A DNA stretch of 32,000 bases from Polynucleobacter sp. GWA2_45_21 (GTDB lineage: Bacteria > Pseudomonadota > Gammaproteobacteria > Burkholderiales > Burkholderiaceae). Numbering within the stretch: the first letter of the stretch is position 1; each line of letters begins with the position of its first letter. A program made the position numbers and the translations under genes. The stretch is taken from positions 1 to 32,000 of the forward strand of contig NZ_MHZG01000004.1 in the NCBI RefSeq assembly GCF_001830325.1, read 5' to 3'. A model generated the notes under the pieces. It was not told the DNA's origin, made no database searches, and saw only the letters and a program-made list of their open reading frames with translations. This document shows positions 1-32,000 of the stretch, one piece after another.

Positions 1-123
1 TGGATCAGTTAAATAAAGACTTACGTTAAGCAGGTCGCTCAGTTTTGGGTGAGAGTTAGCGTACTCAGATTATTGAATTGATGGTCTGCTTTGGGTCGGA
101 GTCTGCCTACCAGATATCCACAC

Positions 124-1428
124 ATGAAATGTCGGTTTACTCGACAAATTTTCCGATCGACCTTCCTGAAATCTGAAGTTAAGCTACAAGTGTCCCGAAA
201 CACGACACTTGAATTGCAAAATCTTAGCCAGCTTTTCTTCAAATCTAGTTCATCCCAATCTGCTGATGTAATTCGCCTCCACCGAGGCTTAGTAAGCATC
301 TTTAAGCGATCAGGCAGTAATCAATGGCAATGTCGTTTTAAGTTGCCTAATGATCAATGGCATTCTATGAGCACGGGCCAGGCAGATCTTGAAGATGCTA
401 AACAGTCGTCAATAGCGCTTTATGAGCAGACCATGGCTAAGATTAGTCAGGAATTAAGTCTCAAATCCAAGTCATTTAAGCAGTTAGCAGAAGAAGATCT
501 CGCGGCAATGGACATTGCCAATAAAGAAGGCAATGGAAAGGCAATCTTTAAGGATTACAAGTTTGTCCTTAATAAATACCTCATCCCATTTTTCGGCAAA
601 TTTCAACTTAAGCAGATTACTCCCGAACTGGTTAAGGATTTTGAATCTTGGCGCTCATCACAGATGGGTAGAGATCCCCAGGCAAGTACAAAACGCACCC
701 ATGCTACGACCTATAACCGGATAGTCACTTTAGCTAGAGAGCAAAACCTCATTGCCGATAGTTATCGGGTGCCTTTATTGGATCCCCATGGCTCTCCCAG
801 TCAAGCAAGGCCAGCGTTTAGCAGGGAAGAAATCGCTCAATTATTGGGCTATATGCCTAGCTGGGAAAAGGTCGGCAGATCATCCCGCACCAAGGAAATG
901 AGGCAACTATGTCGCTCCTATGTAGAGTTCTTACTTTACACAGGTGCTAGGCCTGGAACGGAGCTCAAGCCCATGCGCTGGAAGCATCTGCAATGGCACT
1001 GGATTGGTGATCAGCGGTATCTCAAGGTCTGGCTTTCCGGTAAAACAGGCCCTCGGTATTTAATTGCCAAACATTCGGTAGTGGATTGCTTGGAAAGATT
1101 AATTGCTTGGCATCAATTGCCATATAAAGACCTTAATGAAGTCATTGAGGCCAGGTTAGATCGTCTGATATTTACTTTCCCAAGAGGGGTTCAGCCTTAC
1201 AACTTTAATCCTCAGTTTGAGAATCTACTAAAGGAATGTAATTTGCTTAAAGATGTAGCGGGGCGCAATCGCAGTCTGTATAGCCTGCGTCATACCTATG
1301 CCACATTTGCGCTAGCTGAAGGTGTTGATATACACACCCTAGCTAGGCAAATGGGTACTTCTACATTAATGATAGAACGTCATTATTCAAAACTCACCCC
1401 AATGATGGCGGCAGCGAAGTTGGCTTAG
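124..1428 (+). CDS. Tyrosine-type site-specific recombinase / phage-type integrase (island integrase 1)
   Basis: ORF 91..1428. Catalytic-domain pattern: TGARPGTEL (Arg), SGKTGPRYL (Lys), LYSLRHTYATFALAEG, GTSTLMIERHYSKL (His/Tyr). Arm-type N-terminus GLVSIFKRSGSNQWQCRFKL. The start is uncertain (TTG 91, ATG 124, GTG 190, TTG 214). Repeat copy A at 186-211 argues for a downstream start. Confidence 0.85.
   Translation: MKCRFTRQIFRSTFLKSEVKLQVSRNTTLELQNLSQLFFKSSSSQSADVIRLHRGLVSIFKRSGSNQWQCRFKLPNDQWHSMSTGQADLEDAKQSSIALYEQTMAKISQELSLKSKSFKQLAEEDLAAMDIANKEGNGKAIFKDYKFVLNKYLIPFFGKFQLKQITPELVKDFESWRSSQMGRDPQASTKRTHATTYNRIVTLAREQNLIADSYRVPLLDPHGSPSQARPAFSREEIAQLLGYMPSWEKVGRSSRTKEMRQLCRSYVEFLLYTGARPGTELKPMRWKHLQWHWIGDQRYLKVWLSGKTGPRYLIAKHSVVDCLERLIAWHQLPYKDLNEVIEARLDRLIFTFPRGVQPYNFNPQFENLLKECNLLKDVAGRNRSLYSLRHTYATFALAEGVDIHTLARQMGTSTLMIERHYSKLTPMMAAAKLA
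186..211 (+). repeat. Hairpin-forming 26-nt repeat, copy A: ACAAGTGTC-CCGAAACAC-GACACTTG
   Basis: 24/26 identical to 12131-12156 (hand aligned). The 8-bp stem CAAGTGTC/GACACTTG is conserved and both differences are in the loop. Confidence 0.7.
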
Positions 1429-1973
1429 ATCTCAAACTTCCCGATATGCAATTCTTCACATAAAAGACTTTCAATATCCGCTCTTAGCTCAATCTGCTTT
1501 TGCCCATCAATAATGTCTGAAATGAGCTGGGGAAAATCATCGTTTGATATGTGCGTGGAATCGGATAATGCTTGATAACGAGCTCGGGATTTGGTATAGC
1601 AGTAAAGCGCCTCGTTAAATAAGGCTTCCATTTCATGAAGATCAAGCAGGGCGCTTAAAGCTGCGCGAATACATAAAGCTGAATTCTTACTCATGAGCCA
1701 ATAGATGGAGCAATCCTTATCTGCTAGGCTAGTGGCTATAAATTCGATATGTTTTAGATTGCCGATGACCATATAGGAGCGATTTGGTCCGGTAAAGTTG
1801 AGATACCCATCTAAAATTTTGATGGCATCAAGCTCAGAATCAATTGTCCCAATTGGTTTTGAATGCCCGCGGATATAGATCTTCTGTGAAGATGAGCTAA
1901 TCATCTGAAAGTATTCTTGATCTATGCCATGGTCTGGGGTGTCAAAAACAAAGACTGTTCTAGGGTAGCGCAT
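1425..1973 (-). CDS. Hypothetical protein (distal gene of the clamp-loader-like operon)
   Basis: 182-aa ORF, co-oriented 46 nt downstream of the AAA+ gene. No motif recognised. Its stop overlaps the integrase 1 stop (TTAG). Confidence 0.55.
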   Translation of the reverse strand: MRYPRTVFVFDTPDHGIDQEYFQMISSSSQKIYIRGHSKPIGTIDSELDAIKILDGYLNFTGPNRSYMVIGNLKHIEFIATSLADKDCSIYWLMSKNSALCIRAALSALLDLHEMEALFNEALYCYTKSRARYQALSDSTHISNDDFPQLISDIIDGQKQIELRADIESLLCEELHIGKFEI

Positions 1974-2019
1974 ATTAATTCCTTATAAGTACTAGCCGGG
2001 AGGGCTAGTACTGGGGTCG

Positions 2020-2733
2020 TCAAGCAGCCATCAAGGGGTTAATGGGTTCTGGGGTAGGTGCCACCTCAATAATTCCGCCAGGGTTGCTCGGGGGGTTACG
2101 AACAGATCTAACAAAGTCCTCAAGACGCTCTAAAAGCTTTCTATTGCTGGAGCTTACTTGCAATTGCGTGGTCAGTACTTTGAGTAATTGATCATCTGGC
2201 AGGGCGATGCCTTCTTGTTGCAAAATCCACTGCGCTCGGAAAAGCCAGTCTTTTGCTGTTACTGGAGGCACAGCCAAGCAATTACTACGATCACGCAAAG
2301 CAATGTCAACTTGATCGATGTAGTTCGTTGTAAAGATGAACTGGGTATGACCAATCATGTCATCGATCACATCTCTAAAAGCTATTGCTGCTTTGGGGGT
2401 GAAGTTAATTTCGTTAGAAATGATGTAGTTGCGTTTTTGATCATTGATCGTAAACACCTGATAAAACATAGTTTGATCACCAAACGCCTGCATGACATCG
2501 TTGATAGAGTTAAATTCCACTGCTTTAAGACGGGTAACTTCTGCCTTTTTACCTTCGATGGCATCAGGTAATAAATTGGCAATGGTAGTTTTGCCAGTAC
2601 CAACCCCGCCGTGAAGGATGAGGGGTTTTAAGTCCCGATCATTGATGTAGTCAGATAGCCTATTTTTAAGGGTTTGACTTCCAATAACTACATCATCGAG
2701 AGTCTTAGGTGCATATTTGAGTGCGAAGCTCAT
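2020..2733 (-). CDS. Clamp-loader-like AAA+ ATPase (RFC small subunit / T4 gp44-like), short form
   Basis: N-terminal LKYAPKTLDDVV (RFC box II-like KYRPxxLddv). Walker A GGVGTGKTT. Sensor-1-like FIFTTN. LRDRSNC in the position of the SRC motif. The Walker B position reads IISNE (Asp replaced by Asn). Confidence 0.8.
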   Translation of the reverse strand: MSFALKYAPKTLDDVVIGSQTLKNRLSDYINDRDLKPLILHGGVGTGKTTIANLLPDAIEGKKAEVTRLKAVEFNSINDVMQAFGDQTMFYQVFTINDQKRNYIISNEINFTPKAAIAFRDVIDDMIGHTQFIFTTNYIDQVDIALRDRSNCLAVPPVTAKDWLFRAQWILQQEGIALPDDQLLKVLTTQLQVSSSNRKLLERLEDFVRSVRNPPSNPGGIIEVAPTPEPINPLMAA

Positions 2734-2808
2734 GGTATTTCCTTTCTGATTGGGTAAAAGCAGGGGTGAGCCAGTAAGTGCTACACCCCTGTCAAGACTT
2801 GCAAAGGC

Positions 2809-3585
2809 TTAAGCCATTTCTTTGAAGAAGGCTTGATTGGCTGCTTCAGTAATCGCCGCTTGCGCTGCGAGTTCTGCCTGGGCTTTAACATGCTCCTCGA
2901 CCTTGTTGAGCAATTCTTGCGCGATCTTGCGAATCGCTTGCTCAATCATGGCGCCAGACGAACCCGGAACAACGCTTAAGACCTGCGTTTGACCACTAGC
3001 TAGCATCTTGCCAATTAAGAGCGTGTATTCAGCAGAATCAGCTGGATGCGCTAAGGCAGTTTTTGGCACCAAACTCAACGGGTGTTGTAGTTGGTTAACT
3101 AATAATTGCTTAACCTCGGCAACCTTATTATCAAGCTGACTACGCTTTTTAATGGTCTCATCGGTAATGCCCTTAGTACTGGCTACTTCTTCAATACCGC
3201 CTACCTTGATTACCCATTCAGCGAAATTACCCACTGAAATCGACTCTTTAGCTGCTACTCGTAATGCACGGGAATAAGCAGAAGCGCGGCGGCGCTCAGC
3301 ATTAAATACGTACTTTACGATCAAGGTCAGTACTGGGGTGCTGGTTTGTACCTTAATGCCACGTCCTTCTAGATTGGCTTTAATACCTTCTAAAACGACT
3401 TTCTCAGCAGAGCTGCCTTTAATTTCGTAATACATACCAAGGCAATCCGAGAGAAGGGCGTAAAGCGCCTTATTGGATTTATCGTAAAAGTCCCGTTGCC
3501 AGACTTGACGACGGTTTGCTAATGCATCTAGTTTTACCAAAGTGGCGTTAGCGATTTCTTGCTTTTGATTTGCTGTGATTCTCAT
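2809..3585 (-). CDS. Hypothetical, mostly helical protein (first gene of the clamp-loader-like operon)
   Basis: 258-aa ORF preceded by a strong RBS (AAGGAG, 7 nt before the ATG at 3585). Ala/Glu/Gln-rich coiled-coil-like C-terminus. No family recognised. Confidence 0.65.
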   Translation of the reverse strand: MRITANQKQEIANATLVKLDALANRRQVWQRDFYDKSNKALYALLSDCLGMYYEIKGSSAEKVVLEGIKANLEGRGIKVQTSTPVLTLIVKYVFNAERRRASAYSRALRVAAKESISVGNFAEWVIKVGGIEEVASTKGITDETIKKRSQLDNKVAEVKQLLVNQLQHPLSLVPKTALAHPADSAEYTLLIGKMLASGQTQVLSVVPGSSGAMIEQAIRKIAQELLNKVEEHVKAQAELAAQAAITEAANQAFFKEMA

Positions 3586-3729
3586 GGTGTTGCTCCTTCA
3601 AGTTTTAAAAATACCAACACGTTTTAGCGAAAGTGCTGATGAAACTTTTTGTGTTGATGGAGTCACTGTATATTTTTGAGATTTTTCGAACAAATCACAG
3701 CGTTGTTTTATTTCCTTGACACAAAATTC

Positions 3730-3760
3730 CGAAAAATCAAAGCCCCATGAACAGGGGCTT
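3730..3760 (-). terminator. Putative rho-independent terminator (minus strand)
   Basis: Stem AAGCCCC/GGGGCTT (3740-3746 / 3754-3760) with a 7-nt loop, followed on the minus strand by TGATTTTTCGG. Confidence 0.4.
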
Positions 3761-3806
3761 GTAAGGTGTTTTTAACATTGAGAAAAAATCACTAAAAAAC
3801 TTCGTT

Positions 3807-3854
3807 TGAAAATTTCATACAAAATTAACTATGAAATTATTGTGAAAATTTTCA
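3807..3854. promoter_or_regulatory. Pair of AT-rich palindromes (candidate operators) in a 387-bp intergenic region
   Basis: TGAAAATTTCA (3807-3817) and the perfect palindrome TGAAAATTTTCA (3843-3854), 36 bp apart. Related GAAAAnTTTC-like words recur nearby. Confidence 0.3.
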
Positions 3855-3900
3855 GTGAAGTGTTTTCAATTTACTATTAATCTTAGGCGAAAACTTCGCT

Positions 3901-3936
3901 CTAAAAATAAAAAACCAGCCGGGTGATAGGCTGGTT
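3901..3936 (-). terminator. Rho-independent terminator of the TA operon (minus strand)
   Basis: Stem AACCAGCC/GGCTGGTT (3913-3920 / 3929-3936) with an 8-nt loop, followed on the minus strand by TTTTATTTTTAG. It lies 37 nt past the toxin stop. Confidence 0.6.
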
Positions 3937-3972
3937 GATCAGAGTCTAATTGCTGATTAGCTGCTTAGTTGA

Positions 3973-4302
3973 TTACTTTTTTCCGTAGGCGGCATCGTGG
4001 TCTGGCTCAATTAATAACACTCTAAGAAAGTGATCCTCTCTAAAGCCGATCCCCCGAATTGATTTGCTAACCCGAAACGAGTAGAGTGCATCGATACCCT
4101 TTGGGGCGGGGATACTATGAATCTTTTCCCATTTGAGACCTTTGTCACGGTAAACCTGGTTCCAGGTCAGTTGCGTGATCTTCTCAAAAGTAGCAAAGGC
4201 CTTCTCTTGTTCGGCTAACTCCAATGTCTCCCAGGTAGATTGAAAGACCGGGCTATTGAGATCAAGCTCAACTAATGGCTCAGGCTTTACGTTTCGTGCC
4301 AT
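3973..4302 (-). CDS. Putative type II toxin (RelE/ParE-superfamily-like)
   Basis: 109 aa, overlapping the upstream antitoxin gene by 23 nt. The C-terminal part YSFRVSKSIRGIGFREDHFLRVLLIEPDHDAAY resembles RelE/HigB-type toxin cores. The family assignment is tentative. Confidence 0.55.
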   Translation of the reverse strand: MARNVKPEPLVELDLNSPVFQSTWETLELAEQEKAFATFEKITQLTWNQVYRDKGLKWEKIHSIPAPKGIDALYSFRVSKSIRGIGFREDHFLRVLLIEPDHDAAYGKK

Positions 4303-4570
4303 GCGCTTTAGCCATTTTTAATTTAGAAAGATCAGTCGCTTTTGCCGGGGTTTTTTGTGCCCAAGCTAGAGCAGCCGATAAGTCCTTTTTAACGGCAGGC
4401 GTATGCATCCAACGTTCATTATCAGGAATAACCGTGGCTGTACGAATCACCCAAACCCCTGGCTCAGGCGTTTCTACTAGTACTTGACGTCCTGCATGCT
4501 CTTTACCAAGCGAAATTTGTCCGCTTGATCCAATCGACTTAATAACCTGGTGATCTATGACTGCGCCCAT
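4280..4570 (-). CDS. AbrB/MazE/SpoVT-type antitoxin
   Basis: 96 aa. The N-terminal swapped-hairpin-like segment IKSIGSSGQISLGKEHAGRQVLVE is followed by a basic tail. It lies upstream of and overlaps a small toxin-sized ORF. Confidence 0.7.
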   Translation of the reverse strand: MGAVIDHQVIKSIGSSGQISLGKEHAGRQVLVETPEPGVWVIRTATVIPDNERWMHTPAVKKDLSAALAWAQKTPAKATDLSKLKMAKAHGTKRKA

Positions 4571-4596
4571 GGCATTCTCCTATATTCATGCTGCAT

Positions 4597-4627
4597 GATT
4601 GCATTATAGCATGATTTTTATGCAATC
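4597..4627. promoter_or_regulatory. Inverted repeat GATTGCAT-N15-ATGCAATC in the TA promoter region (candidate autoregulatory operator)
   Basis: Perfect 8-bp arms at 4597-4604 and 4620-4627, 27-57 nt upstream of the antitoxin ATG. GCATGATT occurs twice. A minus-strand TATAAT lies at 4603-4608. Confidence 0.35.
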
Positions 4628-4683
4628 GGACTGACATTTCACCATGGCACAACCCTGGGCAAAGTCTTTGAGTCCGAACTCAC

Positions 4684-5250
4684 TTAGATCAGTTCAACGG
4701 CCTGTCTCTTTTGCTCATCATTGACATCGATGTACCTTTGAGTCACCGCAATGGATCGATGACCAGCTAATGAGGCTAAGATTCGCACGCCAATGCCTTT
4801 ATTAGCCAAGGTGGTGATAAAGAACTTCCTTCCAGAGTGGCTGCTACCACCACTGATGCCCACATTCTTATACAGCTGGTGAAACCAAACGCATAAGCCA
4901 TTTGGGCTAAAGCGTAAGCGGTGATCTGTGTGAAAAAAGGGGATATCAGCGCCTTTGGCGTGTCTTGTTGTGAGGTAGTTGGCTAACTCCACCTGCAAAC
5001 GCTGCGAAACAAAGACGGTTCTGGGATATTTGCCCTTGGTCTGGGCGGCTGAGAGGCGAATCTCATTTTTAATGGTGCCATCGGGGTTCACTACATCACC
5101 CATCGTTAAAGAGGCTATTTCGGCTACGCGAAGGCCTCCGAGAAAACTGGTAAGAATGATTGCGCGATCACGCAAGGCATATTTTTTGGTGCTGACGTAG
5201 TCTAGAACAATATCAAGTTCTGCTTGAGATAAGGTTTTTGCTTGTGCCAT
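4684..5250 (-). CDS. Catalytic-domain-only tyrosine recombinase (188 aa)
   Basis: GGLRVAEI (Arg), TKGKYPRTVFV (Lys), SHSGRKFFIT (HxxR), LAGHRSIAVTQRYIDV (His...Tyr). No N-terminal SAM-like or arm-binding domain. Confidence 0.85.
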   Translation of the reverse strand: MAQAKTLSQAELDIVLDYVSTKKYALRDRAIILTSFLGGLRVAEIASLTMGDVVNPDGTIKNEIRLSAAQTKGKYPRTVFVSQRLQVELANYLTTRHAKGADIPFFHTDHRLRFSPNGLCVWFHQLYKNVGISGGSSHSGRKFFITTLANKGIGVRILASLAGHRSIAVTQRYIDVNDEQKRQAVELI

Positions 5251-5306
5251 TTGTTTTTCCTGTCATAAATAAAATGTGCGTTTTAAGTATGTTTCCTTAA
5301 CGGGAA

Positions 5307-5318
5307 AAGGTCGACCTC
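5307..5318. repeat. Left arm AAGGTCGACCTC of a 12-bp perfect inverted repeat
   Basis: Its reverse complement equals GAGGTCGACCTT at 6295-6306. It lies in the leader/promoter region of the small recombinase gene. Confidence 0.5.
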
Positions 5319-5383
5319 AGTTTGTTTGCTAACTGTCGTGTAACAGGACAAAAAGATCTTCCAAGAATCAATGACTTACAAAT

Positions 5384-5415
5384 CGGGTTAAGAATATAGT
5401 TATTTTCTTAACCCG
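5384..5415 (-). terminator. Strong hairpin; putative terminator after the 177-aa gene (minus strand)
   Basis: Perfect 11-bp stem CGGGTTAAGAA/TTCTTAACCCG with a 10-nt loop. A second 6-bp hairpin GTCGTC-TTTA-GACGAC lies at 5455-5470. Confidence 0.45.
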
Positions 5416-5491
5416 TATTTGCTTATAAGTATTTAGCAATCTTCATTAAGATCTGTCGTCTTTAGACGACGACCTTAGCTAATGCTTCAAA

Positions 5492-6025
5492 TTACTGGAT
5501 AGCGTATTTTTGTAAGTTCTCAAGTGCTTGCTTATGCCCACCGACAAATACGCCGTTTGTAGACGGTTTTTGAGGGGAATTTAGCTCTGATTGCGTTGTG
5601 GCTATCAGTGCTGGGGTGGGTTTGCCGGGAATTCTGGCAATACAGCTGCGGATTGGCAATTCCCAGTAATCATTTATTCCGTGCTCTGAATCTTTAATTT
5701 CAATATAAATTCTGCTGTAGTTCATATCCAAAGACGCATATCCCTCAATAGGGCTTTTTGAGCCATTCTCGTAGCGGTAGATCCAACTCATCAATACTCC
5801 ATCCTCATTAGCTGGGATATTGCTTAAGCGTCCTGCCATTTCCACATGCACTGGACTCTTTGGAAAGTGAAACCAGGCTTCAACTTCCTCAAAATCTACT
5901 AAATACTTGGCATAAGGATTGGGGATCTCTAATGTGCCGTTATAGATGGCCTTGCGATATTGACCTTTGCCGAAGGTTGTTCCGTACATCTTGTTTTCCC
6001 ATAAGCGGGCTGTGATTTCTTTCAT
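5492..6025 (-). CDS. Hypothetical protein
   Basis: ORF 5492..6076. I prefer the ATG at 6025 (MKEITARLW...), which follows AAGGAG by 7 nt. No family recognised. Confidence 0.6.
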   Translation of the reverse strand: MKEITARLWENKMYGTTFGKGQYRKAIYNGTLEIPNPYAKYLVDFEEVEAWFHFPKSPVHVEMAGRLSNIPANEDGVLMSWIYRYENGSKSPIEGYASLDMNYSRIYIEIKDSEHGINDYWELPIRSCIARIPGKPTPALIATTQSELNSPQKPSTNGVFVGGHKQALENLQKYAIQ

Positions 6026-6060
6026 TTTTAATCTCCTTGAATATTGAAAGGAGTCGCGGT

Positions 6061-6205
6061 GTTGCTTGAGATGCAAGGAGTAGCAGAGACAAAAGATAGT
6101 TGCTGTTGCTTGAGTTGCTGTTCAGAGCTACTCATTTGCCCCCAATACAGCAACTAACTGCATCTCTTACTGCAACTTATTTCTTCTTCGCATCTCAATG
6201 CAACT
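6061..6205. repeat. Repeat-dense divergent control region (AGTTGC/GCAACT words)
   Basis: AGTTGCTGTT occurs twice (6098-6107, 6113-6122). The opposite orientation appears as CAGCAACT (6148-6155), GCATCTCTTACTGCAACT (6160-6177) and GCATCTCAATGCAACT (6190-6205). GTTGCTTGAGATGC (6061-6074) is a near-inverted repeat of 6190-6204. Confidence 0.45.
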
Positions 6206-6294
6206 CATTACGCGACTCGTAAATATTTAGCCCTTGTTAATAAAAACCATATTTTTTATGTCCAAAATGAGCCGATTTGCTCGTGATCTAAAAA

Positions 6295-6306
6295 GAGGTC
6301 GACCTT
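6295..6306. repeat. Right arm GAGGTCGACCTT of the 12-bp perfect inverted repeat
   Basis: Reverse complement of 5307-5318. It abuts the likely -35 region of the 6368 gene. Confidence 0.5.
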
Positions 6307-6367
6307 AAAAAGCTCTGAAATTAACCTGTATATAGGCAATCACGCCATTGATCACAAGGAGATGCAT

Positions 6368-6808
6368 ATGAGTCAATTAAGTAGCCTCAACCTAGTAGCA
6401 GTCAAAAAGCCGATGCACCAACCAGCCATTGTTATTCGTAGGAATAAGTTATCTAGTCATTTGTGGGAGCAGATTCAATTAGCAAAAGGGCAGTTATCGG
6501 GAACCCCATTTGTATTAATGAAGTTCCGTAGCATTAAGGATGCTCACACAGGGGTGCGTAAGCAAGTGGAGGTTCCCAAGAGGATCAAGCCTTGGTGGTT
6601 TCAGACGGAGGAGGGCAAAGTATGCGTGTCCATTAAATATGGAGCGCGAATACTTGAGTTAGCAAAAGGCAAACCCAGTATTCAAGTTGATAGTGCAGAA
6701 GATTTAATTAAGGCACTTGAAGCGGTTAAGGTTGCAGTAGAAGCAGGTGATTTAGATGCACAAATTGAAAATGCTAGTGACTTATTAAGAGCTGGATTTC
6801 GTAGGTAA
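6368..6808 (+). CDS. Hypothetical protein (looks like a conserved proteobacterial family of unknown function)
   Basis: ORF 6362..6808. The ATG at 6368 has proper spacing from AAGGAG (6356-6361). Motifs: VEVPKRIKPWWF and AVEAGDLDAQIE. It is co-oriented 70 nt upstream of integrase 3. Confidence 0.65.
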   Translation: MSQLSSLNLVAVKKPMHQPAIVIRRNKLSSHLWEQIQLAKGQLSGTPFVLMKFRSIKDAHTGVRKQVEVPKRIKPWWFQTEEGKVCVSIKYGARILELAKGKPSIQVDSAEDLIKALEAVKVAVEAGDLDAQIENASDLLRAGFRR

Positions 6809-6878
6809 GCTGGGGGATCTCAAATTCAAGGTGGCGCCTATTGCTGAGTAATCCAACTTTACTTTAATAAGGAAAACT

Positions 6879-7904
6879 ATGCGAGCAGTTGTAATAAAAC
6901 CCCATCCAATCGTCTTTGACAAAGTTGAAAGATTAATTAATGTCAATGGTATGAATTTTGAAGAAGAGTTTATTGCTAAGGTTATTGGCGAGCATTTAGC
7001 AAGGCAAAAAAGTGGCAAGCTACCCACGATTACAGATGCTTTTGAAATCTATATGCATGAAGCTAAATCTTCTCATCGCCCAACATTTGTGAAGCATGCT
7101 AACTACCATTTTCGTAGCTTTAAAGAGTTCTTTGGTGATTTAACATTAGAAGAGCTCAAGCATTGGCATATTACGGAATATAGAGATTACCAACTTAACA
7201 GAGGCATAAGCCCTACGAGCGTTCGTAAACACAACAATACTTTGAACGCTATGCTCAATGTCGCATTTAAACATTTAGATATAGATAGGCTAAGTCCTTT
7301 TAGGGCATTAAAAATTAGAGGTGAGGGTGAAACAAAGCGTTCTATGCCAATCATTACCACTCAGTTAATACAGCAAGTAAAAGAGCATTTGTTAAAAAAC
7401 TCGACTGCACATAAGCTGGTGGCACTGATACAGCTCAATACGGGATTTAGGTTGAGCGAACCTTTGTTTGCGAGATTGGAAGATTGTGTCTTGGATCATG
7501 ATATTCCGCACTTGTGGATTAGGCGAAATGTCCTAAGCGACAGAAAGACCAAATCCAGTATTAGAGCCGTGCCGCTATGCGGCGTGTCACTAGATGCTGC
7601 AAAAGAGCTATATAAGATTGCAAAAATGAAAAACAGCGACTGGTTTGTGCCGCATTACGCAAGAGATAATGGAAATTCTAGTTGCTCCCAAATTATTAAG
7701 AAAACACTTAAACAATTTGACTTTAAGAGTCATATGTTTAGGCATGCCATTATTGACAGAATGAAGGCTCGTAATGACATACCTACACGTCTAGCAGAAA
7801 GCATTACAGGGCATAGTAGTGGCGGGAGTGAATTTAATATGTATGGGACTGTTGGCTACACACTGGAGCAAAAGAGGGATGTAATTTTGAAGGTATTAAT
7901 TTAA
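6879..7904 (+). CDS. Tyrosine-type recombinase/integrase (island integrase 3)
   Basis: SAM-like N-domain (HITEYRDYQLNRGISPTSVRKHNNTLNAMLNVA). Catalytic GFRLSEP, HMFRHAIIDR (HxxR), ITGHSS, and a Tyr in NMYGTVGYT. Confidence 0.85.
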   Translation: MRAVVIKPHPIVFDKVERLINVNGMNFEEEFIAKVIGEHLARQKSGKLPTITDAFEIYMHEAKSSHRPTFVKHANYHFRSFKEFFGDLTLEELKHWHITEYRDYQLNRGISPTSVRKHNNTLNAMLNVAFKHLDIDRLSPFRALKIRGEGETKRSMPIITTQLIQQVKEHLLKNSTAHKLVALIQLNTGFRLSEPLFARLEDCVLDHDIPHLWIRRNVLSDRKTKSSIRAVPLCGVSLDAAKELYKIAKMKNSDWFVPHYARDNGNSSCSQIIKKTLKQFDFKSHMFRHAIIDRMKARNDIPTRLAESITGHSSGGSEFNMYGTVGYTLEQKRDVILKVLI

Positions 7905-7939
7905 GCATAAGGGCGTCTAGTTGCTAGAGGCCCTTATGC
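7905..7939 (+). terminator. Hairpin immediately after the integrase 3 stop
   Basis: Perfect 10-bp stem GCATAAGGGC/GCCCTTATGC with a 15-nt loop. There is no clear U-tract, so terminator function is uncertain. Confidence 0.4.
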
Positions 7940-7975
7940 ATACTGCTTTACGGTTAAGAAAAGCTAAATATCTAT

Positions 7976-8122
7976 ATGAAAAGATATAAGGCAACCGTCA
8001 ATGCAGCAGGGATGTGGGTAGAAACGATTTTGTACGCCCAAAATCAAGCCCAGGCATACAAGTTGTTTCAAGCTATCTTTGGCGCTAAAAACGTGCCACA
8101 TCAACCCTTGCAGATTGGTTAA
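7976..8122 (+). CDS. Possible small protein (48 aa), below the ORF-track cutoff
   Basis: ATG...TAA reading MKRYKATVNAAGMWVETILYAQNQAQAYKLFQAIFGAKNVPHQPLQIG. Protein-like composition but no clear RBS. Confidence 0.3.
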   Translation: MKRYKATVNAAGMWVETILYAQNQAQAYKLFQAIFGAKNVPHQPLQIG

Positions 8123-8124
8123 CT

Positions 8125-8304
8125 ATGAGATTCGATGAAATAGCACCCATAAAGCCCCTAAGCCCAGAACAAGCCAGACTTAAATCAATGAAGGATCGAG
8201 TAAAGCGAGATCAAGAGGCTATAAAGGCTGAGCGGGCTAGACAAAAGATCAAGGCTGGGCAGGCGGAGTTGAGTTTGATTTCGAAACCTGGTCTTGCAAA
8301 CTAA
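8125..8304 (+). CDS. Possible small basic protein (59 aa), below the ORF-track cutoff
   Basis: Starts 2 nt after the previous small ORF's stop: MRFDEIAPIKPLSPEQARLKSMKDRVKRDQEAIKAERARQKIKAGQ... Overlaps the 3' end of the convergent SRPBCC gene by 56 nt, which weakens the call. Confidence 0.2.
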   Translation: MRFDEIAPIKPLSPEQARLKSMKDRVKRDQEAIKAERARQKIKAGQAELSLISKPGLAN

Positions 8305-8758
8305 TGGCTAGTTGTTTTAGAGTTGTGAGGTTATTGATCCACTTTGTGTAGTAACCACGATTCCAAAGCCAGCTTACTACGTTCATATCTTTAAAATGAG
8401 CATCTACTGTCAGTTCCGTTCCATTTTGAAATGGCCTTAAGTTAAATATTATGGTTTCAGCAAGCGAGGAGGATGATGGGTAAAGTTGCTTAGTCAGGGC
8501 GGTAGTCGCTATCAATTTCTGACATTTGACAACTAGAATATAGACGTAGGTACTATGGACTTCTCTACCATTAATGATTGATGAAATGGTTGTGTGTCCA
8601 CATGCTGAGACATTCATTTCAACAACTCTACCTTGGTGTGGTGATATCCACCACCATTTTGAAAGCAATTGTGGTTCAGTAAGGAATCTCCAAACCACAT
8701 TTGGGGTGGCACTTATTTGTATTGTTTCTTTTAGGTGCGGTAATTTATTTTCTGTCAT
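8249..8758 (-). CDS. SRPBCC (START/AHSA1-like) ligand-binding-fold protein
   Basis: N-terminal signature ISATPNVVWRFLTEPQLLSKWW, typical of AHSA1/SRPBCC proteins. 26 nt downstream of and co-oriented with the MBL gene. Confidence 0.65.
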   Translation of the reverse strand: MTENKLPHLKETIQISATPNVVWRFLTEPQLLSKWWWISPHQGRVVEMNVSACGHTTISSIINGREVHSTYVYILVVKCQKLIATTALTKQLYPSSSSLAETIIFNLRPFQNGTELTVDAHFKDMNVVSWLWNRGYYTKWINNLTTLKQLAISLQDQVSKSNSTPPAQP

Positions 8759-8784
8759 TTTGTATGGCTATCGATTGCTTAACT

Positions 8785-9939
8785 CTATGCTTCTTGATCA
8801 TCTGGGTAATGTGCTGGTTCAGCAGGGCCCCAACCAGTTCGAGGGGGTGCTTTATGGCTATGGCGAAGATGCTTTCCTTCTGTTTTGACTAACTTCCCCC
8901 CTCTATGAATTATTGCGCGAATGACTGATTTCCTGGGATGGTTAGCATCTTTCTTTGCTGCACTCACGACTGCCGTAAATTGCTCTTCTCCGGGTAGAGG
9001 TTTATTTTTTAGTATGGGCCCAAGAATCTCATCAAGAATTTCTGACGAAACATTTCTTCTGGATCCATGGTGAGGAACTTGAAAAAAATTGATTCCAGGA
9101 AATTGAATTCCAATTGTTGTTGCATAGTTAATTGAACTTCTCAGCGCTGCTTTTCCTGCATCACCAGTTAATAAAACTTTTCTTCCATGTAAATTCGCAT
9201 ACTGAACAATGCTCATTTCATTCTCTGGGCTAGTCTCTTCTTGAGATAGGTTCTCGTCACCCCATGCTGACTTGATAAATTCAACTGTTTTTGAATAAAT
9301 TTCACCAAGAGTGGAGAGTGGTGATGTCATAAAGCTGTTGAGTGTAGTCTGAGGTAAGGGTATAGGGTATGGCAATGTAGTAAGCCCCGCCCTCTGAATA
9401 TTCTCAGCTATGTTTTTTGCGTCTGGAGTTTTTGGTGAATCTACAATTAGATCGAGGTAAGCCTTTTTTGATGGCGATAAAACTATAAATTCACCAATTT
9501 TTTTTCCTTGAAAGGGCTCTCTGATTTCAATTCCATTTTCGATCGCAATTTTTTCAAGAGCATCAATATTTGAATAAATTTCTCGCAATTTTTTTTGCAA
9601 GCTTTCAACGGACGCATACCTGCTGAAGCGATGAATAATTTCATGGGCATAGTCCCATGGTTTAAGCATCCAAAGGGTGCCAACTTCATATTCTTCAAGA
9701 ATTTTTCTTAATCCGCCAGCATGGTCTTGATCATTGTGTGTGAGAACTACATGATTGATATGAATTGGGTCATCATAATGCTCATTAATATGGGTAACGA
9801 GAATATTCCCTGTATCCTGAAACCCACCGTCTACAACATGAATATACGTTGCTCCATTAAGTTTATATCTTAGGCAAATTGCATCACCACTCTTATCTGA
9901 ATCAACATCCAAAATATCTATCTCATAAAAATCATCCAT
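8785..9939 (-). CDS. Standalone ComEC/Rec2-type MBL-fold metallo-hydrolase (putative nuclease)
   Basis: ORF 8785..9978. I prefer the ATG at 9939 (MDDFYEIDIL), after GAGGG. Motif series: DKSGDAICL, VVLTHNDQDHAGGL, VLLTGDAG, FQVPHHGSRRN, matching the ComEC C-terminal MBL domain pattern. No ComEC channel domain is present. Confidence 0.85.
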   Translation of the reverse strand: MDDFYEIDILDVDSDKSGDAICLRYKLNGATYIHVVDGGFQDTGNILVTHINEHYDDPIHINHVVLTHNDQDHAGGLRKILEEYEVGTLWMLKPWDYAHEIIHRFSRYASVESLQKKLREIYSNIDALEKIAIENGIEIREPFQGKKIGEFIVLSPSKKAYLDLIVDSPKTPDAKNIAENIQRAGLTTLPYPIPLPQTTLNSFMTSPLSTLGEIYSKTVEFIKSAWGDENLSQEETSPENEMSIVQYANLHGRKVLLTGDAGKAALRSSINYATTIGIQFPGINFFQVPHHGSRRNVSSEILDEILGPILKNKPLPGEEQFTAVVSAAKKDANHPRKSVIRAIIHRGGKLVKTEGKHLRHSHKAPPRTGWGPAEPAHYPDDQEA

Positions 9940-10399
9940 TTTTACCCTCATGTTTTTCTGATTGTTTGGATGGCTCAATTCCCCATACTGATTGACCTAT
10001 AGACTCAATTTTTGATAGTGTTTTATCTACATTTAAGCCGGCCAAAAAGGCTAATAGCCAAATCCCAAGCTGATGTAGCTCCCCTTGATTTGCATTTAAG
10101 AAAAGGAGCCCTGACTTTATTAATAGATAGCTTATGCCCCCTAAGGCAAGACTTAAAAATGGCCTTATGAGATACCAAGGCGCCCAGTCAGAATCCCATT
10201 TCTTGCGAACGCATGCATTGAGGTAGACCCCTCGCAAACAATAGATGGTGCCGCCAAGACCCCCAAAGAGGATGCTTAGCAGTATGTTTTTAAGTGCAAC
10301 TGGTACAGCGTCGGGATGACAAAAGCTCAGATAAAATAGTGCAAACGTTACAAGTCCAAGCTCAATAAGTAATAAAACAGAAATAATCCACTTGCTCAT
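9932..10399 (-). CDS. Small integral membrane protein (about 4 TM helices)
   Basis: 155 aa with four hydrophobic segments and Gly-rich helix motifs (FGGLGGTIY, ALGGISYLL). Its stop overlaps the MBL start by 8 nt (ATGGATGA). Confidence 0.75.
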   Translation of the reverse strand: MSKWIISVLLLIELGLVTFALFYLSFCHPDAVPVALKNILLSILFGGLGGTIYCLRGVYLNACVRKKWDSDWAPWYLIRPFLSLALGGISYLLIKSGLLFLNANQGELHQLGIWLLAFLAGLNVDKTLSKIESIGQSVWGIEPSKQSEKHEGKNG

Positions 10400-10603
10400 A
10401 AAAACCTCAAAATGTTCTTTTTTTTATAAAGATACCTGAGATATCAATTCTTTCAAGAGCTTTTTGGAAAATAAGTGCAAATTGCTATGCTAGCGTCGCG
10501 AAACCGGGTTCCTAGCGTCCCATGTATATCTTTTCCTAGGCATGCGGGAGCAAATCCCTATAGAAATTTGAATAAGTTCGCCAGGCTGATAAGATTGGAA
10601 ATT

Positions 10604-10984
10604 ATGAGAATTTATCGCAATATTTCCGAGTCCAAACGGCAAACCACTGATTACGATGTTTTATGGAATGGTGAGGACCAAGGATTAATAACATCTTGGG
10701 AAACCGGAAGGGATAAGGCAAAGTCAGACCCAGAATTGGCTGCAAGAGCTAAAAATGGTGAATTAGTTATGTTGGGTTGGAAGGGTGGCGTGGGTAAGCC
10801 CCTCAAAACTAAGAATAAATATGGTGGTCTGCTTTATGTGGCTATGTGGCAGGGTCTTCGTGGGGAAAATCTGGATATAGATCTAGAGAGTGAAATACGA
10901 ATGATATGCACACGAACAGGTGTGCCTGTTACCTATACCTCTAACGTTAAATTACTTTGCGCTTCTGAGGAGTCCGATGACTAA
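10604..10984 (+). CDS. Hypothetical protein, translationally coupled to the exonuclease-BRCT gene
   Basis: ORF 10475..10984 (GTG). Alternative ATGs lie at 10487 and 10604 and the start is uncertain. Its stop overlaps the next start by 8 nt (ATGACTAA). No family recognised. Confidence 0.5.
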   Translation: MRIYRNISESKRQTTDYDVLWNGEDQGLITSWETGRDKAKSDPELAARAKNGELVMLGWKGGVGKPLKTKNKYGGLLYVAMWQGLRGENLDIDLESEIRMICTRTGVPVTYTSNVKLLCASEESDD

Positions 10985-12131
10985 GGTATTAGTGCTTGAT
11001 ACAGAGACTAGCGGAGTTTCTAGCTCGGACGAGCCCATTGAAATAGCTGCAGCTTTATATGAAGTAGATTCGACCGGCAATTTAGTTGCAAAGCTAGATA
11101 CTTACAGCGGTAGGCGTGAGCCAACGGTCCCGATTAGTTTTATGGCGCAAAAGGTTCATAAAATCTCTAAAGCAGACCTTGCTGGTCGGGATTTCGATCA
11201 CGAGAAAGTTGCGGTTTTACTATCTAATGCTGATGTTATTGTTGCGCACAACGCTGATTTTGATAGTCGAATGCTTCAGCCGCTTTACCCTGGAATCAAG
11301 GATAAATCCTGGCGCTGCACCATCAACCAATGGCCTTGGCCATTTGCATCGGGGAAATCTTTATCTTCGGTTGCGTCGGCATTAGATATCCCACAAATTA
11401 ATGCCCATTCAGCAGAAGGAGATGTAGATACATTAAGTGCTTGTCTTTTCCATTCCACAGGCAATGGAAATTACCTTAAAAATCTTTTGACCGCAAACGA
11501 TTACGTATTTAAAAACACATCTGAAAATGCCTATCAGAGAGCCGCAAGTAGCCTTACGCCTAAGGTAAGTGAGGCCTGCAAGAGCTTATTAGATATTGTT
11601 GGTGCCGTAATCTCGGATAGGCATTTACATGATTCTGAAATCATGTTTGTTAATGACTGGATTAAGGCGAATCCTACAGTTTCAACTTCGTGGCCTGGGA
11701 GTGTGATTGCGCAGCAACTTAAGCAAATACTTTCCGATAGAATAGTTTCAGAAAATGAGCGCAGCTCTTTGTTGAATAGTCTGAGTGCAATTACTGCGGG
11801 CGCTCTTGCTAAAGTCTCGCAGGTTGCTGAGGAGATCGATTTTCATCCAGACGAGCTAGATGTAATTGAATTTGCATCCCATACCTTTTGTTTAAGTGGA
11901 AATTTTCTATTGGGCGATAAGGATAAGTGTGCCAATGAGATCTCCAAGAGGGGTGGTTTGATACTGGCTGGTGTCACTAAAAAGTTAAATTACTTGGTAG
12001 TGGGCGGCTTAGGCAGCGATCAATGGAAGCATGGTAATTTTGGCGCTAAAGTCGAGAAAGCTATTCAATATCGCTCCGATGGCATTCCCATAAAGATAGT
12101 TCACGAAGAATCTTTGGTGAAATTTCTATAA
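10977..12131 (+). CDS. DEDDh 3'-5' exonuclease (DnaQ/epsilon-like) fused to a helical middle module and a C-terminal BRCT domain
   Basis: ATG 10977 after GAGGAG. ExoI VLVLDTETSG, ExoII IVAHNADFDSRML, ExoIII HSAEGDVDTL. The middle has duplicated SDRxxxxxE helices (ISDRHLHDSE, LSDRIVSENE; TerB-like, tentative). The C-terminus FCLSGNFLLGDKDKCANEISKRGGLILAGVTKKLNYLVVG...KVEKAIQY is BRCT-like. Confidence 0.85.
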   Translation: MTKVLVLDTETSGVSSSDEPIEIAAALYEVDSTGNLVAKLDTYSGRREPTVPISFMAQKVHKISKADLAGRDFDHEKVAVLLSNADVIVAHNADFDSRMLQPLYPGIKDKSWRCTINQWPWPFASGKSLSSVASALDIPQINAHSAEGDVDTLSACLFHSTGNGNYLKNLLTANDYVFKNTSENAYQRAASSLTPKVSEACKSLLDIVGAVISDRHLHDSEIMFVNDWIKANPTVSTSWPGSVIAQQLKQILSDRIVSENERSSLLNSLSAITAGALAKVSQVAEEIDFHPDELDVIEFASHTFCLSGNFLLGDKDKCANEISKRGGLILAGVTKKLNYLVVGGLGSDQWKHGNFGAKVEKAIQYRSDGIPIKIVHEESLVKFL

Positions 12132-12156
12132 CAAGTGTCTCGAAACAGGACACTTG
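12131..12156 (+). repeat. Hairpin-forming 26-nt repeat, copy B: ACAAGTGTC-TCGAAACAG-GACACTTG
   Basis: Begins on the last base of the exonuclease stop codon. The stem is extendable to 10 bp (AACAAGTGTC/GACACTTGTT). No U-tract follows. Confidence 0.7.
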
Positions 12157-12244
12157 TTAGTTATAAAACCCTCTAGATCAGGGCTAGACAGTTATCAATC
12201 ACGTAACTAAACTGAGCCAGCCCTTCAGTTGCCAAAGGCTTTTA

Positions 12245-12619
12245 ATGAAATACTCTGTATTCCTGGGATTACTGCTAGCGGCTGGACTAGTCAATGCCGC
12301 CAGTTATGACTGTACAGCTACGAGAAAGCTGGACTTTGAGAATGTCTACCAGCCAGCTCAAATGGAAAAGTACAAGTTTTCCTTCAGAATCCACGATTCA
12401 GACAAACCCAAAGTCGATAGATGCAGTATTAAACCCAACGACAATAAAGTCACTTGTGATTCCTACGATATTGATAGGGTAGAAGTAGATAAGCATGTGG
12501 GATACAAGAAGTTCTACTTATTTAGAAGTCAGTACGACATTCAACTCTTTCCAGACTTGAGGTTTGTTGAAAACAACGGTCGTGGTGGAATTGCTTTTGG
12601 GACTTGTAAATTACTATGA
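12245..12619 (+). CDS. Small secreted protein of unknown function
   Basis: Signal peptide MKYSVFLGLLLAAGLVNA|ASYDC. The mature part has four Cys. Confidence 0.65.
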   Translation: MKYSVFLGLLLAAGLVNAASYDCTATRKLDFENVYQPAQMEKYKFSFRIHDSDKPKVDRCSIKPNDNKVTCDSYDIDRVEVDKHVGYKKFYLFRSQYDIQLFPDLRFVENNGRGGIAFGTCKLL

Positions 12620-12783
12620 TGAATGAATACTCTGGGGTAGGCTTTTTCTTGTTTGGGATCTTCTGTGCTTATTGGGCGCAGACAACCAATCGCAATGCTT
12701 GGCTTTGGTTCTTTATGGGATTCTTCTTTGCCCCAATAACTGGGTTGGTATTGCTTTATAAGAATTCGTCGAAGAATGGTTGA
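12616..12783 (+). CDS. Possible 55-aa two-helix membrane peptide (below the ORF-track cutoff)
   Basis: ATG overlaps the upstream stop (ATGATGA). Sequence MMNEYSGVGFFLFGIFCAYWAQTTNRNAWLWFFMGFFFAPITGLVLLYKNSSKNG has two hydrophobic stretches. Confidence 0.45.
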   Translation: MMNEYSGVGFFLFGIFCAYWAQTTNRNAWLWFFMGFFFAPITGLVLLYKNSSKNG

Positions 12784-12798
12784 TTTTTTCTTGGAGCC

Positions 12799-13497
12799 AT
12801 GTCTGTGACTGATGCCAATGTTTCTGTGTCATCTTTGGAGGCTGTTTCTGCAGTTGACTCAATTCAATCAAGAGTTATTTCAAGTCTATCAATTACACAT
12901 TTTTTATCTGCAGCATCTTTTTCAAGAAAAGTTGGCCAGTTAGAGACTGACCATGTTGGTGAAGTGTTTGGGGATTTCTTTGAGGAAATACAGTCTTTTT
13001 CTATTGCTACGATATTTTCGTTGGTAGCCGCTTTGGAGGCTTACGCTAACGAGCTATTTGTTCTATATAAAGACGTTATATTCCCCGATTTACGAATTGA
13101 TGTTGTTGCTAAGCTGTGGGAGTTGTACGAAAAAAAGCCAACTGTTGAGAAGTATGACTTGGCATTATTCCTTGCAAATAAACCTGCCTTAGAAAAAGGC
13201 GGTCGACCTTATCAAGATATTGATGCGCTAATTAAACTCAGAAATGGTTTTGTTCATTACAGACCAGAGTGGTCTGATGAGCAAGTAGAGCATCGAAAAA
13301 TTTCTGTAGCTATATCTGGTAAAGCAATTGGCAGTTCGTTTTATCCAACGGAAACACCTTTATTTCCAAGAGCGTGGTCTAGTCATAAAACCTTATTGTG
13401 GGCTCTAAATAATTCGATTGAATTTGTGGAGAAATTTGAATCGCAAATGGGGATTTCTAGCAATCTTTTACCTTTTAAAGATCGGTTAAGGGGTTGA
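12799..13497 (+). CDS. Putative HEPN-domain protein (predicted RNase fold)
   Basis: Rx4H motif LRNGFVH (R148..H153; nt 13240-13257) in a helical context. Upstream segment LVAALEAYANELF resembles the acidic helix of Abi-type HEPN families. Confidence 0.55.
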   Translation: MSVTDANVSVSSLEAVSAVDSIQSRVISSLSITHFLSAASFSRKVGQLETDHVGEVFGDFFEEIQSFSIATIFSLVAALEAYANELFVLYKDVIFPDLRIDVVAKLWELYEKKPTVEKYDLALFLANKPALEKGGRPYQDIDALIKLRNGFVHYRPEWSDEQVEHRKISVAISGKAIGSSFYPTETPLFPRAWSSHKTLLWALNNSIEFVEKFESQMGISSNLLPFKDRLRG

Positions 13498-13498
13498 T

Positions 13499-14176
13499 AT
13501 GTTGAAGTATTTGAAAACATGCCCCATAGAAGCTAATTTAATTGCCTTGATAGCGTTGGTAATCCTTGGAATTAAGGTTATTTTCTTAAATTCTATTCCT
13601 GCATCAAGTCAGCTGATATATGATTTTGGTGTAGTTTTCGATGCAATTTTGATTTCAGTTTTAGCTAGTTTTATTTTTTATTTCTTTGTAGTTCATCTCA
13701 AAGCAGTATCAGATAGAAAAACTATCTGGCCATATGTTGGGAGGCATTCCAATTCGATAACTGGATCTTGCCTTGGGCAATTGTCGGAAATAAGCAAGGC
13801 TTCCAGTGTTGCTCTCACATTGAAAAACTTGAACGTCGAAGACGTTAGCTTAGCATTTGCAAAAATTCACCCCTACTCAGAGGCACCATTGCGCATAGGT
13901 TATCCTGGTGTTGCAGCAAATTGGATTCAATACTTTGAATATCACAATCGAAGAAGTAGAGTTGCAATTGGAAGGGTATTAGGGCAACTCATATATTTGG
14001 AGCCGAAGCATGTAAGCCTTATTAATGCTATAGATGATTGTGCTCACTTCATGGTTATCGATGGCTTTGGTAGCCATCAAGTCTCCAATACTGATCTTAC
14101 CGCTTGGTCAAGTTCGTTTTGCGACTACTGCATTTTTTGTCGAGAGCTTGATGATTATTTAAAGAAGTTTGATTAA
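13499..14176 (+). CDS. Membrane-anchored protein (2 N-terminal TM helices + ~150-aa soluble domain), unknown function
   Basis: Starts 1 nt after the HEPN gene stop (TGAtATG). TM segments LIALIALVILGIKVIFL and VVFDAILISVLASFIFYFFVV. Confidence 0.65.
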   Translation: MLKYLKTCPIEANLIALIALVILGIKVIFLNSIPASSQLIYDFGVVFDAILISVLASFIFYFFVVHLKAVSDRKTIWPYVGRHSNSITGSCLGQLSEISKASSVALTLKNLNVEDVSLAFAKIHPYSEAPLRIGYPGVAANWIQYFEYHNRRSRVAIGRVLGQLIYLEPKHVSLINAIDDCAHFMVIDGFGSHQVSNTDLTAWSSSFCDYCIFCRELDDYLKKFD

Positions 14177-14199
14177 TCATGATTGTCGGCTTACCCGAC

Positions 14200-14224
14200 A
14201 AACTGTCGCGTTTCGAGACGCTCG
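14200..14224 (-). repeat. Degenerate copy C of the hairpin repeat, opposite orientation
   Basis: The reverse complement CGAGCGTCTCGAAACGCGACAGTTT matches copy B at 19/25 positions, including a 10-nt run GTCTCGAAAC. The stem is not conserved. Confidence 0.45.
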
Positions 14225-14319
14225 CGGTCCATGAGTCTCACCCAGCGTAGATCATCCCCACTTGAAACGTCCATTCAGTTCCGCATTGTTCCAAGCAGTG
14301 ACCATGACATTTCAAATAG

Positions 14320-14355
14320 CCAAAAGAAAAGGGACCACATTGCTGTGATCCCTTT
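14320..14355 (-). terminator. Putative terminator downstream of tRNA-Lys (minus strand)
   Basis: Stem AAAGGGA/TCCCTTT (14349-14355 / 14328-14334) with a 14-nt loop, followed on the minus strand by TCTTTTGG. Confidence 0.4.
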
Positions 14356-14362
14356 GTATTAC

Positions 14363-14438
14363 TGGTGGGTCGGGCGAGATTCGAACTCGCGACCAACGGA
14401 TTAAAAGTCCGCTGCTCTACCGACTGAGCTACCGACCC
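14363..14438 (-). tRNA. tRNA-Lys (anticodon UUU), CCA encoded
   Basis: Minus-strand sequence GGGTCGGTAGCTCAGTCGGTAGAGCAGCGGACTTTTAATCCGTTGGTCGCGAGTTCGAATCTCGCCCGACCCACCA folds as a cloverleaf. Acceptor GGGTCGG/CCGACCC, D arm GCTC/GAGC, anticodon stem GCGGA/TCCGT with loop CTTTTAA, T arm GCGAG/CTCGC with TTCGAAT. Confidence 0.95.
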
Positions 14439-14523
14439 AGTAAGACAGAAATTATAGCAAGAACTTGGTTTGGCTTCCCCGGTTTTCGGGTGTTGCCCTG
14501 TATGCCTTGTACTTACAAGTGCG

Positions 14524-15861
14524 CTAGGCGTTAGCGCGTCTGGCAACAGGTGGATTTTTGGAGAAATAGTCCTTAATTCCTCTCAAAATTGCCTCAGCAA
14601 TGCGGTCTTGATAAGCGTCATCATTGAGGCGAGCCTCTTCTTGAGGGTTGCTGATAAAGGCTGTCTCAACCAGGATTGAGGGGATATCAGGCGCTCTGAG
14701 GACGGCAAAGCTGGCTTGCTCCACCTTGTTTTTATGTAGCGGAGCAAATCCACCAATTTGCTTCAAGATCGACTGGCCCACTTGAAGCGAGTCTTTGATT
14801 TGGGCGGTGGTCGACATATCTAGTAATAAGTTAGCAACCTGCTTATCTTGCGTCTTGATATTGATGCCGCCAATTAAATCCGAGGCATTTTCTTTGTTGG
14901 CCATCCAGCGTGCAGTAGTGCTACTGGCACCCATTTGGGATAGGGCAAAAACGGAAGCGCCTTTGGCTCTGGGCTCGATAAATGCATCTGCATGAATCGA
15001 GACAAATAAATCCGCCTCCACTCGACGTGCTTTTTGCACTCGCGTATGTAGTGGCACAAAGTAGTCACCATCTCTAGTAAGAAAAGGGCGCATGTACGCA
15101 TCATTATCAATTTTGTCGCGCAAGCGTTTCGCAATAGAAAGAACAACATTTTTTTCTTTGGATCCCATCGCGCCAATTGCGCCTGGATCCTCTCCACCAT
15201 GGCCTGCATCGATGGCAACGGTAATGAGGCGCTTGTGTTTTGCTGGAGCTGCAGGTTGTTTTACATCTGGAATGGCTTGAGCTACCGGGGCTTTTGGAGC
15301 TTCTTTTTCTTTCTGGCTAGCAAATTGCGCAATCAAATCGATTTCTTCATTAGCTTTTTCTAGTGCACTTTCTTTGCGGGCACTACTCCTAACTAATTCC
15401 ATTAAAGGATCTGGCGGTGTCGCTGGATAGAGATCGAGAACCATACGGTATTGATATTCCGCAATGGGATCTAGCGTAAAGAGTTGAGGTTTAACTGGTT
15501 CTTTGAGGTCAAATACCAAACGCACCATGCCAGGTTGAAATTGCCCCACACGAATTTGTGAAACGTAGGGATCGTTAGGTTTGACCTTGGCTACCAGGTC
15601 TTTCAGGGTGGAGTTAAATTCCATGCCCTGAACATCAACTACCAAGCGATCGGGATTGGTGAGTAATTGTTGGGTGATAGGTAGTGCTTTATCGGATTCG
15701 AGCGTGATCCGCGTGTAATCTTCTGCTGGCCAAATGCGTACGCCCAATATCTTAGCGCCCCAAGCAATCTCCGCCTCGCCAAAAAAGAGAATAAAACCCA
15801 GCATCTTTGCTGAAGTTTTGAGATGCTTTCTTCTGGAGGAATTGAGGGGTAACTTACTCAT
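14524..15861 (-). CDS. amiC: N-acetylmuramoyl-L-alanine amidase (AMIN domain + amidase_3), Tat-type signal
   Basis: SRRKHL twin-Arg leader. AMIN-like RIWPAEDYTRITLE...RLVVDV. Amidase_3 core VAIDAGHGGEDPGA...SIHADA...ETAFISNP. Confidence 0.9.
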   Translation of the reverse strand: MSKLPLNSSRRKHLKTSAKMLGFILFFGEAEIAWGAKILGVRIWPAEDYTRITLESDKALPITQQLLTNPDRLVVDVQGMEFNSTLKDLVAKVKPNDPYVSQIRVGQFQPGMVRLVFDLKEPVKPQLFTLDPIAEYQYRMVLDLYPATPPDPLMELVRSSARKESALEKANEEIDLIAQFASQKEKEAPKAPVAQAIPDVKQPAAPAKHKRLITVAIDAGHGGEDPGAIGAMGSKEKNVVLSIAKRLRDKIDNDAYMRPFLTRDGDYFVPLHTRVQKARRVEADLFVSIHADAFIEPRAKGASVFALSQMGASSTTARWMANKENASDLIGGINIKTQDKQVANLLLDMSTTAQIKDSLQVGQSILKQIGGFAPLHKNKVEQASFAVLRAPDIPSILVETAFISNPQEEARLNDDAYQDRIAEAILRGIKDYFSKNPPVARRANA

Positions 15862-15863
15862 CT

Positions 15864-16394
15864 CTATTGGGCGTGTAATTTCTCTATGGCAGCAATCCCG
15901 TGTTCGGAGTTTGCTTTGAGCTCAATTTGTCTTGCATTCTCATCTTCGCCGGCGCTGAGATGAATTTCAATATCAAAAGCAGGTAGGGTGTCCTCAGCTT
16001 TCCCTGGCCACTCTACCAAGCAGAATCCAGGCTCATCAAAATGTTCTGCAAAGCCAGCTTCTTGCCACTCTAGTGGATCTCTCATGCGATAAAGATCAAA
16101 GTGATGAGCTGTAATGCTTGCTGCTGACGATGGATTGCCACTGTTGAGTTCAATGGGGTAGGGTTCGCACAAGGTATAGGTCGGGCTCTTCACTCGTCCT
16201 GAATATCCAAGGGCTTGTATCAGGTGACGAGCAAAGGTGGTTTTGCCGGCTCCAAGATCGCCTTCTAGAGAGATATTGAGGTGAATACTTTGATCTGCCT
16301 GAAATAGGTGGCTGAGGCTGGAGGCAAGTTTTTGTGCCAAGGCGATCGTATCCGCTTCTTGCCTACAATGTTGAGTAAATGAATTCTGAGCCAT
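15864..16394 (-). CDS. tsaE: tRNA t6A37 biosynthesis ATPase TsaE
   Basis: GDLGAGKTTFARHL, VKSPTYTL, HFDLYR motifs. Classic tsaE-amiC adjacency (2-nt gap). Confidence 0.9.
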   Translation of the reverse strand: MAQNSFTQHCRQEADTIALAQKLASSLSHLFQADQSIHLNISLEGDLGAGKTTFARHLIQALGYSGRVKSPTYTLCEPYPIELNSGNPSSAASITAHHFDLYRMRDPLEWQEAGFAEHFDEPGFCLVEWPGKAEDTLPAFDIEIHLSAGEDENARQIELKANSEHGIAAIEKLHAQ

Positions 16395-16437
16395 TTGCCT
16401 AGTTTATTCAATTATTAAGATACATTCTGTATTACGT

Positions 16438-17532
16438 ATGACTTCTTCCCAAATACCGAACGCTGTTGATCAGATCCATCTTCGTGAATGGCTTAATGAG
16501 CAGTCTCGTCAGTTGGGTTTTGATGGCTTGCGCATCACTGATACCCATCTTGGATCGGCCACAGAGAGGCTGCGTGAGTGGTTAGATCAAGGGCGTCATG
16601 GCCAGATGGAGTACATGGCTAAACATGCTGATTTACGCTCTGATCCCGGCATGCTGGTTCCAGGTACTGTTAGGGTCATTTGCGTCACGATGAACTACCT
16701 ATCTCCTGAAATAGACTTTGACCATGAGTGGCAGCGTTTAGCTGAGCCGACCCAGGCAGTTGTATCCATGTACGCCCGTGGGCGCGACTATCACAAGGTG
16801 ATGCGCAATCGTTTGCAGGAGTTTGCGCAAATCATCGAAAAGAAAATTGGCTCATTTGGTTATCGCGTATTTACCGACTCAGCACCATTAATGGAGGTGG
16901 AGTTGGCTCGTAAGGCAGGCTTAGGTTGGCGAGGTAAACATACCTTGCTACTTAATCGTGAATCTGGGTCCACATTCTTTTTAGGTGAAATCTTGGTAGA
17001 TGTTCCGTTGCCAGTTGACCAAGAAGAAGATTCACATTGTGGTACTTGCCAATCTTGTATTGATATATGTCCCACACAAGCCATTACAGCACCATACCAA
17101 TTAGATGCACGCCGATGCATTTCTTATTTAACGATTGAAAATCCAGATGCCATTCCGGTGGAATTTCGTAGAGCGATGGGCAATCGTGTTTACGGATGTG
17201 ACGACTGTCAGCTGATTTGCCCTTGGAATAAATTTGCAAAGCGTACAGCCTTGCCTGATTTTGCTGAACGACATGGTCTCGGAAAGGCTAGTCTCTTGCA
17301 GCTTTGGTCTTGGACTGAGGAAGAATTCGAAAAACGTCATGAGGGCAGTGCCATCCGCCGTATCGGCTACTCTCGCTGGCGCAGAAACCTAGCCGTTGCG
17401 ATGGGGAATGCCTTGGCTGATGGCGAGGTATCGGAGATTGATCAGCGCTCCCTCAGGGAGGCTTTATTGGCTGGCCTACCAAGCTCAGATGACTTGGTAG
17501 CTGAGCATATTCAGTGGGCCCTGGATGCCTAG
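16438..17532 (+). CDS. queG: Epoxyqueuosine reductase
   Basis: Two 4Fe-4S clusters CGTCQSCIDICP and CDDCQLICPWNKF, and a HEAT-like C-terminus. Confidence 0.9.
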   Translation: MTSSQIPNAVDQIHLREWLNEQSRQLGFDGLRITDTHLGSATERLREWLDQGRHGQMEYMAKHADLRSDPGMLVPGTVRVICVTMNYLSPEIDFDHEWQRLAEPTQAVVSMYARGRDYHKVMRNRLQEFAQIIEKKIGSFGYRVFTDSAPLMEVELARKAGLGWRGKHTLLLNRESGSTFFLGEILVDVPLPVDQEEDSHCGTCQSCIDICPTQAITAPYQLDARRCISYLTIENPDAIPVEFRRAMGNRVYGCDDCQLICPWNKFAKRTALPDFAERHGLGKASLLQLWSWTEEEFEKRHEGSAIRRIGYSRWRRNLAVAMGNALADGEVSEIDQRSLREALLAGLPSSDDLVAEHIQWALDA

Positions 17533-17574
17533 TCACTTTGAAAGCTTGCGCCCCATCTCACTTACAATGATTTC

Positions 17575-18360
17575 ATGTCATTAGCCGATAAACCCTATAT
17601 AGACCCTAGCGAAATTGCTCTAGAGGGTTCGGGTGTACAGCGCTTTAAAGATTCCAGTCATGCTTTTTGGTCTGGCATTCGGGATGCTGCAGGCGCTCCT
17701 GCTATGGTCTTGTTTGCAGGCATGGTGGGTTTTGGTGCGATGGGCAAAACGAACGGCATGGATGTCTGGTTTACCAGTGCCACTAGTTTTTTGATGTTTG
17801 CATTGCCTGGTCAGGTGGTATTGCTAGAGATGGCAATAACGGGATCTTCTGTATTAGCTATTGCACTGGCAGTGACTTTGACTTCCACGCGCTTTATCAC
17901 GATGACCGTGACACTTTTTCCTCAGTTTCATGAAAAAGATCGTAACCATGGCCTCTACGCTTCGGTTCATCTGCTAGCAATGACTGCATGGGCCATCTCC
18001 ATGCGTGAGTTTCAGACTATTGAGGCCAAACATCGATTGAGTTATTTCATAGGGCTTGGTTTGCTGTGTTGGCTAATCTCAGTGCCCGGAACTATTTTGG
18101 GTTACTACTTGGCTGGTATGGTTCCGCCGGCGATTACCCTTGGCCTAGTTTTTATTAACCCTTTATTCTTTTTGCTGACATTTACCGAGGTAAAGGTCTG
18201 GATTAATCGAATTGCCATTGGCCTGGGATTTGTACTAGGCCCATTTTTCTTTATCTTGGATCGCGATACCAGCTTGCTGACGACTGGTTTAGTCGCTGGA
18301 ACTGCTGCCTATTTATTTGATCGCAAAGTATTGCGTAAGAAAGCAGGGGTCATAGGTTAA
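17575..18360 (+). CDS. azlC: AzlC-family branched-chain amino acid exporter subunit
   Basis: 261-aa polytopic membrane protein, followed by an overlapping AzlD-sized partner (ATG overlaps the stop at 18360). Confidence 0.8.
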   Translation: MSLADKPYIDPSEIALEGSGVQRFKDSSHAFWSGIRDAAGAPAMVLFAGMVGFGAMGKTNGMDVWFTSATSFLMFALPGQVVLLEMAITGSSVLAIALAVTLTSTRFITMTVTLFPQFHEKDRNHGLYASVHLLAMTAWAISMREFQTIEAKHRLSYFIGLGLLCWLISVPGTILGYYLAGMVPPAITLGLVFINPLFFLLTFTEVKVWINRIAIGLGFVLGPFFFILDRDTSLLTTGLVAGTAAYLFDRKVLRKKAGVIG

Positions 18361-18701
18361 TGAATACTGCTCTTCAAGGCTGGGGTTTATGGATTGCCTT
18401 AGCTGGTGCGACTCTTGGAACCTATTTTTGCCGTGCCATTGGTGTTTTGCTCGCCAAAAAAATTAACCAAGAGAGCGAAATCTTTCGTTGGCTTGCCGCG
18501 GTAACTTATGCCATGGTTGCAGCTTTAGTAGTCAGAATGGTCTTGATGCCAATTGGCCTATTAGCAACGGTGCCATTATGGATTCGGATTCTGATTTGTC
18601 TTCTCAGTCTTGGTGTGATGGTTTCTAAGCCAGCACACCGCCTCGTTCCAGCCCTATTGACTGGAACGCTTCTGATGCTAGCTTACGGCGTCATACGCTA
18701 A
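18360..18701 (+). CDS. azlD: AzlD-family small membrane subunit
   Basis: 113-aa hydrophobic protein coupled to azlC. Confidence 0.75.
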   Translation: MNTALQGWGLWIALAGATLGTYFCRAIGVLLAKKINQESEIFRWLAAVTYAMVAALVVRMVLMPIGLLATVPLWIRILICLLSLGVMVSKPAHRLVPALLTGTLLMLAYGVIR

Positions 18702-18723
18702 GTGAATCATTCAGCCGTTTAAT

Positions 18724-21700
18724 TCAAAGATGGGCTGCCAAAATTTTGGCAATATGTACCGCGTCTCTTTGTGTGCCATCGGCAATCTGGTGGCGACAGC
18801 TTGTCCCATCTGCAACAACCCAACTATCTGGCGCCTTCCGTATCGCTGGCAATAGGCTTGCTTCAGCCATTTGCTTTGATACCTCAATATGCTCTGATTC
18901 ATAACCAAAGCTACCTGCCATACCGCAGCATGATGATTCAATCAGTTTAGGTTCGGCATTCGGAATTAGCTTCAAGAGCTCTATCGCTGGTGTTACAGCC
19001 GCAAATGATTTTTGATGGCAATGACCATGAAATAAGACTGGACGGGATGCTGGTTTTAATTGAAGTTGAAGTTTTCCACTCTTTACTTCTTTAGCTAAAA
19101 ATTCTTCTAAGAGTTGCACATGTTTGCTTACAGTCACTGCACGCTCACCAAATCCCATGACTAAAGCCTCATCCTTTAAGGTGAACAGGCAAGAAGGCTC
19201 TAGACCAATGATGGGAATATTTTTTTCTGCAAATGGCGCAAGATGATTTACCAACTCATCTAAGCTAGCTTTGGCTTTGTCGACCATGCCAGCGGCTAGG
19301 TAGGTACGGCCACAGCAAAATTCCTTGGAGCACGTATTTGGTGTGGAGTCTAATTTTTCCTTAGCCAAGCTCTTCTGCGGAATATGGACGCGATATCCAG
19401 CGGCCTTGAGTACAGCGAGCGCTGCTTGCAGATTTTCATCTTCAAAATAGGCATTGAAGGTATCTGCCAACAGTACAACGCCTTTATGGCCATTGACATC
19501 ATCTTGACTGAGTTCGGCCGGGGTAAATTGATAAGGTGTAATTGCATTCTGATTACTCCAGAATGTTTTTGCTTTCCAGATCGGCAAACTTCTTTGAGCA
19601 GAGATGCCCATGATCCATTCTTGCAATTGAGCAATCGGCGCAATATGGTTACGTAGATTGAGGAGCGCAGGCAAGCCAGGAATGCTGCTAATCATTGGTG
19701 CATATTTTGGTAGATAGGCAACGGCTAGATCTCGTAATGAGTGCCCAACCCGTTTTTTGTAAGCCGACAAAAACTCAATCTTCATCTTCGCCATATCGAC
19801 GCCAGTAGGGCATTCACGGCGGCAGGCCTTGCAGCTGACACAGAGCTCCATCACCTCCTTAATAGCGTCGCTACCAAGGGGTGAGCTTTCATCTTTGATG
19901 TCCAGTTGATTGGAGAGTGCGAGACGTAAGGTATTGGCGCGACCACGGGTGAGATGCTTTTCATCACGCGTCACGCGATAACTTGGGCACATTACTTCCG
20001 CATCAAATTTACGGCAGTGACCATTGTTATTGCACATCTCTACTGCTTTGGCTAAGCCCATTGCTGGGTCGCCGCCAGTACCCGGTGCGCTGGTCTCTTC
20101 AGTGACAGGATTATTTTGTACGTTCCAGGCAGACCAATCTAAAGCGGGCTGAAGTGGAATGACCTTATAGCTTGGTGGGAAGCGGAAATTACTCGCATCA
20201 TCCATCTTCGGTGGGTCAATAATCTTGCCAGGATTAAATAATCCATTCGGATCAAACTCATGCTTAATTTCTGCAAGTGCTTCGGTAATCTTAGGGCCAA
20301 ATTGCCAGGAGATCCATTCACCACGGCAGAGTCCATCGCCGTGCTCGCCACTATATGCACCTTTGTATTTGCGAACTAATGCAGATGCTTCTTCAGCAAC
20401 GGCACGCATTTTTTGTGCGCCATCACGGCGCATGTCTAAGATGGGGCGTACGTGGAGCGTGCCTACTGAAGCATGTGCATACCAAGTGCCTCGTGAACCA
20501 TATTTAGAAAATACATCTGTGAGCGCTTGTGTATATTCAGCAAGACTCTCGAGCGGGACTGCGCAGTCTTCAATGAAGCTCACTGGCTTACCATCACCTT
20601 TAAGGCTCATCATGATGTTTAAGCCGGCCTTACGTACTTCCCATAAATTCTTTTGCAAGCCAGCATCAGGCATAGCAACTACTGAGCCTGGCAGACCTAG
20701 GTCACTCATCAGGCCCTGTAAAGACTTTAGTTTCTCAAGCAAGGGTGCGTGCGCTTCACCAGAGAACTCCACCAATAGGATTGCTTCAGGAGTGGGGCCG
20801 CTAGCATCAATGAGAGCGGTCTCAATGGTTTTCTTAAAGCTAGGGTTGTGACGCGCTAAATCAATCATGGTGCGATCGACTAATTCAACTGCAGTGGGCC
20901 CAAGCTTGACGATATGCTGCGCGCTATCCATTGCTTTGAAGAAGCTTGCAAAGTTTACTACTCCAAGCACTTTGTGTTGTGGCAAGGGCGCCAATTTCAA
21001 TTCAAGTGATTTGAAATACGCCAAAGTGCCTTCGCTACCCACCAACAGGTGTGCCAAATTCACACTGCCATCTTGTGTATAGGGGCGCTCGCTTTGTGGA
21101 TGAAAGACATCCAAGTTGTATCCGGCAACACGGCGCAATACTTTGGGGAAGTGCGCTTCGATTTCAGGTTGGAGTTTATTAGCCAAACCTTTTACAAAGT
21201 CACCGAGTTGTTTTGCTACGCCAGAGCTATTGGCGTAATTTCCAAAGCTTGCTACTTGCCCATTGGCTAACCAAGCATCAATACCCAAAACGTTATGCAC
21301 CATGTTTCCATAGGCAATAGAGCGACTGCCGCAAGAGTTGTTACCAGCCATGCCGCCTATTGTTGCTTGTGCAGCGGTAGAGACGTCTACTGGGTACCAG
21401 AGGCCATGGGGTTTGAGTGCAGCATTGAGGTGATCTAAAACAATGCCAGGCTCAACTACTGCAGTTGCCTTTTCTGGATCAGCATGCAAGAGTTTGCGAA
21501 AGTATTTCGTATTGTCGATTACTAATGCTGTGCCGGTAGTCTGTCCGCACTGACTGGTGCCGCCTCCACGAGGCAAAACTGGTACACCTAAATCAGCTGC
21601 AATCTGAATAGCTGTCGCAATATCTTCAGCAGTTTTGGGAACAAAGACGGCGACAGGCATAGCTTGGTAGATAGATGCATCAGTTGCATAACGTCCACGA

Positions 21701-21810
21701 CTAGCCATATCGGTCATGACTTCGCCAGAGGTTTCTTGCCTTAGGCGCTTGGCTAACTCTGCCTTGTTAGCAACGAATTCTGGAAGTGGTAAATCGAGTG
21801 GCTTGTTCAT
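18724..21810 (-). CDS. FAD-binding (PCMH-type) oxidase fused to 4Fe-4S and CCG domains (E. coli YdiJ-like D-2-hydroxyacid dehydrogenase family)
   Basis: 1028 aa. N-terminal FAD-linked oxidase (VLPRGGGTSQCGQ). Central CxxCxxCxxxCP (CVSCKACRRECP). C-terminal Cys-rich CCG-type repeats (EPSCLF, CCGMAGSFG). Confidence 0.85.
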   Translation of the reverse strand: MNKPLDLPLPEFVANKAELAKRLRQETSGEVMTDMASRGRYATDASIYQAMPVAVFVPKTAEDIATAIQIAADLGVPVLPRGGGTSQCGQTTGTALVIDNTKYFRKLLHADPEKATAVVEPGIVLDHLNAALKPHGLWYPVDVSTAAQATIGGMAGNNSCGSRSIAYGNMVHNVLGIDAWLANGQVASFGNYANSSGVAKQLGDFVKGLANKLQPEIEAHFPKVLRRVAGYNLDVFHPQSERPYTQDGSVNLAHLLVGSEGTLAYFKSLELKLAPLPQHKVLGVVNFASFFKAMDSAQHIVKLGPTAVELVDRTMIDLARHNPSFKKTIETALIDASGPTPEAILLVEFSGEAHAPLLEKLKSLQGLMSDLGLPGSVVAMPDAGLQKNLWEVRKAGLNIMMSLKGDGKPVSFIEDCAVPLESLAEYTQALTDVFSKYGSRGTWYAHASVGTLHVRPILDMRRDGAQKMRAVAEEASALVRKYKGAYSGEHGDGLCRGEWISWQFGPKITEALAEIKHEFDPNGLFNPGKIIDPPKMDDASNFRFPPSYKVIPLQPALDWSAWNVQNNPVTEETSAPGTGGDPAMGLAKAVEMCNNNGHCRKFDAEVMCPSYRVTRDEKHLTRGRANTLRLALSNQLDIKDESSPLGSDAIKEVMELCVSCKACRRECPTGVDMAKMKIEFLSAYKKRVGHSLRDLAVAYLPKYAPMISSIPGLPALLNLRNHIAPIAQLQEWIMGISAQRSLPIWKAKTFWSNQNAITPYQFTPAELSQDDVNGHKGVVLLADTFNAYFEDENLQAALAVLKAAGYRVHIPQKSLAKEKLDSTPNTCSKEFCCGRTYLAAGMVDKAKASLDELVNHLAPFAEKNIPIIGLEPSCLFTLKDEALVMGFGERAVTVSKHVQLLEEFLAKEVKSGKLQLQLKPASRPVLFHGHCHQKSFAAVTPAIELLKLIPNAEPKLIESSCCGMAGSFGYESEHIEVSKQMAEASLLPAIRKAPDSWVVADGTSCRHQIADGTQRDAVHIAKILAAHL

Positions 21811-22490
21811 GCTGCAACTTTCTGTTTGGATTCTGAGTCAACTAATTGGATTACTACATCACGTTTATTCATGACGTGCTGCATCATGACTTTGCGCATG
21901 CGTGCGCTATCGCGAGCTTTTAATGCGTCCAGCATCTCTTGATGTTCGCCCACTGCTTTCTCCCATTTCACGCCATCTTGATTGGAGCGAAAGCGCAGTG
22001 CCTCAATACGGGCATTGACTTGGGTAAAGAGCTGACTTAAGACGGGATTATTTGCCGCTTGATTAATGGCCTGGTGAATCTTGAGATTGAGTTGGTAGTA
22101 GCTCGAGAGATCTCTGCGAGCATACGAGGCCATCATTTCATATTGGAGTGCTTCAAGTTCAATGAGAGCTTGATCGCTAATGTTTTGTGCTGCTAGTTCG
22201 CCAGAGTAGCCCTCTAAGTTCGCAATCACATCAAAGGTGTGAAGGATGTCATCCCGCGTGAGTTGTACTGCAATCGCTCCGCGGTTGGCAATCAGCTCAA
22301 CTAAGCCGTCGGCAGCCAAACGTCGAATTGCCTCGCGAATAGGGGTGCGTGACACATTGAGCTGTTCTGCTAACTCACGCTCATTCAATTTGCTCCCCGG
22401 CGTAATGGCGCCCTCTACCAATAAAGCTCGCAGCTTTTGGAAGGTGACCTCGTGTAAGTTTTGGGTATTTGGGGGTGCAGTGAGCATCAT
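21807..22490 (-). CDS. GntR-family transcriptional regulator (FCD C-terminal domain)
   Basis: wHTH: GSKLNERELAEQLNVSRTPIREAIRRLAADGLVE. The longest ORF starts at TTG 22535. I prefer ATG 22490 because a palindromic operator-like site lies between the two. The stop overlaps the oxidase start. Confidence 0.85.
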   Translation of the reverse strand: MMLTAPPNTQNLHEVTFQKLRALLVEGAITPGSKLNERELAEQLNVSRTPIREAIRRLAADGLVELIANRGAIAVQLTRDDILHTFDVIANLEGYSGELAAQNISDQALIELEALQYEMMASYARRDLSSYYQLNLKIHQAINQAANNPVLSQLFTQVNARIEALRFRSNQDGVKWEKAVGEHQEMLDALKARDSARMRKVMMQHVMNKRDVVIQLVDSESKQKVAA

Positions 22491-22507
22491 TTGAAATGCC
22501 TTAATTT

Positions 22508-22597
22508 TGTATACATATTTACTATAACCTATCAATAGCTTAAAATAACGCTATAAATTGCTTATTTTTTACTTATTTGAAAAATATTTTGCATACA
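22508..22597. promoter_or_regulatory. Candidate GntR operators in the divergent promoter region
   Basis: Perfect palindrome TGTATACA (22508-22515) and related TGCATACA (22590-22597). Both have the GT...AC core typical of FadR/FCD-type GntR sites. Confidence 0.3.
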
Positions 22598-22669
22598 AAA
22601 TTGTAAATTACTAAAAAGTGACTTACACTGGCCAGCAAGATTAACAACAAAAACCAAGCGAGACTCAGC

Positions 22670-23854
22670 ATGCTAAAACTAGATAACCACCTCTCAGGGC
22701 GTCATTTTTTACATATTCCTGGCCCAAGCCCAGTGCCATCCCGGATCCTGCGGGCAATTAGCTATCAAACGATTGATCACCGTGGACCCGAATTCGGTGA
22801 ATTTGGTCTCAAGGTTCTAGAGGGTATTAAGAAGATTTTTAAGACTGAGCAACCAGTCATTATTTATTCCGCCTCAGGAACAGGTTCATGGGAAGGGGCT
22901 TTGGTTAATGTCCTCAATCCTGGTGACAAGGTACTGTTTTATGAAACCGGTCAGTTCGCTAATTTGTGGCGCGCTTTGGGTAAGCGTCTTGGTTTGGATG
23001 TTGAGGTGGTGACTAAGCCTGGTCAAGATACTTGGCGTTGGGGTGTTGACGCCTCTGTCATTGAAGAACGTTTACGTAAAGACACTGGTCATGAAATCAA
23101 GGCAGTTTGTGTAGTCCATAACGAAACCTCTACGGGTGTAACTTCCAATATTGCCGCAGTTCGTAAGGCAATTGATTCTCTCAAGCACCCAGCACTGCTG
23201 TTGGTGGATAGCGTTTCTGGCTTGGGCTCTGCAGACTACGAGCACGACAAATGGGGTGCGGACGTTACCGTGTCTGGCTCACAAAAAGGTTTAATGCTGC
23301 CTCCTGGCATTGGCTTTAATGCCTTGTCAGCACGCGCAATTGAAGTCAGTAAAACGAACAAGATGTCTAAGGCCTATTGGGCTTGGGATGAGATCTTGGA
23401 GTCCAATAAATCAGGCTACTGGCCAACTACGCCTAGTACCAATTTGATGTATGGCTTGCATGAGGCTTTGGACATGATGATGGCTGAAGGCTTAGACAAT
23501 ATCTTTGCTCGCCACCAGCGTCTTGCTGCTGCTTGCCGTGAAGCGGTGAATGCTTGGGGCTTAGAAGTCCAGTGTCAGGATAAAGATTGCTACTCGCCAG
23601 TACTCACTTGTATTGCTACACCAGAAGGTATGGATGCGGATGTTCTGCGTAAGCATGCTCTGGAGAAATTCAATTTATCCCTGGGTACGGGCCTTGGAAA
23701 AATCAAAGGCAAGGCCTTCCGTATTGGTCATTTGGGTGATTGCAATGAGCTCAGCTTGATGGCTGCGCTCAGTGGAGTAGAGATGAGTTTGGGCGCGATG
23801 GGCTATAAGCCCAAGGCAAGCGGTGTTGTTGCTGCCCAAGAATTTCTAAAATAA
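22670..23854 (+). CDS. Class-V PLP aminotransferase (serine-glyoxylate / alanine-glyoxylate type)
   Basis: N-terminus HFLHIPGPSPVPSRIL...DHRGPEF and PLP-Lys region SGSQKGLMLPPG. Confidence 0.85.
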   Translation: MLKLDNHLSGRHFLHIPGPSPVPSRILRAISYQTIDHRGPEFGEFGLKVLEGIKKIFKTEQPVIIYSASGTGSWEGALVNVLNPGDKVLFYETGQFANLWRALGKRLGLDVEVVTKPGQDTWRWGVDASVIEERLRKDTGHEIKAVCVVHNETSTGVTSNIAAVRKAIDSLKHPALLLVDSVSGLGSADYEHDKWGADVTVSGSQKGLMLPPGIGFNALSARAIEVSKTNKMSKAYWAWDEILESNKSGYWPTTPSTNLMYGLHEALDMMMAEGLDNIFARHQRLAAACREAVNAWGLEVQCQDKDCYSPVLTCIATPEGMDADVLRKHALEKFNLSLGTGLGKIKGKAFRIGHLGDCNELSLMAALSGVEMSLGAMGYKPKASGVVAAQEFLK

Positions 23855-23980
23855 TCAGTAAGTTGGGTGTGAATGGGGTGTCGGCTGGTGAATCTATCGG
23901 CTAACATCCCTTATAATTCAAGTACTTATATAGATAGTACTTTCATCAAATAAAACATATTCGAGACAGAAAGATTTCAC

Positions 23981-24388
23981 ATGTTGGCAACTAAACCGTA
24001 TTTAACCCAGGCTGATGTTCAAAAGATTTTGACTGCGGCTGATCAGCATGCAGCTAAAAATAACTGGGCAGTGACTATCGCTGTTTGTGATGATGGCGGA
24101 CATGTATTGGGATTAACTCGTCGTGATGGTTGTGCTCCTGTTTCTGCCTATATCGCTCAAGAAAAAGCACGCACTGCTGCAATGGGTAAACGTGAGAGCC
24201 GTGTCTACGAAGAAATTATTAATAACGGACGTATTTCCTTTTTATCTGCCCCACATATTTCGGGCATGTTGGAAGGTGGCGTCAATATCGAGGTAAATGG
24301 GTTTACCATCGGCGCAGTCGGCGTTTCCGGCGTTAAATCGACTGAGGATGCCGAAACCGCGAAGGCCGGCATTGCAGCCATTCTGTAA
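23981..24388 (+). CDS. GlcG/HbpS-family (DUF336) heme-binding-like protein
   Basis: 135 aa. WAVTIAVCDDGGHVLGLTRRDG ... GGVNIEVNGFTIGAVGVSG. Confidence 0.8.
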   Translation: MLATKPYLTQADVQKILTAADQHAAKNNWAVTIAVCDDGGHVLGLTRRDGCAPVSAYIAQEKARTAAMGKRESRVYEEIINNGRISFLSAPHISGMLEGGVNIEVNGFTIGAVGVSGVKSTEDAETAKAGIAAIL

Positions 24389-24394
24389 GTTACC

Positions 24395-25813
24395 TTGACA
24401 AATACTGTTCCTGAAATAAATTCCCCTACCGGTGCTACTGAGAGTAGCGCCACCCCAGCAACAATTACCTTTGCTGACTTTGGCTTAGATCCAAAGATTC
24501 AAAAAGCGGTATCTGAGCAGGGTTACAACACCCCAACTCCGATTCAAGCGCAATCTATTCCGCACGTTTTGGCGGGAAGCGATTTGATGGGCGCAGCCCA
24601 AACCGGTACTGGTAAGACGGCTGCTTTTGTGTTGCCGATCATCCAAAAGATTCTGCGTCACGCAAGCAGCAGCGCTTCGCCGGCTCGTCACCCAATTCGT
24701 GCGCTGGTGCTAACGCCGACACGTGAGTTAGCTGTGCAGGTTGCCGAGAATGCAGCAAGCTATTCCAAGCACACTGATTTGCGTGCTGCCGTGGTGTACG
24801 GTGGCGTGGATATGAAAGAGCAAGTTGCCACATTGCGTGGTGGCGTAGAGATTTTGATTGCCACCCCGGGACGCTTGCTAGATCACATTGGCTCTAAAGT
24901 TGCCAATCTCTCCCAAGTAGAAATTTTGGTATTAGATGAAGCCGATCGCATGTTGGATATGGGCTTCTTGCCAGACTTACAACGCATTATTGATTTGATT
25001 CCAGCGCAGCGCCAAACGCTTTTGTTTTCGGCAACGTTCTCACCTGAGATTAAGAAGTTAGCGCAAAGTTATTTGCGTACACCTGTCACTGTTGAGGTGG
25101 CTCGTCAGAATGCTGCAGCAGATACCGTCAAGCAAGTAGTGCATATGGTGTCCAGTGCTGACAAGCAACGCGCGATTGTGAAAGTCCTTGAGGCGCGCAC
25201 TCGTCAAGGTTTATCTCGTCAGTGCATCATCTTTACTAACAGTCGTTTAGGTTGCGCTCGATTAGCCCGTTCTTTGGAGCGCGATGGTATTAAAGCGGGT
25301 GCTATTCATGGTGATAAGAGTCAGGGTGAACGTACCCTCACTTTAGATGCATTTAAATCTGGCGCAATCGAGGCTTTGGTTGCAACAGATGTGGCTGCAC
25401 GTGGTTTGGATATTCCTTCAATGCCTTGCGTTATTAATCATGAGTTGCCATTTAATGCGGAAGACTTTATTCACCGCATTGGTCGTACGGGTCGCGCAGG
25501 CAGTAAGGGCGATGCGATTGCATTGGTCGATGCTAGCGAAAAACGCTTACTCGACGATATTGAAAAGTTGATGAAACGCAAGTTGGACGTCCAGCCGCTA
25601 CCCGAAGGTAATCCTAGCTACACTCCTAGCAGAAGCTCATCTAGATCAGAGGCACCGGCCAAAATGTCGGACCCATTTTTCTATAAGCCTTATGAGCCTA
25701 GCGCTGCTACTAAGTCATCATCAGAGGCTAGCAATCCTGAAGAGAAAAAAGTGGGTATTACGCCTGCAAGACCGGCTGTTGGTGCTTTGCTCGGTGGCTT
25801 TAAGAAGAAGTAA
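24395..25813 (+). CDS. rhlE: DEAD-box ATP-dependent RNA helicase
   Basis: Q motif, AQTGTGKTAAF, PTRELA, DEAD, SAT, HRIGRTGRAG, and a Ser/Pro-rich basic tail. Apparent TTG start (no in-frame ATG before motif I). Confidence 0.9.
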   Translation: MTNTVPEINSPTGATESSATPATITFADFGLDPKIQKAVSEQGYNTPTPIQAQSIPHVLAGSDLMGAAQTGTGKTAAFVLPIIQKILRHASSSASPARHPIRALVLTPTRELAVQVAENAASYSKHTDLRAAVVYGGVDMKEQVATLRGGVEILIATPGRLLDHIGSKVANLSQVEILVLDEADRMLDMGFLPDLQRIIDLIPAQRQTLLFSATFSPEIKKLAQSYLRTPVTVEVARQNAAADTVKQVVHMVSSADKQRAIVKVLEARTRQGLSRQCIIFTNSRLGCARLARSLERDGIKAGAIHGDKSQGERTLTLDAFKSGAIEALVATDVAARGLDIPSMPCVINHELPFNAEDFIHRIGRTGRAGSKGDAIALVDASEKRLLDDIEKLMKRKLDVQPLPEGNPSYTPSRSSSRSEAPAKMSDPFFYKPYEPSAATKSSSEASNPEEKKVGITPARPAVGALLGGFKKK

Positions 25814-26753
25814 TTTTTCTATTCCAAGCCTGGGTGGCAGCTAAAAGCCACTCAGCAATCGAAGTATCTTTTCCACTCGGAAGATCCCTCAATCCTAAGT
25901 GCTCTCCAGCTTTACGTAATTCTCGTAAAGCCTGTTGAGCATTCTCAGTATGAATAGCACTCGCCAAAGTTTGCTTGCTGAGTTTTTCACCATGCTCATC
26001 GAGCACCAGTGGCAGATGCAAGTAGCTTGGTGTTGGGTATCCCAAAATACTTTGCAGATGTATTTGTCGTGCTGTGTTGTTAAGTAAATCTGCACCACGC
26101 ACAATATGAGTGATGCCTTGCTCTGCATCGTTTACCACTACGGCAAGTTGATAGGTGAATATGCCATCCCGACGACGCAATACAAAATCCCCTACCTCTC
26201 GATTGAGATCTTGAATTTGCTTGCCTAGGGCTAGATCTTCAAAATGAATATTGAGATCTGGGGGAAGGGCAAGTCTCCAGGCCACTTCAGTGGCGAAGAT
26301 GCCTTCATCTTCATTTTGGGGTATTTGTTCGGGGCGGCAACTACCTGGGTAGACCATTTCTTGATTGCGAGGCGTGACTTCGCCACGAGCCTCTAGAGCG
26401 CTTGCAATGCTTTGCCTAGAGCAGGTGCAGGGATAGACGGTTTGGAGCTCATTTAAGCGCTTTAGAGCCTTTTTATAGCGATCTTGGTGCTTTGATTGCC
26501 ATGTTGGCTCCTCGTCCCAGCTAAGGCCGCAGGCAAGCAATTGGCGTAGGATTTCTTGATCTGCCCCCGGAATGCAGCGGGGGGTATCTAAATCCTCAAT
26601 TCTGATGAGCCATTTCCCTTGATTTTGTCGGGCATCTAACCAGCTCCCCAGGGCAGCAACCAAGGATCCCGCATGAAGCGGGCCGGTAGGCGAGGGGGCA
26701 AAGCGCCCGCGATAGCCGTCGGCTGGGGATGAGGGGTTTTTGAGGTTCAGCAC
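25800..26753 (-). CDS. gluQ: Glutamyl-Q tRNA(Asp) synthetase
   Basis: GRFAPSPTGPLHAGSL (HIGH-like), Zn-Cys cluster CTC...C, and KLSKQ. Truncated GluRS-like length of 317 aa. GTG start. Confidence 0.9.
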   Translation of the reverse strand: MLNLKNPSSPADGYRGRFAPSPTGPLHAGSLVAALGSWLDARQNQGKWLIRIEDLDTPRCIPGADQEILRQLLACGLSWDEEPTWQSKHQDRYKKALKRLNELQTVYPCTCSRQSIASALEARGEVTPRNQEMVYPGSCRPEQIPQNEDEGIFATEVAWRLALPPDLNIHFEDLALGKQIQDLNREVGDFVLRRRDGIFTYQLAVVVNDAEQGITHIVRGADLLNNTARQIHLQSILGYPTPSYLHLPLVLDEHGEKLSKQTLASAIHTENAQQALRELRKAGEHLGLRDLPSGKDTSIAEWLLAATQAWNRKITSS

Positions 26754-26768
26754 AGCTAAAATGATCTC

Positions 26769-29700
26769 ATGGCTTCACCCCGTTTTGTTCATCTGCGCGT
26801 CCATTCCGAGTTTTCAATTACGGATGGCGTCGTTCGTATTGATGATGCGGTAGCTGCAGCCGAAAAAGACGGTATGGGGGCCTTAGCCCTCACTGATTTG
26901 AGTAATTTATTTGGCTTAGTCCGTTTTTATAGTGCTGCACGCTCAAGCGGAGTTAAGCCGATTGCAGGTGCAGACGTTTGGATCAGCAACCCCCAGGACC
27001 CAGATCAACCGCATCGTTTATTACTTTTAGTTCAAAACCACTCTGGCTATCTCAATTTATGTCAGTTATTGAGTAAGGCCTCCCTAGAGAATCAATCTCG
27101 TGGTCGAGCAGAGGTAGATCCCAAGTGGTTTAGTGAACCCGCTTCTAAAGCGGAAGATAAAGCTGCAAAAAGAACGCTTGCCTATGGATTGATTGCACTG
27201 TCGAGCGGACGCTGGGGTGATGTTGGTGCTGCGCTCTTAGCTGGCCAAGAAGACCAAGCTAAAGATGCCGCTAAGCATTGGGCAAAATTATTTCCGAATG
27301 CTTTTTACATTGAAGTGCAACGTGGGGGCCATCCTCAGGATGAAAAGCAACTTCAGCTTGCCTGCCATCTTGCTAGCGAATTGGATCTACCCATCGTAGC
27401 AACGCACCCAGTGCAGTTTATGCAAAGAAGTGATTTCACGGCTCATGAGGCTCGCGTGTGTATTGCAGAGGGTGAGCTCTTAGGCAATCCTCGTCGCACT
27501 AAGAAGTTTAATGAAGAGCAATATTTCTTATCTCAGGAAGAGATGGAAAAGCGCTTTGCGGATTTACCGATTGCTCTTGCCAATTCAGTAGAGATTGCCA
27601 AGCGATGCAATCTTTCCTTAACGTTGGGTCAGCCACGCTTACCGGACTTCCCAACACCCCCTGGTATTACGCTCGACGATTATTTATTGCAGCAATCGGA
27701 GATTGGTTTGAAGCGCCATATGGAGCGCAATTTCCCAGATCCAGAAGAGCGTGCAAAGGAAGAGGCTCGTTATCACGAGCGCCTAGTCTTCGAGGTGAAG
27801 ACCATTTCTCAAATGGGTTTCCCGGGCTACTTTCTGATTGTTGCTGACTTTATTAACTGGGCGAAAAACAATGGCGTGCCAGTCGGCCCGGGTCGCGGAT
27901 CTGGTGCTGGCTCTTTAGTTGCTTATTCACTCGGTATTACTGACCTTGATCCACTGCGTTATAACCTCCTCTTTGAGCGCTTCTTAAATCCTGAGCGGGT
28001 ATCGATGCCCGACTTCGATATTGACTTCTGTCAGCATGGGCGCGATCGCGTGATTCAGTACGTCAAAGATAAGTACGGAAAAGATGCGGTTAGTCAAATT
28101 GCCACCTTTGGAACGATGGCTGCCAGAGCGGCAATTCGTGACGTGGGTCGCGTGCTGGAGCAAGGTTATAACTTTGTTGACGGAATTGCCAAGCTGATCC
28201 CGAATAAGCCAGGTCAGTACATGACTATCGAAATGGCTAAGAAGGAAGAGAAGCAATTAGGCGAGCGCGAAAAAAATGAAGATGAGGTGCGCCAGCTTTT
28301 ATCTCTTGCACAGCAGCTTGAAGGCATGACCCGTAACGTCGGTATGCATGCGGGTGGCGTATTGATTGCCCCTGGTCGTTTGACCGATTTTTGCCCGCTT
28401 TATACACAAGAGGCAAAAGATTCTAAAGATCAAGAGAGTGGCTCCGTCATTAGTCAGTTTGACAAAGATGACGTAGAAGCTATCGGCCTAGTGAAGTTCG
28501 ACTTCTTGGGTTTAACGACGTTGACTATTTTGGCCGCTGCTGAGAAGTGGATCAAAACATTACATGCTGATCGCAAAGATTGGAATATTGGTGAAATTCC
28601 ACTCGATGATGAAAAGGCGTTTGAAGTTTTAAAGAATGCTAATACGGTTGCCGTCTTCCAGTTGGAAAGTCGCGGCATGCAAGGCATGCTTCGTGAAGCC
28701 AAGCCTGACCGCTTCGAAGACATTATTGCGCTCGTGGCACTCTACCGACCCGGCCCAATGGATTTGATTCCGGACTTTATTGAGCGTAAGCATGGTCGTC
28801 AAAAAGTAGAGTATCCAGATCCGCGTATTGAGCCCGTTCTGCAAGAAACCTACGGCATCATGGTCTATCAAGAGCAGGTGATGCAGATGGCCCAGATGAT
28901 TGGTGGCTACTCACTTGGTGGCGCAGATATGTTGCGTCGTGCGATGGGTAAGAAGAAGCCCGAAGAGATGGCGCAGCATCGCAAGATTTTTAGTGATGGT
29001 GCAAAAGCTGGCGGTATTACTGAGGGTAAGGCCAACGAGATTTATGACTTGATGGAGCGTTTTGCGGGCTATGGATTTAATAAATCCCATGCTGCAGCCT
29101 ACGCGCTCTTAGCCTATCAAACTGCCTGGCTTAAGGCTTACTACCCTGCTGAATTTATGGCGGCCAACTTATCGCTCGCAATGGATGACACCGATAAGGT
29201 GAAGATTCTGTATGACGATTGCTTGGCAAATAATATTCGTGTGTTCTCACCAGACATTAATACCGGCGTTTATGTCTTCACACCATTGCGTGCCCCAGAC
29301 GCCGCTCCCGATTCCCCAATTAGTCATATTCGCTATGGATTAGGTGCCGTCAGGGGTACGGGCGAAGCGGCTATTGAGGTGATTGTGAAGGCGCGTGAAG
29401 CTGGCGGTCCTTTCAAAGATTTATTTGATTTCTGCGCACGCGTTGATCGTAGGCAGGTCAATCGTCGTGCGATTGAGGCTTTGATGCGTGCAGGTGCCTT
29501 TGATAGTTTGTATAAGGACTCTATTCCTGCTGGCGGTAATCCTTACGATATTCGATCTACCTTATTGGCTTCTCTTGCGCGTGCAATTGAGGCGGCGGAA
29601 CAAGCTGAAGCTTCAATCAATCAAGTCAGTTTGTTTGAGGTAGCAGGGGAAGAGGATCGCCATCTGCCTGAGTTGGTACGCGAACCAGTCTGGTCGGAAA

Positions 29701-30395
29701 AGAAACGCCTTCAAGATGAGAAGAGCGCCTTAGGACTTTGCCTAACCGGCCACATGTTTGACGCCTATCGCGACGAGACGGCGCATTTTATTCGTCAACC
29801 ATTGGCAAAAGTGACCGAGGGTAAAGATCAGTTGATTGCCGGCATTATTACTTCTGCCCGCATGCTCACCGGTCAGCGTGGCCGCATGATGATTGCAACC
29901 ATCGATGATGGCACCGCTGCAATAGAGGTGACCCTCTATAGCGAAGTGTATGAACCGAATCGTTCTTGGCTTAAAGAAGATGAGTTGCTAGTTGCGAAGG
30001 TGAACGTTACTCCCGACAAGTTTTCCGGGGGGATGCGGATCGTATCAGAGGCGGTGATGGATATTACGGGTGCTCGCATGCGTTTTGCTCGTAATATTCA
30101 CCTATCGATTGATTCAGCGATTGACCTTAAATCCTTGCGTAGCCAAATTGGGCCTTACTTGATGAGTAATCGAGTGCGAGATCCGAAGTTGGGACCCGCG
30201 GTAGCCGCTATGCCAAGCGGAAGTGAAGGGCTGAAGGGTTTAATGCTTACGGCTGCGGTCACTACTAGTGGCGGGGCCTGTCTAATGCAATTCCCGGAAG
30301 AGCTACGTATCTATCCTGATGATGCTTGCTTGCATAGCCTGAATCAGATATTGGCAGCCAAGCAATCCAATACTGTTCAGGTTCAGTATCACTAA
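26769..30395 (+). CDS. dnaE: DNA polymerase III alpha subunit
   Basis: 1208 aa. PHP domain FVHLRVHSEFS, PDFDIDF palm motif, and OB-fold C-terminus. Confidence 0.97.
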   Translation: MASPRFVHLRVHSEFSITDGVVRIDDAVAAAEKDGMGALALTDLSNLFGLVRFYSAARSSGVKPIAGADVWISNPQDPDQPHRLLLLVQNHSGYLNLCQLLSKASLENQSRGRAEVDPKWFSEPASKAEDKAAKRTLAYGLIALSSGRWGDVGAALLAGQEDQAKDAAKHWAKLFPNAFYIEVQRGGHPQDEKQLQLACHLASELDLPIVATHPVQFMQRSDFTAHEARVCIAEGELLGNPRRTKKFNEEQYFLSQEEMEKRFADLPIALANSVEIAKRCNLSLTLGQPRLPDFPTPPGITLDDYLLQQSEIGLKRHMERNFPDPEERAKEEARYHERLVFEVKTISQMGFPGYFLIVADFINWAKNNGVPVGPGRGSGAGSLVAYSLGITDLDPLRYNLLFERFLNPERVSMPDFDIDFCQHGRDRVIQYVKDKYGKDAVSQIATFGTMAARAAIRDVGRVLEQGYNFVDGIAKLIPNKPGQYMTIEMAKKEEKQLGEREKNEDEVRQLLSLAQQLEGMTRNVGMHAGGVLIAPGRLTDFCPLYTQEAKDSKDQESGSVISQFDKDDVEAIGLVKFDFLGLTTLTILAAAEKWIKTLHADRKDWNIGEIPLDDEKAFEVLKNANTVAVFQLESRGMQGMLREAKPDRFEDIIALVALYRPGPMDLIPDFIERKHGRQKVEYPDPRIEPVLQETYGIMVYQEQVMQMAQMIGGYSLGGADMLRRAMGKKKPEEMAQHRKIFSDGAKAGGITEGKANEIYDLMERFAGYGFNKSHAAAYALLAYQTAWLKAYYPAEFMAANLSLAMDDTDKVKILYDDCLANNIRVFSPDINTGVYVFTPLRAPDAAPDSPISHIRYGLGAVRGTGEAAIEVIVKAREAGGPFKDLFDFCARVDRRQVNRRAIEALMRAGAFDSLYKDSIPAGGNPYDIRSTLLASLARAIEAAEQAEASINQVSLFEVAGEEDRHLPELVREPVWSEKKRLQDEKSALGLCLTGHMFDAYRDETAHFIRQPLAKVTEGKDQLIAGIITSARMLTGQRGRMMIATIDDGTAAIEVTLYSEVYEPNRSWLKEDELLVAKVNVTPDKFSGGMRIVSEAVMDITGARMRFARNIHLSIDSAIDLKSLRSQIGPYLMSNRVRDPKLGPAVAAMPSGSEGLKGLMLTAAVTTSGGACLMQFPEELRIYPDDACLHSLNQILAAKQSNTVQVQYH

Positions 30396-30425
30396 ATCTG
30401 TAGTTCGAAAACCACCTAGAGTGAT

Positions 30426-31583
30426 TTATTGATTTGTAGCATCTTTAAGCGCTGCAATCACTTGATTGGGTTCTAATAGATCCAAGCACTCGCTATTACT
30501 GCTCGCCCGATCTTCACAGCCTGCTTTGCGACAGGGGACGCATTCACCGGGGCCTTGCAGGATCGTGACATTACCAACTGTCTGCGAGCGAGCTCTTAAT
30601 TGATAGGGTTGTTCGCCAATAAAACCATTAGGCCATGGCCCAAAGTTAGTCGGTGGCGTTGGACCAAATAAGGCAATGGTCGGTGTATTGCATGCTGCCG
30701 CTAGGTGTGTGATGGATGTATCTACCCCGACATAGGCAATTGCACCACGAATTAGTGTTCCCGCTTGCGGGATAGTAAGTAGGCCTGCTGTATCAACAAC
30801 ATGACTGCGGGTTTCTTCATCGAGCAATGACAGAATATCTTTGTTTAGCTGTAGATCTTGCTTGGCGGGTGATGCGCTCAATACAACTTGCCAACCTTGT
30901 TTTGCAATCCATGTCAGCAATGTTTGCCAATAGGCAAGCGGCCAACGCTTGTAGGCGGTCAAGGGCCCTGGATGTACTACAACGTAAGGTGCGTGGAGTT
31001 GACCGGCAATGCTTGGGGTAATTGGATCGCCAGCAGGTGGAGTAACTGAAATAGGTTTGCTAAATAAATCCCGTGGCTTCTTGTAAAAGATCTCGAGCAG
31101 GCGAAGCTTTTCAGTAATGACATGCTGTGCAAAATAATCTACAGCAACTGTATGTAAGCAGATAGCTTTTTTCCAGGCATTTTGCTTATCACCCTTGTTT
31201 TTCTTGGTCTTGTCTTGTTCAGTCAGACCTTGAGGATGACCGCCTAGTACACCAACGCGGTGATGAGCGGCCACTAAGCCATAGAAATAGGCGCGATCAC
31301 TGGGTTGGGTAACTACTGCTAAATCGTAACGTTGAAAAAGCTTAAAAAATAAGGAGAGATATTCTTTGAGTTTGGGGCGGTCTGAAGTTTCGATTGTCTG
31401 GACAATATCGGGATTGCCTTTGAGCATCTCGAGCTTGCCACGGTAACCTAAAAAGTGAAACTCGGCATCAGGCCATAGTTCGCGCGCTTGAGAGATGAGC
31501 GGTGTAGTGACAAGGACATCCCCAATTTGGCGAGTCGCAATAAACAAAACTTTTTTAGGTTTTAGTGCTGAGAATGCAGTCAT
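30426..31583 (-). CDS. Glycosyltransferase family 9 (LPS heptosyltransferase-like)
   Basis: KVLFIATRQIGDVLVTTPL N-terminus and C-terminal VGVDTSITHLAAACNTPTIALFGPT. Carries a Lys-rich insertion (TEQDKTKKNKGDKQ). Confidence 0.8.
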   Translation of the reverse strand: MTAFSALKPKKVLFIATRQIGDVLVTTPLISQARELWPDAEFHFLGYRGKLEMLKGNPDIVQTIETSDRPKLKEYLSLFFKLFQRYDLAVVTQPSDRAYFYGLVAAHHRVGVLGGHPQGLTEQDKTKKNKGDKQNAWKKAICLHTVAVDYFAQHVITEKLRLLEIFYKKPRDLFSKPISVTPPAGDPITPSIAGQLHAPYVVVHPGPLTAYKRWPLAYWQTLLTWIAKQGWQVVLSASPAKQDLQLNKDILSLLDEETRSHVVDTAGLLTIPQAGTLIRGAIAYVGVDTSITHLAAACNTPTIALFGPTPPTNFGPWPNGFIGEQPYQLRARSQTVGNVTILQGPGECVPCRKAGCEDRASSNSECLDLLEPNQVIAALKDATNQ

Positions 31584-31603
31584 GGGGCTAATTTAACTGA
31601 ATC

Positions 31604-32000
31604 CTACTGAGCTTTAGCGAGAATTTTTTCACGGACGCGGCGTGCATTTTCTGCAGCGTTGGATTGGTCATTGATGCGGTGGTAGAGATGAAGCACTTCA
31701 GTCGACCAGGATCCGGATTTACGAATCAAACCCCTGTTCTGCAGCCTGAAAACAAAATCTGCATCCTCGTGCCCCCAGCCTGTCATGGTTTCATCAAAGC
31801 CGCCAATGGCTTGAGCATCCACTTTCCAGCAGGCCATATTGCAACCCTTAATACGACGCCATACAAATTTCTTGTAGTTACGCCAGGCACCATCTCCTAG
31901 CTTCATCTTAAGGGGCCAATACTTATTGATGCCACCAGAGAGTCGATAACTCAATAGCTTGTTGATAAATTTTTTGAAATTCCAGTGCGACCATGAAAGC
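31604..32000 (-). CDS. Glycosyltransferase (GT2/galactosyltransferase-like C-terminal region); 5' end lies beyond the window
   Basis: GCNMACWKVDAQAIGGFDETMTGWGHEDADFVFRL motif. The reading frame stays open from 31954 to the window edge (no stop), so the ORF-track TTG start at 31954 is an artefact. Confidence 0.7.
   Translation of the reverse strand, partial: LSWSHWNFKKFINKLLSYRLSGGINKYWPLKMKLGDGAWRNYKKFVWRRIKGCNMACWKVDAQAIGGFDETMTGWGHEDADFVFRLQNRGLIRKSGSWSTEVLHLYHRINDQSNAAENARRVREKILAKAQ

Follow-up and report, generated by a model that had tools for sequence, protein, structure and literature searches.

Described systems with ComEC-like metallo-beta-lactamases

The metallo-beta-lactamase (MBL) domain of ComEC/Rec2 is described as a nuclease, and as extracellular (PMC8579336). 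The ComEC-like MBLs of defense systems are Zn-dependent dsDNA nucleases, which are kept inactive by insertions (10.1101/2025.11.14.688446, 10.1101/2025.09.03.673762, PMC12799240). HamM (Hachiman-MBL), Avs1a, and the Avs2/Avs4-associated MBL belong to the ComEC-like clade that also contains the MBL treated below; they are stand-alone, effector-type enzymes that carry insertions relative to ComEC and are combined in a modular way with varied partners. The 6A-MBL system joins a Cap2/3-like E2-E1-JAB protein to an MBL enzyme and reportedly acts on jumbo phages of P. aeruginosa (van den Berg et al. 2024, as cited in 10.1101/2025.09.30.679545 and PMC11601596). In NCBIfam, 6A-MBL is represented by two component models only, Cap2/3 and the MBL enzyme, with no membrane component.

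The described architecture closest to that of our locus is PDC-M48 of PADLOC-DB, in which a small multi-TM gene (PDC-M48A) lies directly beside an MBL gene (PDC-M48B), again on mobile elements and in defense islands. PDC-M48 is a computational candidate, and a literature search found no paper mentioning it. A comparable logic, a membrane sensor combined with a DNA-targeting effector, is seen in Kiwa (KwaA/KwaB) and Zorya. A pair of a HAD-like hydrolase and a TM protein from the P4 hotspot, which blocks T7 (PMC9122126), also couples a small membrane protein to a soluble enzyme. For all of these systems, the likeness is one of analogy only. No sequence or fold relationship to Kiwa, Zorya, or the HAD-like pair was found for the locus described below, whose membrane protein has no PDB match.

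This locus lies in a 32,000-nt stretch of DNA from Polynucleobacter sp. GWA2_45_21 (hereafter, the window). A reading made from the sequence alone had proposed a three-gene operon, consisting of a small membrane protein, an MBL hydrolase, and an SRPBCC protein, and had stated that no named defense system of this composition was known; the PDC-M48 entry for the first two components supersedes that statement. Judged by profile matches, the pair is a variant of PDC-M48 with an unmodeled family of membrane partners: the MBL matches PDC-M48B, whereas its partner matches no PDC-M48A model. Searches that need both PDC-M48 components would presumably miss the window locus.

The three genes and their products

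All three ORFs are real genes, located on the minus strand. The first encodes a four-helix inner-membrane protein of 155 aa (9932–10399), which represents the type C of MBL partners, and the second encodes the MBL hydrolase (8785–9939). With a TTG start the latter ORF spans 8785–9978, while from the ATG start at 9939 (MDDFYEID) it yields 384 aa; this start overlaps the membrane-protein gene by 8 nt (aaaaATGGATGAtttt). The third gene encodes an AHSA1/SRPBCC protein of 169 aa (8249–8758). The sequence-only reading proved accurate in these particulars, as the ORF calls confirmed the common orientation, the 8-nt overlap (ATGGATGA), and the 26 nt that separate the third gene from the second, and the motifs GDAICL, THNDQDHAGG, LLTGD, and VPHHGS were all found in the middle protein, as was the AHSA1/SRPBCC signature (VWRFLTEPQLLSKWW) in the third. 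That the stretch is the most AT-rich is true by a small margin (GC content of 0.369 at 9001–10000, the window minimum, followed by 0.375 at 13001–14000).

Compared with a 70–75% identical relative, L081, dN/dS is approximately 0.11 for the MBL gene and 0.12 for the SRPBCC gene, both with nearly saturated synonymous sites; in the membrane-protein gene (pN 0.18, pS 0.76) dS is saturated and yields no ratio. Scanning for promoters and terminators gave site counts at or below the shuffled expectation, with one promoter-like site (TTGAAA-16-TATCTT; minus strand, 10429–10456), a consensus match only, located upstream of the membrane-protein gene within the 75 nt that separate it from its divergent neighbor.

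The MBL protein matches the PADLOC PDC-M48B model (PDLC04676) over its full length with 517 bits (3.8e-156). Weaker full-length homology links it to the LmuA effector model of Lamassu (PDLC03854, 2.7e-26) and to the DRT-associated MBL (8e-20). A PADLOC scan of 18 ORFs, which all lie inside 1428–14173, hit neither LmuB, the SMC-like ATPase that joins LmuA in Lamassu, nor LmuC. Similarity to Avs1a, also weaker, was detected both in NCBIfam (3.8e-15; 55.5 bits for NF041809, cut-off 420) and in PADLOC (1.5e-10), and the 6A-MBL enzyme is distantly related (22.8 bits for NF058524, cut-off 220). No E1, E2, or JAB gene occurs among the scanned window ORFs, which cover 91–17532.

The sequence-only reading had assigned the enzyme to the ComEC type, and both structural and sequence matches bear this out. 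The best Foldseek match of the AlphaFold2 model (pLDDT 79) is the ComEC MBL domain 9ic4 (2.2e-11, TM score 0.74 on the target), a profile search of PDB sequences returned ComEC chains only, and the ComEC_Rec2 family of NCBIfam is matched at 2e-10. The protein does not cluster with housekeeping hydrolases. It has in common with ComEC/Rec2 the fold, the motifs THPDxDHxGGL and VPHHGSR, and the arrangement in which the enzyme works with a membrane protein. In contrast to ComEC/Rec2, it has neither the OB/DUF4131 nor the competence channel domain, as had been claimed and as is confirmed by Pfam, where Lactamase_B (1.1e-9) is its only match, and its score for TIGR00361 is 39.5 (cut-off 190). Its gene is patchily distributed and mobile, and is not a member of a competence regulon. 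The residues H68, D70, D72, H73, D260, H290, and H291 (HxDxDH...D...HH) are invariant across 19 homologues from many phyla, and the protein is predicted to be a metal-dependent phosphodiesterase or nuclease. More than 2800 homologues were found.

Relative to ComEC, the window MBL has about 100 additional aa. In the segment that separates the HxDxDH motif from the C-terminal half, about 130 positions of the MBL profile face about 61 residues of ComEC, and this insert of about 70 residues contains a disordered loop, with pLDDT below 50 at residues 175–221. Alignment columns 176–217 are gapped in most homologues, and the insertion (residues ~175–221; 9276–9416, minus strand) exceeds that of most relatives by 17–25 residues. 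It is thus variable and, unlike the insertions of protease-activated MBL DNases, has no obvious cleavage cassette. No trypsin-, caspase-, or subtilisin-like protease is encoded by the neighboring window ORFs, the partner of the MBL being a membrane protein instead; therefore, the known activation route of defense MBLs does not apply to this pair. The protein contains neither a hydrophobic segment nor a signal peptide and hence is cytoplasmic, whereas the MBL domain of ComEC belongs to a larger protein and is described as extracellular.

The second Foldseek match is phosphorylcholine esterase Pce/CbpE (1.3e-9 to 6e-9), followed by the phosphodiesterase tw9814 (2.6e-5), so that a phosphodiester different from DNA is a possible substrate. 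NAPE-PLD, too, is an MBL-fold enzyme. A membrane-recruited phosphodiesterase that attacks, in the manner of Pce or NAPE-PLD, the head groups of lipids or a polymer of the envelope, and so damages or remodels the membrane, either as a defense effector or in an accessory function of the mobile element, would be placed at the bilayer by an obligatory membrane partner. We regard such an activity as improbable, as ComEC ranks first in both structure and sequence, the nearest defense homologues cleave dsDNA, and the enzyme is cytoplasmic with no signal peptide.

The membrane protein was modeled with a pLDDT of 84 as four helices (residues 2–26, 34–64, 70–100, and 107–122) followed by an amphipathic C-terminal helix (124–138), in agreement with the earlier description of a small 4TM protein with glycine-rich helices (FGGLGG, LALGG) encoded immediately upstream of the MBL. 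Its predicted topology is N-in/C-in: the charge distribution favors a cytoplasmic location of loop 2 and the C-terminus. Loop 2 and the amphipathic helix are also the most conserved parts of the protein, and both would lie on the cytoplasmic side, the one on which the signal-less MBL must be located. The protein has 313 detected homologues and no match in Pfam, PADLOC, NCBIfam, or PHROGs; in PADLOC, the protein itself hit no family even at E ≤ 10, and two of its relatives likewise hit none. A Foldseek search against the PDB returned generic helical bundles only, all with E above 0.7, and no fold match.

Recurrence, genomic contexts, and the island edge

Pairing was counted in 80 genomic loci with MBL homologues from many phyla. 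A small multi-TM protein directly adjoins the MBL in 77 of them, typically with a 4-nt overlap, whereas the SRPBCC gene adjoins it in none and is also absent from all six type-C loci fetched from other genomes. An MBL adjoins the window's family of membrane proteins in each of the 16 contexts examined, two of which involve a different MBL subfamily. Recurrence in other genomes, which the sequence-only reading had made one touchstone of its proposal, is thus established for the TM and MBL genes and fails for the SRPBCC gene.

The pair is always carried by islands, plasmids, or prophages, with adjoining integrases and toxin-antitoxin pairs. Its neighbors include GmrSD/Z1/DUF4420, MmeI restriction-modification, AriA (PARIS), MADS, and type III methyltransferase genes, as well as many toxin-antitoxin pairs; a PADLOC scan of 124 neighboring proteins gave qualitative family lists, with no control set. 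It was also found in the gpA-gpQ defense hotspot of P2-like phage, as defined in PMC9122126, whose main text on the P2/P4 hotspots mentions no MBL. The contexts support a defense role, and the mobile, defense-island-like setting that had been suggested for the whole operon is borne out for the pair.

The label "tail protein" given to PHROG 7043 and to gp43 of NC_049389 is most likely an annotation error, since the gene in question is situated in the gpA-gpQ accessory hotspot of P2, beside a PDC-M48A gene.

A selfish addiction or exclusion module with no anti-phage role, i.e., a toxic MBL with a protective TM protein as in TA pairs, or the reverse, or a function in surface or entry exclusion of related elements, would also be consistent with the constant mobile location near integrases and toxin-antitoxin pairs and with the tight gene overlap, such as is seen in TA pairs. 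We consider it quite unlikely. The pair is not confined to regions of element maintenance but occurs, besides, in the P2 hotspot and among restriction-modification, PARIS, MADS, and GmrSD genes, and neither the protein sizes (155 and 384 aa) nor the enzyme class is typical of TA pairs. The PADLOC authors, moreover, catalogue the pair as a phage-defense candidate. Such candidates are said to have been chosen for their association with defense genes.

The SRPBCC protein matches Pfam AHSA1 (PF08327; 6.2e-9, 36.6 bits against a cut-off of 22.1, residues 17–150), and the profile searches proposed for the operon thereby recovered both expected families, AHSA1 and Lactamase_B, in addition to the strong PDC-M48B match. 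Relatives numbered two in a word search and 26 in a full scan. Two small backbone ORFs of 48 and 59 aa (7976–8304, plus strand) are convergent with the SRPBCC gene, and the second of them overlaps its 3′ end by 56 nt. In four related elements (L091–L094) these two ORFs are 84–91% identical, while the neighboring SRPBCC protein is only 37–40% identical; among SRPBCC homologues at this level generally, the adjoining backbone ORFs are 84–96% identical and the cargo is different. It is at these two ORFs that the mobile element has its conserved edge. Since the SRPBCC gene adjoins none of the 80 MBL genes and its homologues stand beside the same backbone with other cargo, it marks the edge of the cargo hotspot: it is a hypervariable boundary gene between the element backbone and the cargo hotspot of a tRNA-Lys island in Polynucleobacter.

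The variable cargo region in which the pair lies (8759–14360) is bounded on its far side by tRNA-Lys(UUU), at 14363–14438 on the minus strand, after which come the core genes amiB, tsaE, and queG. In L094, a match to the tRNA-Lys region was found at the far end of that element's own, different cargo. No repeat of the tRNA-Lys end was detected within 1–16000, and therefore the other end of the island is probably outside the window.

The sequence-only reading had cast the SRPBCC protein as a third component, a possible ligand sensor, of what might be a split, membrane-associated nuclease module. The pairing of TM and MBL genes in a defense-like context stands, and the sensor does not, as its relatives flank the same backbone beside unrelated cargo. 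We find it very improbable that the pair is under the control of an SRPBCC protein sensing a small hydrophobic ligand. The genes are co-oriented and only 26 nt apart, with no terminator-like site between them, and L081 keeps the three-gene arrangement at 73–75% identity under purifying selection; however, L081 shares the entire element backbone with the window and hence is not independent evidence for a three-gene unit. An SRPBCC gene closely follows an upstream cargo gene in L091 and L093 as well, yet around the distant homologues the backbone ORFs are the same and the cargo differs, in one case with divergent upstream genes.

Exchange of membrane partners and proposed function of the pair

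The explanation we favor, to which we assign about an even chance, is that the TM and MBL genes form a two-gene cassette for defense against phages or other mobile elements, with a membrane-controlled MBL DNase. The conserved unit comprises two genes and not three, for a four-helix protein of predicted N-in/C-in topology translationally coupled to a soluble cytoplasmic MBL, and is carried as cargo of the variable hotspot in the tRNA-Lys integrative island of Polynucleobacter. By homology and architecture, the MBL may be a metal-dependent DNase effector like the nuclease domain of ComEC, HamM, and the Avs-associated MBL DNases. The membrane protein would hold or gate it at the cytoplasmic face of the inner membrane until an infection cue at the membrane, e.g., DNA injection or a perturbation of the envelope or the membrane potential, releases or activates it. 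The active enzyme would then degrade incoming DNA, cellular DNA, or both.

The multi-TM partners fall into five sequence clusters that comprise at least three, and probably four, unrelated groups. For three clusters, no similarity to any of the others could be detected; the remaining two are related (hhalign probability 94%), and one of these is weakly linked to the PDC-M48A cluster (32%). PDC-M48A itself (1.9e-71) is the commonest partner, carried by 38 of the 80 loci, and shows weak similarity (1e-3) to Csx27 and tm_4, which are membrane proteins associated with Cas13b. The hhalign probability of the window membrane protein against the PDC-M48A cluster is 1.3%. MBL identity is the same within and between partner types (0.57 in both cases), and therefore partners have been exchanged repeatedly. 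Distances of the TM and MBL proteins across 11 type-C pairs are weakly correlated in a mirror-tree comparison (r = 0.40).

In 9 of the 80 loci, a gene of the 6A-MBL-type Cap2/3 family is found no more than about 3.5 kb away from the pair, and in four loci it and the pair are co-oriented and make up a single contiguous block. The one member scanned against NCBIfam scored 640 bits. On Acinetobacter plasmids, a 47%-identical MBL is accompanied by Cap2/3 and by no visible TM partner.

Several of these observations count against the DNase-effector reading. Five clusters of partners around one highly conserved MBL subfamily are more typical of swapped effectors than of swapped sensors, small TM proteins are usually regarded as the effectors of known systems (PMC9122126), and the Acinetobacter MBL has Cap2/3 and no visible TM partner. 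The roles might thus be reversed, the TM protein being the killing effector, by depolarization or pore formation, and the MBL a sensor or activator that binds or processes foreign nucleic acid. The resemblance of PDC-M48A to Csx27 and tm_4 would fit this arrangement, as would the Cap2/3-type E2-E1-JAB protein that accompanies the MBL in related operons, because in CBASS and Pycsar such an enzyme acts on the signaling enzyme and not on the effector (PMC11601596). We nevertheless hold the reversal to be unlikely, though deserving of serious weight. Every characterized homologue of the MBL clade is a DNase effector, and the catalytic residues are all invariant. Furthermore, 6A-MBL has no TM model and some M48B-like MBLs have no TM neighbor, and hence the MBL apparently can act without the TM protein.

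Beyond the DNase cassette proposed for the window, we tentatively suggest a broader, rather doubtful reading, "reverse competence," in which a conserved ComEC-like nuclease is repeatedly coupled to unrelated four-helix membrane proteins as two-gene immune modules. Such a family would be very widespread, its members numbering in the thousands and occurring in most bacterial phyla as well as in phages and on plasmids. Its membrane proteins would report an inner-membrane event, e.g., genome injection or loss of membrane potential, upon which the nuclease would destroy DNA at or near the site of entry. Some lineages may add a layer of control via Cap2/3 acting on the invariant YPxxQE tail.

The result specific to the window is modest, namely, a catalogued candidate, PDC-M48, with a new partner variant. 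If it is a working defense system, it would be among the more widespread uncharacterized ones, with MBL homologues in Pseudomonadota, Acidobacteriota, Planctomycetota, cyanobacteria, Clostridia, and Patescibacteria, including P. aeruginosa, plasmids of Acinetobacter, and P2-like coliphages. As a PADLOC-modeled partner is present in fewer than half of the loci, tools that require two components may miss about one-half of the family. The Cap2/3 link ties the MBL family to the regulatory logic of CBASS, Pycsar, and 6A-MBL, and the repeated swapping of unrelated membrane partners on one enzyme constitutes a natural experiment on the coupling of membrane events to a nuclease.

Gene layout and the MBL enzyme

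Three ORFs occupy the minus strand of the region: a gene for a small membrane protein (TM; 9932–10399, 155 aa), a gene for a metallo-beta-lactamase-fold protein (MBL; 8785–9939, 384 aa when translated from the ATG of MDDFYEID, the ORF list having a longer TTG start at 9978), and an AHSA1/SRPBCC gene (8249–8758, 169 aa). The sequence-only reading had described these genes as one operon, and the positions, the 8-nt overlap of TM and MBL (visible in 'aaaaATGGATGAtttt'), the 26-nt gap between MBL and SRPBCC, and all peptide motifs that it quoted were found as claimed. That this is the most AT-rich stretch holds narrowly, the GC minimum of the window being 0.369 at 9001–10000 and the value at 13001–14000 only slightly higher (0.375). 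Pfam assigns the middle protein to Lactamase_B (1.1e-9) and the third one to AHSA1 (6.2e-9, above the cut-off), and gives no match for the TM protein. Comparison with L081, a homologous locus that is 70–75% identical, yielded dN/dS of about 0.11 for MBL and 0.12 for SRPBCC, which shows both to be real genes subject to purifying selection. In the TM gene, dS is saturated and gives no ratio; pN is 0.18 vs. pS of 0.76.

In PADLOC-DB, the MBL protein corresponds to PDC-M48B (3.8e-156, 517 bits), a component of the candidate system PDC-M48; weaker matches are a LmuA model of Lamassu (2.7e-26, over nearly the whole length), an MBL associated with DRT (8e-20), and Avs1a (1.5e-10). All NCBIfam matches are below threshold: Avs1a (55.5 vs. 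a cut-off of 420), ComEC_Rec2 (39.5 vs. 190), and the 6A-MBL enzyme (22.8 vs. 220). More than 2800 homologues were identified, mostly stand-alone proteins of about 360 aa that are 50–58% identical between very distant phyla. In an alignment of 19 homologues, the invariant residues are H68, D70, D72, H73, D260, H290, and H291. The C-terminal tail Y-P-x-x-Q-E (residues 378–384, YPDDQEA, window 8788–8808) is situated outside the catalytic core and likewise does not vary among the 19 homologues, which come from distant phyla; it might serve in partner binding or in conjugation by Cap2.

The AlphaFold2 model of MBL (pLDDT 79, pTM 0.80) contains a variable, disordered loop at 175–221. Its top PDB match is the beta-lactamase-like domain of ComEC (9ic4; 2.2e-11, TM-score 0.74 on the target), and a profile search of PDB sequences retrieved ComEC chains alone. 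The proposal of a ComEC-type MBL devoid of the channel thus stands; given the missing channel and the score below the cut-off, the protein is not a ComEC. The next fold match, phosphorylcholine esterase Pce (~1e-9), would fit a phosphodiesterase acting on non-DNA substrates, a reading that we regard as improbable. Neither a hydrophobic segment nor a signal peptide was found in the MBL protein.

The membrane partner and its exchange

For 80 MBL-encoding loci of different species, ORFs were called and neighbours were clustered. A small multi-TM protein directly adjoins MBL in 77 of the 80 loci, usually upstream and with a 4-nt overlap; of the three loci without an adjacent partner, two are truncated at a contig end. 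The TM–MBL pairing is therefore a strong and general feature. The partners fall into clusters 2 (38 loci, ~165 aa, corresponding to PADLOC PDC-M48A at 1.9e-71), 5 (18 loci, ~214 aa), 7 (11 loci, ~278 aa, downstream of MBL), 19 (4 loci, ~227 aa), and 10 (8 loci, ~156 aa), the latter being the window's own family. Apart from a marginal match of cluster 19, no PADLOC model matched any cluster other than 2. Profile–profile comparison gave a single confident relation, between clusters 7 and 19 (94%), and a weak link between 2 and 19 (32%); cluster 10 showed similarity to no other partner cluster.

The window's TM family adjoins MBL in all 16 contexts examined, i.e., the window, L081, eight genome loci, P. 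aeruginosa, Limnohabitans, Paraburkholderia, and three metagenomic contigs (L088, L099, L101). In the Limnohabitans locus (L087) and L101, MBL comes from another PDC-M48B subfamily. Identity of MBL proteins within a partner type equals that between types (0.57 in both cases), and therefore partners have been exchanged repeatedly.

A second, shorter MBL (~270 aa; PDC-M48B model PDLC04674, 6e-105) follows the MBL–TM pair in 11 of the 80 loci; such three-gene forms with two MBLs include L048, L051, L055, L057, L058 (Mesorhizobium), L005, L017, and L025.

The TM protein itself has no match in PADLOC (even at E<=10), NCBIfam, or PHROGs. It has 313 homologues, the one at 99% identity being annotated Polynucleobacter sp. 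The structural model (pLDDT 84) consists of helices 2–26, 34–64, 70–100, and 107–122 and an amphipathic helix 124–138, and a PDB fold search with it produced no significant match. Judging by its charge distribution, the protein would have an N-in/C-in topology, with loop 2 (CLRGVYLNACVRKxWDxxW) and the C-terminal GLNVDK...WG segment, where most invariant residues are located, facing the cytoplasm.

The SRPBCC gene, the element backbone, and other cargo

The SRPBCC gene had been taken for a co-occurring third gene and a possible ligand sensor, and this did not survive comparison: homologues are present in none of the 80 MBL loci and in none of the loci of other genera that carry the window's partner family. 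The gene is retained only in L081/L082 (MBL identity 73%) and L083 (99%), and L081 is no independent evidence, because the whole element backbone is shared there, including DUF6641 and a 188-aa integrase. The protein is a near-orphan, with two relatives in a word search of 5.8 billion proteins, whereas HMMER, run over all 1.84 billion representative sequences, gave 26. Beside relatives that are 37–40% identical, the adjoining backbone ORFs (orf59, orf48, DUF6641, the 188-aa integrase, orf109, and orf258) are 84–96% identical to those of the window. The cargo beside the distant relatives is entirely different: a 115-aa protein and a gene resembling SIR2 on visual inspection (GAGxH motif at the N-terminus) in L091, an AAA_15/AAA_21 ATPase and a 93-aa protein in L093, and a kinase, PP2C, DUF4145, and DUF559 in L094, where the far end of the cargo matches the tRNA-Lys region. 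SRPBCC is always at the backbone–cargo boundary (8249–8758 in the window, compared with L091–L096). Given the same backbone, diverged SRPBCC proteins, and different cargo, SRPBCC is the hypervariable gene at the border of a cargo hotspot extending from the backbone to tRNA-Lys (14363–14438), and the TM–MBL pair is one cargo cassette there.

A 59-aa backbone ORF (8125–8304, plus strand) is convergent with SRPBCC, the two sharing 56 nt at the 3' end of the latter, an arrangement also seen in L091, L092, and L093. The window contains three integrase-family genes (91–1428, 4684–5250, 6879–7904), the last one encoding a 341-aa tyrosine integrase on the plus strand between DUF6641 and orf48; its position is empty in the L081 backbone and is taken by a DUF2971 gene in L094. 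The minus-strand backbone genes of 2020–4302, kept in L094 at 74–94%, encode an RFC/clamp-loader-like AAA ATPase (2020–2733), a 258-aa protein without a match (2809–3585), and a 109-aa protein matching the C-terminus of PADLOC NsnC (3e-10).

Divergent from the TM–MBL pair is a plus-strand gene (10920–12131) for a DEDDh 3'-5' exonuclease of 403 aa whose C-terminal region resembles BRCT/LigA, matching PADLOC DEDDh (3.5e-22), the candidate PDC-S48 (6e-17), and phrog_3989 (7e-51); the cargo region thus holds a further candidate defence gene besides the pair. Also cargo of this hotspot are four plus-strand ORFs, two of them closely packed next to tRNA-Lys (12799–13497, 232 aa; 13499–14176, 225 aa) and the others at 12245–12619 and 10475–10984; all lack matches in Pfam, PADLOC, NCBIfam, and PHROGs.

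Defence contexts, proposed mechanism, and relation to known systems

The genomic contexts of the pair are consistent with a defence role. In the P2-like coliphage P24E6b, as well as D8, 11W, and 12W, a PDC-M48A-type gene and MBL directly follow gpA, and the gpA–gpQ hotspot of P2 has been shown to house anti-phage systems (PMC9122126). Other neighbours include HigBA with a Pf prophage, ParE, NERD, AAA_13, GmrSD with Z1 and DUF4420, an MmeI-type restriction-modification system with four toxin–antitoxin pairs, AriA, MADS genes, MzaA, and type III methyltransferases. The MBL homologue of P24E6b (L097; NC_049389.1 29118–30706) bears the label "tail protein", as does PHROG 7043; this is probably a misannotation, since the gene lies in the gpA–gpQ accessory hotspot, convergent with the PDC-M48A-type membrane gene.

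A member of the 6A-MBL cap2_3 protein cluster (E2–E1–JAB) is encoded at most ~3.5 kb from the pair in 9 of the 80 loci, contiguously in four (L028, L056, L063, L067) and within that distance in five (L019, L040, L041, L055, L057); the member from L019, scanned against NCBIfam, scored 640 bits vs. a cut-off of 320. Citing papers describe 6A-MBL as a jumbo-phage defence (10.1101/2025.09.30.679545; PMC11601596) and its E2–E1 fusion as conjugating the enzyme, like in type II CBASS (PMC11601596). Such company points to a "type II" version of the family, with MBL as a possible conjugation substrate. On the A. baumannii plasmid pOXA58_005078 (L098; NZ_CP027245.2 13196–17757), a 397-aa MBL is followed by a Cap2/3-like "ThiF family" protein and a second MBL, 47% identical to that of the window, with no TM ORF visible downstream; this gene order recurs on about 15 Acinetobacter plasmids.

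The MBL domain of ComEC is a nuclease (PMC8579336). HamM and the Avs2/Avs4-associated MBLs are ComEC-resembling Zn-dependent dsDNA nucleases, whose insertions hold them inactive until a protease cut (10.1101/2025.11.14.688446; 10.1101/2025.09.03.673762; PMC12799240). We infer that the window's MBL, its catalytic residues complete and its sequence carrying an insertion when compared with ComEC, has the membrane partner in place of the protease. The most economical model is that MBL would be a DNase tethered or gated on the cytoplasmic side of the membrane until an infection cue at membrane level switches it on. The main rival to this membrane-gated DNase has the roles reversed, the TM protein being the effector and MBL the sensor; the partner swapping, the analogy with Cap2/3 systems, and the general view of TM proteins as effectors (PMC9122126) speak for it, and we consider it unlikely.

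The locus is homologous to PDC-M48 and is likened to it in its working. Its TM partner falls outside PDC-M48A, the A component, which makes the locus a partner variant; a search requiring both components presumably would not report it. The absence of a protease sets it apart from the protease–MBL modules of the Avs and Hachiman types, and for lack of a Cap2/3 gene and with an enzyme-model score below the cut-off, it is not 6A-MBL. Thus, the locus is a partner variant of an already catalogued, computationally defined candidate, and no new system was discovered; a literature search found no experiments on PDC-M48. The family as a whole combines one conserved ComEC-like enzyme with several unrelated groups of membrane partners and an optional Cap2/3 gene, and, being represented in P2 phages, in P. 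aeruginosa, and on Acinetobacter plasmids, it is a good experimental target.

Follow-up and report, generated by a model that had tools for sequence, protein, structure and literature searches.

An HEPN-like protein and a membrane protein at the edge of a Polynucleobacter tRNA-Lys island: probable abortive-infection or toxin cargo acting through an RNase

HEPN RNases, including Cas13, Csm6, Abi proteins and HepT, are central to bacterial immunity as effectors and have also yielded RNA tools. Csx28, the small membrane protein associated with Cas13b, works as a membrane pore. In HEPN domains, the Rx4-6H motif sits where core helix 3 ends and the next loop begins, helix 2 holds a conserved acidic residue, and an insert between helices 2 and 3 is frequent (Anantharaman et al., 2013, PMC3710099). 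For HEPN domains fused to TM segments, a cytoplasmic HEPN at the inner membrane has been proposed to link a stimulus at the surface with RNA degradation (PMC3710099). An HEPN protein and a TM component carried as defence cargo of an integrase-bearing island are described for the PICI HEPN-TM system, as outlined in a later paper (Fillol-Salom et al., 2022, in PMC12948488), and the locus described below is alike in these respects.

The window, i.e., the whole 32,000-nucleotide stretch analysed (positions 1 to 32,000 of contig NZ_MHZG01000004.1 of Polynucleobacter sp. GWA2_45_21), contains the following features in and around a block of four genes.

10977-12131, + strand: DEDDh 3'-5' exonuclease with a BRCT/LigA-like C-terminus, context gene
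12135-12152, + strand: repeat copy B (GTGTCTCGAAACAGGACA), a hairpin within a 29-nt palindrome just past the exonuclease gene
12185-12213, + strand: weak sigma-70-like promoter match 5' of the four-gene block, 9/12 consensus positions
12245-12619, + strand: sec124, 124 aa, signal-peptide-like N-terminus, four Cys
12616-12783, + strand: tm55, 55-aa hydrophobic protein, about 2-TM
12799-13497, + strand: protein A ORF, 232 aa
13021-13059, + strand: helix-2 motif LVAALEAYANELF of protein A, residues 75-87, with E80 and N84/E85
13240-13257, + strand: RNGFVH (Rx4H) of protein A, R148-H153, at the end of helix 138-152
13499-14176, + strand: protein B ORF, 225 aa
14184-14221, no strand assigned: two adjacent hairpins 3' of B, TTGTCGGCTTACCCGACAA and then inverted repeat copy C (14204-14221)
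14363-14438, - strand: tRNA-Lys(UUU), insertion site of the island

The secreted-protein/peptide pair that a first-pass annotation of this DNA had placed upstream of A corresponds to the sec124 and tm55 ORFs, which overlap by 4 nt. A 15-nt gap separates tm55 from A, and B starts 1 nt past the stop of A as had been read earlier, with a single base seen between stop and start and with the RBS of B inside the 3' end of A. Searches of Pfam, NCBIfam and PADLOC yield no noteworthy family for sec124. The upstream exonuclease gene is listed as an ORF from 10920, with the ATG at 10977 as its probable start, and matches DEDDh (3.5e-22) and PDC-S48 (6e-17) in PADLOC, RNase_T in Pfam, and NCBIfam entries. 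The support for the sigma-70-like match is its agreement with the consensus alone, and the region has fewer such matches than its own shuffles.

An 18-nt motif, GYGTCYCGAAACNYGACA, is present at 190-207 (+), 12135-12152 (+) and 14204-14221 (-); these three copies in the window compare with 0.15 expected, and none of 100 shuffles reached three. The earlier claim that copies B and C of this island repeat are inverted and bracket the gene pairs holds for both the inversion and the bracketing of all four genes. The hairpin of copy B folds at -15.1 kcal/mol (z = -4.4), and the hairpin pair seen 3' of B recurs at 130-207, the far end of the island. In an Rfam scan of the whole window, the tRNA is the sole match. 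The flanking hairpins were also considered as integron attC sites, which was rejected: at about 29 nt they are much shorter, and the R''/R' cores fit poorly. The module is located at the very edge of the tRNA-Lys genomic island.

The motif LRNGFVH (Rx4H), from which the first-pass annotation had started, is present at nt 13240-13257 of the gene for the 232-aa protein A, RNGFVH being R148-H153. The bare Rx4H is not significant, as the proteins of the window have 0.26 Rx4H and 0.05 RNxxxH per 232 aa; on sequence comparison, what goes beyond chance in A is the conservation of the motif rather than its presence. R148 and H153 are shared by all of 45 A homologues. In a set of 58 homologues (21-45% identity; bacteria and archaea), E80, R148, N149 and H153 are all invariant, so that the loss of R/H conservation which had been named as evidence against the HEPN reading is not seen. 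N84/E85 are nearly invariant among homologues, and the signature of the family is LEAxxNE ... LRNxLxHxKPEW. A single-sequence search finds 64 homologues and a profile search 230, none of which carries a Pfam domain; the A family is absent from Pfam and covered by no curated library. A pattern-limited scan of one genome per species (185,579 species) yields 70 loci. The distribution is sporadic, with hosts as diverse as ANME archaea, actinobacteria and cyanobacteria, and three copies are located on IMG/VR viral contigs.

The AlphaFold model of A is all-alpha (pLDDT 87.5). The acidic helix noted upstream of the Rx4H, LVAALEAYANELF (residues 75-87), is found inside model helix 60-89, which holds E80, N84 and E85; helices 100-112 and 115-125 form a helical hairpin insert between the motif-bearing helices, and helix 138-152 ends at the Rx4H motif. 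The layout predicted by this model matches the arrangement described for HEPN domains (PMC3710099). Among Pfam families, HEPN_RiboL-PSP alone recurs, with matches in 14 of 58 A-family members (best E 2.2e-4); any other single family is matched by six members at most. A itself scores 11.9 bits (E 0.21) against RiboL-PSP-HEPN (PF18735) and does not reach the gathering threshold of 28.4 bits, and its sequence would make it a distant relative of that family at most, not a member. With RiboL-PSP-HEPN and the wider HEPN superfamily (PMC3710099), A shares the RNxxxH at the predicted end of core helix 3, the acidic/polar helix-2 position, a helical insert that separates helices 2 and 3, an all-alpha make-up, and a sporadic distribution tied to defence or mobile elements. 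Unlike RiboL-PSP-HEPN, the A family showed no L-PSP/RidA partner among its neighbours, and it has its own conserved P156, E157, W201, K118 and Q139 as well as about 80 additional aa at the C-terminus.

The only PADLOC match of A is RTasHEPN (E 0.046, residues 70-166). A Foldseek search of the PDB matched the HepT/HEPN toxins 5yep_C, 6m6w_G, 8xdj_B, 7bxo and 4nqf; HEPN toxins account for three of the four highest probabilities (0.47-0.51), with two further 7bxo chains at 0.30-0.35, and the target-normalised TM-scores are 0.47-0.55, but at insignificant E values of 0.7-3. A and the profiles A1 and A7 gave only chance matches to PDB sequences (antibody chains, huntingtin, tropomodulin). All profile and fold matches of A to HEPN are thus individually below significance (Pfam sub-gathering; Foldseek E >=0.7). 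Such sub-significance of every HEPN link, together with the existence of non-catalytic and housekeeping HEPN domains (PMC3710099), would suit A being no conflict nuclease but a helical R/H-site protein engaged in, e.g., RNA or nucleotide binding or housekeeping RNA processing, with B unrelated to it. That role is very unlikely given the viral-contig copies, the strict invariance of the catalytic-type residues, and a sporadic distribution over unrelated neighbourhoods, often at contig ends or with mobile or defence genes. The earlier HEPN-type assignment is upheld by the invariant motif, the model layout, and the RiboL-PSP and HepT matches, although each match by itself is sub-significant. A is very probably an HEPN-superfamily protein of an unannotated family and a predicted RNase.

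Known type II toxins are neutralised by a dedicated antitoxin partner that occurs together with its toxin. HepT, a small Rx4-6H RNase toxin, provides the best structural likeness of A in the PDB (5yep, 6m6w, 7bxo, 8xdj), which is insignificant (E >=0.7), and A, with its Rx4H, would likewise be an RNase. Unlike HepT-MntA, A is about 100 aa longer, no MNT nucleotidyltransferase is located beside A in the window (its neighbours are tm55 and B), and nucleotidyltransferases are absent from the 25 commonest Pfam families listed among the neighbours of A homologues. HEPN RNases such as HepT/MntA are classic toxins (PMC7641770, PMC4621449), and the genes here are tightly coupled on a mobile element beside integrases, at the very edge of the island; A-B might accordingly form a toxin-antitoxin-like addiction module which stabilises the island, B or tm55 sequestering the RNase toxin A with no phage defence. 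This is very unlikely because most A homologues have no conserved neighbour at all, a setting in which cells would not tolerate an A that is constitutively toxic, and because no MNT nucleotidyltransferase is adjacent.

For protein B, hydropathy and AlphaFold agree with the two N-terminal TM helices and soluble domain described previously, the domain being about 125-150 aa. The very confident AlphaFold model (pLDDT 96.5) has helices at 10-28 and 38-102 and predicts, besides the N-terminal TM pair, a stalk formed by a long helix, and a helical domain with a beta-hairpin; by the positive-inside rule, the helical domain is predicted to be cytoplasmic. The B family comprises 827 representative clusters at E <= 1e-3, in which G44, F60, Y61, H66, P130, W142, Y210 and L217 are nearly invariant. 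Pfam, PADLOC and PDB searches (sequence and fold) with B gave no match apart from chance hits to PDB sequences, and three unnamed viral proteins have the same fold. In tblastn searches, B had no match in the plasmid collection and one weak match, to an uncultured phage, in the phage collection. B thus comes from a large family of unannotated 2-TM proteins, for which the model predicts a new fold.

The pair A-B shares with Cas13b-Csx28 (PDB 8gi1) the concept of an HEPN RNase and a small membrane protein; in contrast to that system, the window ORFs include no cas gene and no CRISPR array is seen. A Csx28-like nature of B was rejected (Foldseek E 1.7, probability 0.21). With HEPN-like A, 2-TM B and integrases, the window has the architecture of the PICI HEPN-TM system as outlined in PMC12948488, a likeness of architecture only; no PADLOC model is matched, and the host is a freshwater betaproteobacterium, not an enterobacterium. 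Unlike the membrane-associated HEPN proteins (PMC3710099), the HEPN and TM parts here are separate polypeptides, and the TM protein B comes from a family mostly independent of HEPN. PADLOC-DB 2.0 (2023 models) recognises neither A nor B as a component of a known system.

A shared 2.2 kb block is found in four contexts at 81-97% DNA identity, with order and spacing kept. Homology begins at 12135 with locus L009 and at 12132 with L135, and repeat copy B is the left edge of the DNA common to other contigs. L014 shares only 12177-14330 with the window, its flanks being different. tm55 accompanies A and B in L009, L010, L012, L013 and L014 and is lost with both in L135, where a 91%-identical sec124 copy remains and a DUF8370 gene takes the place of tm55-A-B between the conserved flanks (window 12132-12647 and 14242-14304). 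Gain and loss concern tm55-A-B as a whole, and sec124 is part of the conserved hotspot frame, not necessarily of the system. In L012, a copy of the exonuclease (85% identical) is directly 5' of the cassette there too. The 3' 45 nt of the tRNA-Lys travel with the cassette, and L009 and L012 hold this fragment without the full tRNA.

The cassette has defence genes in its neighbourhood. The window contains PDC-M48B (E 4e-156), the DEDDh/PDC-S48 exonuclease and three integrase genes, and the L135 locus adjoins GmrSD and an R-M system. The neighbours in L012 include a reverse transcriptase, an FRG-domain protein and a protein of the family of STM3845, the toxin of a Salmonella retron.

A-B adjacency is limited to one close lineage at >=75% identity, consisting of Gallionella and Polynucleobacter MAGs. 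B, sec124 and tm55 accompany A only in L009/L010, L012/L013 and L014. The other A-family loci fetched comprise 69 genome loci, three viral loci and eight from contig look-ups, and B is absent from all other A-family loci (about 60); conversely, the A-family profile (hmmsearch) finds no A-family gene in 41 B-family loci. Clustering of the +/-3 neighbours at 70+ loci reveals no recurrent partner of the A family, and bulk Pfam analysis of 150 neighbours of A homologues yields 116 families, none more than twice. Several B homologues are clearly solitary. As the two families are rarely together, with no recurrent partner for A and several solitary B homologues, each probably works alone in most genomes. 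The conserved two-gene HEPN + 2TM system proposed in the first-pass annotation is largely contradicted, B being found with A only in >=75% relatives: the pairing is local, not a widespread two-gene system. Because it is confined to one close lineage, A-B conservation could reflect recent common descent, not selection.

These distributions bear on the possibility that A and B, each a conflict system of one gene and independent of the other, have been packed side by side in a defence hotspot, A being a self-contained HEPN Abi, B a self-contained membrane effector or exclusion protein, and the 1-nt spacing mere compaction and co-transcription. There is good documentation of HEPN defence systems made of one protein (PMC13092281), the A and B families are overwhelmingly found apart, and sec124, the first cassette gene, is separable. 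Also, B-family genes adjoin unrelated genes (AbiEii, HNH, Mrr, a HigA-like antidote, terminase), and A-family genes adjoin transposases, type I R-M and SocA/Panacea, with nothing recurrent. Independence of A and B is nevertheless somewhat unlikely, given that tm55-A-B moves as one block whose gene order and spacing are kept across four contexts and that HEPN-like neighbours are commoner beside B-family genes than beside other genes of the same loci. The pairing, in which any coupling of A to B is putative, is rescued in part: the families are mostly apart, but tm55-A-B is exchanged as a unit in a hotspot, and HEPN-like genes occur near B-family genes more often than expected by chance.

At four other independent B loci, a different HEPN-like gene is located <=2 genes away. 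At L105, the gene at position -1 matches DUF4145 (5e-4), HEPN_Swt1 and RiboL-PSP, all sub-threshold; the L102 group has LRNRAGH at position -1 with a 12-nt gap, the L114 group RNVTAH at position -2, and L085 RNPLAH at position +2, probably the same as its Ymh match. RNxxxH is present in 6/14 upstream neighbours of B-family genes and in 4/185 other genes (raw Fisher p = 7e-6), a crude enrichment that becomes about 3/12 after counting two cassette copies once and dropping a spurious high-GC ORF and an HNH protein. hhalign of the A-family profile against single HEPN-like neighbours (L102, L105, L088, L085, L114) yielded no usable alignment, as templates of one sequence have no power. The motif counts suggest that HEPN-like genes are commoner near B-family genes than among other genes of the same loci.

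The B family might even represent inner-membrane partners of a new structural class, widespread and able to combine interchangeably with different cytoplasmic nucleases, that serve as a generic abortive-infection sensor or executioner, but this is doubtful. The idea draws on the 827 clusters, a confident fold free of PDB relatives, and phage-encoded structural relatives. As candidate nuclease partners, the B family has HNH, AbiEii and no fewer than four distinct HEPN-like families. If this generic role were true, tm55-A-B would be one instance, with the new HEPN family as the nuclease.

Overall, the locus is probably abortive-infection or toxin cargo that acts through an RNase and includes a membrane partner. 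The specific reading preferred here is tentative (probability about 0.45): tm55-A-B may be a compact, horizontally exchanged conflict-type cargo (abortive infection/toxin) in which A is an HEPN RNase and B its membrane partner. A would act in the cytoplasm as a metal-independent RNase with an HEPN fold, representing a new family, with R148 and H153 as its active site, probably aided by N149 and helix-2 E80/N84/E85; by analogy with other HEPN enzymes, the active site would most likely be formed across a dimer. B would be an inner-membrane protein, co-translated with A, whose helical domain faces the cytoplasm, and it might anchor A to the membrane or gate it there. Phage genome entry, membrane perturbation or another event at the envelope or membrane would then release or activate A, and the resulting RNA cleavage would cause growth arrest. 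What the analysis itself shows is the order and spacing of the genes, the conserved catalytic-type residues, the folds and membrane topology as predicted, the movement of the block among contexts and its defence-gene surroundings. RNase activity, dimerisation, A-B contact, the trigger and the anti-phage phenotype are the parts of this model that we infer.

The A family adds an HEPN-like family of >230 proteins from bacteria and archaea, with a sharp signature and a confident model, and the B family adds a second unannotated family, of 2-TM proteins, which is much larger and has a new predicted fold. If A and B cooperate, the pair would offer a tractable two-polypeptide form of the membrane-coupled RNA degradation that was proposed in 2013 for HEPN-TM fusions and has barely been tested since. 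If they do not, the locus would be a clean natural case of cargo swapping at a tRNA-linked defence hotspot of freshwater betaproteobacteria.

Four closely packed genes, termed the cassette, lie beside the tRNA-Lys gene at the edge of the island:

12245-12619, forward strand: sec124, ORF of 124 aa with a signal-peptide-like N-terminus
12616-12783, forward strand: tm55, hydrophobic ORF of 55 aa
12799-13497, forward strand: A, ORF of 232 aa, HEPN-like
13499-14176, forward strand: B, ORF of 225 aa, two-TM protein
14363-14438, reverse strand: tRNA-Lys(UUU), from a tRNA search

The overlap between sec124 and tm55 is 4 nt, 15 nt lie between tm55 and A, and a single base separates the A stop from the B start. 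GC content is 0.37-0.40 across the block versus ~0.47 on the chromosomal side.

Protein A carries RNGFVH at residues R148-H153 (nt 13240-13257), and LVAALEAYANELF constitutes its residues 75-87. Bare Rx4H motifs are common, occurring at 0.26 per 232 aa in proteins of the window (0.05 per 232 aa for RNxxxH), so the evidence for A comes from conservation and not from the motif by itself. A single-sequence search yielded 64 homologues and a profile search 230, all labelled 'hypothetical' and none with a recorded Pfam domain. With one genome scanned per species, 70 A-family loci were recovered, from hosts as varied as Gallionella, Nocardia, Microcoleus, Planctomycetota and ANME archaea. In 45 homologues, E80, N84, E85, K118, G134, R148, H153, W158, F189, P190, W201 and F213 are invariant; among 58 full-length members (21-45% identity), invariance is limited to E80, R148, N149, H153 and P156, with N84, E85, K118, Q139, E157 and W201 conserved in >90%. 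The family signature reads LEAxxNE ... LRNxLxHxKPEW.

In HEPN domains, helix 2 holds the conserved acidic residue that, where present, accompanies the Rx4-6H motif at the end of core helix 3, and the stretch between helices 2 and 3 often holds an insert, for instance a helical hairpin (Anantharaman et al., PMC3710099). The confident, all-alpha AlphaFold model of A, built with the family alignment as input (pLDDT 87.5, pTM 0.83), fits all three of these structural features: E80, N84 and E85 lie within helix 60-89, the hairpin insert corresponds to helices 100-112 and 115-125, and R148..H153 is located at the end of helix 138-152. Pfam HEPN_RiboL-PSP matches 14 of the 58 members (best E 2.2e-4; next family, 6 of 58), and PADLOC RTasHEPN aligns with residues 70-166 of A at E 0.046; these library matches point in the same direction, without strength. 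Membership of A in PF18735 was rejected, as HEPN_RiboL-PSP matches the window protein only at E 0.21. Sequence searches of A against the PDB found nothing, and Foldseek gave no significant PDB match to the model; among the matches listed, three of the four top probabilities (0.47-0.51) belong to HEPN toxins, which are represented by 5yep_C, 6m6w_G, 8xdj_B and 7bxo, followed by two more 7bxo chains (0.30-0.35) and the HEPN domain protein 4nqf (0.16). The TM-scores of the HEPN matches, normalized on the target, are 0.47-0.55. The first-pass annotation had proposed a HEPN-type protein, a reading strengthened by the invariance of R148 and H153 in the 58 members and by the model layout, with library and fold matches sub-significant. 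Overall, A very probably belongs to the HEPN superfamily (probability roughly 0.75), in a family outside the curated models.

For protein B, a word-index search found four relatives, and an exhaustive profile search recovered 827 representative clusters at E <= 1e-3, 112 of them below 1e-30. In 90 members, G44, F60, Y61, H66, P130, W142, Y210 and L217 are near-invariant, H66 being located at the end of TM2 within ...FYxxVVHxKExxDK, and an IDDCxHF motif is common; Pfam gave no meaningful match to any of the 90. AlphaFold models B with very high confidence (pLDDT 96.5). TM1 spans residues 10-28 and is followed by a 65-residue helix (38-102) made up of TM2 and a stalk; a beta-hairpin (128-141) and four further helices form the rest. 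By the positive-inside rule (K3, K6; K68, R73, K74), the C-terminal domain would be cytoplasmic. Foldseek detected no relative of the B model in the PDB (best E-value 0.48), and Csx28 was rejected as a relative at a probability of only 0.21. In BFVD, three unnamed viral proteins (A0A3G8FEA3, A0A8S5VW53 and A0A516M1U8) match the fold with probability 1.0 and E 5e-4 to 1e-2, indicating that phages too encode it, and B-family members are encoded on two IMG/VR contigs.

The cassette, with its 1-nt A/B gap, has identical order and spacing in four genomic contexts. In the window it is downstream of a DEDDh exonuclease and adjoins a complete tRNA-Lys; in the related loci L012/L013 it follows the same exonuclease beside a reverse transcriptase, an STM3845 family protein and an FRG protein; in L009/L010 it is flanked by SHOCT/MarR genes and TctC; and in L014, a Gallionella MAG, it is near tRNA-Thr. 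DNA identity among these contexts is 81-97% over ~12135-14407, and cluster look-up added Polynucleobacter MAGs as carriers. When window 12132-14304 is set against L135 (3884-5971) and L136, one 476-aa DUF8370 gene stands in place of tm55-A-B in those loci, which keep sec124 (91% identical) and the flanks on either side (window 12132-12647 and 14242-14304); this locus adjoins GmrSD and an NmeDI-type R-M system (restriction-modification pair). In this exchange tm55-A-B behaves as a single cargo unit in a variable hotspot, and the retained sec124 is part of the hotspot frame.

The initial proposal of a HEPN + 2TM pair is not supported as a conserved system beyond close relatives. Every A-B copy is a close relative (at least 75% protein identity), none of B, tm55 and sec124 was found in the other A-family loci fetched, and an A-family HMM search of 41 B-family loci found nothing. 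Neighbour clustering of the A family revealed clade-specific synteny only and no recurrent partner, the 150 neighbours falling into 116 Pfam families each seen at most twice; several B homologues are plainly solitary. The main rival explanation, in which A and B each act autonomously as single-gene systems stacked in the hotspot, is to be weighed with these solitary homologues on one side and the joint exchange of tm55-A-B on the other, and is judged rather unlikely.

HEPN-like genes near B-family genes provide an intermediate signal on A-B pairing. At L105, the protein at position -1 carries IRNAAAH and has sub-threshold matches to DUF4145 (5e-4), HEPN_Swt1 and RiboL-PSP. Position -1 in the L102/103/104 group is a 178-aa protein with LRNRAGH (12-nt gap), position -2 in the L114/118 group a 135-aa protein with RNVTAH, and position +2 in L085 a 280-aa protein with RNPLAH, probably a Hypoth_Ymh match; Ymh is a HEPN family (PMC3710099). 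RNxxxH is present in 6/14 upstream neighbours of B-family genes versus 4/185 other same-locus genes (Fisher p = 7e-6), and in ~3/12 after a conservative recount that counted two cassette copies once and dropped a spurious high-GC ORF and an HNH protein. HNH nucleases and AbiEii are also found among the upstream neighbours. It is quite unlikely that diverse nucleases share the B family as a generic, structurally new membrane partner, and functional coupling of A and B is held tentatively, at slightly below even odds.

The island extends from roughly 130 to 14221, with the following features in and around it:

91-1428, 4684-5250 (reverse strand) and 6879-7904: three tyrosine-recombinase genes
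130-147 and 14184-14202: second hairpin, TGTCGGnTTACnCGACAA, companion of GYGTCYCGAAACNYGACA
190-207 (forward), 12135-12152 (forward) and 14204-14221 (reverse): island repeat, GYGTCYCGAAACNYGACA
2020-2733, reverse strand: AAA ATPase
3973-4302, reverse strand: NsnC-like fragment, 109-aa ORF aligned with the C-terminal portion of NsnC in PADLOC (E 3e-10)
8249-8758, reverse strand: AHSA1-like gene, on one flank of the MBL-fold gene
8785-9978, reverse strand: MBL-fold protein, PADLOC PDC-M48B (4e-156)
9932-10399, reverse strand: unannotated 155-aa gene, on the other flank
10920-12131, forward strand: DEDDh 3'-5' exonuclease, probable start 10977, PADLOC DEDDh (3.5e-22) and PDC-S48 (6e-17)

The three tyrosine-recombinase genes, one a 188-aa ORF with the catalytic domain only, lie within 8 kb, which points to a composite built from several elements integrated at the one tRNA-Lys site. 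The island repeat noticed at first pass is real, its three copies in the window comparing with 0.15 expected. Both ends of the ~14-kb island (130-207 and 14184-14221) carry the hairpin pair, and GYGTCYCGAAACNYGACA is additionally located directly ahead of the four-gene block; these motifs could be recombinase sites or terminators bounding cargo slots. After the cassette, L009 (10850-10894) and L012 (8818-8862) contain a 45-nt copy of the tRNA-Lys 3' end and no complete tRNA, and L014 contains a 37-nt copy beside tRNA-Thr. These copies look like att-site remnants, suggesting transfer of the block by integrative elements that target tRNA genes.

PDC-M48B is a candidate defence component and PDC-S48 a single-gene candidate in PADLOC, and the NsnC-like ORF is possibly the leftover of another defence gene. 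The last 90 aa of the exonuclease are similar to the BRCT end found in NAD-dependent DNA ligase and in PolIII epsilon-like proteins; L012 retains both this gene and a 169-aa ORF (10475-10984) upstream of its cassette copy. Within a few kb of that copy, L012 also encodes (1464-3370, reverse strand) a reverse transcriptase (RVT_1), the STM3845 family protein, STM3845 being a Salmonella retron toxin, and an FRG-domain protein, and an AHSA1 gene is also found beside the reverse-transcriptase pair. The mobile island is rich in candidate defence genes, a context that fits a conflict-system role of the cargo and is no proof of it. Such a role is favoured with modest confidence; a non-nuclease or housekeeping role, to be set beside this context and the invariant R148 and H153, is highly unlikely.

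A is predicted to be a cytoplasmic HEPN RNase, and B would be its membrane-anchored partner, translated from the message of A. Acting as a membrane-associated module, the two proteins, perhaps with tm55, would link an event at the membrane or envelope to RNA cleavage and growth arrest; that they instead form an addiction module is very unlikely. Analogous logic has been proposed for HEPN-TM fusions (PMC3710099), and the A-B architecture corresponds to that called HEPN-TM on PICIs (PMC12948488). The A and B families are both without curated annotation, and mobile islands that carry a HEPN RNase plus a membrane component are an already known theme.
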